Shown in pieces: positions 1-64,000 of a stretch of DNA of 64,000 nt. Under the pieces are notes generated by a model. It made no database searches, was not told where the DNA came from, and saw only the letters and a program-made list of their open reading frames with translations. The translations under genes were made by a program, and so were the position numbers. The DNA is taken from the NCBI GenBank assembly GCA_963743305.1, contig CAVUPH010000039.1, positions 52,913 through 116,912 of the forward strand, given 5' to 3'. Source of the DNA: an uncultured delta proteobacterium (GTDB taxonomy: Bacteria; Desulfobacterota; RBG-13-43-22). How positions within the stretch are numbered: the stretch's first letter is position 1; the number at the start of each line of letters is the position of its first letter.

Positions 1-1550
1 TTTCTGTGTATTTCAGTTTGTCTTGTGTTGCTGTCTTGCATCGTGATCCCCGAAGCGAAGGCTGCCAATTTCCCGGTTACGGTCTTTACGGACAATGCCT
101 CGGGCGGATTGGCCGGTACGGGCGCCGGTGATCCCGGCGACTTGCGTGCGCAGATCCTGGCCGCCAATGCGGCCGGGGGGACCAACACCATTTCATTCAC
201 CTGCGGCGCGCCGCCTTGTACGATTTCGCTTGGCGGCCCCCTGCCGGCGATTACCGGCGATCTCTCCATCGACGGTGTTACCATGGGAGATATCGTCATC
301 GACGGAGCCGGCACCTACCGGATTTTCTTCGTTGACACCGGCACGGTGGCTCTTCAACACCTCGTCATCCAGAACGGTCGTGCCCAGGGCGGCGCAGGCG
401 GCACTGGCGATGGTGGCGGCGGCGGCGGTGCCGGTCTGGGCGGCGGTCTGTTTGTCAATCAGGCCTCTGCGGCGGTAACGTTAACCAATGTGCGGTTCAT
501 CGGGTGTTCGGCAATCGGCGGCGCCGGCGGGAATTATGTCAGCCAAGCCTTTCCGGGCGGTGGCGGCGGAGGACTGGCGTTTCCGGGCGGCAGCAGCACG
601 GCCAATACCGGTGCTCCGGGCGGCGGGGGAGTTCAAGGCGCGGGTACTGATGTCCCCGCAGGCGCTAATGGCAGTGCCGGCGGTGCCGGCGGCGGTGGTG
701 GTGGTGGACGGCTTGGCGCCGGAACCCCTGGCCTCGGCGGGTCGGGTTACGCCACCAACGGCGGCGGCCAGGATGGAAGCACTGCAAACGGCGGTAACGG
801 CGGTTTCGGCGGCGGCGGTGGTGGTGGGCCTTTAGGCACTGGGGGCACCGGCGGATTTGGGGGCGGTGGCGGCGGTACCGGAACTTCCACCCTGGCCGGC
901 AACGGCGGTGCCGGCGGCGGCGGCGGTGGCAGCGATGGAGGCACAAGAGGAACAGGCGGCTCCCTCGGATCCGGCATCAGTGGCGGTAATGCGGGAACGG
1001 GAACCGGTGGCGGTGGCGGTGGGGCGGCGGTCGGCCCGGCGGTTTTTGTGAACGCCGGCACTTTGACCGCAACGAATGCAGTGGCAACAAGCTCGACGGC
1101 GACAGCCGGTTCGGGTGGCACGGGTCGGACGGGTGGCGCAAGCATCGGAGCGGACGGCGCGGCGAACTCCACCTCTTTGTTCAACTTCGCTGGAACCGTA
1201 AACGGTTCCGGAACGACCGGCCCGCTAACTCTATTGAATCCGCCGCAGACCATCACCTTTGCCACACCAGCTCCCACGCCGGCATTCGCGAAAGGGGGCA
1301 CGTTCACGGTCAGTGCCGCGGCGACGTCGGGCCTGCCCGTGACCTACAGCAGCCAAACGACGGAGGTCTGCACGACCGGAGGCACGACGACGCCGGCGAC
1401 GGTGACCATGGTCACGACCGGCACCTGCATCGTGGCCGCGAATCAGTCGGCGACGGCACGTTTCTTCCTGCACCCGAGGCGACACAGACCATCAGCATCA
1501 CCAGCAAGGTTTTATTACCGTTAATTAGAAAAGGTGAGACTTTGGAGTAA
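1..1550 (+). CDS. Gly-rich secreted surface protein (5'-truncated by window edge; 1-nt frameshift near 1449)
   Basis: Frame is open from base 1 (FLCISVCLVLLSCIVIPEAKA, end of a signal peptide). Contains a 'DLRAQILAANA...TISF' passenger-like start, long poly-Gly tracts and a C-terminal Ig-like 'QTITF...SGLPVTYSS...C...C...NQ' module. A shift at 1449 restores NQSGDGTFLPAPEATQTISITSKVLLPLIRKGETLE* ending at 1550. Confidence 0.7.
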
Positions 1551-2055
1551 ATGGGGATGATTCCGGATGGTTAATTATAGATCGGAATTTCAAAGGCCTA
1601 TCTAAGAACGACTTCGAATCCACGGGCCGCCCGTTCGAGTCAGGCCGGACGCAGCATCAAATCAAGCTTTTCCTACCTGTAATTTGGTAGCAAGTGACAA
1701 AAAATGTTGAGTTCAATCGGAATAGGATGAATTCGGGACGTATTTCTCTCCCCAAACAGGGCCGGCTTTTCCTGTTTTCCGCCTTCTTTTATCTTTTTCC
1801 AAATTCCCTAAAATAAATACAACTCCTTATATTAATTATTTATTTTAGCCATCAATCTTTTGGCCTTCCTATCCCCTCCTCCACATCCCCGGCAGGTTGC
1901 CGGGGTCCAAAAACCTCCCTGGTATTAAATTTGCTGAGTTTACTCCATATCTAAACAAAATCCCAAAAAGTGCCGATGTAGTCGTTATCAAGAATTTTAA
2001 GATTTCAACAATTTTTTCTTTCCAACGATTGGAAAGCAACTTGAAGGGAGGAGCT

Positions 2056-4417
2056 ATGATTGGAGCAAAATTCAAGAAGTCATTTATGGGTGGACTGCTT
2101 TTAGGATTATCTTTATTGCTGCTTTTGACTTCACCGGCCCTGGCCGTGGAAACCCATTGGACTGGAATGAACAGCGAGTGATTGGATTGTACCGGAGAAT
2201 TGGGATCAACGGGGTGCCTGACCAAGGATATGATGTATTTATTGACCTCCCGGGGGCCTATGTTTTTTATCCAGCTTCCGATGTTTCACTTCATAATTCC
2301 GGCAACCCAACGCTCAACTCGCTGTTGTTGGATCCCTCTGACCTTCAGGCAGGAGATGTCAGCCTCGAACAAGTCCAGGACATTCTGACTGTCAAAAACA
2401 CTACGATCGGTAATAACGGCACGGCCAATTACTTCCTTAACGCCGGGACCAACAAAGTCTTGCAGGACCTGACCTTGGGCACCACCGTAAATGGGGAAGG
2501 AAACTATATCATGACCGAGGGATCCCTATCGGTCGGTGGGCATGAAACACTGGGCCTGGCCGGATCAGGGATTCATATTTCAATTTCAGAAGCTTTCAAG
2601 CACATCGCCTTGGGAAGATCACCTTCTTTGGGATGCACTCCTCATGTGACTCCTCCTCACCATGTCACCCCTCCGCCAGTGACGCTCCTCTGTCAGTGCC
2701 ATCCATTCAGTGGGCAAAAACCTTTATCTGGGGGTTGAACGCCTCGGCTTTGGCGAATTCGATCTAGCCGACAGCAGCCTGGACGTCGGCGGGTCAATCA
2801 GAGTGGGGATAAAGGGGACAGGGGTACTTTGAACCAGACCGATAGCACTGTAAAAATAAAGGGTAACGATACGACTCCCTTGACCAGCGAGGGCATCCTT
2901 TCCTCCGCTCCCGTCTTTTCCGCGTTATCCAAGAGTAACCTGAAAAACAATCCACTAGGATGCGTTTCCAGCCGGCAACCGGGATTAATCGTGGGCCTCG
3001 AAAACGTGCACAGCGAAACGAAAACATCGACAACTTGGCCAATATAACCTTTCGGGCGGTACCCTCAATGTCAATTATAGTGAGATCATTGGGTTAGATG
3101 AAGGCGGAGATGGTACCTTTACTCAGTCAAATGGCGTCCATACCATCAATGGAAATCTCTACCTGGGAATGAACAGCGGCAGCTTCGGAGTTTTTGATCT
3201 TTCCGTGAACCCTCTTCCGAGTCCGGACACTCCTACCCCTCCTTCTGTCGGCCTCCTGGACGTCTACGGCTTTGCCTCCGTGGGCTACTTAGGCCAAGGC
3301 GATTTTCTCCAGGATGGCGGAACGGTTAAGATCAGGGGTATCGATCAAGAGGTCAACCTGAGAGGGAAGTCGCTCTCCACAACTATAACCAAGGTCGCAC
3401 CATTAGGCTGCAACCAACCACAACAATATATTGGTTTTACGGTCGGACGTGGGGGAATTGGAACCTATGAGTTGGATGACGGGGAACTTTTGGTGAGCCG
3501 CGGCGAGGTTATCGGGATGCTTTCCGGATCCAACGGCACATTTAGTCAGTTCGGCGGCAATCATTTCATCGGCGGAAATATGACCATCGCCCGGGACCCG
3601 GGGAGTAACGGCCTCTACACCCTTGGCGATCCTAATGCCGATCCTGATGCCGTTGCCCCCAACGGTACTTTGAAGGTCCAGGGCAGCCTGTTGAATAACG
3701 CCGGCGGGACCTTTAATTACTACAGTGGGGAACTTCAGGCCAGCGTAATCAATAAAGGGACTTTCAACGCTTATGGTCCCGGAACCAGGACCTTCCCGAG
3801 CCAGTTCTTCAATTATGGGACTTTTGAGCTCCAAGGCCAACCCGCTGGGTACGGCCGCCTTCGCCCAGAAATTCCGGAATTATGGTGTCTATAAAAGCAG
3901 TGGGAACCCAGGCGTCGATAACCGGTTCACCTACCTTTATGTTGCCAACCAAGGCTCTATCTATACCGAGTCGACGGATAATTATTATGTCACCAAGGAG
4001 TTTACCAATACCAGCACCCAAAATACCGCTTGGAAAACCGATACAGCCAACCTGATCTTCACCGGCCCCGGCCGGAAACCCTTCAAAACCGGCAGCTTGA
4101 ACCTGGGGCCTTCGGGGTTTACCAACAACTTTGCCTGGGACAGCCTGGGAATCGAAGACAATGCGAGTGTCCAGCTCCTCGGCCATCTTTATGCAGATCA
4201 GATTCGAGGGGTTAATGTGAATCCCGTAACCAAAAAAGTCACCAACCTTTTTGGATACTGCGGGATCCATATTTACTATGATACTTCAGATAGTTATAAC
4301 ACATATCTGAATGGCTGGATACTGACTACCCCTTATGGAAAACCGGTGGGACAATTCACTTCCACTGGTTTTGAAGCTTATCGTCTGCCATTAAAAGACT
4401 TACAGATTTATCGCTAA
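2056..4417 (+). CDS. Large secreted beta-helix/passenger-like surface protein, split by several frameshifts
   Basis: RBS GGAGG precedes ATG 2056, followed by signal peptide MIGAKFKKSFMGGLLLGLSLLLLLTSPALA. ORF pieces 2157-2738, 3169-3894 and 3773-4417 share 'GxGxYxL.GGxL.V..E.IG...G.F.Q..G' repeats typical of extracellular beta-strand-repeat proteins. Confidence 0.6.
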
Positions 4418-4488
4418 GGAGGTCTAATAACTTGATTTAAAATAAAGAACTAGGAGCGAGGAAGGCTTTGCTCCTTCCTACCCTCTCC

Positions 4489-4529
4489 ACCCGGCACATA
4501 AGTCATCCAGCTCATGTGCCGGGTTTTTT
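4489..4529 (+). terminator. Rho-independent terminator
   Basis: ACCCGGCACAT...ATGTGCCGGGT stem followed by TTTTT, downstream of the stop at 4417. Confidence 0.7.
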
Positions 4530-4590
4530 ATTCTCATCGGGTTAACATAAAAAAAAGCAGACATTACGTTTGGTATTTGATTTGGCCTGA

Positions 4591-4674
4591 ATCCCGGACT
4601 CGATCCGGGATCCAGGGTAAGAGAAGCTAAAAGGATCCTGGATTCCGGATCGCGCTTCACTTGTCCGGAATGAC
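4591..4674. repeat. REP-doublet-like palindromic element (GTCATTCC/GGAATGAC class)
   Basis: ATCCCGGACTCGATCCGGGATCCAG...CTGGATTCCGGATC...CCGGAATGAC; related to 29960-30043 and 42700-42743. Confidence 0.65.
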
Positions 4675-4789
4675 GAGCTAATTCGGTTCCTTGGAAACCT
4701 GCTTTCAGGCTTCGTGGGTACCCGATTCGAGAGCCTTCTGCGGGTTCATCAGGCTATAAACCTCCCCATTATCCCCCTACTTTCTTTTG

Positions 4790-4818
4790 TTGAAAAATAG
4801 GCCCCCATTCGCTATAGT
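4790..4818 (+). promoter_or_regulatory. sigma70-type promoter of the first pst operon
   Basis: TTGAAA (4790-4795), 17-bp spacer, TATAGT (4813-4818), upstream of the pstS ATG at 4866. Confidence 0.55.
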
Positions 4819-4865
4819 CGATTACGGCTTAGTTTCCGGTTCTATTTGATCCCCTGATAGCCCAG

Positions 4866-5669
4866 ATGAATTCTTTACTAATAAAATTAAGCATTTTCAT
4901 GCTTTGCGGTGGTCTGCTGGCCGGGTGTTCCCGGGGTCCGGCCAAATCTCAATCCATCACCGTTGCCGGGTCCACTTCTGTTCAGCCCTTTGCGGAAAAG
5001 TTGGCCGAAATATACATGGAAGTCAACCCGGAGACCATCGTCAATGTCCAGGGCGGGGGATCCACGGCCGGGATCACCTCCTGCCGGTCGGGAGCCGCTC
5101 AGGTCGGCACCTGTTCCCGGGAGTTGCGCGACGAGGAAAAGGATTTGCACCGCATCGTCATTGCCCATGACGGCATCGCTATTATTGTTCATCCCGGAAA
5201 TTCGATTACCAATCTCTCGATCGAACAGTTGCAAGGAATTTTTACGGGGAGAGTCCGGTCGTGGTCCGAGCTGGGATGGGTAAATAAACCCATTCATTTC
5301 GTCACCCGGGAGGAAGGTTCGGGGACCCGGGATGCCTTTGAACATTTGGTCATGGGTAAAAAAGAGATCTCCGACGAGGCCCTGGTCCAGGACTCCAACG
5401 GTTCGGTACGGGAGATAATCGCCAATGACCCGCAGGCGATCGGCTACATTTCTTTTGGGCTGGTCAATCATCAGGTAAAAACCCTGTCCGTCAATTCCGT
5501 TGTCCCTTCTTTGAAGACGATCAAGGACAAACAATACCAGTTGACCCGGCCCTTTCTCTTTGTAACACAGGGTCAAACCTCGGCGGCCACCAAAAAATTT
5601 ATTGATTTCGTGCTGGGCGCCGACGGACAGCGGATACTGGAGCATGAGGGCCTCATCGGCATCCATTGA
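4866..5669 (+). CDS. pstS: Phosphate ABC transporter substrate-binding lipoprotein (short PstS type)
   Basis: Lipobox LLAGC; AGSTSV, GGGS.AG, REEGSGTR and AIGYIS motifs; first gene of pstSCABB. Confidence 0.92.
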   Translation: MNSLLIKLSIFMLCGGLLAGCSRGPAKSQSITVAGSTSVQPFAEKLAEIYMEVNPETIVNVQGGGSTAGITSCRSGAAQVGTCSRELRDEEKDLHRIVIAHDGIAIIVHPGNSITNLSIEQLQGIFTGRVRSWSELGWVNKPIHFVTREEGSGTRDAFEHLVMGKKEISDEALVQDSNGSVREIIANDPQAIGYISFGLVNHQVKTLSVNSVVPSLKTIKDKQYQLTRPFLFVTQGQTSAATKKFIDFVLGADGQRILEHEGLIGIH

Positions 5670-5671
5670 TC

Positions 5672-6508
5672 ATGAAAGAAAAAATTATTGAAAAAATCCT
5701 CATGATCCTGGCCTTTTCCGCTATCGGGCTGCTTCTGCTGATCACCGTTTTTATTTTCCGGGAGGGGTTTCCAGTCATCCTGAAAGCCGGACTCCAGGAT
5801 TTTCTTTTCAGCGCCAAGTGGGCCCCTACCAAAGGACATTTCGGAATCCTGGCCATGATCATCTCCTCCCTGGCGGTCACGTTCAACGCCATCCTCCTGG
5901 GAGTGCCCCTGGCCTTGGCCTGCGCCATTACCCTGGCGGAGTTTACTCCGCCCCGTTGGGTAGTCGTATTAAAACCCACCATTGAACTCCTGGCCGGGAT
6001 CCCCTCCGTGGTCTTCGGGTTCCTGGGAGTGATCTTTCTGGTTCCCCTGATCCGAGAATACCTCGGCGGGCCGGGGTTATCCCTTCTGGCCGCCTCCGTC
6101 ATCCTGGCCATCATGATCCTCCCCACGATTACCAGTATTTCGATTGACGCCCTCCAGGCCGTACCCTTGTTATATAAAGAGGGTGCCCTGGCCATGGGCG
6201 CCACCCATTGGCAGGCTATTCGCTACGTGTTGCTTCCGGCCGCCCGTTCCGGTGTGGTCACCGCCATCATCCTGGGCATGGCCCGGGCCATCGGGGAAAC
6301 CATGGCCGTCATCATGGTGGCCGGGAATGCCCTTAAAATCCCTACCTCGTTCCTGGACCCGGTCCGGACCTTAACCAGCAACATTGCCTTGGAAATGGGC
6401 TATTCCACCGGAGATCATCGCCAGGCCCTTTTCGCCACCGGGATCATCCTCTTCGTTTTTATTATGGCCTTGAATATCCTGGCCACCACCCTGATGCGCC
6501 GAAAATGA
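5672..6508 (+). CDS. pstC: Phosphate ABC transporter permease PstC
   Basis: ELLAGIPSVVFG, EGALAMGATHWQ (EAA loop) and RAIGETMAVIMVAGN motifs. Confidence 0.92.
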   Translation: MKEKIIEKILMILAFSAIGLLLLITVFIFREGFPVILKAGLQDFLFSAKWAPTKGHFGILAMIISSLAVTFNAILLGVPLALACAITLAEFTPPRWVVVLKPTIELLAGIPSVVFGFLGVIFLVPLIREYLGGPGLSLLAASVILAIMILPTITSISIDALQAVPLLYKEGALAMGATHWQAIRYVLLPAARSGVVTAIILGMARAIGETMAVIMVAGNALKIPTSFLDPVRTLTSNIALEMGYSTGDHRQALFATGIILFVFIMALNILATTLMRRK

Positions 6509-7344
6509 AATTTTTCTCTCCCATCGTCTGGCAGATTATGGTCAAGACCTTGCTCTGGACCCTCACCGGTTTGACCATCGGCATCCTTTTTTTTATCATT
6601 TTCGTCGTCTTCGTTAATGGCGTACCGCAAATTTCCTGGGAGTTTTTATCTACTAATCCGGTCGATATGGGCCGGTCCGGCGGCATTCTGGCCACAATTG
6701 TCAGCACCTTATACATTATTGTGATTGCCCTCCTTTTTGCCACCCCCCTGGGGCTGGGAACGGCCATTTATCTGACTGAATATACCCGGGAAGGCCCGGT
6801 CACCCGGATCATCCGCTTTGGCACGGAATGCCTGGCCGGAATACCCTCGATTATCCTGGGTCTCTTCGGGTTTGCCATCTTCGTCATGGCCTTCGGCTGG
6901 GGTTGGAGCCTGCTTTCGGGAGGTCTGACCCTTTCGGTCATGTTGCTGCCGACCATCATCCGGACCTCGGAAGAATCCATTCTGGCCGTTCCCCGGGAAT
7001 ACCGTGAAGTCAGTTTTTCTTTGGGGCTGGGCAAATGGCAGACCATCACCCGCATCGTCCTGCCCAGCGCGCTGCCCGGAATCGCCACCGGGATCGTGCT
7101 GAGCATCGCCCGCTCCATAGGAGAGACCGCCGTCATCATCTTCACCGCCGGGTCATCCCTGCGGTTCCCCAAAACCATTTTTGAATCCGGGCGCACACTG
7201 GCCGTGCATTTTTATATCCTGGCCCGGGAGGGGATATCCATGCCCATGGCCTACGGCACTGCGGCTGTCCTGATCATCGTTATCCTGGTAATCAATGTCA
7301 GCGCTTACGTGATGATGCGCTATTTCTTAAAAAAATATTCATAG
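6505..7344 (+). CDS. pstA: Phosphate ABC transporter permease PstA
   Basis: LAGIPSIILGLFG, LPTIIRTSEE and RSIGETA motifs; ATGA-type overlap with pstC. Confidence 0.92.
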   Translation: MKFFSPIVWQIMVKTLLWTLTGLTIGILFFIIFVVFVNGVPQISWEFLSTNPVDMGRSGGILATIVSTLYIIVIALLFATPLGLGTAIYLTEYTREGPVTRIIRFGTECLAGIPSIILGLFGFAIFVMAFGWGWSLLSGGLTLSVMLLPTIIRTSEESILAVPREYREVSFSLGLGKWQTITRIVLPSALPGIATGIVLSIARSIGETAVIIFTAGSSLRFPKTIFESGRTLAVHFYILAREGISMPMAYGTAAVLIIVILVINVSAYVMMRYFLKKYS

Positions 7345-7379
7345 AAGCGTCACCCGGATCGCCCCTACCTAATTTCATC

Positions 7380-8136
7380 ATGGCTCCTAAAATCGAAATA
7401 AAAAACCTTTCCGTGGCTTATAATAGAGTCTCCGCCCTGCGGGGGATCAATCTCTCGATTTTCGAAAAGGAAATCACCGGGATTATGGGGCCGTCGAACA
7501 GCGGGAAAAGCACGCTTCTTCAGAATACTAAACCGGCTCATCGACCTGACCCCCCAGGTGACTATCGAGGGGCAGGTCCTGCTGGATGGAGAGAACATCC
7601 TGGATCCCCAATATGATGTCAACCGCCTCCGGACCCGGGTGGGAATCGTTTTTGCCAAACCCATTCCCCTGCCCCGTTCCATTTATGAAAATCTGACCTT
7701 CGGACCCCGCCTCCACGGGGTTCGGGACCGCCGTCTTCTCGATGAACGGGTGGAGGCGAGCCTTAAAGCCGCCATCCTCTGGGGCGAAGTCAAGGACCGC
7801 CTCCATGAGTCGGGCTTGAAGTTATCCGGAGGCCAGCAGCAGCGGTTGTGCATCGCCCGGACCCTGGCCATGCAATCAGAGGTGATCCTTTTAGACGAGC
7901 CCACCTCGGGTCTCGACCCTATCTCCACGGCCAAGATTGAGGAGGCACTGCGGACGCTGAAAAAAGACCATACGGTGGTCATCGTCAGCAATAACACCAA
8001 ACAGATCGCCCGTATTTCCGACCAGGTGGCTTTTATCCTCCTGGGGGACTTGATCGAATACGGGCCGCCTGACCAGATTTTCACCATGGCCAAGGACAAA
8101 CGGACCGAAGATTACGTTTCCGGACGCTTCGGCTAA
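7380..8136 (+). CDS. pstB: Phosphate ABC transporter ATPase PstB copy 1 (frameshift near 7525-7535; degenerate Q-loop and H-switch)
   Basis: Walker A GPSNSGKST in ORF 7380; [24 protein letters not shown] and C-terminal YVSGRFG in ORF 7558. Confidence 0.85.
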
Positions 8137-8149
8137 TAAAGGAATCTTA

Positions 8150-8908
8150 GTGCCCGAAATTACCATCAATCATTTGAACCTGCACTACGGGTCCTTCCAC
8201 GCCCTCAAGGACGTCTCTTCATTTTTCAAAACCCGGACCATTACGGCCCTGATCGGTCCCTCGGGTTGCGGCAAGTCCACGCTCCTGCGCTGTCTGAACC
8301 GGATGAACGATTTGATCGCCGGGGTCCGCATCGAGGGAGAGGTGGTGATCGGGGACAAAAACATATACGCCCCGGCAACCAACCTGATTAAACTGCGCCG
8401 GGAGGTGGGCATGGTCTTCCAACGTCCCAATCCCTTTCCCCTCCCCATTTCGGAAAATGTCCTTTTCGGGCCTAAAATGCACCAGATCCTGCCCAGGGAA
8501 AAAAGCCGGCGCGACGAAATCGTTTTCAATTCCCTTTCGGCTGTGGGGTTGTGGGAAGCGTTAAAAGACCGCTTGGCTCTGTCCGCCCTCACCCTGACCC
8601 TGGAACAACAGCAACGCCTCTGCATGGCCCGGATCCTGGCCCTGGAGTCCCGCATCGTTCTAATGGACGAACCCTGCTCGGCCCTGGACCCCATGGCCAC
8701 GGAAAAGATCGAGAGCCTGATGCTGGAGCTTAAGGAAAAGTACACCATCGTCATCGTCACCCACAATATGCAGCAGGCCGCCCGCATCTCCGATGAATCC
8801 GGTTTTATGCTCCTGGGCGAACTGATCGAGTTCGGTACCACCGGCCAGATCTTCACCAAGCCCCGGGATGAAAGAACAAATGATTATATTACCGGGAGAT
8901 ATGGATAA
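8150..8908 (+). CDS. pstB: Phosphate ABC transporter ATPase PstB copy 2 (degenerate signature motif)
   Basis: GPSGCGKST, MVFQRPNPFP, MDEPCSALDP, IVTHNMQQA and YITGRYG; the signature reads LTLEQ instead of LSGGQ. Confidence 0.9.
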   Translation: MPEITINHLNLHYGSFHALKDVSSFFKTRTITALIGPSGCGKSTLLRCLNRMNDLIAGVRIEGEVVIGDKNIYAPATNLIKLRREVGMVFQRPNPFPLPISENVLFGPKMHQILPREKSRRDEIVFNSLSAVGLWEALKDRLALSALTLTLEQQQRLCMARILALESRIVLMDEPCSALDPMATEKIESLMLELKEKYTIVIVTHNMQQAARISDESGFMLLGELIEFGTTGQIFTKPRDERTNDYITGRYG

Positions 8909-8969
8909 CAAAATTGAGGCCTCCCAACCAAAAGGGCGAACAACTCTAAATATCAACCGGCGATCAATT

Positions 8970-9623
8970 TTAATTTTGTTGCTGGTGTTTGATTACTTTC
9001 CCCTCGATCATGTAGATCACGTGTTCGGAGATGTTGGTAGCCAGATCGGCGGTCCGTTCCAGATTGTGGGCGATTTTCAGGAGGTGCAAGGCCCTCTCGA
9101 TTGTCGACGGGGCGGCTATCATGTAGGTGATCAGTTCTCGCAAAATCTGGGAGGCCAAACCGTCCACCATGTCGTCCCGTTCGCAGACGCTGACCGCCAG
9201 GTCCGGATCTTCATGGACAAAGGCATTGACGGCGTCTCGCAGCATGCCGCTAGCCGCCTCAGCCATCCGGGGCAGGTCCAGCAAAGGTTTAACCAAAGGT
9301 TGGGTGATAAGGAAAAGGCCGTTTTCGGCGCTGTTGGCGGCGTGATCGGCAATCCTTTCCAGGTCATTGTTGATTTTGAGACTCATCAAGATGGTCCGCA
9401 ATTCTTTGGCCTTGGGACTGAATTGGGCGATCATCGTCGTACAGAGGTCATCGATCAGGATTTCCGTCTCATTGGCCTTTTTTTCACTTTTTTCGATGAC
9501 CTGAAGGAACAAATCCCGGTCGCTTCTTAACAGCCCGACGATGCTGTCGTCGATCATTTTTTCCACCAGGAGGGCGTATCCGATCAAGGTCTTCCTGAGC
9601 CCGACAATTTCCTTTTCCAACAT
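8970..9623 (-). CDS. phoU: Phosphate signalling/transport regulator PhoU
   Basis: Twin PhoU repeats (P.AKELR...NDLERIADHA; D..VD...HNLERTADLATNISE...IEG); last gene of the second pst operon. Confidence 0.92.
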   Translation of the reverse strand: MLEKEIVGLRKTLIGYALLVEKMIDDSIVGLLRSDRDLFLQVIEKSEKKANETEILIDDLCTTMIAQFSPKAKELRTILMSLKINNDLERIADHAANSAENGLFLITQPLVKPLLDLPRMAEAASGMLRDAVNAFVHEDPDLAVSVCERDDMVDGLASQILRELITYMIAAPSTIERALHLLKIAHNLERTADLATNISEHVIYMIEGKVIKHQQQN

Positions 9624-9634
9624 AGTTCCCCCGA

Positions 9635-10402
9635 TCAACCAAATTTTCCGGTTAAATATTCTTCCGTCCTCTTGTCCTTGGGAACGGTGAACATCGTTTT
9701 CGTCAATCCGTGTTCAATCAATTCTCCGAGGTAAATAAAAGCCGTATAATCGGACACCCGGGCCGCCTGGCCCATGTTGTGGGTGACCAGGAGCATGGTG
9801 ACGGTTTCTTTCAGGTCCGCGATCAAGGCTTCTATATGGGAGGTCGATTTCGGATCCAGGGCGGAAGTCGGTTCATCCAGTAATAGAATTTCCGGATTCA
9901 TGGCCAGGGCCCGGGCGATACACAGCCTTTGTTGCTGGCCTCCGGACAAAAAGGTCCCCTTGCGATGCAGGAAATCCTTGACCTCGTTCCACAAGGCGGC
10001 CTGCTGGAGTGACCGTTCCACGATCTCCTCGGTTTCCTTTCGGCTGAGCCGAATCCCATTCAATTTATAACCGGCAATGACATTTTCATAAATGCTCATG
10101 GTGGGAAAGGGGTTCGGTTTTTGGAAGACCATGCCGATTTTTTTGCGGAGCACGATCGGTTCCATGGCGTAAATATCCTTATCCCGCAGATAGATCTTGC
10201 CTTGGATGTTAGAACCCGGGATCAACTCGTGCATCCGGTTGATGCAGCGGATGATCGTGGTCTTGCCGCATCCCGAAGGCCCCATCAAGGCGGTGACCTT
10301 ATTGTCTCCGATGGCTAGGGAAACGTCCTTCAGGACGCGGTTATCTCCATAACCGGCGGAAAAATGTTCAATGCGTAAGACGTTTAGAGTTGGATCTTCC
10401 AT
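9635..10402 (-). CDS. pstB: Phosphate ABC transporter ATPase PstB
   Basis: [47 protein letters not shown] and YLTGKFG are all canonical. Confidence 0.95.
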
Positions 10403-11229
10403 CTTTTTGAGACTCTCCGGGCGATCAGATTAAACACCAAAACCAGGCTGACCAGGATAAAAGATGCCCCCCAGGCAAATTGGTGAAATTCGGGATAAGG
10501 GCTGGTGGCATAATAAAAAATGATATGGGGCAGGGACTCCATGGGTTTAAAGAGGTTCCAGCTTAAAAAGGGATTGCCAAAGGAGGTGAAGAGCAGCGGA
10601 GCGGTTTCCCCGGTGATCCGAGCGATACCGAGTAAAATGCCGGTCACGATGCCGCTGAGACCGGACGGTATAATCACCTTTAAAATGGTCCGGTGGTAAG
10701 GCACCCCCAGGGCCAGGGAGGCCTCCTTCAGATGATAAGGAATGAGTTTCAGGGTCTCCTCCGTGGACTTGATGATTACGGGAATCATCATCAGGCTCAA
10801 GGCGATACCCCCGGAAAAGACCGAGAAGCTCCTGAAGGGACGAACGATCCAGGTATAGGCGATGATGCCGATGACGATCGAGGGGGTGCCTTGCAGGATT
10901 TCGACACACAGTTTTACCGTTCGCGAGAGGAAGCCCTCCCGCTTTTCCGAGAGGTAGATTCCCGAGGCTATCCCCACGGGCACGGAGAAAAGGCTGGAGA
11001 GTATAATCAGGACAAAAGTGCCCACAATAGCGTTAAAAACCCCGCCCCCGATTTCTCCCGTGGGCCGGGGAACCTCGGTCAGGAAAGCCCAGTTGATGGA
11101 ACTGATCCCGTTTTTCCCGATATAGAAAAGGATCAGCAGCATGGGCGAGATGGAAAGAAAGGAGAGGAGGATAATAGCCCCTTTGAAGCAATTATTTTTA
11201 AATATGCGCCAAGCCGCGTTCGCTTCCAT
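10384..11229 (-). CDS. pstA: Phosphate ABC transporter permease PstA
   Basis: [18 protein letters not shown] and [12 protein letters not shown] motifs. Confidence 0.93.
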
Positions 11230-12146
11230 CAGGTGACTTCCCTCTCGGCGGCGATGCTGACCTTCTTGATGATATAGTTGCCGATGAGATTGACCACCAG
11301 GGTAACCAGAAACAGCACCAGGGCGATGTTGATCAATGAGGAAACGTAAATCTCCAGGGTGGCCTCGGTAAATTCATTGGCGATGACGCTGGCCATGGTA
11401 TTGGCCGGATCAAAGATGCTGTGGGGAATGCTGTTCCGGTTGCCGATGAGCATGGTCACGGCCATGGTCTCTCCCAGGGCCCTTCCCAGGGAGAGTAGAA
11501 TACCGGCGATGATCCCGGAGCGGGCATAGGGCAGGATGATCCGCTTAACGACCTCATAGCGGGTGGCCCCGAGAGAATAGGCGGCTTCCTTGAGATCGGC
11601 CGGGGCCAGGGCAATAACTTCCCGACCGATCGAGGCGGCATAGGGGATGACCATGATGGCCAGGATGAGGGAAGAGGATAACAACCCGACGCCCTCGGCC
11701 AAGACACCCATCTTGATCTCTAAGGCCCTGACGATGGGAATAAGCACAAACAAGCCCCAAAACCCGTAGATCACCGAGGGGATTCCGGCTAAAACCTCAA
11801 TGGAACTCTTCAGGAAGGAAGAGAGGGCCCCCTCCTGATAATATTCGCCGAGTAATACAGAGATCGCTATGGAAAAGGGAATCGAGATGAGCAAGGCCAG
11901 GAAAGAGGTCGCCAAGGTCCCCACCAAAAAGGGAAGGGCCCCGAATTTGCTGATTACCGGATCCCAGAGACGTCCCGCAAAAAAGGAAAGACCGAAAACC
12001 TTAATAGAAGGCCAGGCACTAATCAGCAAGGTGATAAAGATACCCAGGAGCAGGGCAACAATTAAATAGGCAAAAAAGGACAAAAAGTGTGAAAACCGCT
12101 GTTCCGATTTATCGATGACCCAGGTGTTGTTTTCCGTTTCTAGCAT
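11229..12146 (-). CDS. pstC: Phosphate ABC transporter permease PstC
   Basis: EVLAGIPSVIYGFWG, KEAAYSLGAT, RALGETMAVTMLIGN and TMASVIANEFTEA motifs. Confidence 0.93.
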   Translation of the reverse strand: MLETENNTWVIDKSEQRFSHFLSFFAYLIVALLLGIFITLLISAWPSIKVFGLSFFAGRLWDPVISKFGALPFLVGTLATSFLALLISIPFSIAISVLLGEYYQEGALSSFLKSSIEVLAGIPSVIYGFWGLFVLIPIVRALEIKMGVLAEGVGLLSSSLILAIMVIPYAASIGREVIALAPADLKEAAYSLGATRYEVVKRIILPYARSGIIAGILLSLGRALGETMAVTMLIGNRNSIPHSIFDPANTMASVIANEFTEATLEIYVSSLINIALVLFLVTLVVNLIGNYIIKKVSIAAEREVT

Positions 12147-12270
12147 ACCAACCGAATCGCTTTATAAGGATATTTAGAAAAATCCAAAGGGTCAAGGATT
12201 CGAGGACACAATCCCGCTGAACCAAGATCGAACCCTGGAACCCTCGACCCCTATTTTCGTACTAAACCCC

Positions 12271-13317
12271 CTATTTTAAAACCGGTTTGCCGTTAAAGGT
12301 CATCGAGTGGACCAGTTTATCTGCTTTGGCAAAGGCATCCTTGGAGAGGGGGGCATAGTGCAAGGCTTCGGCATATTTCTGACCGTCGGTAATGACCCAT
12401 TTTATTAATTTGGCCAGGGTTTCCGATTTTTCCAGGGTCTTCCCACCATAATTCTGCTCTTTGTAGAAGATCAGGTAGGTGAAACCGGCAATGGGGTAAC
12501 CATCCTGGGCATCGGTATCCGTCAAAGAGACGTTCATATCCTCCGGCAATTTGGTGTTGGCCGCCAGACTGGTCGACTTAATGGTCGGTTCGATGAATTT
12601 CCCGGCCTTATTTTTCAAGGCGGCGGCCGGCATATTGTTTTGCAGGGTGTAGATGAGTTCCACGTAGCCGAGAGAGCCGGGGATCTGCTTGATCAGGCCG
12701 GCTACTCCGGGATTGCCTTTGCCCCCCAGTCCGACCGGCCAGTTCAGAGAGGTCCCCATACCGACCTTAGCTTTCCATTCGGGACTGACTTTGCTTAAGT
12801 AGTCGCTGAAAATATTGGTCGTGCCGCTCCCGTCGGAACGATGGGCCACGGTTATGGCCAGGTCCGGAAGATGCACCCCCGGATTTAAGGCCGTAACCCG
12901 CGGGTCGTTCCATTTCTTGATCTTTCCCAGAAAGATGTCGGCGATCAAATCGGGCGCAAACTTCAATTTAGGATTGTCGGGTAGATTGTAAGAGATGACC
13001 ACGGACCCGAGACAGGTGGGGACATGAACGATCGGGGCCCCGGCCGCCTTTAACTGGTCCTCGGTCATAAAGGCATCCGTGCCGCCGAAGTCCACCACCT
13101 TGCTGCTAAGTTGCTTGATCCCGCCACCGGAGCCGATTCCCTGATAATTGATCTTGACCTTGTACTCCTGGAAGTATTCGTAAAACATTTTTGAATAAAG
13201 GGGTTGTGGAAAGGTGGCGCCCGCACCCAATAATTCCATATCGGCCGCCCAGGCGGCAGTCCCCAACCCCAAGATCACCAAACCAACCAATAAAAACAAT
13301 TTACCAATGAATTTCAT
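12271..13317 (-). CDS. pstS: Phosphate-binding protein PstS (E. coli-type, signal peptide)
   Basis: GAGATFP, YQGIGSGGG, DFGGTD, HRSDGSGTT, GKGNPGVA and GYVE motifs. Confidence 0.95.
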   Translation of the reverse strand: MKFIGKLFLLVGLVILGLGTAAWAADMELLGAGATFPQPLYSKMFYEYFQEYKVKINYQGIGSGGGIKQLSSKVVDFGGTDAFMTEDQLKAAGAPIVHVPTCLGSVVISYNLPDNPKLKFAPDLIADIFLGKIKKWNDPRVTALNPGVHLPDLAITVAHRSDGSGTTNIFSDYLSKVSPEWKAKVGMGTSLNWPVGLGGKGNPGVAGLIKQIPGSLGYVELIYTLQNNMPAAALKNKAGKFIEPTIKSTSLAANTKLPEDMNVSLTDTDAQDGYPIAGFTYLIFYKEQNYGGKTLEKSETLAKLIKWVITDGQKYAEALHYAPLSKDAFAKADKLVHSMTFNGKPVLK

Positions 13318-13350
13318 TACCTTCCCCTCCTTAAGAATTTTTGATTTTAG

Positions 13351-13404
13351 ATCATGCTCTTTCTCTGTTAAGGAGGTGCAACTGCCAGGTTAATTTTATG
13401 TTAC
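13351..13404 (-). promoter_or_regulatory. Pho-box-like promoter of pstSCAB-phoU
   Basis: Minus strand GTAAC-N6-TTAAC-N6-GTTGC-N6-TTAAC (11-bp period, 13404-13367), then CATGAT 15 nt after the start of the last repeat. Confidence 0.65.
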
Positions 13405-13458
13405 ATCTCTCTTCGAGGGACGACTTCCCTGGAAGTCGTCTCGTCTTCAAGGGGCAAA

Positions 13459-13618
13459 TTTGATGGACTCGCAAAAAGTCAGAAAACCTGTCATTGCGAC
13501 CCGGACTTGATCCGGGGGAAGCAATCCACACCATGGTAATTAGCTGATTCTTGGGGATTGCTTCGTCGCTTCACTCCTCGCAATGACAGCGCTGGGGACT
13601 TTTTGCGGACACATCAAA
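13459..13618. repeat. Nested palindromic element: outer GATGGACTCGCAAAAAGTC/GACTTTTTGCGGACACATC arms around a GTCATTGCGA...TCGCAATGAC REP doublet
   Basis: Same architecture as 34032-34175; the inner doublet also occurs at 14336-14432 and 55090-55186. Confidence 0.75.
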
Positions 13619-13780
13619 ATTGGCCATTTACGGGGGTACTTGTTTGAACCGCGGGGTGGATTGTAAGGGGATTATTGGGCGATTTCTAAAGCGTTGCGAC
13701 CGATTTTTATACAGCCATGAGGCTGAAACTTTGACCGAAGAAGATAGTACCCAACCCAGGTTCTATCGTCAAAACGTTCT

Positions 13781-14246
13781 TCAGACGCTATCCAACCGGC
13801 CTTCCAACCAGCGAATCACTTCTCGGTAGTCCGCGGCCCCGTTGGAGTCTGGGGCATATTGAAAAATTGGCCTTCCGAAAGCCGGCGCTTCGGTAAAGGA
13901 AACACTCTCCCGCACCAGGGGGGCCACCTTGCTTGGAAAAAGCGATTCCAATTTCTCCGCTGAATCGCCGGCGGGCCTCCACTAATCCCGGCCCGGAAGG
14001 GACCAGATACAATTCGGGCATCACGGTTTCAATCACCGGCAGCGCGCTGGAGGCGGACAAGGCCTGCAATAGCACCTCGCCGTCATTGGAAACCCCCAGA
14101 GACAGGCCCGCACTGCCCTGGGGATCATTGTCTATCAACAAAACCCGCTGTCCCTTTTCCGCCCACCCGGCGGCCAGGCTGACCGCGGTGGTCGTCTTGC
14201 CTACGCCCCCTTTGTGGTTCATTACGGAAAAGATTAGGGATTTCAT
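13781..14246 (-). pseudogene. ParA/Soj-family ATPase with internal deletion
   Basis: N-terminus has KGGVGKTTT and LLIDNDPQG. It then jumps, in another frame, to a ParA C-terminus ([27 protein letters not shown]). The DCPP/Walker B region is missing. Confidence 0.7.
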
Positions 14247-14261
14247 ACAAGCCTCCTTTTA

Positions 14262-14552
14262 GACACCCGGGCATAAGGTGGGCACCCACAAAGCACGAGA
14301 ATAAATACCAGAGCTGTTTAAGCCTCAAATGCTCCGTCATTGCGAGGAGAGAAGCAACGAAGCAATCCCCCAAGCAGCTTACAACCTTTCCCAGAGCCTT
14401 GCGGGGGATTGCTTCGCTTCGCTCGCAATGACACAGGTATTTGAACTTATTTACATACGACCTCCCCATGGCCTGCGGACACCCCGAAGCATGAAAATCC
14501 CGGGTAGGGTAGGCTTTAGCCTCCCTGTTTGGGCGACTAAAGTCGCCCTTAC
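14262..14552. repeat. Composite repeat cluster (GTCATTGCGAG doublet 14336-14432, CCC.CGAAGCATGAAAAT motifs, GTAGGG...CCCTTAC REP)
   Basis: Several inverted repeats visible directly, with motifs shared with other intergenic regions of this window. Confidence 0.65.
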
Positions 14553-14559
14553 CCCCTCA

Positions 14560-17500
14560 TCATTCGATGTTCGATGTTCGTTTTGTTGTTCTCGTGTCAG
14601 CCCCCCCCGGCTCGATTAACAATGGGATTTCCCCGGTCTGGTTTTTGGCCAAGGAACGATCCAAGAAGGCCCTGGACAACAGGCCGCCCAACCCGACGGC
14701 CAGCAGGTCCGCCACCCTGGATAGGAAGCCCATCGATCCTCCCCCCAAACCGGAGAACAAGAAAGAGGTCAGGGAACCGCCTAATCCCAACCACAGGGTG
14801 GTGCGCAGCATCCGGTTGGGCGGTCGTTCACCGGTCCCTTCGCCAGCTCGGGTCCGGCAGGCATCAGCGTACAGCAACTGGTTGACCGACAGGCTTTGTT
14901 GGAACAGTCGCCCGGCTTCCTGACTTGTTCCGTATCGTAACAGACCGTACGCCCCAGGTCCTCCGGCCCCGACCATCATGGCCAGGCCTTCCGGGATGGT
15001 GTTCCCCCATTCCCTTCCGGACAGCAGACCCTTCTCCGGAACGGTGTATTCCCTTTCCATAATCTCCGGATCCGGAGGTTCCATGGCCAGGGAAAGGCAG
15101 GCCAGGTTGATCCAGAGCGGCTGCCAGACCCCGATTTCCTGCTCCATCGATCCGCTGCGAGAGAACAGTTCGGAAGCGATATCCACCTGGTTGTTCACCA
15201 CCAGGAAGCGGATGCTTTTTCTCAAATTCTCGTAAAATGACCGGCCGCCGGCGATAGCCGCCGGCACTTTGCGGATGTCGTCATCCTCAAGAACCAGGTC
15301 GGCGGTGTGGCGAGCCAGATCGGCCCCTTCCCTCCCCATAGCCATACCTACATCCGCCACCTTGAGGGCCAGGACATCATTGAAACCGTCTCCCACCATG
15401 GCCACTTTCAGTCCGGCGCTCTGGTAGGCCTGAATAATTTCCAGCTTCTGCGTGGGGCTGAGTCGGGCGAAAATATGGGCCCGGGTCGCTACACCCATCA
15501 GGCTGGCGCGGTTCAACCCTTTCAGGTTCAAGGCGTCCAGGATAACCAGCGGCTCCTCCCCGCTCAAACCCAGCTCCTGCCCGATATGGTTGGCGGTCAG
15601 GCTCTGGTCGCCGGTGATCACGGTGGTGCGTATGCCGGCCCGCTGCAGTTCGGCGATCATTTCCCTCGCCCCGGGCCTGATGGGGTCCGCCAGTCCCACC
15701 AGTCCGGACCAGACCAGACTGCCCGATTCCGGATGATCCAACTCACGCTTCTTAACCCGGCCCCAGTAAAAAGCCACCCCCAGGACCCGGAGACCCTGCC
15801 CGGCCATCCGGGAATTCTCCAGTTCGATACGCTCCCGGTCCTCCTCCTCCAGGTTCAGCGTATCTCCGTCCTGGAACCGGAAACGGCACCTTTCCAGGAC
15901 TTCCAGCGGGCTGCCCTTGACCACCGTCAACTTCCGTTCCTCATCCCAACGGTGGATCGTCATCATCAAAGGGGTCTTTTCGCGGCGGTGGCGGATATCC
16001 AGCAGCGGGTGCTCACTGCGCAGGGAGGCCACCGGCAGACCGGCGTCCTCCGCCAGGACGATCAAGGCCTTTTCCGTGGACGAACCTTCCAAAGACCGCG
16101 GTCCGGCGGTTTCCACCAAGACCTCATTACATAAGGTCGTGCAGGTAATCAGCCAGGAGATATCCGGGTCCCTTAAAAGGACGAATTCCCGCCCGTCGCC
16201 ATCCCGGAATCTCCCCCGGGAAACCATCACCCGTTTCCCTCCGGCCTGTATTTCGGCCGCGGTCATCCGGTTGCGGGTCAACGTCCCGGTTTTGTCGAAA
16301 CAGACCACCTGGATCGAGGCCAAGTTGGCCAGCACGCGCAGACGGTGGACCAAAATGCGTTTTTTACGAAGTTCCACGTGCCCCAGGGCAAAAGCGCTCA
16401 GGGCCAGGGTGGAGATTCCGGAAGGGATGGTCGCGGCAATCAAAGCCAGGGTGTCTCGCATGATCCGGACAAGACCGAAGCCGCGCAGCAACGAAAGCAG
16501 CGCATAGGCGAATGAAGCGCCCAGGGCCAGCCGAAAAAAATGGTAGGTTATTTTTTTGATCTCCCCGGCCGCCACGGTCTCCGGGGGGAACACCGCGCCT
16601 AAATACTGCTGCAGGCGTCCCAGGACCGTATGCGTCCCGATGGCCACCACCACGGCCCGCCCACGGCCTTCCGCTACCAGGGTGCCCCGATAAATCATAT
16701 TCCGCCGCTGGGGAATGGGCCAGTCTCCCCCTTTGAGGGCACTGGGGAACTTGTGCTCCGGGAGGCTTTCCCCGGTCAAGGCGGCCTCGTTCAGGCTCAA
16801 ATGGTGCGCCTCGATCAGGCGGGCATCGGCCGGGATTCGCGATCCCACCTGAAGATCCAGCAGGTCCCCGGGGACCACTTTTCCGAATTCAATCTCCCGG
16901 ACCGATCCGTCCCGCACGACCCGGGCCTGGAGCAAAACCCGGTGGCTGACCCGCTTCAGGCTTTTTTCAGCCCGGCTTTCGATGACCGTGCCCACGGCGA
17001 TGTTGGACAGGGCCACCCCCAGGGTCAGCAGACCGTCGAACACCCGACCGGTGATGATAGAAAAACCGGAAGCCCCGGCGATGAGCAGGATGGGCCAGGA
17101 CAGGCTCAGCCCTTTGAGGATGTCGAACAGGGTCCTCCGGGACAAAATAGGCAGCTCATTTACCCCATAACGAACGTTCCGGGCCTCCGCTTCTATTGCG
17201 GACAATCCCATGGTCTCCGAGGTATCCAGCCGCCGGATGAGCTCTTCGACTCCCAGCAGATGCCAGGAATCCGAACCGGGGTCCGGTTGAATCGGTTCCC
17301 CGACCGCTCCGGCATGGCCGGAATCCCGGGAGACGCCCCGGCCCGGTGAATAGCGGCCTATCAGGCGTTCCAGGCTTTCTATCAGGCTCTTTACTGATTG
17401 GGGCGATTGGTAGTGAATCAGGGCGGTCCCGGTCAACGGATTGGCGGCCACCCGGATGATCCCAGCCTTTCCCTTGATTCCGGTTTCCAGAAAGCGGGCC

Positions 17501-17574
17501 AACGCTTCGGACCCCCGGAGGCCGGCGAGCTGAAACCGTATCCTTCCCTTTAGTTGGTGCACCACCCGGATCAT
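14560..17574 (-). CDS. P-type ATPase (P2-like fold) with N-terminal HMA2-like domain; membrane ion-binding residues degenerate
   Basis: Start MIRVVHQLKGRIRF (HMA2-like GRxR) after RBS GGGG. TGES, DKTGT, KGSP, TGD and GDGFND are intact. M4 reads IPSGI instead of PEGL, and M6 WINLACLSLAMEP lacks the xTD residues. Confidence 0.85.
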   Translation of the reverse strand: MIRVVHQLKGRIRFQLAGLRGSEALARFLETGIKGKAGIIRVAANPLTGTALIHYQSPQSVKSLIESLERLIGRYSPGRGVSRDSGHAGAVGEPIQPDPGSDSWHLLGVEELIRRLDTSETMGLSAIEAEARNVRYGVNELPILSRRTLFDILKGLSLSWPILLIAGASGFSIITGRVFDGLLTLGVALSNIAVGTVIESRAEKSLKRVSHRVLLQARVVRDGSVREIEFGKVVPGDLLDLQVGSRIPADARLIEAHHLSLNEAALTGESLPEHKFPSALKGGDWPIPQRRNMIYRGTLVAEGRGRAVVVAIGTHTVLGRLQQYLGAVFPPETVAAGEIKKITYHFFRLALGASFAYALLSLLRGFGLVRIMRDTLALIAATIPSGISTLALSAFALGHVELRKKRILVHRLRVLANLASIQVVCFDKTGTLTRNRMTAAEIQAGGKRVMVSRGRFRDGDGREFVLLRDPDISWLITCTTLCNEVLVETAGPRSLEGSSTEKALIVLAEDAGLPVASLRSEHPLLDIRHRREKTPLMMTIHRWDEERKLTVVKGSPLEVLERCRFRFQDGDTLNLEEEDRERIELENSRMAGQGLRVLGVAFYWGRVKKRELDHPESGSLVWSGLVGLADPIRPGAREMIAELQRAGIRTTVITGDQSLTANHIGQELGLSGEEPLVILDALNLKGLNRASLMGVATRAHIFARLSPTQKLEIIQAYQSAGLKVAMVGDGFNDVLALKVADVGMAMGREGADLARHTADLVLEDDDIRKVPAAIAGGRSFYENLRKSIRFLVVNNQVDIASELFSRSGSMEQEIGVWQPLWINLACLSLAMEPPDPEIMEREYTVPEKGLLSGREWGNTIPEGLAMMVGAGGPGAYGLLRYGTSQEAGRLFQQSLSVNQLLYADACRTRAGEGTGERPPNRMLRTTLWLGLGGSLTSFLFSGLGGGSMGFLSRVADLLAVGLGGLLSRAFLDRSLAKNQTGEIPLLIEPGGADTRTTKRTSNIE

Positions 17575-17794
17575 TGTCCCCTTGCCTGTTTTCGCAAATA
17601 GTCCTATTTTGGTTGGTATTATCCCCCAAAAATAATCAAAAAAGCAACGCCTTCCCGCCCAAGGATTATTTTTTTTCACAGAAATGTAACCTATCGGAAA
17701 TCAAATCTATTCATAAACTATGCCATACTTTCTGTCGACAACAATGATATCCATATTTAAACGACCTGAACCATAAGGGTAACAGGGGGAGAAA

Positions 17795-17995
17795 ATGAAT
17801 CTAAAGGAAATGGAACCAACGGACAAAAAGACAAACCACCTGATTTATTCCGGTCCTTCCGGGCCGGCCTACGACTCATCAATCCCTAAAACGGAAGATG
17901 CCGCCCTTCATCCGGCCTTCGGCCGGAAAGAAAAGATCTATCGGCACCCTTTCCAGGAGGATGAGGATTTCCGGGAATACTACCGCCTCCGATAA
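17795..17995 (+). CDS. Small hypothetical protein
   Basis: RBS AGGGGGAG before ATG; 66 aa; weak 11-bp repeat (TTCAC 17675/GTAAC 17686) upstream; no recognisable domain. Confidence 0.4.
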   Translation: MNLKEMEPTDKKTNHLIYSGPSGPAYDSSIPKTEDAALHPAFGRKEKIYRHPFQEDEDFREYYRLR

Positions 17996-18120
17996 CTGCC
18001 GAGGTGGGAAAGTGCATTACCTTCGACACTTCGTCCTTTGGGCTCGGTCCCACCCCCATTCCGGTAGGGATGCCGGGAGCCGGGGCCCATGAAGCCCCGA
18101 TTTTAAACTAAACCTCCATG

Positions 18121-18290
18121 TCCGGGCGGGCACCCCGAAACATTAAAATTCCGAGGCCCCCCACCCCTCAAACGTTCGACTGAGCTCACGCCGAAGTCCC
18201 CTCCCGCGTCGGGGAGGGGAAGTATAAGAACTCAGGCCGTTCATTAGGGCTCCCTCTCCCCCACGCGGGTGGGGGTGTGGGGGATATCCG
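18121..18290. repeat. CCCCTC...GAGGGG palindromic repeat cluster
   Basis: CCCCTCCCGCGTCGGGGAGGGG and CCCTCTCCCCACGCGGGTGGGGG hairpins preceded by a CACCCCGAAACATTAAAAT motif. Confidence 0.55.
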
Positions 18291-18382
18291 CAGTTAAATG
18301 CTATTTTCGTATTAAACCCTCATGAATATCTACCGTCCCCCGTGAAAAGGGCTTTCAATAATAAATTTTTTCAGCCCCTGTT

Positions 18383-18437
18383 TTTACCTTAAAATCATTG
18401 GATCGACATAATTCCGCCATATTCCCGGGGCTATAAT
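18383..18437 (+). promoter_or_regulatory. Pho-box-like promoter (probably leaderless) of the methyltransferase-psd-GT-phoH operon
   Basis: TTTAC(18383), ATCAT(18394), GACAT(18405), GCCAT(18416) at an exact 11-bp period; perfect TATAAT at 18432-18437; ATG at 18446 with no SD. Confidence 0.65.
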
Positions 18438-18445
18438 GCCCCCAT

Positions 18446-19208
18446 ATGTTGTACCGAGTCAAAACCAGCCCTCAAGTAATAGACAGCTCGGCCTTCAGCC
18501 TCTCCCCCGATCTGATTCAACGCATATTAAAATGGGCCAAACCGCTGGGGCACCACTCCCGGCCGGGCGACGCCAACCTGGGATTCGGGTTCCTGTATTA
18601 CGGTCTGGTCCGGGCCGTGCGTCCCAAACACATCCTGGTCATCGGCTCCGGACACGGCTTCTCCGTGGTCTGCCTGGCCCTGGGTCTGAAGGACAACGGG
18701 CAGGGGCGGTTGTCCTTTATCGATCCCTCTTATTCCCTGATGAAGAACGGGCCTTTTCATACGGTCGGCGGCCAGTCGAAATGGAATCACCCGCAAGACG
18801 TGAAAGATCATTTCGCCCGGTTCGGGGTGGACGACTGGGTGACCCATTACAAGCTGCGCAGCGATCAATTCTTCCCTGATTATTCCCGGCGGCAACTGCC
18901 GCCTATTGATCTGGCCTTTATCGACGGCAATCATGCCTACCAGGCCGTCCGCTACGATTTCCTGCAAACCGCCGGGAGGGCGCGAAAAAACAGCTACCTC
19001 TTCCTGCATGACACCAACATCTACGTGCGGGAAATGTTGGGCCATGCCGGGGTCAAACGTTTCCTCCAGGAACTGAAAAACGAGCCCGATTTTTTTGAAT
19101 GCCTCGACTTTCCTTTTTCATCCGGAGTTGCCCTGATCCGGCTTCTTAAAGAAGAAACCATGGAAATCCGAACCCGGGTCATTATCGGCGCCGCCTTCCT
19201 GCTCCTGA
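18446..19208 (+). CDS. Class I SAM-dependent methyltransferase (Methyltransf_24-like); 3' end uncertain, reads into psd
   Basis: Motif I LVIGSGHGFS; IDLAFIDGNHAY..VRYDF; LFLHDT. As given the frame runs into the psd N-terminus. An alternative frame stops at about 19208. Confidence 0.75.
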
Positions 19209-19856
19209 TTGCGGCCTATCTGTACTGGCGCTATATCTGGTTCTTCCGCAACCCCGGCCGGGCGACGTCAGGGATCAGGGCTAGTCAGCCCGGCCGATGG
19301 CCGAGTCGTCTACGTCCAGGAAGTCGGCCCCCGGGAAAAGATCATCGCCATAAAAAAAGGGGCGTCCGCCAGCATCAATGATATCTGCCGTCAGGACCTG
19401 GCCTGTCCTAAAATACACATCGGCATCTTTATGAGCCCTTTTAATGTTCACTACAACCGGGCCCCGCTTTCCGGAGAAATCAAATTCATCCACCATTATC
19501 CCGCCGACCCGGACAATGTCCAGATGCTGCCCATGCATTGGCGCTCCCTGTTCCGACGGACCGATTACACCCGAAATTCCCTGCACCTGTTGCAAAACGA
19601 ACGGACCGTGACCTGCATCGAAGGGCTTTACCGGGACCAGCGTCTGCCCTGTTATGTCGTTCAGATAGCCGGAAAGCGGGTCCGGGGCATCGAAAGTCAT
19701 TTTAAGCCCGAGCAACAAGTGGCGCGCGGAGAGATATTCGGTATGATTCGGATCGGGTCGCAAGTGGATATCGTGGTCCCGCGGGCGACGGGGCTGAAGA
19801 TCCGGGTTCGAACCGGTGACCGGGTCCGGGCCGGGGAAACCCTGTTAATCGAATAG
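19160..19856 (+). CDS. psd: Phosphatidylserine decarboxylase-family proenzyme (short type; frameshift near 19265)
   Basis: N-terminal TM helix ending WFFRNP, then VSPADGRV, IGIFMSPFNVHYNRAP, NER, VVQIAG and the cleavage motif GMIRIGSQVD. Confidence 0.8.
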
Positions 19857-19884
19857 GCAAGAATTTTTCAAATTCTTAAAGGAG

Positions 19885-22366
19885 TTGACTGCCATGGAAG
19901 CCCAAACCGTAAAAATCGATATGCACCTCCACTCCAAGTACTCCCGCAACCCTTCCACCTGGATCCTGAAAAAAATCGGCTGCCCGGAAAGTTTTTCCGA
20001 GCCCCTGCGCCTTTATCAACTGGCCCGGCAACAAGGGCTGACCCATGTCACCATCACCGACCACAATCAACTGGATGGGTCTCTGGATATCGCCCACCTG
20101 CCGAACGCCTTTGTCAGCGAGGAAGTCACCACTTATTTTCCGGAAGACCGCTGCAAACTCCATGTCCTGGTTTACCGAATCGATGAGGCCATCCACCGGG
20201 AAATACAAACCCTCCGGGAAAATGTCTTTGAGCTGGCGCCCTACCTCCGTTCCCGGGGAATTTTTCACGTGCTGGCCCACCCCCTTTACGGGGTCAATGA
20301 ACGGCTGACGCTCCGTCATTTCGAACAATGCCTGTTGCTGTTCAATTATTTCGAGCTGAACGGGGCCCGGGACGGGCAACTCAATGTCCTGTTGCGGGAC
20401 CTCCTTTCCCGCCTCCGCACGGGAGGACCTGGACAAGCTGGCCGATCGGCACCACCTGGCCCCTTACGGAGACCGGCCCTGGGAAAAGCATCTGACCGGG
20501 GGCTCCGACGATCACAGCACCCTGTCCCTCGGGCGGCAATATACGGAGGTGCCCGGCGCCCGGACGCTGAATGACTTTTTTCAGGGTCTGGAACAGGGGC
20601 GGTCCGTCGTCGCCGGAGAGGCTTCCTCCCCGGCCTCGCTGGCTCGCACCCTCTACAGCATTGCCTACCAATTTTACTGCCACAAGTTCAAGTTGGACAA
20701 GTATCTCCATAAAGACCTGCTCCTGCGCCTGTTGCACCGTTTTCTCCATTCACCGCAGCAGGGGGAATCCCGGCTGGTCTCCAAGGTCTACGACCTGTTC
20801 CAGGTCCACCTGCGGTCCTCCAAAACCCAGCAAACCCTGCAGTCCCTCCCGGATTACCTGCGTTTCGAAATCTATAAGTTGCTGGCCGGCGACCCGGCCT
20901 TGAAACAATTCCTGAAGAATGGCGATGATCAAACCCGGCCGCTGGAGGAAAAGTGGTTTTCCCTGGTCAACCAGATTTCCAACCGCATTCTTTTCCAGAT
21001 CGGAAACGTCCTCTTGGATAACCTGTCCCAAGGAAACGTCTTCGGCCTTTTCCAAGCCGTAGGTTCCGCCGGTTCGCTGTATTTCCTCCTGGCCCCCTAT
21101 TTCATCGCCTTTTCCCATTTCGCCCAGGACCGGCAACTGGCCGGAGAGATCAGCCGATCCTGTCCCCTCGGCCCGCCCGACCGCGCCAAACGCCCGGCGC
21201 CTGAGGATCGCCCATTTTACCGATACCTTTTATCAGGTCAACGGGGTGGCGCTGACCCTCCAGCAACAGGTGGCCATGGCCAAAAAGAACAACAAGCGGC
21301 TCACGGTCGTCACCTGTGACTGGATCGACGAACAGGACACTGAACCGGAAATCAAGAAATTTCGCCCTGTCGGATCCTACGACCTGACCGAGTACCCGGA
21401 ATTCAAACTTCATTTTCCGCCTTTCCTGGAAATGCTGCAGTACTGTTACCGGGAACAATTCACCGCCATCCACACGGCCACCCCGGGTCCGGTCGGGCTG
21501 GCGGCCCTGGCGATCGCCCGCATCCTGAAGCTGCCCTGTTACAGCACCTATCACACCTCGATCCCGCAGTACGCCCGCTACCTGACCGAGGACCCCGATA
21601 TCGAAGATCTCGCCTGGAAATATATCTGCTGGTATTACGACCAGATGGACCGGGTCTATGTCCCCTCCCAAAGCACCCGGCAGGAATTGATCGGAAAAGG
21701 CCTGGCCGCGGACAAGATCCAACTCTTCGCCCGGGGCATCGATACGCAGCGGTTTCATCCGGACAAGCGGAACGGTTATTTTGAGGCCCGTTTCCCCGTC
21801 CGGCCGGGGTTCAAGCTCCTCTACGTCGGCCGGGTCTCCAAAGAAAAAAACCTGCGGGTCTTAGGCGAGGCCTATAAGCGGCTCTGGCGCCAGCGAAAAG
21901 ACCTGCAGCTCATTATTGTGGGGGACGGTCCCTATTTGAAAGAATTTCAAGACTGGATGAGTGATACCCCCTGTCTGTTTACCGGGTATTTAGACGGGGA
22001 GGACCTGGCGGCGGCCTATGCCTCGGCCGATCTGTTCATCTTTCCCCAGCAGCACGGATACCTTCGGGAATGTCATTCTGGAGGCCCAGGCCTCGGGATT
22101 GCCGGTCATTGTGACCGACCAGGGCGGGCCCAGGAAAACATTCTGTCCGGTGAAACGGGGCTGATCGTCCCCGCGGATGACCCCCAAGCCCTCGGCGACG
22201 CCGTGGAAAACCTGTTGGCCGATCCGCTGCGCCTGAAACGCATGGGACAGGCGGCGCGGCAGTTTCTGGAAGACCGTTCCTTCGAAAAGGCTTTCCAGGA
22301 AACCTGGGAGATGTACCGCCACCCACTCCAACCCCGGGCAGAGCGTCCTGGCCGAAAGCCGTATGA
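19885..22366 (+). CDS. PHP-domain / GT4 glycosyltransferase fusion (several frameshifts)
   Basis: PHP motifs DMHLHS, ITDHN, SEE, LAHP and GGSDDH; GT4 motifs F.D.F.QVNGVA, HTATPGPVG, YVGRVSKEKN and DLFIFP..(DTFGNVILEAQASG in shifted frame). Likely true stop ...KAV* at 22366. Confidence 0.8.
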
Positions 22367-22428
22367 ATCCGGAATGACAGTCCAAGACCAAGGCCAAAAA
22401 ACCATTTCCTACTGCAAAGGAACCCGCA

Positions 22429-23730
22429 ATGTCCAACCTCTATATTTTAGACACCAATGTCCTGCTGCACGATCCGAACGCCCTATTTGCCTTTCAGGAA
22501 AACGAAGTCATCATTCCGCTGGCCGTGGTGGAGGAAATCGACAACCAGAAAAAAAGGCAGGACGAAATCGGCCGCAATGCCCGGGTGGTCTCCCGGAAAC
22601 TGGATGCCCTGCGGGTCCACGGCAATCTGGCGGAGGGATTACCCCTGCCTACGGGCGGGCGACTGCGCATCGAGTTAAACCACCAGGATTGGCACAGCCT
22701 CCCGGCCGCCCTGGATACCCAGAAGTTCGACAATCGCATCCTGGCCGTGGCGCATTATTTCAACCGCCGCCAGGAAGGCGGCACGGTCCTGGTCACCAAG
22801 GACTTGAACCTGCGGATCAAAGCCGACGTACTGGGGATTCAGGCTGAGGATTATCAGTCGGAAACGGTCAATTATCAGCGCCTGTATACCGGGGCCGGGG
22901 AACGGAACCTGAACGCCGAGGAACTCAACCGCTTCTACCGGGAAGGCCAGGTGCAGGTCTCCGATCCCGGCACCGCCTTGCCCCATCAGTTTTTCATTCT
23001 CCGCAGTCAAGACAGCCCCTCCCAGTCCGCCCTGGCCCGGCACTTCCGGGACACCCTCCTGCCCCTGTCCCACGGAGAGACCACCAATTGGGGCGTTAAG
23101 GCCCTGAACAAGGAACAAAAATTCGCCCTGGAGCTGTTGTTGCACGATCCGATCAAGGTGGTCACCCTGGTAGGCAAGGCCGGCACCGGCAAGACCCTGC
23201 TGGCCCTGGCCGTGGGGTTGGAAAAAGTAATCGAGCAAAATCAATTTACCCGGCTGTTGATTACCCGTCCGGTTATCCCCATGGGACAGGACATCGGCTA
23301 TCTCCCCGGTTCCAAGGAAGAAAAGCTGCGCCCCTGGATGCAGCCCATTTTCGACAATCTGGAGTTTCTCTCCAATAGCGCCTCACAGCCCTCGGCGGTG
23401 GTGGAGGATTTACTGGAACGGGGCCTGATCGAGATGGAGGCGCTGACCTACATCCGCGGCCGCAGCATTCCCCGACAGTTCATCATCTGCGACGAGGCCC
23501 AAAACCTTTCCCCCCACATGATCAAGACCCTGATCACCCGGGTCGGCCGGGGGACCAAGATCGTCTTTACCGGGGACCCGGAGCAGATCGATCATCCCTA
23601 CCTGGACGCCAACAGCAACGGCTTGAGCTACCTGGTGGAAAAGCTGAAAGGCGAGGAGATCACCGGCCACGTGACCTTGATCAAAGGGGAAAGGTCCCAA
23701 GTGGCCGAGTTGGGGGCCCGGTTGTTATAA
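22429..23730 (+). CDS. phoH: PIN-domain PhoH-family ATPase (PhoH2/YlaK type)
   Basis: PIN YILDTNVLLHDP...DNRIL...LVTKD; PhoH GKAGTGKT, GYLPG, YIRGRS, DEAQN and TGDPEQID. Confidence 0.9.
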   Translation: MSNLYILDTNVLLHDPNALFAFQENEVIIPLAVVEEIDNQKKRQDEIGRNARVVSRKLDALRVHGNLAEGLPLPTGGRLRIELNHQDWHSLPAALDTQKFDNRILAVAHYFNRRQEGGTVLVTKDLNLRIKADVLGIQAEDYQSETVNYQRLYTGAGERNLNAEELNRFYREGQVQVSDPGTALPHQFFILRSQDSPSQSALARHFRDTLLPLSHGETTNWGVKALNKEQKFALELLLHDPIKVVTLVGKAGTGKTLLALAVGLEKVIEQNQFTRLLITRPVIPMGQDIGYLPGSKEEKLRPWMQPIFDNLEFLSNSASQPSAVVEDLLERGLIEMEALTYIRGRSIPRQFIICDEAQNLSPHMIKTLITRVGRGTKIVFTGDPEQIDHPYLDANSNGLSYLVEKLKGEEITGHVTLIKGERSQVAELGARLL

Positions 23731-23815
23731 CAAATCGTTATCGGAATACCGCTTTACAGGCCCCGGTTCGCCTCCCTCTGGAGCCGACGATGATTCTTCA
23801 TTTGTTTGCAAGAAA

Positions 23816-23860
23816 TTCACCAATTCACCACTGATTATTAACACAAACCTGCTATATATT
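23816..23860 (+). promoter_or_regulatory. Pho-box-like promoter
   Basis: TTCAC(23816), ACCAC(23827), TTAAC(23838) at an 11-bp period, followed by TATATA/TATATT at 23853-23860. Confidence 0.45.
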
Positions 23861-23981
23861 CCCTGACTCAAGACCGAAGACCAGGCAGTCGCTCCTGGGT
23901 TATGGCTATCAGCCGGATCTGGAGGAAGGTATCATCGCGGAATTTGACCGGGCAATTAGAAACTATGTTGAGCCGGAAGAC

Positions 23982-24299
23982 TTGGGAAAGGGGTCCATCG
24001 AGGTGAAAAACTGTTGGGGCGAGATGGAAAAACTCCCGCTGAAAGACCCTATCCGCATTCTTTGCCTGGATACCAGGCAAAAGGCCAGTTATATTATCAT
24101 TCAACGGGGGATCACCATGCACTCCCGTATAACCTTCCGGAAAGCCGGTGAACTGCTTAGGGCCTTCCCGATCGATCTGATTTTTTCCCAACGGCAAGGC
24201 CTGGTCCTCTACCGTGGCCATTTTATCACGGAGATTCCCCAACCTCTCCGGGAAAAAGTCCTGGCTTTTCTGCCGGAAGAAGAACAGCGAGCCGCCTGA
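23982..24299 (+). CDS. Hypothetical protein (start uncertain; frame open from 23835)
   Basis: Protein-like composition (YGYQPDLEEGIIAEFDRAIRNY...DPIRILCLD...); no recognised domain. Confidence 0.35.
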   Translation: MGKGSIEVKNCWGEMEKLPLKDPIRILCLDTRQKASYIIIQRGITMHSRITFRKAGELLRAFPIDLIFSQRQGLVLYRGHFITEIPQPLREKVLAFLPEEEQRAA

Positions 24300-24463
24300 T
24301 ATCGAAGAGGGTACGGCTTGGACCATCCCCGCCACCGCTGGTAGGCCCAAACCGTTAGTCCTTCTTCATCCATTTATTTCGGATAACCAATCCCGTTTCC
24401 AAGAGTCCGGACCCTAAAAAAAGCAGGGTGCCGGGTTCCAAGGCGGGTGAGGTGGGACCCCCA

Positions 24464-26389
24464 CTATAGACTCGAAATAAGGCTGAACAATCGCCGGCCT
24501 TCAGGCCGCGTTGGCGGTCTGAGGGCTTTCGGCCTCTTCCGCCCCGGGAAACCGGCCAAGGACCTCGGCCGGATCGGGGTCTGATGGTGGCTTAGGAAGA
24601 AGTCGGCGCCTGCTTTTCCCAGGTATTTTTCCAGCACCACCGGGTTGGTCTTGGCCAGGTCCACCAAAATCAATCCGTCCACCACCCGGCTGAATTGGGC
24701 ATCGATATTGAAGCCCAACAGCTTACCCCCTAATTTCAAATACTGTTTCAAGAAAATGGGAATGCCTTTCTGATCCGCTTCCAGTTCGGCGATCCAATCC
24801 GATACCTCGGCCGCATCCCGGATCATGGAAGCCACCGCCTGGTCCATCCAGCCCTTGCGGAGGTCCTGCCGGTAGGGGCGCTTGGCCTTGACCCAGCGGG
24901 CCAGCTCCGGACGATAATTTTGCTCCCGCAAGAATTTTATCAGCAGGGTTTTAGAAACGCGCCGGTAGTCGTCGCTGATGCTCACCGGCCCGAAGAGAAA
25001 GCGGTACCGGGGGTAGCGGACCACATACTGCCCGATGCCTTTCCAGAGCAGCATCAGGGTACTGAAGGCCTTTTGGTATTCCCGGCGGATGAAGGATCGC
25101 CCCAATTCCAGGGCGGGATGAACCTGCAGGAAAAAGTCGTTGTGAAATTTAAATAGGGAGGTGGTGTAAAGCCCTTTCTTCCCGTAGCGGCTTAAAATCA
25201 AATCCGTGGGCCCCAGACGGTAAGACCCCACCACTTCAAGGGTCTTCTTCTGCCAAAGAATCAGGTGGTGATAATGCGAGTCAAAAAGGTCCAGGTCGAT
25301 GGATTCTCCGGTCCCCTCCCCGGCCTCCCGGAAAGTGATTTCCCGCAACCGGCCCACTTCCCTTAAAACATATGGGATCTGAGAGGCGCGGGCCCAGAAA
25401 ACCTGCAAAGTCTTCCTGCTCCAGGAGCATCTGAGCATCGGGCAGATTGCGGACTTCTTCCAGCAGGAAATTCTTAACGGTGGGAACGACCAGAGGCTTC
25501 CAGGCCCGTCTCCGCTTCACCTGCTGCTTTTCTGCACTCTTTTGATTCAGAGGCAAGACGCTTACCCAGCAGATAGGTTCGCTGCCGGAGATAGTCGATC
25601 AGCTCCCGATCGTTTGGAAAACGCTCTATTTTTTTGAAGGGGATCGGCTGACCGATCTTGATTTCAATCCGGGAATCCATTTTGTTCAGCAGCTCATGGG
25701 ACAGCATGGCCGTCCGGAGCAGCGGGTGGATCAATCCCAGGAGATGAAACCAGGCGCTGTTTCTTCCCTGAAAATAGACCGGAACCACCGAGGCCCTGGT
25801 TTTCCTGATCAGGCCGGCCACCAGCTCTCCCCACTCCGGGTCGGTGATGGACCTCTTTTTCAAATGCCAGTGGGAGACTTCACCGGCCGGGAAAATCCCC
25901 AGCAGGTTTCCGTTTTTCAGCCAGTCGATGGACTCCCGCAGACCCTTTAAGGTTCTTCCCGGCCGATTCTTTCCGTCCAAAAGGGTCCACGAAAATCAGG
26001 TGATCCCGCACTTCCGGGATCCGTTCCAAAAGATAATTGGCCATGATCTTCACATCCGGCCGGACCTTGAGGAGCAGATCGGCCAGGACGAGGCCTTCGA
26101 TGCCTCCAAAAGGATGGTTGGCGACTACCACGACCGGTCCCCGACGGGGCAGACGGGCCCGGTCAAGCTCGGATATTTGGTAGCCGATGCGCAGTTGGGC
26201 CAGCGACCGCTCGAAGAAGGATCGGTCGTCCGATCCCCCGGCCACCTGGTCGTACATCCTGTTCAGGCGGGGAAAGGACAGCGCCCGTTCCAGAGAGGCC
26301 TCGATCAGAGGAAAAAATTTGCGGGGCCAGGGGCGATTGAACTGAAAATCTAATTTAAAGGGGAGGACTTCCGACCTTGTTGCTTCCAT
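24464..26389 (-). CDS. LPLAT + GNAT (OlsB-like) bifunctional acyltransferase, OlsF-like ornithine lipid synthase (two frameshifts)
   Basis: N-terminal VVVANHPFGGIEG and IFPAGEV (acyltransferase); C-terminal REVGRLREITFR...DLDLFD..Y, VGSYR, LELGRSF, LLWKGI and FGPVSIS (Acetyltransf_5). RBS GGAGG precedes ATG 26389. Confidence 0.78.
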
Positions 26390-26435
26390 GACCTACCTCC
26401 TTTTTTTAAGGTTTACAGCCAGTTTCTGGAAAAAG

Positions 26436-26489
26436 GTTTTACCGGAACTGCGTGGCAATTTGATGGTGCGGAGGTGAAAATTAGATAAC
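26436..26489 (-). promoter_or_regulatory. Pho-box-like promoter of the olsF-like gene
   Basis: Minus strand GTTAT, TTCAC, ACCAT, GCCAC at an 11-bp period (26489-26452), then TAAAAC 15 nt after the start of the last repeat. Confidence 0.5.
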
Positions 26490-26521
26490 TTATTAATATT
26501 TCGGTATTTTTAAATGAATAT

Positions 26522-26575
26522 TTAACAAAATTGATAGAATTCCTTCATCAAACTGTCACATTCCTACTATATCTT
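26522..26575 (+). promoter_or_regulatory. Pho-box-like promoter of the zinc-ribbon/HMA2 pair
   Basis: TTAAC(26522), GATAG, TTCAT(26544), GTCAC(26555). CCTTCATCAAACTGTCACA is close to the E. coli Pho box CTGTCATAAAACTGTCAC. TATCTT at 26570; ATG at 26582. Confidence 0.65.
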
Positions 26576-26581
26576 GGGGTC

Positions 26582-26932
26582 ATGGTTGATAAGGACACTA
26601 CTCCAATTCGATGTCCCCACTGCGAGTCCGAGGCTATCTATCGCTATGGCAAGACCTGGAACAAGAAACAGCGTTACTTCTGCCTGGTCTGCAGCCGGCA
26701 ATTCGTCCTCGATCCTGAAAGGGTATCGATGAAGGAGAAACCGACCTGCCCGGCATGCGGCCGGCCCATGCACGTCTATCGCCGTTATCCCCGGGTGATC
26801 CGGTTCCGTTGTTCCGGCTATCCCGACTGCCGCCACTATCTCAAAATGTTTCTCAAAGGAGGAATGTGCTACAATGAGCTACTACGTCCATCAAGTTCCT
26901 GGCCGACTGCGTATCAAATCGCCCTCGATTAA
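26582..26932 (+). CDS. Double zinc-ribbon protein (InsA-like N-terminal ribbon + topoisomerase-type C4 ribbon)
   Basis: CPHC...YRYGK...QRYFCLVCSRQF, then CPAC...FRCSGYPDC; no DDE transposase part and no inverted repeats. Confidence 0.65.
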   Translation: MVDKDTTPIRCPHCESEAIYRYGKTWNKKQRYFCLVCSRQFVLDPERVSMKEKPTCPACGRPMHVYRRYPRVIRFRCSGYPDCRHYLKMFLKGGMCYNELLRPSSSWPTAYQIALD

Positions 26933-27245
26933 AAACAATCAGACGGAAGCGGTGGTGGTGGAAAATCTTCTGAAGGAAATGGAAGGTATTAAATCCACCT
27001 CGGTCAGCACCCTGACCGGCAGCGTGGTAGTAAATTATGACTCTCGGATGGTCAGCGATCAAATGATCATCTCCCGATTGACCGACCTGGGACATTTTAA
27101 GCCGGCCCAGGCCAAAACCAACGACGAATATATCCAGGGGGCCTTTTCCACTGCCGGAGAGATCGTCTGGAAGGCCTTCTTCGGTTCTTTTGTGGATGTC
27201 GCCCTGGCCGGCACGCCGATATCATTTGTCTCCGTTTTGATGTAA
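26874..27245 (+). CDS. HMA2-domain protein with C-terminal hydrophobic segment
   Basis: MSYYVHQVPGRLRIK...GIKSTSVSTLTGSVVVNYD (HMA2 pattern, no CxxC); RBS GGAGG. Confidence 0.75.
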   Translation: MSYYVHQVPGRLRIKSPSIKNNQTEAVVVENLLKEMEGIKSTSVSTLTGSVVVNYDSRMVSDQMIISRLTDLGHFKPAQAKTNDEYIQGAFSTAGEIVWKAFFGSFVDVALAGTPISFVSVLM

Positions 27246-27284
27246 TAATCCCCCAAAGCTCTTTTCTTGTCTCAACCCTCCTTC

Positions 27285-27313
27285 ATGCCCCGGTATCCGG
27301 GGCATCTTTTTTT
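27285..27313 (+). terminator. Rho-independent terminator
   Basis: ATGCCCCGG-TAT-CCGGGGCAT followed by CTTTTTTT. Confidence 0.75.
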
Positions 27314-27454
27314 GGTAACCTGTTCGGCCCGGATTAGAAGTCCGGAGTACCTTTGGAAAATCCTTCGCCGAGACCCGGCAGCCTCACCAAATTGGTGGGA
27401 CCTCCCCAAAGGGGAAAACGCCTTTTAAATGAAAGGACGCCTTCCGGATCTTGT

Positions 27455-27742
27455 TCAATCGGCCCTCTGCCCGCCGGGCAGTCCTTTTTTCTTGAAATAA
27501 TTATTGGGCTTGGGTCTCCCGGCCTTGGCGGACGCCCACTGGTAAAATACCGGCAGGGGCGGGGACCCAGCCAATTCCTTGATAATCCTGTTCACATCCC
27601 GGTCCGATTCTTTCCCGGCGTTGACCTTTAAGATCTGCGGGCAATCACGGCAAACCTCATAACTCAAATCGCGAAGGGCCCTTTCCTGTCGCTTCCGGCA
27701 GGTGCCGACTTTCATCGTGGCTTTTAGTCTTTTACAAAACAT
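27455..27742 (-). CDS. Small basic Cys-containing hypothetical protein
   Basis: RBS GGTGAGG; C..(C)..CRDC; a Pho-box-like promoter lies upstream at 27904-27935. Confidence 0.45.
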   Translation of the reverse strand: MFCKRLKATMKVGTCRKRQERALRDLSYEVCRDCPQILKVNAGKESDRDVNRIIKELAGSPPLPVFYQWASAKAGRPKPNNYFKKKGLPGGQRAD

Positions 27743-27903
27743 GGGTGCCTCACCTTCCTGAAATTGGGTACTTACAGTTTCATAACTATTCTCTATGATC
27801 TCTGGGTGCTCTGTGAGAGATCGTCTTTGGTCTTTGGTTGTGAATAGGCGGCGTTAATGAATCCGGTCAATATTATTTTGTGACCGCCAATAACCTAAAT
27901 ACG

Positions 27904-27935
27904 AATTTACCAGGGAAGCGTTACAGGAATATGAA
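27904..27935 (-). promoter_or_regulatory. Pho-box-like promoter
   Basis: Minus strand TTCAT-ATTCCT-GTAAC, then TAAATT 15 nt after the start of the last repeat; a CGGTCA-N11-TGACCG palindrome lies just downstream (27864-27886). Confidence 0.5.
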
Positions 27936-28009
27936 GGAAAGGTTTTTTTTAGGGATTAAACTCGGTGGCCGGACCCGGTTTTCGAGAGGAGAGACGACTG
28001 GATAACTGG

Positions 28010-28045
28010 AATAGGGAACCGGCGGGCAATCACCGGTTCCCTATT
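28010..28045 (-). terminator. Terminator-like hairpin after the metallophosphoesterase gene
   Basis: AATAGGGAACCGG...CCGGTTCCCTATT 13-bp stem. Confidence 0.55.
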
Positions 28046-28134
28046 ATTGGGTTGATTAGTTCAGTCTCTCTTTTGTCAAGTGACCTGTCTTTGACGGCAA
28101 GTCGGTCTCCGCTCCATCACGACCAAGATCTCTT

Positions 28135-29466
28135 TTATTGGGCAAACCGGCTCACGGCAAAATCACCGTTGTGATTGATAACCGCCCAGGCCGTATTGGT
28201 TTCCCGATCGAGGCCGTGCGTTCCCAACGGGTATTCGGCTTTCCACGGGCCGGCGACGAATTTTTTGAAGCTGGTTCCTGAATTCAACTCCACGGCATTG
28301 ACCCACCGGCCCCGTTCATTCTTGGCCACGAGGCCGGAACCGCCCCGACCCACTTTGTTTCGGTCAAAGGTCATCGAAAGGGCGTAGGTGTCGGTCTGAT
28401 CGCTCCCCAGGTCGGCCATACCCCATCGGAATAGTATTCAAGGGTCAGGCGGGGACCGTCGACGGTGAAGATGTAAAAACCCACGGCGTACCTTTCCCGA
28501 GACAGGGAGGTCTGGGCCCTTTTCTGACCGTACCACTTGGGGTCATCCAGGGTCTTGGGCGTATAGAATTTGCTGCTGTTGGAGGCGCAGATCAGTTCCC
28601 GGGCTTTGTAGGCCCCGTTCGGACTGACGATGATGGAGCGCTGGTGGATGTGGTCGTGGCCAATGATGTAGTAGGCGGCGTTGTTGAGCTGCAGGCTGGC
28701 AAAGAAAGCATCTTGCCAAGCCGGGTGGGCATTCGCGTATCCGGTGAAAGGCGAATCCTGGTGGTTTTCACCCATCAGATTCTGGTGGGAGAAGACGAAA
28801 ACATGTCCCGGACCGCGGGTGTTTTTATCAAGACGGCTGCTGATCCAGTCCTGCTGGTCGTCGACGGAGTAGCCATACATGTAATAGGGCGAAGGGGTTC
28901 ACGCTCTTGCTGGGGGTTACCCAGGGGTCGATGATGACGAAGCGGGCGTCATTGCCCGCGGTACCGTAATCGAAAGAGTAACTCATGCCGTCCAGGTCGG
29001 CGCTGACCGACGTCGGGCTGTTGAAGTTCGTCGCGCCGAAGGTGTTCCCCCTGCCTCGGGTCTGCGGGAAGCTTTTCCTAAATTGAGTGATGCCGTAATT
29101 ATTGTTCCCGTTGGGTTTGGCATACGTCTCGTGATTGCCGCGCATGGGGAAGAAGCCGATCTTGGAATCATACAACAGTTGCACGGCGGCGGCACGGGTG
29201 GCGATATCCGTGTCGTTGCCGTTTTCGGTTAGGTCGCCGACCTGGATAACGAACTTTACGCCGTGCTTGATGAACTGCTCATTGAGCTGTTCGATAATTG
29301 AAACCGGGACCCCGTTGGGATTCTTTCCGGCCGGGTCGGCAGGAGCCGTCCATTGCGTGTCGGCCATGACCCCGAATTTCCAGGGTTCAGCCGATGCGGA
29401 TCCTATCCCGACCAGCAGCCCGGTGATTAAGACCAACAGGGCGCTTAAACCAAAGATTCTTTTCAT
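28135..29466 (-). pseudogene. Secreted calcineurin-like metallophosphoesterase, shorter paralogue (frameshift near 28890; out-of-frame internal deletion near 28425)
   Basis: Signal peptide; DTQ, QVGD, GNHE, FSH and GHDHIH motifs. The C-terminal WGMADLG...AWAVIN domain is joined directly after YYSD, whereas the paralogue has roughly 120 more residues there. Confidence 0.7.
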
Positions 29467-29506
29467 CCTTCCCTCTCCTTTCAAAATTCTTAAATCTGCT
29501 CTTTTA

Positions 29507-29537
29507 ATTTTAGCGGGCTGTGTTACAGTTTGATGGC
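29507..29537 (-). promoter_or_regulatory. Pho-box-like promoter of the metallophosphoesterase gene
   Basis: Minus strand GCCAT-CAAACT-GTAAC, then TAAAAT 14 nt after the start of the last repeat. Confidence 0.55.
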
Positions 29538-29959
29538 CAATTGGGGTCGATTTGAAGTTCTCCCCCCCTCCCTTTTAGACCCTCTCGGGAAATGAATACG
29601 AAGGAAAGTTTTTTTAGGCTTCGTTCGCGATGGAGGCGAAGAAACCCACCCACCCGATCATTGCGAGGGGTGAAGCGACAAATCGATCCTCGACAATTGG
29701 ATGATGGTCAGATAATGGTTTTTTAACCGAATTGTCATACTGGCCGACGTCCTTCGATTTTGCACCCGGCAATCTTTCAGAAAGCCTACCGAAAACTGAA
29801 TTCCCCTCCTGGAGTTCATTTCCTTCCCTGTAATTGAATCTTTATCAGCCGGTCATCCTCCCGTTACATTCCTCCGGTATGGTACTCCCCAACGTTCGGA
29901 TCACCGAGGTGATTCGGACTTATTAAAGATGTCATAATTGTCTGTACATACCACCGACC

Positions 29960-30043
29960 GTCATCCCCGAGTGTTTTTGTCGGGGATCCAGAATCGTAGC
30001 AGATAGGGGCTGGATTCCCGCCCAGAAGCACTGCGGGAATGAC
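29960..30043. repeat. REP-doublet-like palindromic element
   Basis: GTCATCCCCGAG...TCGGGGATCCAG...CTGGATTCCCGC...GCGGGAATGAC. Confidence 0.7.
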
Positions 30044-30285
30044 GATAAGAGAACATCGAGATAGTCGGTTTTATTATGAGACCGTTAATAATCCCCTCGG
30101 CTTTAAAATTATCTTCTCAAAACAAAATGATCCGCGTGGAAGCGTGAAGGAGGTGAGGCTTTTCGCGAGACGAACCCAACGAGTAAGACAGGTTTTCCTG
30201 TCCAAGGACACTAAATTGTTTACGGGAACGTATAGTAGAACAGACAACATTCTAAAATCTAACAAAAATTTGAAAGGAAAATAAG

Positions 30286-32124
30286 ATGAAAAGAATACTT
30301 TGTTCCAAAACATTGTTGGCCCTGCTGCTCGCGATTTTCATCGCGGCAGGGTCGGCATCCGGAGAACCCTGGAAATTCGGCGTCATCTCGGACACCCAGT
30401 GGACCATAAAAGACGACGGCAAGAACCCTAATACCTGCGCCGCCGACATCATTAAGCAGGTAGATCAGCAGTTCATCGCCGAGGGTGTTAAACTCGTTGT
30501 CCACGTCGGCGACATGGTGAACACAGGCAGCCAAGTCAATGACTACGTACGGGCGCTCTATGCCCAGGACCTGTACAATGCGGGCATCGGCTTTTACCCG
30601 CTGCGCGGCAACCACGAGGCAGCCAACGGAATCTATACGGGCTCAGGTGAAGACTATACGTATGCCTACCCGCAGATCGTGCCTGGCCCCAACGCCGGTT
30701 TTAATAATAACACCCCGGACAGCATCACGACAGCCCTCATCCCCATCGACGACCTAAACCCCGACACCGGCAATCCCCCGGAGGACAAGACCAAACATAA
30801 AATCTTCAAAGTGGGCGGTAAATTCTCCGCACCAGACAGCGTCAATACTTACACCGGCGGAGTGTCGTACGCCTTCGACTACAAAAACGTGACCTTCATG
30901 CTGCTCGACCAGTTCAAATCTCCCGATTACTACACCAGCTACATCCCGGATCAGCAGGCCTGGATCGAAAGCACCCTCTCCAGCCGTCCGGCCAACACCC
31001 ACGCTTTCGCCTTCACCCACAAGAATATCCTGGGCGGCAACCACAAGGACAATATGTTCGGTGGTCCCGCCAGCGGCAACGATCCGGGGGACGGCTACGG
31101 GATTGACCCCAGCACCCCGATTTCTACTACCCCGGGGCTTACTGTTGGTGGCAAGCAGTCCGCCATGAAGACCTTCCTTGACTCGATGCAGACCAACAAA
31201 GTCAAGTACGTGATCTCAGGCCATGATCACCATCACTATAACTCCGTAGTCACCAGCCTCGATCAACAGAGCAAAGTCCATCAGCTCATCACCGCTTCCG
31301 ATAGCTCCAAGTTTTACACGCCTGGCACTCCCGTCTCACCCAATGACGCGCCGATTGAGCAGGATCTGGCCCGTATCGGATATTACATCTTCACCGTGGA
31401 CGGCCCGCGCGTGACCATCGACTACTATGCCGACGACCATGGCAATTGGCAGTCGGACTCTAAATTCCCCAATAACAACGTAGACCTCATCAACTTCCCC
31501 CTCGGGACCACCCCTACTCTCAACTTCGTCAAGCGGTCCACCACGGGCTACAGCTTGAACGGTATAGAGAACCTCGTTGCTCAAGGCGCGTCCTATGCCA
31601 TGACCGACGACACCGACGTTGCCGCCCATATGGAACGCGGGTATGTCGGTACCTCCATGGCCATCCTCGACGGCATTAACGGAAGCACGGCCACGACCAA
31701 TTACGGCAAAGCGACCGAAAAAGCCGTCAACACCGGCTGGGCGCCTAAGAATAACGGCACCCGGAAGTGCTCTGATGATCCCGAAAGCGATATTCTGACC
31801 CTCTGGGGCATGGCCGACCTCGGCACCGAGCAGGCCGATACCTTTGTCCTCTCCATGAGCTACGATCATCACCGCTTGCTCCCGGTTCAATTCGGACACG
31901 GCTTGTTAGGCCTGGCCACCCCGGATGAGAAAGGCAACTGGGTCAACGCCGTTGATATGAATTTTGGTGACGGCAGCGTCAAAAAATTTGTCCTCGGCCC
32001 CTACAACTCGAGCTATGGTCTCGGCACCTATGGTATCGACCTAAAAAAACACACGGCCTGGGCGGTCATTAACTACGATGGCGATTTCGCCGTAGCCGGT
32101 TTTAGACATTTCGGAAAAAGATAA
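30286..32124 (+). CDS. Secreted calcineurin-like metallophosphoesterase with C-terminal accessory domain
   Basis: Signal peptide; SDTQ, HVGD, RGNHE, FTH and SGHDHHH motifs; clear paralogue of 28135-29466. Confidence 0.85.
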   Translation: MKRILCSKTLLALLLAIFIAAGSASGEPWKFGVISDTQWTIKDDGKNPNTCAADIIKQVDQQFIAEGVKLVVHVGDMVNTGSQVNDYVRALYAQDLYNAGIGFYPLRGNHEAANGIYTGSGEDYTYAYPQIVPGPNAGFNNNTPDSITTALIPIDDLNPDTGNPPEDKTKHKIFKVGGKFSAPDSVNTYTGGVSYAFDYKNVTFMLLDQFKSPDYYTSYIPDQQAWIESTLSSRPANTHAFAFTHKNILGGNHKDNMFGGPASGNDPGDGYGIDPSTPISTTPGLTVGGKQSAMKTFLDSMQTNKVKYVISGHDHHHYNSVVTSLDQQSKVHQLITASDSSKFYTPGTPVSPNDAPIEQDLARIGYYIFTVDGPRVTIDYYADDHGNWQSDSKFPNNNVDLINFPLGTTPTLNFVKRSTTGYSLNGIENLVAQGASYAMTDDTDVAAHMERGYVGTSMAILDGINGSTATTNYGKATEKAVNTGWAPKNNGTRKCSDDPESDILTLWGMADLGTEQADTFVLSMSYDHHRLLPVQFGHGLLGLATPDEKGNWVNAVDMNFGDGSVKKFVLGPYNSSYGLGTYGIDLKKHTAWAVINYDGDFAVAGFRHFGKR

Positions 32125-32167
32125 TCCGGCCAGGATGGATTGACAGAGATAGCATTCAAAAGTCGGT

Positions 32168-32209
32168 AAATTGAAGAAACCCGCGGGATCCGTGGGTTTC
32201 TTCAATTTT
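32168..32209. terminator. Bidirectional Rho-independent terminator
   Basis: AAATTGAAGAAACCCGCGG...CCGTGGGTTTCTTCAATTT. Confidence 0.75.
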
Positions 32210-32527
32210 AATACGCGCCTCAGCCGGTAGAGCAAGGGTTTTACCGGATTGATTCGATTGAGGCGGACCGCCTCCTGCTGGAGCTGGGAAATGCCAACCC
32301 TTCTGGGAGGAACCCGCCAAATTCGCAAGCGCCATCCTTCCTCCTACCCAGCGCCGCTGCATCGGGGAGGGTGAAGACTACGGGTGCGTATATAAACGGA
32401 CCGTTTTCTTTCTTTCCCTTCTCTTTGACTTTACCGCTTTAGGGATCTATAATTCCCCGAATTCAACATTGCCCTTGCTTGGGTGGTTAGTATGTAAATA
32501 AGGTTCGGTGGCTATCCCAGCTCTTTC

Positions 32528-32620
32528 AAATCCCCCTAAATCCCCCTTTTGTAAAGGGGGACTTTGACTCCCGCCTTTGAAAAAGGGGGGTCGGGGGGGA
32601 TTTACGTGCTTCGCGGGTAC
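32528..32620. repeat. AAATCCCCC...GGGGGATTT palindromic repeat
   Basis: CCCCCTTTTGTAAAGGGGG and CCCGCCTTTGAAAAAGGGGGG hairpins within outer inverted arms, followed by the shared GCTTCGCGGGTA motif. Confidence 0.65.
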
Positions 32621-32676
32621 CCCCCCCGGTAGACTTGCTTTTAAAGATGAGATTGTGGAAAACAGGAGGCTCCAAA

Positions 32677-33027
32677 ATGATCGAGCAATGGCTGGCTGAG
32701 GTGAAGAAAAAAGCGGATCCCGAGGGCCTGGGCATGATCCTGGTCCATAACGGGATCGTTCGGGCTACCTCCAAACAGGGCCATCCGGTGCGCGGGATGA
32801 ACCTTTCCTATGATGAGGAGAAGCTCAAAACCGTCGTCGCCGAACAAAAGAAGAATGACGGCATCTTGGATATCAAGGTCTGGATCAACCGGGGAGACCT
32901 GAAGGTGGGGGACGACATCATGCTGCTCCTGGTGGCCGGGCGCTTTCGAACAGACGTGCTCCCGGTTTTTGAATCGCTGCTATCTGCCATCAAACAGGAA
33001 ATTGTCAGCGAGCGGGAGATTGCCTGA
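32677..33027 (+). CDS. moaE: Molybdopterin synthase catalytic subunit MoaE-like protein
   Basis: GMILVHNGIVR, G.LKVGDDIM.L.VAG.FR and K.EIV.E.E motifs; RBS AGGAGG. Confidence 0.75.
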   Translation: MIEQWLAEVKKKADPEGLGMILVHNGIVRATSKQGHPVRGMNLSYDEEKLKTVVAEQKKNDGILDIKVWINRGDLKVGDDIMLLLVAGRFRTDVLPVFESLLSAIKQEIVSEREIA

Positions 33028-33094
33028 GAATAGGGCTTGACCACCCTTTCAGACAACGGGCCAAGCGTTAAACCAGGACCAAAGACAAAAGACG

Positions 33095-33312
33095 ATCTCT
33101 CGCAGAGCGCCAGAGATCGCAGAGAACGTATAATTTTTGATTGCCGCGCCCGCCTTAGTCGGGGCGGCAATCAAAAAAATCTCCCGCTTCGCGGATAAAA
33201 CCCCGCCGGAGGCTTGATTTCTTTTGAAAAATCGGCTTCTTCGCGATTTTTTAAAAAATAACTTGGTCTTTCTCTGCGCCCTCGGCGAACTCGAGCGAAG
33301 CGGGCGAGAGAT
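33095..33312. repeat. TCTCGCAGAG...GCGAGAGA palindromic element with internal hairpin
   Basis: Outer arms CTCTCGCAGAGCGCCAGAG / CTCTGCGCCCTC...GGGCGAGAG; inner TTTTTGATTGCCGC...GCGGCAATCAAAAA. Confidence 0.55.
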
Positions 33313-33460
33313 AAAAAGAACGCCCCGTGTAATCGAATTTTTATTTGCCGGTCATCCTCCCGCCACATTCTTCCTCTATCGTATTCTCAGAATCTGGGTA
33401 CCGCGGTGATCCGGACATAATCCACTTCGTGAATTGAAAAAAGGCTTCAGGAGGAAAGCG

Positions 33461-33731
33461 ATGGAAAAGAAACATTTTTGATCCGAAAAGGATCGGTATG
33501 GTCTTTTGCCCTCGTTGTTACGGCCAAGGCTATATAGAAGATCCGAGGCTTCAATGTTGTCCGGTGTGCCAAGGGTTTGGGTTGATCAAGAACGCTCCTC
33601 CTGTCGATCCCCATAGTCCTTTCGCCCCGGCTCGGACTGGATTCCCACCAATTCTCCGGGATAAGGGTATCCGTCTTATTTTACTTGTAATTCCTCGCCG
33701 GGTACCCTTCCTAGGTCTACGTCCCTCTTGA
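33461..33731 (+). CDS. Small CxxC...CxxC (DnaJ-zinc-finger-like) protein, 5' frameshifted
   Basis: RBS AGGAGG and ATG at 33461; CPRCYGQG...CPVCQGFG. Confidence 0.35.
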
Positions 33732-33987
33732 TATAGGCCTCAAAATTTTTTTTGACCGGGGCGTATCGTTCCTCCATTAAAGGACCTGATTTCAATCTCA
33801 AAATCCGGAAATCGATTTTTTCCTCCCCCAACTTCTTTTGGAGCGCCTCCTCGACCAACCTGCCCGTCGTTCCGGTGCAGACGAGCTTGTGCTTTATTAA
33901 GGAACGGTAATTGTATTCAAACCATTCGATCAAATCCTTTTTGCGGTTGTCATGCGCCACCAGCGCGATATTCTTGATCTTCTCCAT
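33676..33987 (-). pseudogene. mgsA: Methylglyoxal synthase with in-frame internal deletion
   Basis: IALVAHDNRKKDL...TGTTG...LKSGPL is fused directly to the C-terminal MEERY...; the GGDQQ...DP...HD catalytic segment is absent. Confidence 0.8.
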
Positions 33988-34031
33988 GGAATCTCCTTCG
34001 CTGCAAGTCTTTTAACAAAACCATCAAGAAA

Positions 34032-34175
34032 GACGGGCTCGCAAGAAGTCTCCAAGGTGGTCATTGCGAGGAGAGAAGCGACGAAGCAATCCCCCATAAT
34101 CAGCTAATTGCCAAGGTGGGGGATTGCTTCGCCTCGCTCGCAATGACGAGCTTTTCGACTCTTTGTGAGGTCATC
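34032..34175. repeat. Nested palindromic element (same family as 13459-13618)
   Basis: GACGGGCTCGCAAGAAGTC / GACTCTTTGTGAGGTCATC arms around GTCATTGCGAGG...CTCGCAATGAC; the inner spacer resembles the reverse complement of the 13.5-kb copy. Confidence 0.75.
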
Positions 34176-34434
34176 AAGACTTGGGTCTTGTCTTATCTAG
34201 GATAACCAGGCCATGTTACCGTTTGAAGGCGGATTTCAAGCGGTTTGATATAGAACAGCCTATGGGGGATTGCTTAGTCGTTTAACTCCTCGCCATGATA
34301 GACTAAAAGATTTTTTTGAGAGGTATCCGGTTTTAAGAAGAGGAGAAATCTTTGTTCAGCAGGACCCTTCCCCAATACATTCTTTTTTGGTAATATATAA
34401 TTTGCAATATAATAGAATCTCAAGGAGATCATTG

Positions 34435-35793
34435 ATGAGACTGCTGATCATTGGCGGGAGCGATGCCGGGATAAGCGCGGCTATCCGGGCCCGGGAATTG
34501 GATCCATCTATTTCAGTCGGGGTAGTACTCCGCGATGCCTATCCCAACTACAGCATTTGCGGCATCCCTTTCTTTATCAGCGGCGAAACGGCCGATTGGA
34601 CGAATCTGGCCCACCGGTCTCTGGGGGAGCTAGAGGAAACCGGTATCGAGATTAGAAGGAACACCCAGGCCCTGCGACTGAACCCGGAATCCAAAGAAGT
34701 ACTCGTAGGCGATTCGTCCGGCCGTTCGGAATCGATGAAATACGATCGATTGATCTTGGCTACCGGCGCCCAACCCGTCGTCCCTTCCCTGGAAGGATTG
34801 AGTCAACCCGGAGTTTTCCAAATGCGCTGGATGGAGGACGCCCTGGCCCTGGCCCGCTTTATTGACCAAAGAAAGCCCCGTCGGGCGGCCATTGTCGGCG
34901 CGGGGTATATCGGTCTCGAAATGGCCGATGCCTTGAGCAAGTTGGGGATTGAAGTTAACCTGATCCAACGTTCCTCGCAGGTCTTGAAAACACTGGACCC
35001 GGAGTTGGGTGGATCGGTCAAGAGTGAATTGGAGCGGCACGGGGTTCGTGTTTTGACCGGCCGACCCCCGGAAAGCATTCGGAGAAACGGCGATACATTG
35101 CGGGTTCTGGGACCGGAGGGCTTGGCCGTCGAAGCGGACCTGGTGCTGGTGGTGACGGGCGTCCGGCCGCAAGCCGCCCTGGCAGCGGATTCCGGTGCCG
35201 CCACCGGAATCCAAAACGCTATAAAGGTTAACCGCCGGATGCGGACCAGCCTGACCGATGTCTTTGCCGCCGGAGATTGCGTCGAAACCTGGCATCGTCT
35301 TTTGGAGACCTTTGTTTATCTGCCCCTGGGTACCACTGCCCACAAACAGGGAAGGGTAGCCGGTGAGAATGCCGCGGGCGGGCAGGCGCTGTTTGCCGGC
35401 AGTCTGGGGACCCAGGTCGTCAAGGTTTTTGACCTGGTGGCCGCCCGGACCGGTCTCCTGAACCGGGAGGCCCTGGAGGCCGGTTTCCAACCGCTTTCAA
35501 TAAAAAAAGAGCTCTGGGACCACAAGGCCTATTATCCCGGTGCCAAAAAACTGATCGTCCATCTGACCGGGGACCAGGAAAGCGGACGATTGCTGGGGGC
35601 CCAAATTTTGGGGCCTTATGGGGCCGAGATTTCAAAACGGATCGATATCCTGGCCGCGGGGCTCTATGCCGGCCTAAACGTCCAGGATCTGCCGGAGATG
35701 GATCTCAGTTATACGCCGCCCCTATCAAGCCCCTGGGATCCGGTCCAAATGGCCGCTCTATCCTGGCTGGATGAAAAGGCCAGGATACAATAA
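34435..35793 (+). CDS. CoA-disulfide reductase / NADH oxidase family flavoprotein
   Basis: IIGGSDAG, YSICGIP (single active Cys), ATGA, GAGYIGLE, FAAGDC and YTPPLSSPWDP. Confidence 0.88.
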   Translation: MRLLIIGGSDAGISAAIRARELDPSISVGVVLRDAYPNYSICGIPFFISGETADWTNLAHRSLGELEETGIEIRRNTQALRLNPESKEVLVGDSSGRSESMKYDRLILATGAQPVVPSLEGLSQPGVFQMRWMEDALALARFIDQRKPRRAAIVGAGYIGLEMADALSKLGIEVNLIQRSSQVLKTLDPELGGSVKSELERHGVRVLTGRPPESIRRNGDTLRVLGPEGLAVEADLVLVVTGVRPQAALAADSGAATGIQNAIKVNRRMRTSLTDVFAAGDCVETWHRLLETFVYLPLGTTAHKQGRVAGENAAGGQALFAGSLGTQVVKVFDLVAARTGLLNREALEAGFQPLSIKKELWDHKAYYPGAKKLIVHLTGDQESGRLLGAQILGPYGAEISKRIDILAAGLYAGLNVQDLPEMDLSYTPPLSSPWDPVQMAALSWLDEKARIQ

Positions 35794-35824
35794 TGGTTTG
35801 GTTTTTATAGAAAAGGGGGATTGT

Positions 35825-37024
35825 TTACGCTTTCAGCAACGGGGCCTTGTCGGTCAGTTCCCAGGGTAGCCCGATGTCCATGCGGCCCACATGTCCGTAA
35901 GCCGCCAGCTTGCGGTAAAAGCCGCCCTTGACCACGGCCGGCTGGTAGCGGAGGTTGAATTGTTTGATGATCCCGGCCAGACGGAAATCAAAATGGTTCT
36001 TGATCAGCCCGGAAATTTCTTTGTCCGGAATGGTGCCGGTGCCGAAGGTCTCCACCTCGATGCTGGCCGGTCGCGGGAGACCGATGGTATAGGTGAGCTG
36101 CACTTCACACTCCCGGGCCAGGCCGGCGGCCACCACGTTTTTGGCCGCGTAGCGGGCCGCGTAGGCCCCGATACGGTCGATTCGCAAGGGATCCTTGCCG
36201 CTCAGAGCCGCGCCGCTATGCCGGGCGTATTCCCCGTAGGTGTCGATGGCCGTCTTCCGGCCGGTCAACCCGGAATGGACAGCCGGTCCGCCGATCAGGA
36301 AAGGCCCGTCGGGATTGATGAAAATGCGGGTTCGGTCGTCCGGCTGGATCTCTTCGTCATGAAAAATCTGGTCCACCACCACTTCCCGGATATCGTCGGT
36401 CAACTTTTTCAAATCGGGCCCTCCGGCCTGGGGCGACATTTTCTGGCTGGCAATCACGGTCACACTGTGAATACGGGAGGGGTGCCCGCCACGGTATTCC
36501 ACGCCCACCTGGGTCTTGCCGTCCGGAGACAGGTAGGGCAGCACTTTTTGCAGACGGGCCGACGTCAGTTTCCTGGCCAGTTTATGGGCCAGCCACAGGG
36601 GCAGAGGGATCAGGGCCGCGGTCTGATTACAGGCGAAACCAAAAATGTTCACCTGGTTCTTGATCAGGATGCGGTCCATCTCCTCTTCCGAAATAGTGGC
36701 CTCATTAAAAAAAGTCTGGTCTTTGGGCGGCAGCTCCTTCAGGCTGGTGATGATGCTGCAGGTCTTGGCGTTGAAGGCCTGGTGCTCATAACCGATCAGG
36801 TTCAAGACCTTCCGGGCCACCCCGGGGAAATCCACCGTGGCGCTGGATTCGAACCGGGCGGCGATAAACAGGATGGCCGTGGCCACGGCGCATTCGGCGA
36901 TTACCCGGGAAAAAGGATCCTGCTGCAGAAAATGGTCCACAATGGCATCGCTGATCTGGTCGCAGAGTTTGTCGGGATGCCCTTCGGTGACCGACTCGGA
37001 CATAAAGACAAAATCCTCTTTCAT
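35825..37024 (-). CDS. Divergent methionine adenosyltransferase (MetK) paralogue
   Basis: SESVTEGHPDK, DGKTQV, GLTGRK, SGKD and AAYGH are retained. GAGDQG reads LIKNQV, GGPxGD reads GGPAVH and KVDR reads RIDR. Confidence 0.85.
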   Translation of the reverse strand: MKEDFVFMSESVTEGHPDKLCDQISDAIVDHFLQQDPFSRVIAECAVATAILFIAARFESSATVDFPGVARKVLNLIGYEHQAFNAKTCSIITSLKELPPKDQTFFNEATISEEEMDRILIKNQVNIFGFACNQTAALIPLPLWLAHKLARKLTSARLQKVLPYLSPDGKTQVGVEYRGGHPSRIHSVTVIASQKMSPQAGGPDLKKLTDDIREVVVDQIFHDEEIQPDDRTRIFINPDGPFLIGGPAVHSGLTGRKTAIDTYGEYARHSGAALSGKDPLRIDRIGAYAARYAAKNVVAAGLARECEVQLTYTIGLPRPASIEVETFGTGTIPDKEISGLIKNHFDFRLAGIIKQFNLRYQPAVVKGGFYRKLAAYGHVGRMDIGLPWELTDKAPLLKA

Positions 37025-37119
37025 GGGGTCTCCTTATTCATCTTATGCTGTCTATACCATTATTCTTAGGGTGATCTTATTGCACACTTTAGAATCGGAA
37101 CTTCTCTGCCGCGTTTTTT

Positions 37120-40100
37120 TCAGCCAAAAATTGATTGATTTTTGGCTGTTTCGTTGATCAGCAGGGGGGCCACGGCCGTCCCGCCGATGACCAGCCCGTC
37201 GATGAGCCCGACCGGCGAAAGCTGCATAAGGGACCGCAACCCGGGCACGAACAGGGTCGAGATCTGCAACAGCACGGAAGCGGCCAGGGCCTGGGTCAAC
37301 AAACGGTTGGGCGGCAGCTTTTCCTTGGAAAAGATACTGATATGGTCGGACCGGCAACTGAAGGCATGGAGCAACTGGCCGATGCTCAGGCTCATGAACG
37401 CCAGGGTATTGGCCTGGGGACCCCGGCCGTAGCGGACCAAGCCGTACCCGTAGGCCGACAGGGCACCGGCGGACAGCACCCCGGATTCGATCATGATCTT
37501 TTTAAAATCCTGCCGGCGGATGATCGGCTCTTTCGGGTCCCGGGGCGGTTTGGTAAGCACATCCGGCTCCGGCAGTTCCATGGCCAGGGCCAATCCGGGG
37601 AAGATGTCCGAGATCAGGTTGATCCAGAGAAGCTGCATGGCGTTCAGCGGCTCGCCCAGGCCGACCGCCAGCGAGCTGAAAACTACGATGATTTCGCTCA
37701 TGTTGGTAGCCAGCAGGAAATGAATGGCCTTGCGGATATTGTTGTAGATGGTCCGGCCCTGCTTGACGGCGATGATCATGGTTTCGAGGCGGTCATCTTC
37801 CAGCACCACGTCGGCCACCTCGCGGGCCACGTCGGTCCCGGATCTTCCCATGGCCACCCCGATGTCGGCCACTTTCAGGGCCGGTCCGTCATTGATCCCG
37901 TCCCCGGTCATGGCCACCACCCGGCCGGCCCGCTGCAGGGCCTGGACGATTTGCAACTTGTGGGCCGGGCTGACCCGGGCAAAGACCTGGACCTTTTCCG
38001 CCAGGGCCTCCAGCAAGTCCGGTTGCAGACTGTCCAGGTTGCTGGAATCCAGGATCTCCAGGTCCTCGTTGCGGTTCAGAGTCAGTGACCGGCCGATGGC
38101 GTAGGCGGTGGCCGACTGGTCGCCGGTGATCATGACCGTATCGATGCCCGCCGTGTGGAACTGGCCGATCAACTCCTTCACCCCTTCCCGGACCGGATCG
38201 CCCATGCCGACCAGGCCGAGCCAGGTCAGGCCGCCGACCGCATCGGGGTCTTCCAGAAGATCCGCCCCGTCCGACAGCAGCGCGTACCCCACGGCCAGAA
38301 CCCGCATGCCTTTTCCGGCCAGGCGCTCATTCTCCATTTCCAGTTCCAGACGGTCCTCTTCCGTGAGCGGTAATCGCTCCCCGTCACGCATCCAGAAATC
38401 GCAAAGGGCTACGACCTCCTGGGGGTTCCCCTTGACCGCCGCTACCCGTTGCCCTTCCTCGGCGGTCCGGTGCAGGGTGATCATGTAGTTTCGGGTTTCC
38501 GTACGCAGGGCCGTTTTTTCAACCGGGAACTGTTCCCGGAGACTCTGAATGTTGACACCGGCCGTCAAGGCCAGGTGAATGAAGGCGTTCTCCGTGGAAG
38601 ATCCGCTGACCAGCACATTACCGTCCTGGAAGACCGCGAGCCCCTTGCCCTGGACTTCACGAGTTTTTTGCTGGTACACGTCGGCGTCGGGGATGAGGGA
38701 GCTGACTTCGCTTTCATTGCAGAGGACTGAAATATGGATGAGCTGAAGCAACTCCGGCCGGATGTAAGGATTGACGACTTCTTCCCCCTGCTTGAACTGA
38801 TCTTTTTCCAGGTGGATGCGCCGCATCCCCACATTGAGCATGACCACGGACATCCGGTTCAGCGTCAGGGTCCCGGTCTTGTCCATGCAGATGGTCTGGA
38901 CCGACCCCAGGGTTTCCACGGCTTCCAGATGCCGGATGAGGACATTGTATTTGCGCATGCGCCGCAAGCCCAGGCCCAACGTGGTGGTGGCCACGGTGGG
39001 CAAGCCTTCCGGGACGGCCGCCACGGCCAGGGAAATGGAGCTCTTCAGCATTTGGAGAAATCCGTAACCCCGAAGAAGGCCGATGACGAACACCAGACCG
39101 CAGACCGCCCCGGAAATCAAGACCAATTGACTGCCCATGGTATCGAGCTGCCGTTCCATGGGGGTTTCCGGGGTCTGGGATTCCCCCATCAGGGTCTGGA
39201 TCCGGCCGATTTCGGTAAACCGGCCGGTGCCCACCACCAGAGCCAATCCCTGCCCCCCGGTCACCAGGGTGCCCATATAGGTCATGTTGGTCCGATCCGC
39301 CAGCGCCACCTCCATCTGCAGCGACGCCCCGTCGGACGCCTGCCCAAAGACCACCAGGGTCTCCGAGGTTTTGGAGACCGGCAGGCTCTCCCCGGTCAAC
39401 GCGGATTCATCGATGGTCAGGTTATGGGCCTCGATCAGCCGGGCATCGGCGGTTATATATGTACCCGGACGCAGCACCAGGATATCCCCCGGGACCACCT
39501 CTTCGGCCCTGATTTCTTCGGCCTTCCCGTCCCGGACTACAAGGGCGTGGGGCCGCACCAGGGTCTTCAGAGAGTGAATGGTCTTCTCGGACTGGCTTTC
39601 GGTGACATAGCCGATGACGGCATTGATCAACACCACCGAGGCGATGACCACGGCATCGGCGATCCCGGCCGTGGCCACGGAAATACCGGCCGCCACCCCC
39701 AGCAAGGCTACCGGGAGAGATTTGAACTGGTCGATGAAGATGCTGAAGCCCGAGCGGGGTACCGACTCGGGCAGGACATTGGGGCCGAATTTTTTCAGGC
39801 GGGAAAGGGACTCCGACTGGGGCAACCCCAGAGCGGAATGGGAGCCGAGCTGTTCCAGCAGATCATGGGCCGCCAGGAAATGCCAGGGTTGGGCCGTCTG
39901 CTCTTCGGAATGGACGACCAGATTCCGGACCTTCCGACGGCTGGAGGCGGTTTTTTGACCGAAAACAGGGGCCAGGGGATGGCGGGATTTCGCCTCGGCC
40001 GATTCCGTCCGGCGGTTTCCAGACTGTCTTTCCGGAAAAAAATGGGGATAAAGGCCGGCCTTTCTTTCCCGGCCTTCCTTTATCCCGTTGTTTGGCTGAA

Positions 40101-40326
40101 AATTAAGGACCAGTGTTCGAAGCAGCGCTCCCAGATCCTCCGGGGTCCGATGACCGTTGAACCGGATGAGTACATGGCCGGTCAGAATATTGGCGGAAAA
40201 AGAATATACTTCCCCGTCTTGGTTCAATTGATTGGCCAGATACTGCTTCAATTCCTCCGAACGGTAAAGGCCCTGGACCCGGTACCGGGCTCGGCCCCGG
40301 ACCACCGTATGGATGGCTTCAACCAC
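37120..40326 (-). CDS. P2A-type (Ca2+/cation) P-type ATPase with N-terminal HMA2-like domain
   Basis: VEAIHTVVRGRARY...ANILTGHVLI (HMA2-like); TGES, VPEGL, DKTGT, KGNP, MITGD and GDGINDGPAL; M5 TNMSE and M6 WINLISD. Confidence 0.9.
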   Translation of the reverse strand: MVEAIHTVVRGRARYRVQGLYRSEELKQYLANQLNQDGEVYSFSANILTGHVLIRFNGHRTPEDLGALLRTLVLNFQPNNGIKEGRERKAGLYPHFFPERQSGNRRTESAEAKSRHPLAPVFGQKTASSRRKVRNLVVHSEEQTAQPWHFLAAHDLLEQLGSHSALGLPQSESLSRLKKFGPNVLPESVPRSGFSIFIDQFKSLPVALLGVAAGISVATAGIADAVVIASVVLINAVIGYVTESQSEKTIHSLKTLVRPHALVVRDGKAEEIRAEEVVPGDILVLRPGTYITADARLIEAHNLTIDESALTGESLPVSKTSETLVVFGQASDGASLQMEVALADRTNMTYMGTLVTGGQGLALVVGTGRFTEIGRIQTLMGESQTPETPMERQLDTMGSQLVLISGAVCGLVFVIGLLRGYGFLQMLKSSISLAVAAVPEGLPTVATTTLGLGLRRMRKYNVLIRHLEAVETLGSVQTICMDKTGTLTLNRMSVVMLNVGMRRIHLEKDQFKQGEEVVNPYIRPELLQLIHISVLCNESEVSSLIPDADVYQQKTREVQGKGLAVFQDGNVLVSGSSTENAFIHLALTAGVNIQSLREQFPVEKTALRTETRNYMITLHRTAEEGQRVAAVKGNPQEVVALCDFWMRDGERLPLTEEDRLELEMENERLAGKGMRVLAVGYALLSDGADLLEDPDAVGGLTWLGLVGMGDPVREGVKELIGQFHTAGIDTVMITGDQSATAYAIGRSLTLNRNEDLEILDSSNLDSLQPDLLEALAEKVQVFARVSPAHKLQIVQALQRAGRVVAMTGDGINDGPALKVADIGVAMGRSGTDVAREVADVVLEDDRLETMIIAVKQGRTIYNNIRKAIHFLLATNMSEIIVVFSSLAVGLGEPLNAMQLLWINLISDIFPGLALAMELPEPDVLTKPPRDPKEPIIRRQDFKKIMIESGVLSAGALSAYGYGLVRYGRGPQANTLAFMSLSIGQLLHAFSCRSDHISIFSKEKLPPNRLLTQALAASVLLQISTLFVPGLRSLMQLSPVGLIDGLVIGGTAVAPLLINETAKNQSIFG

Positions 40327-40332
40327 GTGCGG

Positions 40333-41013
40333 CTATTCGTTCTTCTTGCCCCGTCCCCGGGTGATCTCCGGTGCAGAGGGGGTTTCGCCCTCGCTAGAGA
40401 CGGATCTCGCCCCGCTGCCCTTGGGAAGAAGGGAAGAGGCCACTTCCTTGACTCCCTCCACCACGCCGACCAGCATATCCTTCACTGATCGGACGGCGGT
40501 ATTGCCGATGGCGCCGGCGGCCTCGATGGCGCCGCCCACGGCCACTTTGGCCACTTCCTCGACGTTGCCCCCCACTTCCTTCGTGGCCTCGATCACGCCG
40601 TCCACGGCCCGCCGGGCTACCAGGCCTACGTCGGCCCCGATCTCCGCGGCGCCTTTCACGGCCCCTTTGACTGTCTGGCTGGCCACCGAAACCAAGTCGC
40701 CGCCCACGTCGCTGATGCCCATGATCACGCCCTTGGCCACGCTCTTGGTGCTGAGGATCAGGCCCGTGCCGACCTCCTCCGTAGCCTGGATAGTGCCCTT
40801 GACCACATCCTTGGCGACGCTCAGGCTTTCCGTGACCACCGCGCCGCCGGCCCGCAGGGTCGTGGAGACCGTGTTGCGCACCAGGCTGACGATCTCGGAT
40901 TCGATTTCATTGATGCCCTTCAAGCTGCTGACCACGCCTTCCTTGACGGAAGTGCCGGCCTTCCCGATGGTTTCATCCACATTGACGCCTGTCTTCTCCT
41001 GTTTTTCAGTCAT
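40333..41013 (-). CDS. Gly/Val/Ala-rich protein with 22-residue amphipathic repeats
   Basis: Five tandem 22-mers (VKGTIQATEEVGTGLILSTKSV / AKGVIMGISDVGGDLVSVASQT / ...); TAATG stop-start coupling with the upstream gene. Confidence 0.8.
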   Translation of the reverse strand: MTEKQEKTGVNVDETIGKAGTSVKEGVVSSLKGINEIESEIVSLVRNTVSTTLRAGGAVVTESLSVAKDVVKGTIQATEEVGTGLILSTKSVAKGVIMGISDVGGDLVSVASQTVKGAVKGAAEIGADVGLVARRAVDGVIEATKEVGGNVEEVAKVAVGGAIEAAGAIGNTAVRSVKDMLVGVVEGVKEVASSLLPKGSGARSVSSEGETPSAPEITRGRGKKNE

Positions 41014-41501
41014 TACTTTTCTCCCTTAGGTTTCGATTTCAAAAAAATGTTTAAGGCGTACCAGAAGGCCGTGTACCAGGCCGGGGCCATGAAGTTGCCG
41101 CGGCTGATTTGGTAAATGCCCATGATCAGCAGGGCCCCGAAAGACAGGGTCCCCGCATCCATTTCCCCGCCGGTAAATTTTTTGATCTTATTTTCTACCT
41201 GGTTATATGTTTCAGATACCTGTAGATAAATATTGGAAGAAGGCGAACCGATTTGTTTGGCCTGTCCGGGGAAATAGGTTCGGGCCAGATCTTTCATCAT
41301 TGCCGGGTCCAGGGAATGCTTGATCAGGATGCTGCCGGTGACGGGATTGGCCGCCACCTCATGGATATTGGGATACTTCCCCGCCAGGTCCTTCAGAGAC
41401 TGGAAAAAAGCAACGTCCCCTTTTCTCGATGGGATTCTGAGCCGAAACCGCCCGGAGGTGGCGTGGCTGATATAGGCATCAGAAGGCAAATTGTTGAACA
41501 T
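41013..41501 (-). CDS. HMA2-domain membrane protein
   Basis: AYISHATSGRFRLRIP...VAANPVTGSILIKH; C-terminal hydrophobic GALLIMGIYQ..RG...PAWYTAFWYA. Confidence 0.8.
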   Translation of the reverse strand: MFNNLPSDAYISHATSGRFRLRIPSRKGDVAFFQSLKDLAGKYPNIHEVAANPVTGSILIKHSLDPAMMKDLARTYFPGQAKQIGSPSSNIYLQVSETYNQVENKIKKFTGGEMDAGTLSFGALLIMGIYQISRGNFMAPAWYTAFWYALNIFLKSKPKGEK

Positions 41502-41535
41502 GACGGTTCCCTCCCTTAAAGGCCGGACTAATTAA

Positions 41536-41838
41536 TTACCTTTGATCTTCTGCTTCAATGGTACCGTCCACGCCTGTCGCCGCCATGGCTCCGGACCCGG
41601 CTTCTTCCAATTCGGCCCTGGTCTCGGCTATTAGGTCCTCCACCACTTCCTGGGCCTCGGCCGCCACTTCCCGGCCTTTCTGGTAAAGCAGAAAACCGCC
41701 CTTGATCGCGGCTTTGGCCATGGGCTTGACAACACTGGCCAAAACAGGTATGACCACAGGTGCCAGAATGGAAGAACCGATACCAATGGCCAAACCCGTG
41801 ACGATATTGCCTTTCAGACCGTTATCGAATAGACCCAT
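41536..41838 (-). CDS. DUF5132-like small membrane protein (GxxxG helix + acidic helical tail)
   Basis: GLAIGIG..ILAPVVIP...KPMAKAAIKGG..LY.K.RE..AEA.E..EDL.AE.RAE pattern; RBS AAGGAG. Confidence 0.8.
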   Translation of the reverse strand: MGLFDNGLKGNIVTGLAIGIGSSILAPVVIPVLASVVKPMAKAAIKGGFLLYQKGREVAAEAQEVVEDLIAETRAELEEAGSGAMAATGVDGTIEAEDQR

Positions 41839-41946
41839 ATCATCTGCTCCTTTCTCTTTGAAATAAAAATAATAGCTTTTTTCTCTCTACTATAATAACA
41901 ATTAAATCATTATTTGACTACCCAATAGCAATTTCAGGGAAATTTC

Positions 41947-42663
41947 ATGAAACCGATCCCTTTGACAAAACGAATAATCTTTGCCCTGGACGTTGAAACC
42001 CCGGGAGAGGCTCGGGCCTGGGTGGAAAAACTGGAAGACCGGGTGAAGTTTTTTAAAGTCGGGCTTCAGCTTTTTCTGGCCGGAGGGTTCGAAATCGTCG
42101 ACTGGATTTTGAAGCGCGGCTCGGAGGTGATGCTGGATCTCAAGTTCTTCGATGTGCCCCAGACCGTGGCCTCCGCCGTCAAGCAACTGGCTGGCCGGGG
42201 GGTATCTTTTACCACCGTTCATGGCAACGACGCCATCCTCCGGGCCGCGGCCGAAGCCAAACAGGGGGTGAAAATCCTGGCGGTTACTGTTTTGACCAGC
42301 CTGGACCAGGGGGACCTGAACGACCTTGGTTTTCAATGCTCCGCGGAAGATCTGGTCCTATCCCGGGCTCGACGGGCCCTGCAGGTCGGCTGCGACGGGG
42401 TGGTCTCCTCAGGCCTGGAAGCGCCGAGGTTGCGAAAGGAACTGGGAGAGAATTTCCTGGTAGTGGTGCCGGGGGTCCGGCCCGTTGAAAACCGAGTCGA
42501 TGACCAGAAACGGATTGTCACCGTCCGGGATGCTTTTTTGAACGGCGCCGACTACGTGGTCATCGGCCGCCCCTTGAAACAAGCCGCCGATCCCCTGGCT
42601 CTGGCCGCGGAGATGCAGCAGCAGATCCAAGAAGCCTTAAACGATCCCCATCCGATAAAATAA
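41947..42663 (+). CDS. pyrF: Orotidine-5'-phosphate decarboxylase
   Basis: IFALD, FFKVG, MLDLKFFDVPQT, AVTVLTS, VVPGVR, DDQKR and VIGRP. Confidence 0.95.
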   Translation: MKPIPLTKRIIFALDVETPGEARAWVEKLEDRVKFFKVGLQLFLAGGFEIVDWILKRGSEVMLDLKFFDVPQTVASAVKQLAGRGVSFTTVHGNDAILRAAAEAKQGVKILAVTVLTSLDQGDLNDLGFQCSAEDLVLSRARRALQVGCDGVVSSGLEAPRLRKELGENFLVVVPGVRPVENRVDDQKRIVTVRDAFLNGADYVVIGRPLKQAADPLALAAEMQQQIQEALNDPHPIK

Positions 42664-42832
42664 GTCTTCGCCCAGGCGCTTGGAGCGCCACGAAAAACCG
42701 TCATTCCGGACGAGTCACGCGATGTAACGGGATCCGGAATCCCATCCCTCGGTAGAGGGGTTTAAAATATCCCCCCGGCAAACAGGGCCTTCACGAAATC
42801 CCCATAGGGCCAGACCTCGACCTTATCAAATG

Positions 42833-43040
42833 TGTTTATTATTTATACATTATGTTTATTATTTATACATATTATAATATTACTATTTTCAATAAGTTAT
42901 AATTAAATTAAATCATTTTGTATATTTTCAAAACAACGGCAGTCGGATTAAGGAAGGGGTCTTACTGAACAAAATTATGTTTGTTATTAATTAAATCAAT
43001 TAGTTATGTTAGCTACCCCTTTCTTGGCACAGCCTTTGCT
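42833..43040 (+). promoter_or_regulatory. sigma54 promoter with tandem enhancer sites and IHF site
   Basis: TTGGCAC-AGCCT-TTGCT (43024-43040); IHF consensus AATCAATTAGTTA (42994-43006); two identical TGTTTATTATTTATACA (TGT-N11-ACA) at 42833 and 42853. Confidence 0.75.
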
Positions 43041-43078
43041 TATTAAATAGTCAATACAAATCAAAACGGAGGGTCATC

Positions 43079-43987
43079 ATGGCTGAAAAATTAAACTTTG
43101 CCCCGGCTGAAAATCGCTGTATTTGGATGGATGCGGGCGTGGTTTCCTTTAAATTGTGCAATAATAATTTCAACTGTCTGAACTGCAACTTCGATAAGGG
43201 CATGTACAAGAAGGCCCAGGACGAAAGCTCCGGCAGTGTGCAGGTCAAACAGGACAAGCAACCCACCGAGGTGTGGATGAAAAAATTCTTGTCCCTGCCG
43301 GCCTCGCAGCGCAAATGCCGGTATATGCTGAACGGCGCCGTGGCTCATAAAATTTGCCCCAACGCCTTTCAATGCGGCGAATGCACCTATGACCAGATGA
43401 TGCAGGACCGGATACCGCCGGCCGGCGCCTCCAAAATTCAGGACATCCCCCTCGTGGGCGGTTTTGGACAGCCGGAGGGCTACTACTATCACCGGGGCCA
43501 TAGCTGGGCGGTCACCGAATTCGGCGGCCGGGTCCGAGTCGGACTGGACGACTTCGCCCAAAGAGTGGTGGGGAACATTGAAGAAATCAACCTCCCCAAG
43601 GTCGGACAGAAAGTAAGCCCGGGCGCGCCGGTGTTGTCCCTGAAACGGAAAAAACAGGAGGTTCAGGTCCTGGCCCCGATCGACGGCACGGTGACCCATG
43701 TCAACAGTAAGATGGCCGGCCATCCGGAACTGCTCAACCAGGAACCGTACCAGGACGGCTGGTTGTTCGTCGTCGAACCCAACGCCTTGAAGAACGATTT
43801 GAAGGGCCTGTTATACGGAAAAGAAGCCAACCAGTGGCTTTTGGAGGAAAAAGACCGTCTCGTCACCCATATCCAGAGCGATATCGGAGCCACTGCCCTG
43901 GACGGGGGAATGCCGGCCCAGGACTTCGCCGGTCATCTAAAAGGCAATAAATGGGCCCACTTCGTCCGCCAGTTCCTCTTGTCCTAA
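43079..43987 (+). CDS. GcvH-fold protein with duplicated N-terminal Cys-rich motif
   Basis: C.WM..G.V..K.C...FNC..C.FD and C.YM..G.V..K.C...F.C..C.YD repeats; GcvH-like YYHRGHSW...VRVGLDDFA...APIDG.V..VN...PY.DGWL; no ESVK lipoyl motif. Confidence 0.8.
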   Translation: MAEKLNFAPAENRCIWMDAGVVSFKLCNNNFNCLNCNFDKGMYKKAQDESSGSVQVKQDKQPTEVWMKKFLSLPASQRKCRYMLNGAVAHKICPNAFQCGECTYDQMMQDRIPPAGASKIQDIPLVGGFGQPEGYYYHRGHSWAVTEFGGRVRVGLDDFAQRVVGNIEEINLPKVGQKVSPGAPVLSLKRKKQEVQVLAPIDGTVTHVNSKMAGHPELLNQEPYQDGWLFVVEPNALKNDLKGLLYGKEANQWLLEEKDRLVTHIQSDIGATALDGGMPAQDFAGHLKGNKWAHFVRQFLLS

Positions 43988-44023
43988 CCCGTTCCGTTTA
44001 GGCAACCTAATCTGACTCTCCAT

Positions 44024-44058
44024 AAGGGCAGGGGTTTTAATCCTCCTGCCCTTTCTTT
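44024..44058 (+). terminator. Rho-independent terminator
   Basis: AAGGGCAGGGG...CCTCCTGCCCTT followed by TCTTT. Confidence 0.65.
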
Positions 44059-44312
44059 ATAGTTTCTATTTGACTCCCCCCCCTAAAGTGTTTAAAAATT
44101 TACCTACAACGCTTTCCCGCCGGACAGGTTGCTTCTTTTTTGGATTTAGGCCTAGCCAAAAAAAATTGAATTTTTTTTGGCTGTAACAAAAACCACTTTC
44201 AAAGATTTAAAAACCGTTTTTCATATTAGATTCTTACATCCATTGTTAGAGACAAATTCTCAGAACAATGGATGTAAGAATCTAACCCCAACAAGGTTCC
44301 AAGGAGTACGCT

Positions 44313-47300
44313 ATGTCTCAAATCACGCTGGCCATCAATGGACGCACCGTTCATTCCGAATCCGGAAAAACGATTTTGGAAGTCGCCAGAGAGGAAGGGA
44401 TATTCATTCCGACCTTGTGTCATTTCCCGCTGCTGAAGCCGGAAGAGGCCTGCCGGATCTGCGTGGTCGAAGTCCGGGGTTCGGATCGGCTAATCGCCTC
44501 CTGCGCCACACCGGCTTCGGAGGGCCTGTCGGTCCGGACCGACTCGGCAGCCGTGGTCGAGGCCCGACGTCAAATCCTGGAACTCCTGCTGGAACAGCAT
44601 TACGGAGATTGCCTGGCTCCTTGCCAGTTGACCTGTCCGGCCCGGATCGATATCCAGGGCTACCTGGCCCATATTGCCCGGGGGGACTACCTGGAGGCGG
44701 TAAAATTAATCAAGGAAAGGAACCCTTTCCCCCTGGTGGTGGGGCGGGTTTGCCCTCACCCTTGCGAGGACGTCTGCCGGCGGAACCGGGTGGAGGAACC
44801 TCTGGCCATCAATCCCCTGAAACGATTTGTCGCCGATTATGCCTGGGCCCAGGGCGTCTATGTGAAACCGGAAATCGCGCCGGCCAGCGGACATAAGGTG
44901 GCCGTCATCGGCAGCGGACCGGGGGGGCTCTCGGCGGCTTATTATCTCCGCCGTTCCGGCCACCAGGTGACACTATTTGAATCCAAAGATAAGCCGGGCG
45001 GCATGCTGCGCTATTGTATACCGGAATACCGACTGCCCAACGATCTCTTGGATCAGGAAATAAAGGGCGTTACCGATCTAGGGGTCGATCTCCGCTGTAA
45101 CCAGGCCTTAGGCCAGGATTTCATGCTGGCCCAACTTCGCGGCCAGGGATATGAAGCCGTCTTTCTGGGGATCGGGGCCTGGAAATCCACTCGCCTGGGG
45201 CTTCCCGGGGAAGAACTGCCCGGCATCACTACCGGCCTGGATTTCTTGACCCTGACCGCCGCCGGAAAACCACCGGAACTGGGGAAAAAAGTGCTGGTCA
45301 TCGGCGGCGGGAATGCCGCCATGGACGCGGCCAGGACGGCCGTCCGTCTCGGGGCGGAAACCGTGACCCTTCTTTACCGGCGCTCTCGAAAGGAAATGCC
45401 GGCCCACCCGGAAGAGGTGGCGGCGACGGAGGAAGAGGGCACCCGGATGGAATTTCTGGTTTCACCAACCCAACTTTTGATCCGCAACGACCGGGTTAAG
45501 GGTCTGGAATTCATACGCAACGAACTCCGGGAAGCGGACGGCAGCGGACGGGCCCGGCCTTTTCCCATACCGGGTTCCGAGACCCAAATCGAAGCCGATA
45601 CGGTCATCGTGGCCATCGGACAATCGGTGGACCTGTCTTTTATGGAGCATGACCCGGAAATCAAGGGCCTGGCCCTGACCAAGTGGGGAACTCCCCAGGC
45701 CGAGGCCACTACCCTGCAAACTTCCCTGCCTTATCTGTTTGTCGGCGGTGATTTTTACCGCGGCCCGCAAACGGTTATTCAGGCCATTGCCGACGGACGC
45801 CGAGCCGCCCTTTCCATCCACCAGTACCTTAACGGGCAGACCCTCCAAGCGGAACCCGTGCCTTTCAACATCAGTAAAGGACGGCTGAGGGAGGTGGACC
45901 CAGCCAATTTCGAAGGTCTCCCCAGGTCTCCCCGACAAAAAGGCTTTCACCGGCCCTTGGCCGATCGGCATCAAAACTTTCAAGAGGTGGAATTCACCCT
46001 GAACGAAAGCCAGGCCCAGGCCGAGGCTGCTCGCTGCCTCTCCTGCGGCTGTTTGGATGCCTTCGACTGCCGCCTGCGCGCCTATGCCCAGCTCTACCGG
46101 GTGGAAATCGACAAGCTGCCGATCTGGACCAAACGGATGCACCCTCTTAAAGCAGACCATCCCGAAATCGCCATCGATCCCAACAAGTGCATCACCTGCC
46201 GACAGTGCGTCCATGGTTGTTCGGAATACCAGGTCCAGGAAGCGTTTGAACTGAACGAATTGCCCGCCTTGTCCGAGGGGGGCCCCCCGATCTATTCTCC
46301 GGCCATCAATGAACGTTGCGTTCATTGCGGACTATGCGTAGCCCACTGTCCGACCGGCGCCCTGGAAGAAAAGGCACCGCCGCCGCCCGGTCCCTGGAAA
46401 TTGGAAAAAATAAAAACCACTTGCGCCTACTGCGCTGTAGGTTGCCAATTGTTTCTGGAAAAGACCGGAAACCACCTGGTCAAGGTAGATGGGGTAACGG
46501 GGATTCCTCCCAGTTTTGGCCATCTTTGCCTTAGGGGACGCTTCGGGTTTGATTTCGTCCAGCACTCCGAAAGGTTAACCCAGCCCCTGATTCGGGAAGC
46601 CGATCGCTTCCGGGAGGCCTCCTGGGAAGAGGCCCTGACCCTGGTGGCCCGTCGCTTCACCGAAATCCGCGACCGGCAGGGGCCCAAATCCCTGGCCGCT
46701 CTAACCTCCGGCCGGATGACCAATGAAGAAAACTATCTCCTGCAGAAGCTGGTGCGGGTTTTGTTTCGAAACAACGCTATCGACCAGACCACTCGAATGA
46801 GACACGGCACTTTCCTGAAGGGATTGGAAACGGCCTTTGGACTGGGCGTTATGACCAACTCCATCGGGGAAATCGAACGGGCCCGGGTCTTACTGGTCAT
46901 CGGATCCAATCCCACGCGAGAGCATCCGGTGATCGGGGCTGCCATGAAGCGGGCCGTACTCCGGGGTGCCCGTCTCATCCTGGCCGACCCCGGGAAAAAT
47001 GAACTGGCGAATATGGCCCACCTCCGCTTGAACCCTCGCCCGGGCACCCATATCGCCTGGATCAATGGGCTGATGCGTATCATCCTCGATGAAGGGCTTT
47101 ACGACCGGGATTATGTCAGGGAACGCACCGAGGGATTTGAGGAATGGGCCGCCTCCCTGACTTCCTTCGCCCCGGCCATTGTCTCCGAGATAAGCGGGAT
47201 TCCTGAAAAAGACCTGATAACGGCCGCCCGGATGGTCGTCCGAGACAAAGTCGGGATCTTCCTCAGCCGGGAAACCACCCGAAATGCCCGAGGAGAGGAT

Positions 47301-48050
47301 CTGGTCAAAGCCCTGGCCAATCTGGCCCTGCTCACCGGAAGCCTGGGTTTTCCCGGAGCCGGGCTGAATCCCCTGCGCACGGAGAGCAACAGTCAGGGGG
47401 CCTGCGACTTGGGCTGCCTGCCCCAGTTCTTTCCCGGCTATCAGCCGGTCGGGAATTTCGAGGCTCGAAAAAAAATGGAAATCACCTGGGGAGTGCGAGG
47501 ACTTTCCGGAGAAACTGGGCCGTCACCCGAAGAGATGTTGGAAGGGCTTCTAAAAAAGGAAATCCGGGGTTTGTATCTCTTGAGCGGGGATCCCCCCGAT
47601 TCCGAACCGCCAGAACCTCGACTGCTTGAGGCCTTGAAGTCCCTGGACTTCCTGGTAGTCCAGGATATTTTTCTCAGTGCGGCGGCCCAAGCGGCCCAGG
47701 TAGTGTTGCCGGGGGCCTCTTTCGCCGAAAAGGATGGTACCATTACCAATACCGAGCGCCGCGTCCAACGGATACGTCGAGCCCTCCGACCGCAGGGTAA
47801 GGCCAAACCCGATTGGCAGGTTATCGGTGATATCGGGACGCGCATGGGCTATCCCCTGTCTTATCCCGACACCCGATCCATCTTTTATGAAATCCGCATG
47901 GTGACCCCTATTTATTCCGGAATCACTTACGACCGCCTGGAAAAAGTCGGCCTCCAGTGGCCCTGCCCGACCCTGGATCATCCCGGAACGCCCATCCTGC
48001 ACCAGGACCAATTTGCCCGGGGCCTGGGAAAGTTTCAGCCGGTATTATAG
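44313..48050 (+). CDS. Multi-domain NAD(P)H-linked Fe-S oxidoreductase: 2Fe-2S + GltD-like + 2x4Fe-4S + FdhF-like domain without metal ligand
   Basis: IPTLC..CRICVVE..ASC; C.APC..TCPA; GRVCPHPCE; GSGPGG; GGGNAAMD; EAARCLSCGC; CITCRQC and CVHCGLC; TTCAYCAVGC; PGASFAEKDGT. No C-terminal molybdopterin-binding domain. Confidence 0.85.
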   Translation: MSQITLAINGRTVHSESGKTILEVAREEGIFIPTLCHFPLLKPEEACRICVVEVRGSDRLIASCATPASEGLSVRTDSAAVVEARRQILELLLEQHYGDCLAPCQLTCPARIDIQGYLAHIARGDYLEAVKLIKERNPFPLVVGRVCPHPCEDVCRRNRVEEPLAINPLKRFVADYAWAQGVYVKPEIAPASGHKVAVIGSGPGGLSAAYYLRRSGHQVTLFESKDKPGGMLRYCIPEYRLPNDLLDQEIKGVTDLGVDLRCNQALGQDFMLAQLRGQGYEAVFLGIGAWKSTRLGLPGEELPGITTGLDFLTLTAAGKPPELGKKVLVIGGGNAAMDAARTAVRLGAETVTLLYRRSRKEMPAHPEEVAATEEEGTRMEFLVSPTQLLIRNDRVKGLEFIRNELREADGSGRARPFPIPGSETQIEADTVIVAIGQSVDLSFMEHDPEIKGLALTKWGTPQAEATTLQTSLPYLFVGGDFYRGPQTVIQAIADGRRAALSIHQYLNGQTLQAEPVPFNISKGRLREVDPANFEGLPRSPRQKGFHRPLADRHQNFQEVEFTLNESQAQAEAARCLSCGCLDAFDCRLRAYAQLYRVEIDKLPIWTKRMHPLKADHPEIAIDPNKCITCRQCVHGCSEYQVQEAFELNELPALSEGGPPIYSPAINERCVHCGLCVAHCPTGALEEKAPPPPGPWKLEKIKTTCAYCAVGCQLFLEKTGNHLVKVDGVTGIPPSFGHLCLRGRFGFDFVQHSERLTQPLIREADRFREASWEEALTLVARRFTEIRDRQGPKSLAALTSGRMTNEENYLLQKLVRVLFRNNAIDQTTRMRHGTFLKGLETAFGLGVMTNSIGEIERARVLLVIGSNPTREHPVIGAAMKRAVLRGARLILADPGKNELANMAHLRLNPRPGTHIAWINGLMRIILDEGLYDRDYVRERTEGFEEWAASLTSFAPAIVSEISGIPEKDLITAARMVVRDKVGIFLSRETTRNARGEDLVKALANLALLTGSLGFPGAGLNPLRTESNSQGACDLGCLPQFFPGYQPVGNFEARKKMEITWGVRGLSGETGPSPEEMLEGLLKKEIRGLYLLSGDPPDSEPPEPRLLEALKSLDFLVVQDIFLSAAAQAAQVVLPGASFAEKDGTITNTERRVQRIRRALRPQGKAKPDWQVIGDIGTRMGYPLSYPDTRSIFYEIRMVTPIYSGITYDRLEKVGLQWPCPTLDHPGTPILHQDQFARGLGKFQPVL

Positions 48051-49058
48051 GTCAGAACAATGGATGGAAGAATCTATTCCGGTTATCTTTTCTTTTTCAA
48101 AATCAAATAATTCCTGGTGATCGCCGCCGGAGGCGATCACCACTTTTCGTTCCGAAGTTACCTGACCGATGATTTCAGCCGTGATGTTCCGTTCCCTGAA
48201 AGTCGTCAGGACTTCTCCGGTCCGGGATGGGGCCGCCGCCAAAATAAAACTGAAACTCTGGAAGCAGACCAACCAATCCAGTAATTCAATCGCCGGCGGG
48301 ACGGGGATGGCCGTCAGATCCACTAAGGCCCCTTTTCCCGAATTTTCCATCATGATCGACAGGGTCCCCAGGATTCCGGCATTACTGACATCCTTGGCCG
48401 CAAAGGCCAATCCCCTTTCGGCGATCAGCGGCATGGTTTCCAGGCGAAAGAGAAGCTCTTCCGTGCTTTTGCCTGAATTCGCATCCCAGCTCACCACCGA
48501 GCGGCAGCCGCGCTGCCCTTTGAGGTCCACCGCCAGGATCAGGTTGTCCCCCGAGGCCGCCAGGTGACTGCGCAAAACCCGACGGCCATAGCCCAGGATG
48601 GCCACCGCCAGAGAGGGGACGGCAATCGAGGGATCGGGATGCAGATGCCCTCCCACCATGGGCACCCGGAGTTTCTCGCAGCCGTGACGGATCCCCTCTA
48701 CCACTTGAGATCGGCCTTTTTCTTCGCCGTGGGACAACACATTGACCAAAGCGATCGGCCGGCCGCCCATGGAATAAATATCGTTGACCGTCACCATAAT
48801 CGAGGCCTTGCCGGCGGCGTAGGGTTCCTGCATCAAGAGCTGGGGCATGATCCCATCCGCCGCCAAAAGCAGGAACCCGTCGCCCCAGGGGATCACGGCG
48901 GCGTCATCCCCGTAGTTAGGCAACTGGGGCCCATAGGGGGTGCCGGCCACCAGTCTTTCAAAAACCGCTTCGATAGGCTGTTTTCGGAGAAGTCCGGGAT
49001 ATTTTCTTATCTCTTGAACCAACTTTGAAACTTCTTGGGAAGATCGGGGATTAGACAT
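48045..49058 (-). CDS. AIR synthase-related protein (PurM/ThiL/SelD superfamily, Sll0787-like)
   Basis: GDDAAVI, LLAADG, VNDIYSMGGRP, VGGH and KDVSNAGILGT. Confidence 0.75.
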   Translation of the reverse strand: MSNPRSSQEVSKLVQEIRKYPGLLRKQPIEAVFERLVAGTPYGPQLPNYGDDAAVIPWGDGFLLLAADGIMPQLLMQEPYAAGKASIMVTVNDIYSMGGRPIALVNVLSHGEEKGRSQVVEGIRHGCEKLRVPMVGGHLHPDPSIAVPSLAVAILGYGRRVLRSHLAASGDNLILAVDLKGQRGCRSVVSWDANSGKSTEELLFRLETMPLIAERGLAFAAKDVSNAGILGTLSIMMENSGKGALVDLTAIPVPPAIELLDWLVCFQSFSFILAAAPSRTGEVLTTFRERNITAEIIGQVTSERKVVIASGGDHQELFDFEKEKITGIDSSIHCSDL

Positions 49059-49092
49059 GGTCATCCTTTACCGGTAGCAGATGGAGCGCTGC

Positions 49093-49428
49093 TTATTGTT
49101 CGAGGGCAAAAATGTTCAGGAAGTCGGATAGATTTTTCTCGGCCTCGGAGGTGAGGGAAACAAATTCCAAGCCGGTACCCTGGTTGTTTTGGCCCTTATG
49201 GGCAATCCTCGCCTCCAGGACAAGAAAGCCGTAACCCGGGAGGTCGATTTTGATAATCACCTGATTTCCCGGAGGTCCTAAATCCACTTGCGACAAGAAG
49301 CATCCTTTCAGGGAGAAATTTTCAGACATAACCTTTTGATCTCCGGGAGGGATTAAAACCACCAGACCCAACTGGACGCGGGGATTGTCCCGTTTTTCCC
49401 CTTCAGGAGTAAACTTTTCATCGGCCAT
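49093..49428 (-). CDS. PilZ-domain protein
   Basis: EKRDNPRV (RxxxR) and NFSLKG (D/NxSxxG) motifs; GLEF. Confidence 0.75.
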   Translation of the reverse strand: MADEKFTPEGEKRDNPRVQLGLVVLIPPGDQKVMSENFSLKGCFLSQVDLGPPGNQVIIKIDLPGYGFLVLEARIAHKGQNNQGTGLEFVSLTSEAEKNLSDFLNIFALEQ

Positions 49429-49670
49429 AATCATCTCTCCTCTAATTCTTGCCGCAGCCAGATGGTCGAAGCCTGGACATTTCCGGTCAAAAGTCGAAAA
49501 CCGTGGAAGCCTTGGGGGACCATGAATTTGATGCGGAACATCCGCCGATTTGTTTTTTAAAGAAATGCTTGACAGTCCCCCCCCCTGATTCTTTATTATT
49601 ATAAGAAGGGAATAGGGTTATTCCAAGCTTTTTAAAACGATCTTTCCCCTACTAAGTGGAACATCGAATT

Positions 49671-49832
49671 ATGACACGAAAAATTTTCCTACTTATCATA
49701 ACCATCTGTTTCTTTTTTATTGGGGGTTGCTCACAGTCTTTTTCTCAAAAACCCACTGGCGATGATTGTCTGGAAAAAGCCCAACCTTCACCTTCCTCTC
49801 TGAAAATATTGGACAAATCCGATAAGGAGTGA
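49671..49832 (+). CDS. Small lipoprotein (53 aa, below the ORF-track cutoff)
   Basis: MTRKIFLLIITICFFFIGGC|SQS..., with basic N-terminus, hydrophobic core and lipobox IGGC. Confidence 0.5.
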   Translation: MTRKIFLLIITICFFFIGGCSQSFSQKPTGDDCLEKAQPSPSSLKILDKSDKE

Positions 49833-49989
49833 TCCTAAAGGATGCCCTCCGGGAGAGGCGTATCAGTAAGATAATCCCTACACCTCGGATTTACCAATGA
49901 ATTATTAAATGCTTGACAAACATTTCACTGCTTGGTATATCTTAGTTCAACCTCTGAACATTTTATTTACTCAATCAATACAATTTGTT

Positions 49990-50490
49990 ATGATAAACTG
50001 GTATTGTCTTTACACTAAGGCGAAGCAGGAAGATATCGTCACCTTTAAACTATTAAAGCATGATGGTATTCAAGTCTTTAATCCCAAATTGAAATTAAAA
50101 AAATTTGTCCGGGGAACCTTGAAAGAAGTTGTGGAAGAACTATTCCCTTGTTATATTTTTTCCCAGTTCGACCCCTTCTTCTATTACCATATGATCAAGT
50201 ATACTCGGGGGGTTAAACGGATCGTCGGAAATAAGGAAGGATACCCTTTTGTTATCGACGAAGGCCTGCTGGAAGGGCTCCGACTGCGGATGCAGGATGG
50301 ATATCTTCACCTTGAGCCGGCGGAGTTCCCCGAAGGGGGCCCGGTATTGATCAAAGAGGGTCCCTTTAAGGGCCTCGAAGGGGTCCTGTTAAAAGAAATG
50401 AAGGCCAGTGATCGGGTCCTGGTTTTACTCAATACCATTCATTACAGCGCTAAGGTCCAAGTGGACAAGGCTTTTTTGTCTAAACCCTAG
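49990..50490 (+). CDS. rfaH: RfaH/NusG-paralogue transcription antiterminator
   Basis: NGN domain WYCLYTK..QE...ELFPCYIF...YTRGV; KOW motif V.IKEGPFKGLEG...RVLVLL. Confidence 0.8.
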   Translation: MINWYCLYTKAKQEDIVTFKLLKHDGIQVFNPKLKLKKFVRGTLKEVVEELFPCYIFSQFDPFFYYHMIKYTRGVKRIVGNKEGYPFVIDEGLLEGLRLRMQDGYLHLEPAEFPEGGPVLIKEGPFKGLEGVLLKEMKASDRVLVLLNTIHYSAKVQVDKAFLSKP

Positions 50491-50598
50491 GCAAAAATTT
50501 CAACAATTTTTGCCTATAATAAAAAACCGCTTTCGCCTCAAAGACAATAAGGGGGCCGTCTTTTTTGCCCTGACCCTCGACTTCCTTTTGGACAACAG

Positions 50599-50629
50599 CC
50601 CGGTCTAGACCGGGGATGGCGGTAGCCTG
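50599..50629 (+). promoter_or_regulatory. ops element (JUMPstart-like) preceded by a hairpin
   Basis: GGCGGTAGCCTG (50618-50629) matches ops GGCGGTAGnnTG; preceded by CCCGGTCTAGACCGGG; lies between rfaH and the polysaccharide genes. Confidence 0.8.
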
Positions 50630-50687
50630 CCCTTTTCCTGCTCGTTTCTTCGAAAAATTATTTAAGAATCCTTTTTCTCAAGTTAGA

Positions 50688-51044
50688 ATGGACGAAAGCT
50701 ACTTAAAAACACTCCGGGTTTTAGAGGAGACCCCTTCCCTCTCCCAACGGATGCTGGCCGAAAGGCTCAAACTCAGCCTGGGAAAGGCCAATTACCTGCT
50801 GAACGCCTTGATCAATCAAGGATTGGTTAAAGTCGTCCATTTTAAAAACTCCGCCAACAAGCGATCGTATATGTACCATCTGACCCCGGAAGGAATGCAG
50901 CGCAAGCTGGAATTGACCTACCAGTTTATCCAGCTTAAATCCAGGGAGTTTGAGCACCTGCAACAAGAAATTGAAACCCTCAAGCTGGAAGTCGAAAATT
51001 CCAGGCAATCAGAGCACCTTTCCCAGCCGCGAATCCTGGTTTGA
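50688..51044 (+). CDS. MarR-family EPS-associated transcriptional regulator
   Basis: SQR.LA..L..SLGK.NY.L.AL...G.VK...F.NS.NK..Y.Y.LTP.G...K. Confidence 0.85.
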   Translation: MDESYLKTLRVLEETPSLSQRMLAERLKLSLGKANYLLNALINQGLVKVVHFKNSANKRSYMYHLTPEGMQRKLELTYQFIQLKSREFEHLQQEIETLKLEVENSRQSEHLSQPRILV

Positions 51045-51517
51045 GGTTCCTGATCCCTCCCCTTATTTTTCTTCTAATGCTCGGTCCGGGCTGTAGCAAG
51101 AAAACATCGAGTGACCGGCCCCTGCCACCGGAAGGCTTTCAGGCCCAATTAAGCATAGAAAATCAACCGGTCACTTTAAAGACCTACCAGGTTTTTAAAG
51201 CCAAGATGGTGATCAAAAATAATAGCCCGGTGAATTGGCCCTCCCAGCGAGGGAAAGAGGGGAACCGCAACTGGATCCGCCTAGCCTATCGCTGGTATGA
51301 CTTATCCGGGAACTTGGTGAGTACCCCGATTGAACGAACCAACCTGCCTCATGATTTAGAACCTCAGCAACAGGTGGAAGTTGTGGCCAAAGTGGTTCCT
51401 CCGGAAAGACCAGGAGATTATTTCCTGGAGATTGATATGGCTCAAGAGGAGGTGGAGTGGTTCAAGAGCAAAATATCTCCGGCCTGTATCTTTAAAGTAA
51501 AAGTTGAAGAAAATTAA
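51041..51517 (+). CDS. Putative lipoprotein with Ig-like domain
   Basis: Lipobox-like LGPGC; RLAYRW.D..G...R..LP.DL.P...PG.Y.L.IDM.QE...WF. Confidence 0.55.
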   Translation: MRFLIPPLIFLLMLGPGCSKKTSSDRPLPPEGFQAQLSIENQPVTLKTYQVFKAKMVIKNNSPVNWPSQRGKEGNRNWIRLAYRWYDLSGNLVSTPIERTNLPHDLEPQQQVEVVAKVVPPERPGDYFLEIDMAQEEVEWFKSKISPACIFKVKVEEN

Positions 51518-52584
51518 TACAACTAGCTTGCTTTTAATAGGATCCTTTTTCGCTTCCTGGATGACGGAATGGGCTCTCCAGTGGCGCTCGTTTCCCACTG
51601 GGGGGGCAACCTTTAGGTTCTTTAGCCCTCTGGAGCAAAGGGGTGCTGCTTTTGGGGCTAGCCTCCATCTATTTCGGCCTTGCCCTAATCATCCGCTGGG
51701 CCGGCCGAGATGCTCATCGACTTTACCTGGCCTCCGGCGTTCGCTTAAACCTGGTTTCCATTTCCTGGTACCGCTTCCTGAACCCTTTCGGCCCTCTCTA
51801 TAGTCTCTATCGCCACTGGGATCTGTTAAGTCAGTTCACCCGGCGAGAGATTGAGGGACGTTACAAAGGCTCTTATCTGGGGATGATTTGGCCAGTAATT
51901 ATCCCATTGTTATTACTAGGAATTTATACTTTTATCTTTTCGTTGGTTTTTAAGGTGAAGTGGTTGGGCGGCGGAGAGATCAACCAGGGGGAGTTTGCCC
52001 TGACCCTATTTGCCGGATTGATCGCCTTTACCATTTTTTCAGAGACCATAACCCGCGCCCCTTCCTTGATTGTTTCCAACCCCAATTATGTCAAAAAGGT
52101 AATTTTCCCACTGGAAATCCTGCCGGTGAGCGTTTTGGGGGCCGCGCTTTTTCAAGGGCTGATCAGTGTGGGCATCCTGATAGCCGGTGAGATGTTCTTG
52201 CTGGGTACATTCTCGGCCAAGGTATTTCTCCTGCCCTTGTTTATTGTCCCTCTGGCCGGTTTTTCCCTGGGCCTGGCCTGGTTTTTGTCCTCCTTGGGCG
52301 TTTATCTCCGAGACATCGGTTATGCCATCGGGCTTGTGGTCCAGATCCTGTTTTTCCTCTCCCCGATATTTTATCCCATTGAGGCCGTCCCGGAAAGATT
52401 CCGGATTTTCATCAAGTTGAATCCGTTGACCGGGATACTGGAAGGGTTCCGCCAGGTGCTGGTCTGGAATCAGTGGCCCGACTTCGGGTTCTGGTTTATC
52501 CAAACGGCCGGCGCCATCCTGGTTTTTGTCTGCGGATATATGTGGTTTATGAAAACCCGTTCCGGTTTTGCCGATGTCCTGTAA
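51504..52584 (+). CDS. wzm: Polysaccharide ABC transporter permease Wzm (N-terminal extension frameshifted)
   Basis: [32 protein letters not shown] and LNPL motifs. Confidence 0.85.
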
Positions 52585-52601
52585 TCTCAGTCAAAAAATC
52601 C

Positions 52602-53687
52602 ATGTCTGAAATTCCTAAGAACGCCCGAATTTTTGTAGCCGGTCACCGGGGTCTGGTGGGCGCGTCCATCCTCCGCCGTTTGCGGCAGGAGGGTTATACC
52701 AACGTACTGACCGCCACCCGCGAACAGCTTGACCTGCGTGATCAGGCCGCGGTTAATTACTGGTTCCGGGCCAACCGGCCCGAGTACGTTTTTCTGGTGG
52801 CCGGAACCGTAGGGGGTATCTGGGCTAACGCCACCCGACCCGCCGAATTCATCTACGACAACCTGATGATCCATGCCACCGTGGTTCATGCCGCCCACGT
52901 CTTCGAGACCGAAAAACTCCTTTACCTGGGCAGTTCCTGCATCTATCCCCGCGAATGCCCCCAACCCATGGTCGAGGAATATCTTCTGACCGGCGTATTG
53001 GAGCCCACCAATGAACCTTATGCCATTGCCAAGATCGCCGGGATCAAGCTCTGCCAGGCCTATCGGAAGCAGTACGGCTCCAACTTCATTTCCGCCATGC
53101 CCACCAATCTTTACGGTCCCCACGATAATTTTGATTTGCTGAGTTCTCACGTCCTCCCGGCCCTGATCCGAAAATTTCATCTGGCCAAACTCGCCGAGCA
53201 AGAAGACTTGGAGGGGCTTGATCGAGACGAAGCCTTATTTGGTCCCATTCCTCCGGAATTAAAAGGTCCCTTGGGATTCCCTTCAGGCGCAAACAACCAA
53301 GTTTTAACGCCGAACGCCGAACGCCGAACGCCGAACGCAGTAACCATTTGGGGCTCCGGTTCACCCCGCCGGGAATTTCTCTTTGTGGATGACCTGGCGG
53401 ATGCTTGTCTCTATTTAATGGAACATTACTCCGATGACCCCCATATCAACATCGGCGCCGGAGAAGACTGTACTATCCGGGAACTGGCCGAAATAGTGCG
53501 GGAGGTAGTCTATCCTGAGGCTACGCTGGTGTTCGACGACACCAAACCGGATGGGACCCCCCAAAAGCTTCTTAATGTCCAGCGACTTCATCGGATGGGA
53601 TGGAAGCATAAAATCAATCTTAGGGAGGGGATATCCTCCACGTACACCTGGTACCAAAATCAAGGAAAAGGAATCTCAACCCCATGA
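52602..53687 (+). CDS. fcl: GDP-L-fucose synthase with internal insertion
   Basis: [42 protein letters not shown] and KPDG. Confidence 0.92.
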
Positions 53688-55007
53688 ACCCCGAACAAGA
53701 CCCCAGACCCCTTTACGAGGACGAAATCAACCTGGCCCCTATCTTTCAAATTCTTTATCGAAGGAGAAAATTTATTCTTTACGGCACCCTTTTGGCGGCC
53801 GTTTTGTCCCTACTCATTGCCCTGGTGCTTCCCCGGATCTATCGAAGTGAAGGATTTTATGCCTTTACCGGCCAGCGTATCGTTTCGGAAAGGGATAAGG
53901 AAAAGGATAAAGATAAAGATAAGGATAAAGACCGGACCCTTCGGATCTCGACAATGTCGATTCCCGATTTTAAAAAATACCAAAAGCGTTTCACCAACCC
54001 CTTGCTTTTCCAAAATTTCATTAAGCGGAAAGGGCTGTTAAATCAGGAAGATCTATCCATGGTTTCCAAATCCATCCAATCTTCCGAGGATCTTAACAAG
54101 CTCATTTCCCCGGCGTATGCCTATGCCAAGGAAGACTTAAAAGTGCTGGCCGGCCTCCCTCCCGACATGCAGAATTATGTGATCGGGGTCCAGTTGAACT
54201 GGGAAGCAAAAGGTCCGGAGAAAGCCCGGGCACTAGTAATCATTCTGGGGGTTTTTCTCAGGAATACGATCATGTATAACCTCCTCTATGATTACATCAA
54301 CGGCAATTATACCATTTTCTGCCAATGATATCCGTAAGTTTGAAAACGACAACCTAACCACGAAATTCAATCTGGAACAACTCTCGTTAAAAGCGGACCG
54401 CATGAAAACGATTATAAAGCGTTACCCTTTGGCCGGTTCTGCCGAAAATCGCCAGGTTGTTTCGGTTGGCGAGGGGGGATACAATTATTTGTCTCCGGCC
54501 ACACAGTTGGTGGGCGTGGAATCGCAGGTGGCCGATCTAATGGAAAAATCGGCCAAGCAAACTCGAAACAAGGAAATTTCCCAGGTTAATTACAACTTCT
54601 TTAATGAGGCCCGAAAATTTTTTGGGAAAGACGAAAACGGGGATTTGGTTTACAACAATCTGGTCGAACTTCAGAATCAGTTTTTTAAAAACCTGGACTT
54701 AAACAAAGACACCAACCGCGAAGTATACAATGCCCTGCTCAATGATATGGAAATAATTCGTTATACCTTTTATGAATCGTATCGCTTCGTTTCTGAACCC
54801 AACCTCCCTTTGAAGCCCGTCAAGCCGAAAAAGGCAATGATTGTTATTATCACTACCATTCTGGCGTTCTTTGTTTTTGTATTTTTAGCCTTTATTATCG
54901 AATGGTGGAAGAATAATAAATCCTTCATTAAGGAAAATGGCTCTTCGGCTCCTCAACCCGCAAACGCTAAGATTCAGAAGGACCCCGCGGACCATGGCGC
55001 TTCATGA
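53684..55007 (+). CDS. wzz: Wzz-type chain-length determinant (frameshift near 54320)
   Basis: EDEINL...TM...P.IY.S; C-terminal P..P.KP.K..I..+TM; contains a (DK)n microsatellite at about 53893-53930. Confidence 0.8.
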
Positions 55008-55089
55008 CCCTCTGGTTTAGTATGTAAATAAGCCTCTATGACCTGCAAAAAGGCCAATAATCAATTGATGGAAGAAAGCTCCAGCCCCC

Positions 55090-55186
55090 GTCATTGCGAG
55101 CGGAGCGAAGCAATCTCCATCGGCAGCTTAGAGGAACCCGGGAGCCAGCGGGGGGATTGCTTCCGCGCTCCGCTTCTCGCAATGAC
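55090..55186. repeat. GTCATTGCGAG...CTCGCAATGAC REP doublet
   Basis: Same family as 13490, 14336 and 34060; flanked by the shared TAGTATGTAAATAAG and GCTTCGTGGGCG motifs. Confidence 0.75.
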
Positions 55187-55301
55187 GTCTTTGCTGGCAA
55201 GTCCTAATATTTTAACGCTTCGTGGGCGCCCACCCCGGGCATGGGATTGTCCTCTCTGGGAACCAATAATTGAGTGGCGAAGGCCCAACTGGAGATAATG
55301 C

Positions 55302-55517
55302 ATGTCGGAGACGGTAAAAAAAGAAGCGGTCTACGACGATCTCCTCGAAATTCCGGAAAATATGATCGGCGAAATCATTGCGAGGGAATTGATCGTTTCT
55401 CCCAGACCTTCGCCGAGCCGATGGTCGCTCCTATCCACCCATGCCGACGACGACCAGGTTCGGGCCGAACCCTTTTCGGAGATCGAAATCCCCCTTTCCG
55501 AACTCTGGTGGCAATAA
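55302..55517 (+). pseudogene. Uma2-family endonuclease with internal deletion
   Basis: N-terminus YDDL..IPENMIGEII..ELIVSPRPS is fused to C-terminus RW.LL.TH..DD.VRAEPF.EIEI.L..LW; the PD-(D/E)xK core is absent. Confidence 0.7.
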
Positions 55518-55636
55518 GGTCTCAATGGCCGGCTAAGAAATGAATTGTCCGATCATGGCCTATCCAAATACGCTCACGGAAATTAATCGTATACCGGAAA
55601 TCAAACGGACTTGTTTTCACCCAGCCTAAGCAAAAG

Positions 55637-56035
55637 TCACGGGGTAAGAAACAGATGGTAGACCAAGCCGCTGATTTTCTCAAAATGATGATCCCGCGTA
55701 ACCAGTTCGGCCCCATACTCCATGGCCTGCGCTGCCACCCAGATGTCGTTAGAAGGTAATGGCGTCTCTTGCCGTTTAAGCTGCTCGGCGATTCTGGCAT
55801 AACGGTCAGCGGTAACCTCTCCTATCTGGATCACTTCCACGGCGTCATGGGCAATGAATTGGTTCAGCTCCTCAAAATTTTTCTCGAATCTGGTTCCATT
55901 ACGAAATCCAAAAATTAATTCTCCCAACACTATGGGAGATAGTAGAATTACGTTTGCTCGAATCAGAAATTCAACAATTTCAGAATTTCCCAATTTGAAA
56001 CCGGCATAAACGTTAGTATCCAGAAGTAGTTTCAT
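55637..56035 (-). CDS. vapC: VapC PIN-domain toxin
   Basis: LLDTN, IVLGEL, NDIWVAA and LVTRD.HF. Confidence 0.9.
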   Translation of the reverse strand: MKLLLDTNVYAGFKLGNSEIVEFLIRANVILLSPIVLGELIFGFRNGTRFEKNFEELNQFIAHDAVEVIQIGEVTADRYARIAEQLKRQETPLPSNDIWVAAQAMEYGAELVTRDHHFEKISGLVYHLFLTP

Positions 56036-56283
56036 TGCCACATTTCTTCGTCAATCTGGTCAAACGATCCAATAGAATTCAGAAAATCCGAAGCTTCCTG
56101 CTCGCTCCAGCCCCCCGCCAATGCCTTCAGGGTGTCTGCCGCGGGCCTACGTTTTCCCGTTCCTAATGTTTGCTGAATGATTTCAGTGAGTACACAATTA
56201 ATCGACTGATGCCTGTCCTTGGCCATTTGCCGGATTTTTTGTTCGATTTCCGGCTCAAGTCCCCGTACCGTGATCTGGCTCAT
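56032..56283 (-). CDS. FitA/VapB-like ribbon-helix-helix antitoxin
   Basis: MSQITVRGL...SIN...; LAGGWS...F..ID; ATGA overlap with vapC. Confidence 0.8.
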   Translation of the reverse strand: MSQITVRGLEPEIEQKIRQMAKDRHQSINCVLTEIIQQTLGTGKRRPAADTLKALAGGWSEQEASDFLNSIGSFDQIDEEMWQ

Positions 56284-56315
56284 GACTCCCTCCATAAAGC
56301 ATTATGCCTCATAAT

Positions 56316-56729
56316 ATGAGTCACAAAAAGGCATGTCAAGAAAAAATTACCGAAATCATACGGGGCCATGGCCTTTTATACCCGGCCATCCTGGCGATCT
56401 ATCTCTTCGGATCTCAAAGCACGGGAAAAGCAAAACCTGACAGTGATCTGGATCTGGCCATTCTCCTCTTTCCCGGTCAAGAAGAAGATTTCCCCCTGCT
56501 GGAGTTGGCAGTCTCTTTGGAAAAGGCCTTGGGGCTGAGGGTCGACTTGGTCATCCTCAACCGGGCCGGCGAGCTGTTAAAATACCAGGTTCGCCGGTAC
56601 GGACGCTTGCTCTACGACCGGGATCCCCGTCTCAGGAAACAATTTGAAGTCCGGGGGAGAAAGGCCTTCGATGATTTTCTTTATCTTCACCGTCGACATC
56701 TCAGCCGGGCAATCCACCGGCCGGCATAA
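56316..56729 (+). CDS. MNT (MntA-type) antitoxin nucleotidyltransferase
   Basis: YLFGSQSTGKAKPDSDLDLA (GSX10DXD); VDLVILN. Confidence 0.85.
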   Translation: MSHKKACQEKITEIIRGHGLLYPAILAIYLFGSQSTGKAKPDSDLDLAILLFPGQEEDFPLLELAVSLEKALGLRVDLVILNRAGELLKYQVRRYGRLLYDRDPRLRKQFEVRGRKAFDDFLYLHRRHLSRAIHRPA

Positions 56730-56741
56730 AAGGGGTAAGTA

Positions 56742-57177
56742 TTGGTTGATCGCCTGCTGTTGGAAAAGATACTGGGGAATATACGCGCCAACGTCCGCGA
56801 TTTAGAAAAGGCCAAGGACATAACCTGGGAGGTGTATCAAAGCGATGTCCGATCCCGCCGCTTTGTGGAACGGACCCTTCACATAATGATCGAAGCTTGT
56901 ATTGACGTTGCCCAACATATTATCTCCGACGAGGGGTTTCGGGAGCCCTCTACCTATCGAGACGCCTTCGTTGTCCTGGCCGAAGAAAGAATCATTTCAG
57001 CCGATCTGCTTCCTCGGTTGGAACAGATGGCGGCCTTTCCGAAATTTGATCGTCCATTACTATGAAAAAATCGACGACGCCATCGTTTTTGGGGTATTCC
57101 AACGCAACCTTTGCGATTTTTTGGCCTTTGTCGATATTATTTCTGCTTATAATATGGGAATAGACTCCGAACCATGA
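56742..57177 (+). CDS. HEPN (DUF86/HepT-type) RNase toxin (frameshift near 57040)
   Basis: VER.L...IEACIDVA.HII...P.TY; FRNLIVHYY (RX4HXY). Confidence 0.82.
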
Positions 57178-57554
57178 TTAAAACCCGGAGGCATTCTTGC
57201 ATTTCCGCGCAATTGGAGGGTTTTGATCTTTCTCTTTGGGAAGAATCTATTCGCCGGGAATATGCCGAAAGAGAAAAAGAGCGGTTGGCAACCTTAGGCC
57301 GGGTCGAAACCCTGTTGGCCGATTATTTAATAAAGAAAAAGGTCCGCCGTGCTTTCCTGGTAGGCTCTATTCTGGAGAAAGGAGGATTTTATCCCTTTTC
57401 GGATATCGATGTGCTCGTGGAAGGACTCCGCGGAGACTATCTCAAAACCGTAACCGAGTTGGAGGGCCTGTTGAACCGAACAGTCGACCTCATCGAGGGA
57501 GAGCGGTGTCGATTCCTTTTATCCCTTGAGCAAAAGGGAAGGCGGATTCTATGA
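57174..57554 (+). CDS. MNT nucleotidyltransferase
   Basis: LVGSILEKGGFYPFSDIDVLVEG; VDLI. Confidence 0.8.
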   Translation: MIKTRRHSCISAQLEGFDLSLWEESIRREYAEREKERLATLGRVETLLADYLIKKKVRRAFLVGSILEKGGFYPFSDIDVLVEGLRGDYLKTVTELEGLLNRTVDLIEGERCRFLLSLEQKGRRIL

Positions 57555-58054
57555 AGAAAGAACGGTTGGCCGTCCTTTTGGGTTATTTTGAAAGCCAAAT
57601 GGAGTTGATTGAGCGAATACGGAAAGAGGTTGAATCCACCCAACCCACGGACAGAGAAAAAACAAGCCACTTGGGCTACCTCCTGCATAACTTTTATTGT
57701 GCGTTGGAGGAACTTTTCCAGGAAGTGGCCAAAACCTTTGAAAACCGTATCGAGGACTTATCCCGGTACCACCGGGAACTCCTTCAGCGCATGCGACTGA
57801 CTATTCCCGGTATTCGAACGAATGTACTGTCCGAAAAGAGTTTTGCGATCCTTGATGAATTAAGGGCCTTCCGACATATCTTTCGGCATGCCTACACTTA
57901 TGAACTGGACCCTGAACGGGTTCGAACTCTCAAACTCAAGGTGAAACGTCACTGGCTGCTGATCCGCATGGACCTTGACGAGTTCGCTCGCTTTGTAGGG
58001 AACGCCATGGAAAAAAACTCACCTTATCAGAAAAACCGGCGGAAGAAATCTTGA
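57551..58054 (+). CDS. HEPN (HepT-like) toxin
   Basis: LHNFY..LE..F..VA..FEN...H.ELL..M; FRHIFRHAY (RX4HXY). Confidence 0.82.
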   Translation: MKKERLAVLLGYFESQMELIERIRKEVESTQPTDREKTSHLGYLLHNFYCALEELFQEVAKTFENRIEDLSRYHRELLQRMRLTIPGIRTNVLSEKSFAILDELRAFRHIFRHAYTYELDPERVRTLKLKVKRHWLLIRMDLDEFARFVGNAMEKNSPYQKNRRKKS

Positions 58055-58251
58055 TGGAGGTTCCAGATCAAGAGGTAGTTAAGCCGCAAGATAATGCCCC
58101 GACAACCTCCAGGGGCCGTTACGCTCAGGCTCTGCAGGCGCGCCTGGACGCTATCCGTAATGCGCCGTTGCCACCCGACAACGAGTTGCCGGAATTCACT
58201 GAAAAGCAGCGTAGTCGCATCGAAGCTTTCGCCTTTAAAAAATCTTACTGA
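58054..58251 (+). CDS. Small hypothetical protein (copy 1 of duplicated ORF)
   Basis: YAQALQARLDAIRNAPLPPDNELPEFTEKQRSRIEAFA; paralogue at 59833-60063. Confidence 0.5.
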   Translation: MEVPDQEVVKPQDNAPTTSRGRYAQALQARLDAIRNAPLPPDNELPEFTEKQRSRIEAFAFKKSY

Positions 58252-58263
58252 GGAAGCACGATT

Positions 58264-58572
58264 ATGAAAATGCAGGCTATGTTTTATGAGGACGGCCGTT
58301 TGGTTTTAAAGAACCCCTTACAGATGAAAACCTATCCGATTAAGGTCGAACTAATTGTACCGGATGAATACACGGAGCCTTTCTCAGAAAAACCCATAGA
58401 AAAAATCTTGATACCGGATATTGATATTAAAAATGAACAACTTATTGATATGATGGATGAAATTCAATCTATGCTTGGACCGCTATACGGATGGGTCGAT
58501 GATGGAAAAACGGACGCGGAAAAATTCGCATCAGAATTGGAGGCCGCCTACCGATTATCGGAAACCTGTTGA
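58264..58572 (+). CDS. Hypothetical antitoxin-like protein
   Basis: RBS GAGG; N-terminal A.YEDG.L beta-hairpin motif typical of small antitoxin-like proteins; acidic. Confidence 0.5.
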   Translation: MKMQAMFYEDGRLVLKNPLQMKTYPIKVELIVPDEYTEPFSEKPIEKILIPDIDIKNEQLIDMMDEIQSMLGPLYGWVDDGKTDAEKFASELEAAYRLSETC

Positions 58573-58601
58573 CTGATGTAAACGTGACAATAGATAGACA
58601 T

Positions 58602-58943
58602 ATGCGCCGGCCTGAACCCAGACCTGTCGACTTCATCGACCTCAGGACTCAGCAGGATGCCATCCGCCCTGCCCTGGAAATCGGCATTCATCGCGTACTC
58701 GGTCATGGTCAGTACATCATGGGGCCGGAAATAGGGGACTCAAGGATAATAAATTCCCTACAGCAATTTATTATCCCACACCTCTGCATCTGCAGGACGG
58801 CCTTCACATCCTTAGGTTATGGGCCTGGCGCGTTCCCGGTAAGTGAAAACACCTCAAACAGGATTTTAAGTATTCCCATGCATCCTTACTTAAACGAGCA
58901 ATTTCAAGAAGCGGTTGTTAATGCAATGAGCCATGCCCGTTAA
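58602..58943 (+). pseudogene. DegT/DnrJ/WbpE aminotransferase with large internal deletion
   Basis: DFIDLRTQQ...VLGHGQYIMGPEI is joined almost directly to AF.SLGY..G.FPVSE..S.RILSIPMHPYL; the PLP-binding core is missing. Confidence 0.75.
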
Positions 58944-58958
58944 ACTTATCCTTTGGAT

Positions 58959-59300
58959 ATGACAGCAACTTACGAAGATGCAAAGAAAGCGGCCGCATCG
59001 ATTAGAAAGGCTGTCGCTCCGTGTTCCGTTGTTCTTTTCGGGTCCGTGGCCCGGGAAGGGTCAGGAAATGATCTGGATTTATTGATTTTAATCGATGATC
59101 GGGAGAGAAATATTGAAGATGCCGGATCTCTCGTTCAGAATTCTCTTAAGCCGTTCTACAAAAAGTTCTCCATCGACCCCTTTGTCGTTTCTTTGTCCAA
59201 GTGGCGGGAATATCAGAAAAAAGGAAGCCCTTTTTTGCACCTCATATCCGAGAGAGGGGAGGATGCTTTTTATGAAGGATATCGTAGACGGAATGGGTAA
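58959..59300 (+). CDS. MNT nucleotidyltransferase (3' end frameshifted)
   Basis: VVLFGSVAREGSGNDLDLLIL; IDPFV. Confidence 0.75.
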   Translation: MTATYEDAKKAAASIRKAVAPCSVVLFGSVAREGSGNDLDLLILIDDRERNIEDAGSLVQNSLKPFYKKFSIDPFVVSLSKWREYQKKGSPFLHLISERGEDAFYEGYRRRNG

Positions 59301-59671
59301 AACAGGCCAGGGACGAGCTGGATATGGCCGTTTATCTTTTGCAGGGCGGGTATTTCAAAGGCGCCTGCTATCATGCGCAACAATCAGTGGAAAAAGCCAT
59401 GAAAGCGGGCCTTTTTAAAAAAGGGTGGGACCTGGAAAAGACCCATAGCGCGGCCCGCCTTGCCGCGATTGGGAAAGACCTTCGGGTAAAATTTCCCATT
59501 TCTGAAGATGAGATCGTGTTCGTCGACAGTATTTACCGGGGACGCTATCCTGCGGAAGCGGGCCTGCTGCCCCTGGGATCCCCGACACGGGAAGAAGCAG
59601 AAAAAGCAGTAAATTTGGCCGATAAATTGATTAAGAGCGTCGCCAGAAAAAGAAAAGCGATATCAGTCTAA
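59272..59671 (+). CDS. HEPN-domain protein (5' frameshift near 59290)
   Basis: W.KQARDEL..A..L...G....ACYHAQQSVEKAMKA...KTH...RYP. Confidence 0.8.
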
Positions 59672-59832
59672 TATATTCAAAAATGATGGTTTCACAAAAA
59701 GTCTCGAACCTGCCGAGGAGCAACAGATAGAACAGGAAATGTTTTCTTTTCCTTCCATCTTCCATCTTGACCAAAAATGGCTACCCCCTCTAGAAGTCGT
59801 AGACCTTGACCTGACAATGAAGGGACTGGGGA

Positions 59833-60063
59833 ATGTTTTCAAGCAAATCCCCGGTGGAGGTTTCAGAACGGGGGAAATGGTATAAGCCGCATGGCAAGGC
59901 ACCCACGGCAACCCTGGGCGGTTACGCCCGGGCTCTAAAGACGCGACTGGATATCCTCCGTAATGAACCGTTGCCGCCCGACGACGAGTTGCCGGAATTA
60001 ACTGAAAAGCAGCGTAGCCGCATCGAAGCTTTCGCCTGCAAAGGGACCACAGTCGGAGGCTGA
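59833..60063 (+). CDS. Small hypothetical protein (copy 2 of duplicated ORF)
   Basis: YARALKTRLDILRNEPLPPDDELPELTEKQRSRIEAFA. Confidence 0.45.
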   Translation: MFSSKSPVEVSERGKWYKPHGKAPTATLGGYARALKTRLDILRNEPLPPDDELPELTEKQRSRIEAFACKGTTVGG

Positions 60064-60117
60064 GCATCTTTTCTTTTGCTTCCATCTTCCATCTTCCCTC
60101 TTCCATCTTGACCTATT

Positions 60118-61334
60118 ATGGCTATCCCCACTGAAGTCATTGACCTCCTTATCTGCTGCGCCGGAGTGGACCCGGAAAAGGGCCCCAAACTGGAGGCGCT
60201 GATTTCCAAAGGAGTGGATTGGAATCTGGTCATCGAACAGGGACAGCGCCACGGGATTCTCCCCCTCCTCTACTGGTCCCTCAAGACCCATTGCCCGGAT
60301 AAAGTCCCTGATCCGATCATGAAGGAGCTGGGGGATTTTTTTCAAGCAAACGCCCGAAAGAACCTCTTTGCCATCAGCGAACTGCTCCGAATCCTCAGCC
60401 TTCTAGAAGAGAAAGGTATCAAGGCCATCCCTTTCAAAGGCCCGGTGCTGACTTCAATGCTTTATGGAAATCCGGCCTTAAGGTGTTATGGAGACTTGGA
60501 TATCCTGATCTCCAAAACGGATTTTCTTTTGGCCAAAGAAATCCTTATGTAAAAACGAATATTTTCCCGACAATACCTTTTGATTCACCCCCACAGAGGC
60601 CATGATCTTCCGCGCTAATTGCGAGTATAGTTTCTTCAGATCCTATCCGGAAGTTCACTTGGAGATTCATTGGGGAATTGCCCCTTCTTGGTTTTTTACT
60701 TCCCCTGACTACGAACCCTGGTGGGATCAGGTTGAACGGATATCACTGGGGGGTGAAAATATTTCATCGTTTTCCGTTGAAATTTTGCTTATTTTGCTCT
60801 GTGTCCATGGCGCCAAGCACCTTTGGTTAAAACTGAAATGGATCAGCGACTTGGCCAGGTTAATTCAAATTCGAAAAATAAATTGGCTCCTATCTAATGG
60901 AACAGGCTTCGCGCTTGAAGTGCCAACGCATGATCTACCTCGGACTCCTTTTAGCCAAACAACTTTTAGACGCACCTGTCCCAATCCACGTCATTAACAA
61001 TATAGAGAAGGACGATTTATCGGTGCGCTTGTCCCGTGAAGTCCAAGAAAGCTATTATTCTAATGATCAGCCTGGGATTATGGTTTCCAGCATCTTTTTA
61101 GCAAAAGTTCAAGATGGGTGGCTTAATCGGTTCCGAGTTTGTTTAGGCCTATGCCTAACCCCTACGATGGTTGAACGGGAATCATTCCCTCTTCCAGAAT
61201 ACCTTCATTCTTTTTATTATCTCTACAGGCCAATACGGCTCATAAGAAAATATGCTTGTGAGTCTTTATTAAAAAAGCCCGACTCCCAAGGAAAATCCAT
61301 TACCGGAACTTGGCGGAAGAGAGCCAGGATTTAG
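60118..61334 (+). CDS. Uncharacterised nucleotidyltransferase family protein (NTP_transf_5-like; two frameshifts)
   Basis: DW..V...H.I.PLL; PFKGPVL...Y....LR..GDLDILI; LEIHW; LCVHGAKH.W..LKW..D. Confidence 0.75.
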
Positions 61335-61661
61335 TATACCGGCATCCTTCGAAAGCTGACCTTCAGGGACGGCAGATAAGGCGTGACGCGCGCCCTTCAA
61401 TCCAAAGGGTTCCTATGGTTGAAAGAAACAAATCAAGGGAAGTTTGAGGATCTAGAATAAGAGGTTCCGACAGAATCCGAAGTTTCGGATAAGCCTTTTC
61501 TCAATAAAAAAGAGGTTTCGGAATCATACCGCAAGATCGTCTTGTCTCCAAATACTTCGCTCCACATTCGTCAAGATTTTCACTGACCTTAGCGGTCGCA
61601 TTAATCTTAACTCTTACTCTCGTCTGGGCGTTTTCTTTACGTCCCCTTCGCCTCAAAATCG

Positions 61662-62645
61662 GTGAATATTATTACACCCGGGGAAGCATGTATAAGGCAC
61701 TCAATTGGTATGGAAGAAGTCGTTAGAAAGAACACATTCATTCTTAATCATGATGGACCAGACTATATGAGTCGTAGAGAGGATCTGACCAAACTTCATT
61801 CGGTTCTTTCCCTATCATTTGAGACAAATTTCAACAAAATTGTCAATCTTTTTGGGTATGACAAGATTATAAATCCAAGATCCCAAATGATGGACCCGAA
61901 CTACCTACTAATGGATATAAATCCTTTGGTTGATGATGAAACAAAAGAAAGATTTTATAGATTAAGAGACAATTTGAATACTTTCTCTAATATTTCAAGT
62001 TATTATATAGACCTATTTAAAAACGATCCGATTAGCATTAAACTGGACTATCTTAATTTTATGGGCGAATTCCTTACGGCTATAATCAAGGAAGCCGAAA
62101 AACATTTTATATCCGCTGATTCAATATATGAAAAGATGGCAATTTCTTATCCGGAAATTTCAATTTCTATAAATAAAAGAAGAAATAGAATTTTACCCAT
62201 GGTGGTCAACGAATTCTTTGGTCTTTATCCTACTTTCAACAAAATAAATAATGCCCACGTCCTTATTGACAAAGAATTCCCACTTATTATCACAGGTATT
62301 ACTCCAGGCCCAGGCAATTATTTAGAATACAACAATCAACCTGTCCGAATCGTAAGCCAGAAATATCCAATGCCACAATTTAAGATCCTTGGAGAAGTAT
62401 TGGGACCGATTAAGACAAGCTGCATTTTACCCCGGGTAGTTTTCTGGGGGAAAAGTGGGTATTTAGGAGAGACCGTGTCCAAATATTCCGTTAATGGCAA
62501 GTTTGATATCAATTTCTCATTTTCGATTCCCGATGGAACCATTGATGTAACTCCAAGGATTACGTTTGATGCATCCTGTTTTCGCCAGGGGCAAAGAATT
62601 CTAGTAGAAAACTTTTTCTGGTCTTCGCGGAAAAATATTAACTGA
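61662..62645 (+). CDS. Hypothetical protein, AT-rich
   Basis: 327-aa ORF with markedly AT-rich codons inside the polysaccharide locus; no recognised motif. Confidence 0.5.
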   Translation: MNIITPGEACIRHSIGMEEVVRKNTFILNHDGPDYMSRREDLTKLHSVLSLSFETNFNKIVNLFGYDKIINPRSQMMDPNYLLMDINPLVDDETKERFYRLRDNLNTFSNISSYYIDLFKNDPISIKLDYLNFMGEFLTAIIKEAEKHFISADSIYEKMAISYPEISISINKRRNRILPMVVNEFFGLYPTFNKINNAHVLIDKEFPLIITGITPGPGNYLEYNNQPVRIVSQKYPMPQFKILGEVLGPIKTSCILPRVVFWGKSGYLGETVSKYSVNGKFDINFSFSIPDGTIDVTPRITFDASCFRQGQRILVENFFWSSRKNIN

Positions 62646-62884
62646 TGATTGGCACGATGTCGAATGGAATTCATCGGTTAATCCTAAGGTACTCTTGATC
62701 GAGGTTAATTGAATTTTAGTAACAAACTGCCCCCCCTATACAGATGGTCATGGACAGCAAACGAATCGTATGGACGTATCGCAGAATCGGATTATTCGCC
62801 TCGCGGAGGGAAAGCCAATTGGACGGTTCCGCCTTAAATGCCCACGGAAAACTTCCCCCGGACAAAATGCCGAAAGATTTTTGA

Positions 62885-64000
62885 ATGATAGACAAAATAT
62901 CTAAATCTCCAACTCTTTCCTTGAACCCCTTTAAGAAAAATATTGCTGCCAATTTTGCCGGAAGTATCTGGCAGGCCCTCATGGGTTTGGTTTTCATCCC
63001 TCTCTATATTAATTTCATGGGAATCGAATCTTATGGTTTGTTAGGCATATTTGCTACACTTCAAGTCACATTTGGACTTTTAGACGTAGGATTAGGTAGT
63101 ACATTAACCCGTGAAATGGCACGGCTTTCAGTCTTGCCGCATAAAGAGCAAGAAATGCGTAATCTTGTCCGCACATTAGAAACGCTTTATTGGAGCGTTG
63201 CTGTTTTTGTCGGAATTGCAATGGTTTCATTATCACCATTTATTGCCCATCACTGGATCAAAGCAGGACATTTATCTCCTAAAACTATCCAACATGCTCT
63301 CCTAATCATGGGATTCGTAATGGTTTTCCAGATGCCAATCGGGTTTTACTCCGGAGGTTTGATGGGGTTACAAAAACAGGTTCTGGTTAACGTAATCAAT
63401 GTGTGTATGAGCACATTACGCGGTACTGCGGCTGTCTTGATTTTATGGCTGGTTTCTCCAACCATTCAGGCCTTTTTAATATGGCAAATAGTCATCAGCA
63501 TTGCAAACGCCTTTTTATTAGCTCTGTTTCTATGGCGCAACCTGCCGCAGAGTGAGAATAAAACAGTTTTCCAAAAGAAACTCCTTAAAGGCATTTGGAG
63601 GTTTACTGCTGGCATGAGTGGGATATCTATCCTTGCGGTAATTCTGACTCAGCTTGATAAGATTATATTAAGCAAAATACTCTCCCTTGAGATGTTCGGT
63701 TATTACATGCTGGCCAGTTTGGTGGCAATGAGCCTCTCACGCCTTTTTACTCCAGTTTTCTTGAGTATTTATCCCACATTTACTCAGTTAGTCTCTATAA
63801 ATAATCAGGAGGAATTAATACAAATTTACCATAAAAGCTGTCAATTTATCGCAGTTTTAATCCTCCCTGTTGCAACAATTATCGCTTTTTTTTCTTACGA
63901 AGTAATTCTTCTTTGGACACAGAGCCCGACAACTGCTGAAGAAGCCCATGTCATATTAAGCATACTGATTTGTGGTACTGCACTTAACGGCATAATGAAT
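62885..64000 (+). CDS. wzx: Wzx-type polysaccharide flippase (3'-truncated by window; absent from ORF track)
   Basis: MIDKISK...KKNIAANFAGSIWQALMGLVFIPLYINFMGIESYGLLG...LDVGLGSTLTREMAR...QLDKIILSKILSLEMFGYY; multiple TM helices; frame open to the window end. Confidence 0.85.
   Translation, partial: MIDKISKSPTLSLNPFKKNIAANFAGSIWQALMGLVFIPLYINFMGIESYGLLGIFATLQVTFGLLDVGLGSTLTREMARLSVLPHKEQEMRNLVRTLETLYWSVAVFVGIAMVSLSPFIAHHWIKAGHLSPKTIQHALLIMGFVMVFQMPIGFYSGGLMGLQKQVLVNVINVCMSTLRGTAAVLILWLVSPTIQAFLIWQIVISIANAFLLALFLWRNLPQSENKTVFQKKLLKGIWRFTAGMSGISILAVILTQLDKIILSKILSLEMFGYYMLASLVAMSLSRLFTPVFLSIYPTFTQLVSINNQEELIQIYHKSCQFIAVLILPVATIIAFFSYEVILLWTQSPTTAEEAHVILSILICGTALNGIMN

What the first reader, a model, noticed from the sequence alone, without database searches (positions are those of the whole stretch)
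35825..41838. Ferrosome-like organelle operon built on a P2A (Ca-type) pump plus a repurposed MetK
Seen: five tightly linked minus-strand genes. They encode a DUF5132-like GxxxG membrane protein, an HMA2 + membrane-tail protein, a 22-mer amphipathic-repeat protein, an HMA2-fused P-type ATPase and a divergent MetK. Established: ferrosome (fez) clusters combine small GxxxG proteins (FezA-like), HMA-like membrane proteins (FezC-like) and a P1B-6 ATPase with an N-terminal RxR domain to form iron/phosphorus-storing vesicles. Here the pump has P2A motifs (PEGL, TNxxE, NLxSD) and a P2 C-terminal domain instead. Inference: a parallel, apparently uncharacterised membrane compartment or platform that concentrates another cation (Ca, Mg or Mn) with phosphate. 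It sits next to a phosphate-starvation island carrying a second ATPase paralogue and another HMA2 gene.
Basis: partly seen in the sequence, partly recalled or inferred. Interest (0 to 1): 0.85.

Follow-up and report, generated by a model that had tools for sequence, protein, structure and literature searches.

The report
Conserved calcium-pump operon with altered MetK
Five tightly linked genes (a calcium-type ion pump, three small membrane-associated helper proteins and a remodelled copy of the enzyme that normally makes S-adenosylmethionine) form an operon kept together in many bacterial phyla, and it probably builds a specialised membrane platform or compartment for handling calcium-like ions alongside phosphate.

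Summary
Five minus-strand genes (35825-41838) encode DUF5132, a CoBaHMA/HMA_2 protein with a membrane hairpin, an 8 x 22-residue amphipathic repeat protein, a CoBaHMA-fused P2-type (SPCA/LMCA1/SERCA-like) ATPase and a divergent MetK.

The set is strongly conserved. In 80 loci anchored on the ATPase, MetK lies directly downstream in 72. All five genes are in order in 36 of 61 non-cyanobacterial loci, and many of the rest are cut by contig ends. Anchored on DUF5132 instead, 18 of 20 loci carry ATPase plus MetK.

The MetK is a separate paralogue, present beside a housekeeping MetK in 6 of 6 genomes checked. It keeps the triphosphate/metal residues but replaces the methionine-contact residues.

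Pst, PhoU, PhoH and divalent-cation transporters recur nearby in several phyla.

The ferrosome analogy holds for architecture only: R-rich/CoBaHMA pump, HMA-plus-hairpin protein, GxxxG protein. The pump is not P1B-6. Homology to FezA/FezC could not be tested, and nothing here shows a compartment. A PacL/CtpC-type plasma-membrane platform fits equally well.

I found no description of this operon in print. It is a new variant of the scaffolded P-ATPase modules.

The parts
41536..41838 (-). Gene 1: DUF5132 protein (100 aa). It has an N-terminal hydrophobic Gly-rich segment (residues 11-42, containing GLAIGIG) followed by a Glu/Ala-rich acidic helix.
   Evidence: Pfam PF17195, E 3e-10. Hydropathy and charge (the C-terminal half has net charge -9) come. 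The family alignment A5 has near-invariant G19 and G21. It is the only DUF5132 in the genome.
41013..41501 (-). Gene 2: a CoBaHMA (HMA_2) domain protein (162 aa) with a short C-terminal two-helix hydrophobic tail. Its architecture is FezC-like.
   Evidence: Pfam PF19991, E 1.4e-17, covering 9-153 of 154 model positions. The His and GRxR are invariant and there is no CxxC. The tail is conserved. In cyanobacteria the tail is found fused to DUF5132.
40333..41013 (-). Gene 3: a repeat protein (226 aa) with eight 22-residue amphipathic repeats (residues 23-198). It has no transmembrane segment.
   Evidence: lag-22 periodicity; moment peak at 98 degrees, i.e. 11 residues per 3 turns. There is no Pfam, NCBIfam or PDB relative. 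It lies directly upstream of the ATPase in 52 of 80 loci.
37120..40326 (-). Gene 4: a P2-type cation ATPase (1068 aa) with an N-terminal CoBaHMA domain and a conserved linker.
   Evidence: The best NCBIfam models are PMR1-type (618 bits) and SERCA-type (506 bits), both below the equivalog cut-offs. The nearest solved structures are SPCA1, LMCA1 and SERCA1a. The candidate ion-site residues E440, N875, E878, N903, S906 and D907 are invariant in 18 homologues.
35825..37024 (-). Gene 5: a MetK paralogue (399 aa). It retains the triphosphate/metal site and has an altered methionine pocket.
   Evidence: TIGR01034, 365 bits, against 589 bits for the housekeeping copy on another contig. Residue table for 67 paralogues. 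The paralogues form a separate clade.
41839..41946 (-). The promoter region shared with the divergent pyrF gene. It contains a degenerate copy (about 41903-41923) of a 21-nt element that is conserved upstream of the DUF5132 gene in other genomes.
   Evidence: Sequence. Two promoter-like sites were found, which is not above the shuffled expectation. The element was defined.
26531..27245 (+). Associated pair: a zinc-ribbon protein (ORF 26531-26932) and a 123-aa CoBaHMA protein (26874-27245). The same pair lies next to the operon in many other genomes.
   Evidence: 46% identity to the L021 zinc-ribbon protein; HMA_2, E 3.4e-15; 123-aa CoBaHMA ORFs in many loci and zinc-ribbon ORFs in 18 loci, adjacent to each other where compared.
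14560..17679 (-). Associated second ATPase (1039 aa). It is CoBaHMA-fused and keeps the catalytic motifs, but it lacks the M4 glutamate (PSGI) and the M6 aspartate segment.
   Evidence: It belongs to a conserved subfamily, being 47% identical to the second ATPase directly downstream of the MetK paralogue in L088.

Best explanation
The five genes are one conserved operon. It encodes a scaffolded P-type-ATPase membrane module.

Shown:
- The pump is a P2-type ATPase, closest to the Ca2+/Mn2+ pumps SPCA1 and LMCA1. It has a full set of Ca-site-like residues and an N-terminal CoBaHMA domain, a basic, non-metal-binding HMA variant.
- It is always encoded with a dedicated MetK paralogue. Outside cyanobacteria it usually also comes with DUF5132, a CoBaHMA hairpin protein and an amphipathic 22-mer repeat protein.
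- The paralogue keeps the residues that hold and hydrolyse the triphosphate, but replaces those that hold methionine.

Inferred:
- DUF5132 (a Gly-rich transmembrane segment plus a Glu/Ala helix) and the CoBaHMA hairpin protein assemble with the pump into a specialised membrane domain, and the repeat protein coats its cytoplasmic lipid surface.
- The pump removes Ca2+ (possibly Mn2+) from the cytoplasm across that membrane.
- The MetK-derived protein no longer makes S-adenosylmethionine. It binds or hydrolyses tri- or polyphosphate, or adenosylates an anionic acceptor. This would tie cation handling to the phosphate economy, which fits the recurrent Pst/PhoU/PhoH neighbours.

I cannot decide whether the domain is a patch of cytoplasmic membrane (efflux) or a closed Ca-phosphate storage vesicle. 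I put the odds at about even.
For: Operon and conservation:
- The gaps between the genes are 34, -1, 6 and 95 nt.
- MetK lies directly downstream of the ATPase in 72 of 80 loci from Nitrospirota, several deltaproteobacterial/Thermodesulfobacteriota orders, Brocadia, Binatia and Cyanobacteria.
- The MetK start overlaps the ATPase stop by 4 nt in 20 of 72 loci and lies within -40 to +20 nt in 35 of 72.
- All five genes are in order in 36 of 61 non-cyanobacterial loci, and at least 9 of the other 25 are cut by contig ends.
- Of 20 DUF5132-anchored loci, 19 carry the ATPase and 18 also carry the MetK paralogue.
- Both paralogue copies in Chlorogloeopsis sit next to an ATPase of this family.

Pump.

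CoBaHMA signature: together with the published description (PMC8890360, passages).

MetK paralogue:
- 6 of 6 genomes checked hold a housekeeping copy plus the paralogue.
- 68 paralogues separate from 6 housekeeping copies on a branch with SH-aLRT 100.
- H16, D18, K19, E44, R256, K257 and K277 are kept in 67 of 67. The housekeeping E is R57 in 64 of 67, Q is L98 in 47 of 67, S is P99 in 55 of 67, and D is H250 in 67 of 67.
- In human MAT alpha2, Glu70, Gln113 and Asp258 hold methionine, S114A leaves 2.5% activity, and triphosphatase activity is independent of SAM synthesis (PMC6850014, passages).

Scaffold:
- In cyanobacteria DUF5132 is fused to the hairpin tail.
- DUF5132 and CoBaHMA-hairpin genes lie beside ccyA and cax in Microcystis, and DUF5132, the CoBaHMA-DUF454 gene and cax are co-expressed with ccyA (preprint 10.1101/2024.07.07.602159, passages).
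- Fez and PacL provide precedents.
- The repeat protein's periodicity fits an amphipathic helix of 11 residues per 3 turns.

Phosphate and cation link:
- Within 10 kb of the ATPase: PstS in 11 loci, PstB-like ABC in 11, PstC/A in 9 and PhoH-PIN in 9 of 80 loci, in several phyla.
- PhoU in 5, CDF in 7, MntP in 7 and CorA in 5 loci. MgtA-type ATPases are present in L015 and L021.
Against: - There is no localisation, binding or transport evidence.
- The conserved 21-nt element upstream of the operon was not found upstream of pstS, so co-regulation with the Pho regulon is not shown.
- In this window the operon lies about 22 kb from pstS.
- The repeat protein is missing from all 19 cyanobacterial loci and from several others, so it is not part of the core.
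- In some metagenome proteins the repeat region is fused to a MucR/Ros DNA-binding domain. This does not fit a pure lipid-coat role.
- DUF5132 shows no significant sequence similarity to DUF1490 (1 of 24, E 0.036).
- The pump scores below the equivalog cut-offs of every named P2 subfamily, and the residue at the SERCA Glu908 position is Gln. The transported ion is therefore not settled.
- The mapping of the MetK residues to human numbering is by motif and offset, not by a computed alignment to the human protein.
Confidence: 0.5

Rival explanations
1. The operon builds a closed, lipid-bounded intracellular compartment, parallel to the ferrosome, into which the pump loads Ca (or Mg/Mn). The cation is stored there with phosphate or polyphosphate.
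For: - The parts list matches fez clusters at the level of architecture: an R-rich pump, an HMA-plus-two-helix protein and a GxxxG protein. FezB and FezC are required for ferrosomes.
- DUF5132 and CoBaHMA-hairpin genes neighbour ccyA in a cyanobacterium that makes Ca inclusions, and DUF5132 and the CoBaHMA-DUF454 gene are co-expressed with ccyA.
[quoted passage not shown] Chlorogloeopsis fritschii PCC 9212 is reported to have many Ca-rich polyphosphate inclusions (PMC8890360, passages). The related strain PCC 6912 carries two ATPase-MetK pairs.
- The repeat protein has the periodicity of lipid-surface-binding helices.
- P-type pumps move ions out of the cytoplasm, which suits loading of a lumen.
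- ParA-like genes lie near the operon in 5 of 80 loci and a short ParA-like ORF lies in the window.
- Phosphate genes are nearby.
Against: - Nothing has been imaged, and the carriers of the five-gene form found here are metagenome-assembled genomes.
- The pump is not P1B-6.
- No D[Y/F]SCA ATPase was found in 20 DUF5132-anchored loci, so DUF5132 is not visibly a component of fez clusters.
- Iron-homeostasis neighbours are replaced by phosphate and divalent-cation genes.
- The same parts are explained by a plasma-membrane platform.
Confidence: 0.3
2. An 'effluxosome'-type platform in the cytoplasmic membrane. DUF5132 acts like PacL proteins, as a small transmembrane scaffold and chaperone that stabilises and clusters its P-ATPase. 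The module simply exports Ca2+ or Mn2+, for example the cation released when polyphosphate is consumed under phosphate starvation.
For: - PacL1 is a 93-residue protein with one transmembrane segment and cytoplasmic Glu/Ala repeats. It is encoded in an operon with an R-rich P-ATPase and is needed for the pump's stability and clustering. Its transmembrane GXXG is needed for assembly (preprint 10.1101/2021.10.01.462712 and PMC13043812, passages).
- DUF5132 has the same layout.
- Neighbouring CDF, MntP, CorA and MgtA genes point to cation homeostasis.
- CPC-type P1B ATPases lie next to the operon in 4 of 20 DUF5132-anchored loci.
Against: - There is no significant DUF1490 similarity.
- DUF5132 has no C-terminal metal-binding motif.
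- This reading does not explain the amphipathic repeat protein or the MetK paralogue.
Confidence: 0.3
3. The MetK paralogue is still a working S-adenosylmethionine synthetase. It would be an isoenzyme supplying SAM for phosphorus-free lipid synthesis or methylation during phosphate starvation, and its linkage to the pump would be regulatory only.
For: - It passes the TIGR01034 cut-off.
- Methyltransferase, glycosyltransferase and OlsB-like genes lie in the window and in some other loci.
- All catalytic triphosphate residues are kept.
Against: - The side chains that hold methionine in solved MATs are replaced: R57 in 64 of 67, L98 in 47 of 67 and H250 in 67 of 67. The gating-loop Ser is Pro in 55 of 67 and GAGDQG is lost.
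- A housekeeping MetK is present in all 6 genomes checked.
- The 4-nt overlap with the pump gene in 20 of 72 loci argues for a direct partnership.
Confidence: 0.1
4. An ordinary Ca2+ efflux pump whose neighbours are small regulators, comparable to phospholamban or sarcolipin for SERCA. There would be no higher-order platform.
For: P2-type pumps are commonly regulated by small single-pass membrane proteins (established knowledge, recalled). The pump itself looks complete.
Against: - Three different accessory proteins plus an enzyme paralogue are conserved across phyla.
- The fusion of DUF5132 with the hairpin tail and the eight-repeat coat-like protein suggest more than a single inhibitory peptide.
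Confidence: 0.1

Closest known systems
Ferrosome (fez) gene clusters: FezA, FezB, FezC (Grant et al.; preprint 10.1101/2020.01.10.902569, passages read)
   Same: Both have a P-type ATPase with an N-terminal RxR/RxRxR motif. Both have a companion protein with an HMA-type, R-rich N-terminus and two membrane helices, and a small protein with a hydrophobic GxxxG region. Both are compact operons found mostly in anaerobes.
   Different: The pump here is P2-type (PEGL, Cation_ATPase_N and _C), not P1B-6 (D[Y/F]SCA, HNxxT). This operon has extra genes, the 22-mer repeat protein and the MetK paralogue. Its neighbours are phosphate and divalent-cation genes rather than iron genes. Sequence homology to FezA and FezC was not tested, and no organelle has been shown.
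PacL/CtpC metal efflux platforms ('effluxosomes') of mycobacteria (preprint 10.1101/2021.10.01.462712; PMC13043812, passages read)
   Same: A protein of about 100 residues, with one Gly-containing transmembrane segment and a Glu/Ala-rich cytoplasmic helix, is encoded directly with an R-rich P-type ATPase.
   Different: DUF5132 is not DUF1490 (1 of 24 at E 0.036) and has no metal-binding tail. The pump is P2-type. Three further conserved partners are present.
The ccyA (calcyanin) neighbourhood of Microcystis aeruginosa PCC 7806 (preprint 10.1101/2024.07.07.602159, passages read)
   Same: It holds two DUF5132 proteins and a CoBaHMA protein with a helical-hairpin (DUF454-like) tail, beside a Ca2+ transporter. 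DUF5132, the CoBaHMA-DUF454 gene and cax are co-expressed with the marker gene for intracellular Ca-carbonate inclusions.
   Different: There the transporter is a Ca2+/H+ exchanger and the key protein is calcyanin. No MetK paralogue, repeat protein or CoBaHMA-fused ATPase is reported in the passages I read.
P2A Ca2+ pumps: SPCA1/PMR1, Listeria LMCA1, SERCA1a
   Same: These are the best structural relatives (503, 475 and 392 bits). All catalytic motifs are shared. The M4 PEGL Glu, the M5 Asn and Glu, and the M6 Asn, Ser and Asp are kept. The positions are named by recalled SERCA numbering.
   Different: The pump has an extra N-terminal CoBaHMA domain and a conserved linker of about 70 residues. 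It has Gln at the SERCA Glu908 position. It scores below the NCBIfam equivalog cut-offs for PMR1, SERCA and PMCA types.
Canonical MetK (S-adenosylmethionine synthetase)
   Same: It has all three MetK domains, passes TIGR01034, and keeps the triphosphate/Mg/K-site residues.
   Different: The methionine-contact Glu, Gln and Asp are Arg, Leu and His. The gating-loop Ser is Pro. GAGDQG and HGGGAF are altered. There are two family-specific insertions. It forms a separate clade and is always extra to a housekeeping copy.

Membership tests
P2-type (Ca-type) P-ATPase | Catalytic motifs TGES, DKTGT, TGD and GDGxND, plus the Cation_ATPase_N and Cation_ATPase_C domains | tested here: met
   all motifs and all five Pfam domains are present.
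P2-type (Ca-type) P-ATPase | Ca-site residues: M4 PEGL Glu, M5 Asn and Glu, M6 Asn, Thr/Ser and Asp, and M8 Glu (positions named by recalled SERCA numbering) | tested here: inconclusive
   E440, N875, E878, N903, S906 and D907 are invariant in 18 homologues. The M8 position is Gln984 (my reading of the alignment to SPCA1). No alignment to SERCA was printed.
PMR1-, SERCA- or PMCA-type equivalogs (NCBIfam) | Score above the curated equivalog cut-off | tested here: not met
   618 bits against a cut-off of 798 (PMR1), 506 against 703 (SERCA) and 392 against 507 (PMCA).
CoBaHMA / Pfam HMA_2 | Pfam PF19991 match, a conserved His before strand 1, conserved basic residues (GRxRxK/R), and no CxxC | tested here: met
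   P0004 scores 64.5 bits and the 123-aa protein 56.7 bits. The pump N-terminus scores 26.8 bits or 30.5 bits. The His and GRxR are invariant in 10 domains and there is no CxxC. The features are as described in PMC8890360.
DUF5132 | Pfam PF17195 match above the cut-off | tested here: met
   40.4 bits against a cut-off of 25. 24 of 24 family members match.
MetK (functional S-adenosylmethionine synthetase) | TIGR01034 score above the cut-off | tested here: met
   365 bits against a cut-off of 309.
MetK (functional S-adenosylmethionine synthetase) | Methionine-binding Glu, Gln and Asp, the gating-loop Ser, and the GAGDQG motif | tested here: not met
   The residues are R57, L98, H250 and P99, with (R/K)NQV in place of GAGDQG. 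The changes are conserved across 67 paralogues. Their roles are taken from PMC6850014. The numbering was mapped by motif and offset.
Ferrosome fez cluster | FezB-type P1B-6 ATPase with D[Y/F]SCA and HNxxT | tested here: not met
   The pump is P2-type.
Ferrosome fez cluster | N-terminal R-rich (RxR/RxRxR) motif on the pump and on a membrane protein with an HMA annotation and two transmembrane helices (FezC-like) | tested here: met
   RGRARYR is present in the pump and GRFRLR in P0004. P0004 has a two-helix tail.
Ferrosome fez cluster | A small protein with a hydrophobic GxxxG region (FezA-like) | tested here: met
   GLAIGIG lies in the hydrophobic segment of P0005, and G19 and G21 are near-invariant. 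This is a match at motif level only.
Ferrosome fez cluster | Sequence homology of the small proteins to FezA and FezC | not tested
   No Fez sequence could be obtained with the tools, and the supplementary tables are closed. Indirectly, 0 of 20 DUF5132-anchored loci hold a D[Y/F]SCA ATPase.
Ferrosome fez cluster | Formation of membrane-bounded mineral granules | not testable with these tools
   This needs microscopy.
PacL (DUF1490) P-ATPase scaffold | Pfam DUF1490 membership | tested here: not met
   1 of 24 DUF5132 proteins matched, at E 0.036.
PacL (DUF1490) P-ATPase scaffold | A small protein with one transmembrane segment containing a Gly motif and a cytoplasmic Glu/Ala-rich helix, in an operon with a P-ATPase | tested here: met

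The most novel reading that the evidence does not exclude
CoBaHMA-organised pump modules form one superfamily of bacterial mineral-storage compartments. Ferrosomes (P1B-6, iron), the calcyanin system (Ca carbonate) and this operon would be variations on one plan. This operon would then build a widespread Ca(Mn)-phosphate or polyphosphate organelle, a bacterial counterpart of the acidocalcisome. It would be coated by a 22-mer amphipathic repeat protein and serviced by a MetK-derived enzyme that has become a tri- or polyphosphate-handling enzyme, or an adenosyltransferase for an anionic acceptor. The organelle would occur in Nitrospirota, sulfate reducers and syntrophs, anammox bacteria and heterocystous cyanobacteria.
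Probability: 0.27. Interest if true: 0.92.

Novelty: new variant of a known kind. Interest (0 to 1): 0.77.

Why it matters
Bacterial lipid-bounded organelles and pump 'platforms' (ferrosomes, effluxosomes, intracellular carbonate inclusions) have each been described only recently, and each from one lineage or metal.

This operon links them through shared parts: the CoBaHMA/R-rich domain, a Gly-zipper small protein and a hairpin protein. It extends the plan to a calcium-type pump found in at least five phyla, including cultured cyanobacteria.

It also contains a clear case of neofunctionalisation of one of the most conserved enzymes in biology, MetK. The triphosphate site is kept and the methionine pocket is rebuilt. 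That gives a direct biochemical entry point.

The recurrent phosphate-uptake neighbours suggest a missing link between divalent-cation and phosphate or polyphosphate homeostasis in anaerobic sediments and soils.

In the libraries I could search, no paper mentions ferrosomes and CoBaHMA together. The word CoBaHMA is held by 5 papers (4 listed). I checked two of the four listed for 'ferrosome' and neither contains it. I found no paper describing this operon: DUF5132 occurs in a single paper, and searches found nothing relevant. The key CoBaHMA paper (Proteins 2024) is not held and may describe the ATPase fusion.

Tried and rejected
Searches and checks that led nowhere or were weak:

- Plasmid search. 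A tblastn of the MetK paralogue against 72,556 plasmid records found 185 records, all below 60% identity (48.5% at most among the 25 listed). I read these as canonical MetKs. No paralogue-type copy was found and there was no link to the Fischerella ccyA megaplasmid.
- Rfam at gathering thresholds on the window and four loci (123,691 bases): 0 matches. The conserved upstream element is therefore not a described RNA family.
- PDB sequence searches with the repeat-protein profile and with P0004: nothing significant (best E 0.055; 0 hits).
- EAL (31 of 80 loci) and DUF3562 (19 of 80 loci) looked like further partners. Neither family is found in the window's own genome, which is 90% complete. I dropped them from the core.
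- The idea that the upstream element is a Pho box. The matrix gave 38 hits in 1.41 Mb: 31 upstream of DUF5132 and none upstream of pstS. The matrix was trained on the DUF5132 upstream regions, so the 31 are partly circular. The single window hit near pstS is just the ribosome-binding site plus start codon.
- The idea that the element starts a leader peptide. The short frames vary in length and are conserved only in the first six codons, and the 'Asp' codon was GAC in every instance I read by eye. A DNA-level signal (a -35-like T(A/G)GACA) seems more likely. This is not resolved.
- The 721-aa P1B-like ATPase in L087, preceded by DUF5132 and CoBaHMA genes, looked like a fez cluster. It has DYCTG instead of D[Y/F]SCA and lacks DKTGT, so it is not FezB.
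- Sequencing runs. 20 runs hold small shares of the stretch, and I draw no habitat from them. Laid on the stretch, contigs of one RNA library (X17), mostly 88-95% alike and therefore from relatives, touch 27 of 30 bins. One contig lies on both sides of the repeat-gene/ATPase junction. An RNA library can hold DNA and contigs show no transcript ends, so this is at most a weak hint of expression.
- Literature searches with no useful hit.
- Papers not held: Gaschignard et al. 2024. I recall only its abstract.
- Supplementary tables of the ferrosome and PacL papers are closed. They list GxxxG and R-rich proteins and PacL-like/P-ATPase pairs, and they may bear on the novelty and on Fez/PacL homology.

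No fold or complex was obtained, so no statement on binding rests on prediction.

Full report
**What is there**

On the minus strand between 35825 and 41838 lie five ORFs. The gaps between them are 34 nt, a 1-nt overlap, 6 nt and 95 nt (translations).

- Gene 1 (41536-41838, 100 aa) is a DUF5132 protein (PF17195, E 3e-10). It has a Gly-rich hydrophobic segment at residues 11-42 and an acidic Glu/Ala-rich C-terminal half.
- Gene 2 (41013-41501, 162 aa) matches almost the whole HMA_2 model (PF19991, E 1.4e-17). That covers a CoBaHMA domain plus a short two-helix hydrophobic tail.
- Gene 3 (40333-41013, 226 aa) has no family in Pfam, NCBIfam or the PDB. It consists of eight 22-residue repeats. 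Self-similarity peaks only at lags 22 and 44. Across 28 homologues the repeat's hydrophobic moment peaks at 98 degrees, which is 11 residues per 3 turns. By recall, this is the periodicity of the lipid-surface helices of apolipoproteins, perilipins and alpha-synuclein.
- Gene 4 (37120-40326, 1068 aa) is a complete P-type ATPase with Cation_ATPase_N and _C domains. An N-terminal CoBaHMA domain precedes them.
- Gene 5 (35825-37024, 399 aa) is a MetK homologue. It scores 365 bits on TIGR01034, against 589 bits for the genome's other MetK.

**The pump**

Its nearest solved relatives are human SPCA1 (503 bits), Listeria LMCA1 (475 bits) and SERCA1a (392 bits). In an alignment of 18 homologues, the residues at the positions of the Ca sites are invariant. 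These are E440 in PEGL, N875 and E878 in M5, and N903, S906 and D907 in M6. The position that is Glu908 in SERCA (recalled numbering) is Gln984.

The pump scores below the curated equivalog cut-offs for the PMR1, SERCA and PMCA types. I therefore call it a distinct P2 clade with a Ca2+/Mn2+-type site. I do not file it as a member of a named subfamily.

The N-terminal domain has the published CoBaHMA signature: a His before strand 1, GRxRxK/R, and no CxxC (PMC8890360 passages). This is also the 'R-rich motif' described for FezB, FezC and related P1B ATPases (preprint 10.1101/2020.01.10.902569, passages).

Of the 120 best homologues listed, I count 102 that carry PF19991. The fusion is therefore a large family.

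**Conservation**

A scan of one genome per species gave 585 confirmed relatives, of which the best 80 loci were kept. They come from Nitrospirota, several deltaproteobacterial/Thermodesulfobacteriota orders, Candidatus Brocadia, Binatia, Deferrimicrobium and heterocystous or related cyanobacteria.

I searched their ORFs with the five window proteins and then with family HMMs. The results were as follows.

- A MetK homologue lies directly downstream of the ATPase in 72 of 80 loci.
- The repeat protein is present in 52 loci and DUF5132 in 63.
- All five genes lie in the window's order in 36 of 61 non-cyanobacterial loci. At least 9 of the remaining 25 are cut by contig ends. Others are variants, with DUF5132 and the hairpin gene a few kb further upstream, or with no repeat gene.
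- The 19 cyanobacterial loci have reduced forms. Eight have a long DUF5132, the ATPase and MetK. Four have the ATPase and MetK. Seven have the ATPase alone within the strict distances.
- The MetK start overlaps the ATPase stop by 4 nt in 20 of 72 loci and lies within -40 to +20 nt in 35 of 72.

I then used DUF5132 as an independent anchor. It occurs in 27 of 301 genomes sampled from the window's phylum. Of 20 such loci from 19 genomes, 19 hold the PEGL ATPase and 18 also hold the MetK paralogue. Some of these genomes may also be in the first set.

Within the window's own family the repeat gene is patchy. It was found in 11 of 20 genomes of the family, and in 0 of 20 genomes drawn from other families of the phylum.

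The window's paralogue nests among Nitrospirota sequences in the MetK tree, next to a MAG titled 'delta proteobacterium'. The module therefore moves between lineages.

**The MetK paralogue**

All 6 genomes checked hold a housekeeping MetK (541-602 bits) plus one or two paralogues (365-404 bits). These are the window's genome plus one each from Nitrospirota, Chlorogloeopsis, Brocadia, Binatia and a delta MAG. Both Chlorogloeopsis paralogues sit downstream of an ATPase of this family.

In a quick maximum-likelihood tree, 68 paralogues separate from 6 housekeeping copies on a branch with SH-aLRT 100. The careful search did not finish.

Across 67 paralogues, the residues that hold and cleave the triphosphate are kept:

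| Residue(s) | Kept in |
|---|---|
| H16, D18, K19, E44, D168, R256, K257, K277 | 67 of 67 |
| D278, D283 | 66 of 67 |
| K170 | 62 of 67 |
| Lys changed to R281 | 66 of 67 |

Other positions are changed relative to the housekeeping copy:

| Housekeeping residue or motif | Paralogue | Frequency |
|---|---|---|
| Glu | R57 | 64 of 67 |
| Gln-Ser of the gating loop | L98 and P99 | 47 and 55 of 67 |
| GAGDQG | (R/K)NQV | not counted as a whole; the central Asp is Asn in 49 of 67 |
| Asp | H250 | 67 of 67 |
| GG | G-E265 | 64 of 67 |
| HGGGAF | H-S270-GAAL | S270 in 67 of 67 |

There are also two family-specific insertions.

In human MAT alpha2, the methionine amino and carboxyl groups are held by Glu70, Asp258 and Gln113. 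S114A leaves 2.5% activity. The triphosphatase activity is independent of SAM formation (PMC6850014, passages). By motif and constant offsets these residues map to R57, H250, L98 and P99. This mapping is my inference; no alignment to the human protein was printed.

I conclude that the paralogue very probably does not make SAM in the canonical way but still binds a triphosphate. It may be a tri- or polyphosphatase, a sensor, or an adenosyltransferase for an anionic acceptor, since its pocket has turned from acidic to basic. Which of these it is remains open.

**The accessory proteins**

DUF5132 and the CoBaHMA hairpin gene are adjacent, in that order, in most non-cyanobacterial loci and in several extra copies. 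In cyanobacteria the DUF5132 protein carries the hairpin tail itself. The HMA_2 model matches it at positions 89-152, and the tail aligns with that of P0004. This fusion argues that the two act in one complex.

In Microcystis, two DUF5132 genes and a CoBaHMA/DUF454-tail gene lie beside ccyA and a Ca2+/H+ exchanger. One DUF5132 gene, the CoBaHMA/DUF454-tail gene and the exchanger are co-expressed with ccyA (preprint 10.1101/2024.07.07.602159, passages).

DUF5132 has the same layout as mycobacterial PacL proteins, which have one transmembrane segment with a Gly motif and cytoplasmic Glu/Ala repeats. PacL proteins stabilise and cluster R-rich P-ATPases in plasma-membrane 'effluxosomes'. Sequence similarity to DUF1490 is not significant, at 1 of 24 proteins with E 0.036.

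**Context**

All four HMA_2 domains of the 4.9-Mb genome lie within 25 kb of this window. Three other elements lie near the operon.

- The first is a second CoBaHMA-fused ATPase at 14560-17679. It is 35% identical to the first. It keeps DKTGT, TGES and GDGxND but has PSGI for PEGL, and it lacks the M6 segment with the Asp. It belongs to a conserved subfamily that lies directly behind the MetK paralogue in L088 (47% identity).
- The second is a zinc-ribbon gene plus a 123-aa CoBaHMA gene at 26531-27245. This pair recurs near the operon elsewhere.
- The third is a group of phosphate genes: PstSCAB at 9635-13317, a second PBP_like_2 ABC system at 4866-8908, PhoH-PIN and Metallophos genes.

The phosphate link is not peculiar to this genome. 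Within 10 kb of the ATPase in the 80 loci, I found the following.

| Neighbour | Loci (of 80) |
|---|---|
| PstS | 11 |
| PstB-like ABC | 11 |
| PstC/A | 9 |
| PhoH-PIN | 9 |
| LMW phosphatase/ArsC-type | 8 |
| CDF | 7 |
| MntP | 7 |
| PhoU | 5 |
| CorA | 5 |
| ParA-like | 5 |

These are spread over Nitrospirota, Brocadia, Geobacteraceae, Syntrophus, Desulfobaccales and cyanobacteria. MgtA-type ATPases are present in L015 and L021. Related genomes are not independent, so I give no statistic.

**How it most likely works**

Shown:
- It is a conserved operon.
- The pump has a Ca-type site and a basic, non-metal HMA domain.
- The MetK-derived partner has an intact triphosphate site and a rebuilt substrate pocket.
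- There are two membrane-anchored small partners, fused in some lineages.
- There is a soluble amphipathic repeat partner.
- Phosphate and cation genes are recurrent neighbours.

Inferred:
- The small proteins organise the pump into a specialised membrane domain whose cytoplasmic face is coated by the repeat protein.
- The pump clears Ca2+ (or Mn2+) from the cytoplasm across it.
- The MetK-derived protein handles tri- or polyphosphate at that site.

Two versions fit about equally well. It is supported by the ferrosome and calcyanin parallels and by the reported Ca-rich polyphosphate inclusions in Chlorogloeopsis fritschii PCC 9212 (PMC8890360). The second is a PacL-like efflux platform in the cytoplasmic membrane, for instance to dispose of Ca2+ released when polyphosphate is consumed.

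**Against and open**

- There is no localisation, transport, binding or expression experiment.
- The operon-specific 21-nt element was not found at pst genes.
- The repeat gene is dispensable in cyanobacteria.
- Some repeat domains are fused to MucR/Ros domains.
- The ion is not established.
- Homology to FezA and FezC is untested.
- The Proteins 2024 CoBaHMA paper and the supplements of the ferrosome and PacL papers could not be read. They may already list parts of this.

**Verdict**

It is a new variant of the scaffolded P-ATPase modules (Fez, PacL), built on a Ca-type pump and joined to a neofunctionalised MetK. The 'organelle' reading stays a good but unproven hypothesis, at about 0.3.

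Noticed in passing
L011-L090, 17-258 nt upstream of the DUF5132 genes (for example L037:8167, L017:8319, L029:443); a degenerate copy lies at window 41903-41923 (-): There is a 21-nt element with consensus (A/G)TAGGYAAGTAATGAAAGA, followed about 7 nt later by T(A/G)GACA. At score 20 or more there are 38 hits in 1.41 Mb. 31 of them lie on the coding strand just upstream of DUF5132, and none lies at pstS. It may be an operator or promoter element of a dedicated regulator, or the start of a tiny upstream ORF. It matches no Rfam family.
   Followed up: partly
window 14560-17679 (-); L088:14494-17538; L065:7034-10006: This is a conserved second subfamily of CoBaHMA-fused P2-like ATPases. They keep DKTGT, TGES and GDGxND but have P(S/A)G(I/L) instead of PEGL, and a 5-residue deletion removes the M6 Asp. 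The window copy and the L088 copy (47% identical) were aligned and share these features. The L065 copy is grouped with them only by its similarly low NCBIfam scores. They are catalytically competent but lack a canonical ion site, so the substrate is unknown.
   Followed up: partly
window 26531-27245 (+): A zinc-ribbon protein (46% identical to the one in L021) overlaps the start of a 123-aa CoBaHMA protein. The same pair lies near the operon in many loci, and zinc-ribbon ORFs are present in 18 of 80. It is a candidate regulator pair.
   Followed up: partly
L087:2450-6378: Directly upstream of the P2 operon in a Desulfobacteraceae MAG lie DUF5132, short CoBaHMA, DUF5132 and CoBaHMA-hairpin genes, followed by a 721-aa P1B-like ATPase. 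That ATPase has an RxRxRxR N-terminus, lacks DKTGT (it has AGRGS instead) and has DYCTG in M4. This is a fez-like layout around an apparently inactive pump.
   Followed up: partly
L044:9267-9836; L040:9315-9890: Cyanobacterial DUF5132 proteins (about 190 aa) carry at their C-terminus the hairpin tail that the window encodes on the separate CoBaHMA protein. This is a gene fusion linking the two accessory proteins.
   Followed up: yes
proteins P0128, P0130-P0132, P0135, P0138, P0141: Some metagenome homologues of the repeat protein are fused to a MucR/Ros zinc-finger domain (PF05443). Weaker relatives carry response-regulator or GGDEF domains. One cultured carrier of a 235-aa homologue is named, Noviherbaspirillum autotrophicum.
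   Followed up: no
window 18446-32124: This stretch holds genes typical of phosphorus-sparing membrane remodelling and phosphate scavenging. They are a methyltransferase (18446-19381), a GT4 glycosyltransferase (21246-22847), PhoH-PIN (22429-23730), an OlsB-like GNAT (24464-25438) with an acyltransferase (25474-25980), and two Metallophos phosphoesterases (28828-29484, 30286-32124).
   Followed up: no
window 4866-8908 (+) and 13788-14246 (-): There is a second PBP_like_2 ABC transporter set beside PstSCAB. A short ParA/MinD-like ORF (152 aa) lies directly downstream of the second ATPase. Full-length ParA-like genes lie near the operon in 5 of the 80 loci.
   Followed up: no
window 36001-40000: G+C is 0.60-0.62 over the ATPase and MetK genes, against 0.50-0.55 in the flanks. 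The MetK paralogue nests among Nitrospirota sequences. Both fit horizontal acquisition.
   Followed up: no
L138, L142, L150, L153: CPC-type P1B ATPases (about 730-770 aa) lie next to the operon in 4 of 20 DUF5132-anchored loci. In L138 the P1B ATPase has its own upstream CoBaHMA gene.
   Followed up: no

Follow-up and report, generated by a model that had tools for sequence, protein, structure and literature searches.

Within the window, our name for the whole 64,000-nucleotide stretch of DNA analysed here, the gene at 35825–37024 on the minus strand encodes a 399-amino acid protein that has the fold of the methionine adenosyltransferases (MATs), in which the methionine pocket has been rebuilt and the triphosphate/Mg/K site is intact. 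It is likely that this MetK-like protein (MKL) is not an S-adenosylmethionine (SAM) synthetase and that it is functionally tied to the P-type ATPase encoded directly upstream. As to what it does, we favour, at somewhat short of an even chance, the reading that MKL is a neofunctionalised MAT fold that would make no SAM and would serve as a partner of the pump with triphosphate/Mg chemistry. The point matters for annotation: members of the clade are named SAM synthetase and pass the NCBIfam cut-off, so that annotation and metabolic models credit a second SAM synthetase, almost certainly wrongly.

Fold and active-site residues

The MKL open reading frame runs from an ATG start to a TAA stop, with an AAGGAG Shine-Dalgarno sequence 6 nt before the ATG, and each of the three Pfam S-AdoMet_synt domains (PF00438, PF02772 and PF02773) is recognised in its product, with E values of 3e-34, 7e-32 and 2e-54. 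With 365.3 bits against TIGR01034 it exceeds the equivalog cut-off of 309.4, as do the look-alikes of five other genomes (362–405 bits), and it scores 224 bits lower than the canonical MetK of the same genome (588.9 bits), with which it shares 45% identity. Because look-alikes and canonical MetK both pass this cut-off, it cannot separate the two families; every source that names a relative of MKL says SAM synthetase or methionine adenosyltransferase. An AlphaFold2 monomer model has a mean pLDDT of 64 and falls below 50 over residues 239–282, which are the active-site loops at the dimer interface. Mediocre as this model is, Foldseek matches it to MetK structures with TM 0.68–0.73 and an E of 5e-36; the model bears out the MAT fold of MKL, and the pocket is not readable from it. 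Relative to E. coli MetK there is an insertion of 6–7 residues near the C-terminus.

The active site was compared in a MAFFT alignment to E. coli K-12 MetK (from NC_000913.3; mature-protein numbering), with clade counts taken over 79 members (78 loci and the window protein, the truncated loci L043 and L048 being left out) and canonical counts over 81 rows, 10 odd rows having been dropped (P0161, P0162, P0163, P0168, P0179, P0221, P0223, P0235, P0259 and P0267). The first-pass annotation had proposed, from an alignment by eye, that methionine/SAM-contacting residues are replaced and Mg-triphosphate residues kept, and this division holds across the 79 members: E55R, Q98L, D118N, R229P, D238H and K269R are all present in MKL, and H14, D16, K165, R244, K245, K265 and D271 are each retained in 79/79. 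The replacements R55, H238 and R269 are invariant in the clade (79/79), which by its record titles extends over five or more phylum-level groups. They are R57 (codon 36854–36856), H250 (36275–36277) and R281 (36182–36184, all on the minus strand) in the window protein, at positions where the canonical rows have Glu in 96%, Asp in 100% and Lys in 100%, respectively. In E. coli MetK, E55 and D238 bind the α-amino group of methionine, D238 reaching it from the other subunit of the pair. Within the GAGDQG motif, G117-D118 have become K122-N123 (36656–36661, minus strand), position 117 being Lys or Arg in 51 of the 79 members and position 118 being Asn in 66 and Asp in 13. The window protein also has L98 in place of Q98 (Leu in 66/79), P99 in place of S99 (Pro in 68/79) and P241 in place of R229 (Pro in 60/79). 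Further changes conserved in the clade are T43C, F262L and T227D/E (79/79 each) and G258S (78/79), together with G54A, E129Q, H189Q and G253E, and the gating loop (E. coli 100–105) is variable. Given that E55 and D238 have become an invariant Arg and His, with K269R, D118N and a position 117 that is mostly Lys or Arg, the pocket turns from acidic to basic. As judged from the aligned sequences, the substitution pattern is not drift and lies far beyond chance.

The retained residues are no less uniform. The triphosphate/Mg block R256, K257, K277 and D283 (R244, K245, K265 and D271 in E. coli; 36176–36259, minus strand) and the segment H16-P17-D18-K19 (H14, D16 and K17 in E. coli; 36968–36979, minus strand) are kept in 79/79, as are E42 and D163. 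Among the adenine/ribose contacts, F230 is kept as F242 (67/79) and D163 as D168, and the altered positions are T227 and R229, the latter contacting the nucleoside via its backbone according to a passage of PMC6850014. In a wider clade, 8 of 14 divergent representatives no longer have K165 and 10 of 14 lack F or Y at position 230, and the triphosphate/Mg residues, R244, K245, K265 and D271 among them, stay invariant. That nucleoside contacts are often lost there while the triphosphate/Mg residues are not suggests that the triphosphate site is what all these proteins have in common.

These positions can be set against what is known of MAT catalysis. H14 assists C5'–O5' cleavage, and Taylor & Markham reportedly found in 1999/2000 that D118N and D238N lower kcat about 1000-fold with a milder loss of tripolyphosphatase (PPPase) activity. 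Human Glu70, Asp258, Gln113 and Lys289 we take to be the counterparts of E. coli E55, D238, Q98 and K269. As described in passages of PMC6850014, the methionine nitrogen in human MATα2 bonds Glu70 and Asp258 and the oxygen bonds Gln113, Q113A retains 76% activity, and hypermethioninaemia variants of MATα1 found in patients (Asp258Gly and Lys289Asn among them) no longer make SAM, although their phosphatase activity on tripolyphosphate is unaffected. These last variants fall at the positions of H250 and R281, and by analogy a SAM-negative, tripolyphosphatase-positive phenotype is predicted for MKL. In the patients, a genuine MAT has been disabled by mutation, whereas in MKL the changes have become fixed and invariant and come with additional basic residues, a sign that a new function was selected. 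Two of the changes weigh against the favoured reading: to judge by human Q113A, Q98L would not by itself abolish activity, and K269R is conservative.

Phylogeny and the additional gene copy

Specificity-determining positions split the 79 clade members from the 81 canonical rows, and the window protein carries the clade signature (C43, R/H55, H238, L262 and R269, with H14, D16, R244, K245, K265 and D271 intact) as C45, R57, H250, L274 and R281. In trees built from representatives of 360–440 aa, from which seven N-terminally aberrant or partial sequences had been left out (P0159, P0180, P0184, P0186, P0212, P0247 and P0254), all 46 signature-bearing rows fall on one side of a branch and 91 others, among them the canonical MetK proteins from these genomes, on the other (SH-aLRT 99.7). 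The cluster-associated MetK-like proteins with these substitutions are hence one clade, inside which the window protein falls, and the phylogeny check put forward in the first-pass annotation turns out in its favour. Over 62 clade sequences, which by their record titles come from several phylum-level groups, mean column identity is 81%; between phyla MKL is 68–73% identical, compared with 55–58% for the canonical MetK of the same genomes.

The genome also has a canonical metK, on another contig (C7), directly upstream of the AdoHcyase gene (ahcY), and the five other carrier genomes tested likewise have a canonical copy (536–622 bits against 362–405 for the look-alike). MKL resembles canonical MetK (EC 2.5.1.6; PDB 1FUG/7LL3) in its three-domain fold, in its Mg/K/triphosphate ligands and, for the core clade, in the nucleoside contacts D163, K165 and F230, and differs from it by E55R, D238H, Q98L/S99P, K269R, D118N, the variable gating loop and the C-terminal insertion. 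It differs too in being an extra copy in 6/6 carriers examined and in lying beside a P-type ATPase and never, in the loci seen, beside ahcY.

The P-type ATPase and the surrounding operon

The upstream gene (37120–40326, minus strand) encodes a P2A-type (Ca-type) P-type ATPase of 1068 aa with matches to Pfam E1-E2_ATPase, Cation_ATPase_N/C, Hydrolase and HMA_2. It keeps the DKTGT, PEGLP and TGDGxND motifs as well as the TM5 N/E and TM6 N..D residues, and the solved structures nearest to it are SPCA1 and Listeria LMCA1. Among NCBIfam models it scores highest with the PMR1-type one (618 bits, where 798 would be required), and it lies below every NCBIfam equivalog cut-off. Its whole catalytic core can be aligned with the P2A Ca2+-ATPases SPCA1/PMR1, LMCA1 and SERCA (E 1e-149 for SPCA1), and it differs from them by an extra N-terminal CoBaHMA domain (Pfam HMA_2; residues 1–80, 40087–40326, minus strand). 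All but one of the 70 complete ATPases linked to MKL carry this domain, and its G11-R12-x-R14 motif is likewise found in 69/70. We know of no SPCA1/PMR1, LMCA1 or SERCA pump with a soluble enzyme-like partner.

A homologue of this CoBaHMA-bearing ATPase lies directly upstream of MKL, on the same strand, in 80/80 genome loci (65 complete ORFs, 10 cut by a contig end, 2 frameshifted, 1 N-terminally short and 2 remnants of 112 aa). Among 80 MetK loci sampled separately from metagenomes, the ATPase is upstream in 9 of the 11 that bear the signature and in 0 of the 69 that are canonical. Across 301 genomes of the phylum, MKL occurs in 27, the ATPase in 26 and both in 25; of the 274 that lack MKL, a single genome shows an ATPase match, which is 43% identical and misses the N-terminal part. 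The spacer from the ATPase stop to the MKL start measures 95 nt in the window (37025–37119, minus strand) and contains the AAGGAG that precedes the ATG; over 70 loci the median is about 40 nt, the spacer is 0 nt or less in 17, and 14 have a 4-nt ATGA overlap. MKL and the CoBaHMA-bearing P2A ATPase are thus co-inherited, co-oriented and often translationally coupled. Operon linkage alone does not show that the two are physically or mechanistically coupled. A complex prediction from alignments for two copies of MKL with pump residues 1–195, made with an uncertain partner fold and no controls, scored 0.00 against a mark of 0.32 and counts neither for nor against an interaction. The pump partnership, which is the decisive context for this gene, was absent from the first-pass annotation.

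Upstream of the ATPase gene, three further genes are read from the minus strand. The first of the operon (41536–41838) encodes a 100-aa DUF5132 protein (PF17195, E 3e-10) with one N-terminal membrane helix predicted from hydropathy; relatives were found by tblastn in 42/80 loci. It is followed by a 162-aa CoBaHMA protein (41013–41501; HMA_2 E 1.4e-17) with a hydrophobic C-terminal segment, a single-domain family present in 56/80 loci. The third (40333–41013) encodes a 226-aa protein of eight 22-residue repeats rich in V, G, A, K and E, with autocorrelation peaks at lags 22 and 44; it matches no Pfam or NCBIfam family, its nearest ESM Atlas clusters are all unnamed, and tblastn found it in 30/80 loci, none of them cyanobacterial. 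The cyanobacterial loci share with the window only the ATPase and sometimes DUF5132 or CoBaHMA. A divergent promoter region of 108 bp (41839–41946) separates the DUF5132 gene from a pyrF-like gene on the plus strand (41947–42663; OMPdecase, E 8.5e-43). The open reading frame at 41902–42336 on the minus strand (orf144) is not a gene, being antisense inside the pyrF-like gene. In one sediment metatranscriptome, 6% of sampled words were found and contigs cover 25 of 30 bins; as these are mostly 90–95% alike, they come from relatives, and a 446-nt contig from the RNA library that spans the junction of the repeat-protein and ATPase genes is accordingly no proof that this organism transcribes the operon.

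The phosphate link of the cluster is loose and only contextual. The window encodes pstSCAB, PhoH and two metallophosphoesterases, and within 10 kb of MKL there is PstS in 17/80 loci, CorA in 10/80 and PhoH in 8/80. In a search for Pho-box-like arrays, defined as three KTNAY units in an 11-bp phase, the window has 3 exact arrays against 0.26 expected, at 29830–29867 and 33329–33355, with one-mismatch arrays also before pstS (13367–13404); the arrays of the window stand before pstS and a metallophosphoesterase gene. The operon promoter (41839–41946) holds no three-unit array with up to one mismatch, the motif being one from another phylum that a divergent box could escape.

A comparable gene set surrounds ccyA (calcyanin) in Microcystis aeruginosa PCC 7806, where passages of bioRxiv 10.1101/2024.07.07.602159 and PMC8890360 describe a DUF5132 protein and a Ca2+ transporter together with small CoBaHMA proteins that end in a helical hairpin. 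Unlike the MKL operon, that neighbourhood is described in the former as having a Ca2+/H+ exchanger together with calcyanin. The ccyA/CoBaHMA passages of both sources have 0 matches to 'adenosylmethionine' and 'MetK' and name no P-type ATPase partner; our literature search likewise yielded no description of a pump-linked MetK-like family, and a mention in Gaschignard et al. 2024 (Proteins 92:776) or its supplements is possible. It is from this quarter that the idea of an adjacent compartment, which in the first-pass annotation MKL could supply with phosphate, draws what substance it has, because CoBaHMA and DUF5132 proteins are discussed beside a calcium-carbonate gene in the passages of bioRxiv 10.1101/2024.07.07.602159. 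The residue split of that interpretation has stood, and its checks for a clade and for a canonical metK elsewhere in the genome came out in its favour; the compartment is conjectural, and none of the 50 window ORFs scanned with Pfam matched a shell (BMC), encapsulin or gas-vesicle family. The window does encode the 22-residue-repeat protein and small membrane proteins without an assigned role.

Candidate activities

The candidate chemistries for MKL are hydrolysis of PPPi or ATP, adenosyl transfer to an anion, or sensing. In the reading that we favour, MKL would act together with the pump on the cytoplasmic side of the membrane, bind ATP or inorganic tripolyphosphate and run the phosphatase-type half-reaction of the MATs, PPPi → PPi + Pi; alternatively, it may run a related reaction on a polyanionic ligand in its new basic pocket. 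(Poly)phosphate chemistry would thereby be tied to divalent-cation pumping, in keeping with a cluster that is often found among phosphate-acquisition genes. That the activity is specifically triphosphate or polyphosphate hydrolysis is a tentative proposal, possible and rather less than probable. One can imagine a more far-reaching version, which we consider unlikely, in which MKL would be the first case of a soluble enzyme working with a P2A-type pump, with a chemistry new to the MAT fold: the retained triphosphate site and the basic pocket of R57, K122, H250 and R281 would release or consume tripolyphosphate or pyrophosphate, or adenosylate an inorganic anion, within a Ca2+-loading membrane system organised by the CoBaHMA, DUF5132 and 22-residue-repeat proteins. 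Such a system might control intracellular deposition of Ca-phosphate or Ca-carbonate, or mobilise polyphosphate under phosphate stress.

The retention of H14, D163, K165 and F230 in the core clade means that adenosyl transfer to another nucleophile fits as well as hydrolysis does. MKL could then be an adenosyltransferase that moves the adenosyl group of ATP to a small anion held at R55/H238/R269 (an inorganic oxyanion, say, a species of sulfur or selenium, or a thioether acid that has no amino group) and afterwards hydrolyses the PPPi. The nucleoside site does look intact in the core clade, with H14, D163 and K165 in 79/79 and F230 in 67/79, and the invariance of the acidic-to-basic switch suggests a specific new ligand and not an empty site. 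However, the wider clade is also linked to the pump and often has neither K165 nor F230, no candidate substrate pathway is conserved beside MKL, and the gating loop over the second substrate of MAT is variable; we hold this reading to be a rather doubtful one.

Similarly unlikely, in our estimation, is that MKL is a non-catalytic or slow regulatory subunit that uses the retained site as a sensor for ATP, PPPi or polyphosphate and adjusts the activity of the pump, possibly via the basic CoBaHMA domain of the latter. The strict linkage to the pump, the frequent translational coupling and the occurrence of the CoBaHMA domain in 69/70 linked pumps are as expected of such a subunit, and enzyme paralogues have turned regulator before, as the abstract of PMC6221367 relates for the AdoMetDC prozyme. 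Nonetheless, the residues of the phosphatase half-site are invariant across phyla, seemingly more than sensing needs, and contact between MKL and the pump is putative.

It is quite improbable that MKL is a true second SAM synthetase, such as an isozyme for stress or phosphate starvation that binds methionine differently. The TIGR01034 score above cut-off, the three Pfam domains and the uniform annotation of its relatives are what one would expect of such an isozyme. They are outweighed by the replacement of both ligands of the methionine amino group in 79/79, by the loss of SAM synthesis when the corresponding Asp or Lys of the human enzyme is altered (in passages of PMC6850014), by a canonical metK in 6/6 carrier genomes and by the pump being found at 0/69 canonical metK loci. 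That MKL is a decaying, functionless duplicate, for which only the divergence from canonical MetK speaks, can be dismissed as next to impossible, since the intact frame, the 81% mean column identity, the conserved synteny and a cross-phylum identity above that of canonical MetK itself contradict decay.

Taken as a neofunctionalised MAT fold with retained triphosphate/Mg chemistry, MKL would amount to a naturally occurring test of the two MAT half-reactions, one half of a well-known active site having been rebuilt and the other left untouched, and the invariant acidic-to-basic rebuild points to a new ligand. It is unusual for a soluble enzyme-like protein to be paired almost obligately, and over multiple phyla, with a Ca-type P-type ATPase, and this pairing provides a handle on the CoBaHMA/DUF5132 gene sets that are discussed for bacterial calcium biomineralisation and are seen near phosphate-starvation genes. 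Because cultured cyanobacteria, namely strains of Nostoc, Hydrococcus, Tolypothrix and Chroococcidiopsis, carry both MKL and the pump, the question is directly testable.

The MetK-like gene and its active site

The MetK-like look-alike gene (MKL; 35825-37024, minus strand) is the only ORF in its interval, begins with an ATG 6 nt behind an AAGGAG, and encodes 399 amino acids that match all three Pfam S-adenosylmethionine synthetase domains and score 365.3 bits against NCBIfam TIGR01034 "metK", slightly over the 309.4-bit equivalog cut-off. Its closest solved structures are bacterial MetKs (E 1e-95 and weaker). From a shallow alignment AlphaFold2 gave a mediocre model (mean pLDDT 64; residues 239–282 fall below 50), whose structure matches are nevertheless MetK only, with a TM of about 0.7. 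Look-alikes exceed the TIGR01034 cut-off in all six genomes examined (362–405 bits) and will therefore be labeled methionine adenosyltransferase by automatic pipelines; among the matches listed, wherever a source names the relatives of MKL, the name is SAM synthetase or methionine adenosyltransferase.

When the window protein was aligned with the E. coli K-12 metK product (NC_000913.3), the canonical (housekeeping-type) MetK of its own genome and 78 relatives, the substitutions that the first-pass annotation had read by eye (E55R, Q98L, D118N, R229P, D238H and K269R, in E. coli mature-protein numbering) were all present, together with S99P. Likewise, the residues it had listed as retained (H14, D16, K165, R244, K245, K265 and D271) are all kept, as are K17, E42, D163 and F230. 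R55, H238 and R269 each occur in 79/79 clade members (the 78 relatives plus the window protein), as do T43C, F262L and each of the listed triphosphate, Mg and K residues; L98 is found in 66 of the 79, N118 in 66 with D in the remaining 13, and P229 in 60. Further differences fixed between the 79 clade members and 81 canonical rows are G54A, E129Q, H189Q, G253E, G258S and V270I, and the gating loop (positions 100–105) is not conserved among clade members. Judged by its aligned residues, the former methionine pocket is converted from acidic (E55, D118, D238) to basic (R55, H238, R269 and, in 51/79 members, K or R at 117).

For comparison with the human enzyme, we take its Glu70, Asp258, Gln113, Ser247, Arg249 and Phe250 to be E. 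coli E55, D238, Q98, T227, R229 and F230, and its His29, Lys181, Lys265, Lys285, Lys289 and Asp291 to be H14, K165, K245, K265, K269 and D271. In excerpts of a description of the human enzyme, the methionine nitrogen bonds with Glu70 and, across the subunit interface, with Asp258, the methionine oxygen bonds with Gln113, adenine is contacted by Ser247, the Arg249 backbone and Phe250 stacking, and the second set of six is catalytic (PMC6850014). According to the same excerpts, certain patient variants, Asp258Gly and Lys289Asn among them, no longer make SAM yet show unchanged phosphatase activity, and Gln113Ala leaves 76% of activity (PMC6850014). The MKL product is a conserved and selected member of the MAT fold in which the ligands of the methionine amino group are missing and the triphosphate/metal half of the site is retained.

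Copies, clade and distribution

MKL is never the sole metK in the six genomes checked. The window's own genome (43 contigs, 90% complete) holds a second TIGR01034 match, a canonical metK of 588.9 bits on another contig, C7, in agreement with the first-pass reading of MKL as a paralogue; an S-adenosylhomocysteine hydrolase gene lies directly 3′ of it, and the two are a housekeeping methyl-cycle pair. All five other carriers tested (by record title, Manganitrophus, two Nostocales, one Nitrospirota and one Geobacter) combine a canonical copy (536–622 bits) with a look-alike.

A word-indexed protein search placed relatives in at least 120 clusters at 72–95% identity, and among 50%-identity representatives further, more divergent sequences share the H238/R269 signature. 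In a tree of 137 rows (IQ-TREE, quick search, LG+G4), the cluster-associated MetKs with these substitutions form one clade: all 46 signature-bearing rows (21 core members, 14 divergent representatives and 11 metagenome members) lie on one side of a branch and the 91 others, with the carriers' own canonical MetKs, on the opposite side (SH-aLRT 99.7). In the clade's divergent part (14 representatives) the triphosphate/Mg residues are kept, K165 is replaced in 8/14 and the aromatic at 230 is lost in 10/14. Between cyanobacteria and either Nitrospirota or the window's genome, look-alikes are 68–73% identical and the same genomes' canonical MetKs only 55–58%, whereas within the Nostocales the order is reversed (81% versus 89%); these identities suggest that MKL has undergone inter-phylum transfer plus constraint. 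In the window's phylum the look-alike occurs in 27/301 sampled genomes (20/200 genera), and it was not found in the single same-genus genome searched (94% complete).

The partner pump and the operon

Directly upstream of MKL and co-oriented with it is a P-type ATPase of 1068 aa (37120-40326, minus strand), whose Pfam domains are Cation_ATPase_N and C, E1-E2, HAD and an N-terminal HMA_2, known as "CoBaHMA" in the excerpted papers on calcyanin. This partner pump is nearest to PMR1/SPCA-type and Listeria LMCA1 Ca2+-ATPases, falls under every equivalog cut-off, and retains DKTGT, PEGLP and the TM5/TM6 ion-site residues.

MKL is co-inherited with this one Ca-type pump subfamily. With one genome per species scanned, an ATPase homologue stands directly upstream on the same strand in 80/80 loci (the best 80 of 268 relatives); it is a complete ORF in 65, runs off a contig end in 10, is frameshifted in loci L003 and L035 and N-terminally short in L061, and in two Xenococcaceae MAGs a 112-aa C-terminal remnant precedes an intact MKL (L047:5773-6102 and L055:132-461). 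These remnants and frameshifts could be assembly errors or genuine decay of the partner. CoBaHMA with a G-R-x-R motif is present in 69/70 complete linked pumps, and the pump-MKL spacer is 0 nt or less in 17/70 loci, with an ATGA overlap in 14. As a control, an independent sample of 80 metagenomic MetK loci was used, with flank lengths uneven in both the signature-bearing and canonical groups. An ATPase lies upstream at 9/11 signature-bearing loci (8 adjacent, 1 beyond a 1.15-kb gap), the other two having a weaker ATPase-like match downstream and no upstream flank, respectively; within the varying flanks of the canonical metK loci it was found at 0/69. Across the 301 genomes, 27 have the look-alike, 26 the pump (E <= 1e-180) and 25 both. 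The look-alike occurs alone in G138, at a contig start in a 79% complete genome, and in G153, and the sole pump-only match, in G085, is 43% identical and missing its N-terminal part.

The operon also includes a 226-aa protein with eight 22-residue repeats (40333-41013), a 162-aa CoBaHMA protein (41013-41501) and a DUF5132 membrane protein (41536-41838). Among the best 80 of 268 loci, the single-domain CoBaHMA family occurs at 56, DUF5132 at 42 and the repeat protein at 30, none of these 30 cyanobacterial; also found are histidine kinase (18), PstS (17), CorA (10), MGS-like protein (10) and PhoH (8). The "adjacent compartment" of the first-pass annotation is a hypothesis that draws on the CoBaHMA, DUF5132 and repeat proteins; the scan of window ORFs turned up no recognised marker of a compartment.

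Upstream of the operon, a 144-aa ORF (41902-42336, minus strand) is not a gene, since it runs antisense to a pyrF-like gene for OMP decarboxylase (41947-42663, plus strand) inside which it lies. Beyond, 43079-49064 encodes an unusual set: a 302-aa GcvH-domain protein, an AIR-synthase/SelD-like protein and a 1245-aa protein that fuses GltD-like flavoprotein, ferredoxin and molybdopterin-oxidoreductase domains; no member of it occurs in the best 80 of 268 loci. At 26531-27245 (plus strand) a 133-aa zinc-ribbon protein is paired with a 123-aa CoBaHMA protein; near MKL they occur at 21 and 31, respectively, of the best 80 of 268 loci, mostly on the opposite strand.

Possible functions and the phosphate context

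We infer that the MKL product is not a SAM synthetase and cooperates with the pump. Most likely, it would apply the phosphatase half-reaction native to MATs to ATP, PPPi or another polyanion in the pocket that has become basic. Almost as plausible would be a transfer of adenosyl to an anionic nucleophile, for which the core clade keeps H14 and the nucleoside contacts. A role as sensor or regulator would fit nearly as well. In the main texts searched, Gaschignard et al. 2024 aside, we found no account of a MetK-like family tied to a pump, and those of the CoBaHMA/ccyA literature, as excerpted, do not mention adenosylmethionine or MetK.

The window looks like a phosphate-stress island, containing pstSCAB, PhoH, two metallophosphoesterases, an OlsB-like acyltransferase, a glycosyltransferase and a second CoBaHMA-ATPase. 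Exact three-unit matches to a Pho-box-like array (KTNAY units in 11-bp phase) number 3 across the window, with 0.26 expected, and fall at two sites. The first site (29830-29867, plus strand) precedes a small ORF (30039-30284) and then a metallophosphoesterase gene or operon; the second (33329-33366, plus strand) precedes a small ORF (33498-33731) and then a CoA-disulfide-reductase-like gene. Both lie within a duplicated promoter-like stretch of roughly 100 bp, and the two small ORFs are unrelated. An array with 1 mismatch (13367-13404, minus strand) precedes pstS. Because the window search found no KTNAY array in the 108-bp promoter region of the MKL operon, phosphate control of that operon is unsupported here.

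The second ATPase (14560-17679, minus strand; 1039 aa) has an N-terminal CoBaHMA and DKTGT, no adjoining MetK-like gene, and a ParA-like ORF and pstSCAB downstream; its ion-binding site looks degenerate, since IPSGIS replaces PEGLP in TM4 and the TM6 WINLISDIFPG motif carries a 5-residue deletion. Next to the OlsB-like Acetyltransf_5 gene (24464-25438), two ORFs overlap on the minus strand: 25880-26389 corresponds to the first half of the Acyltransf_2 profile (positions 44–129) and 25474-25980 to the second (positions 146–263), and 25474-26389 is probably a single acyltransferase gene broken by a frameshift or assembly error.
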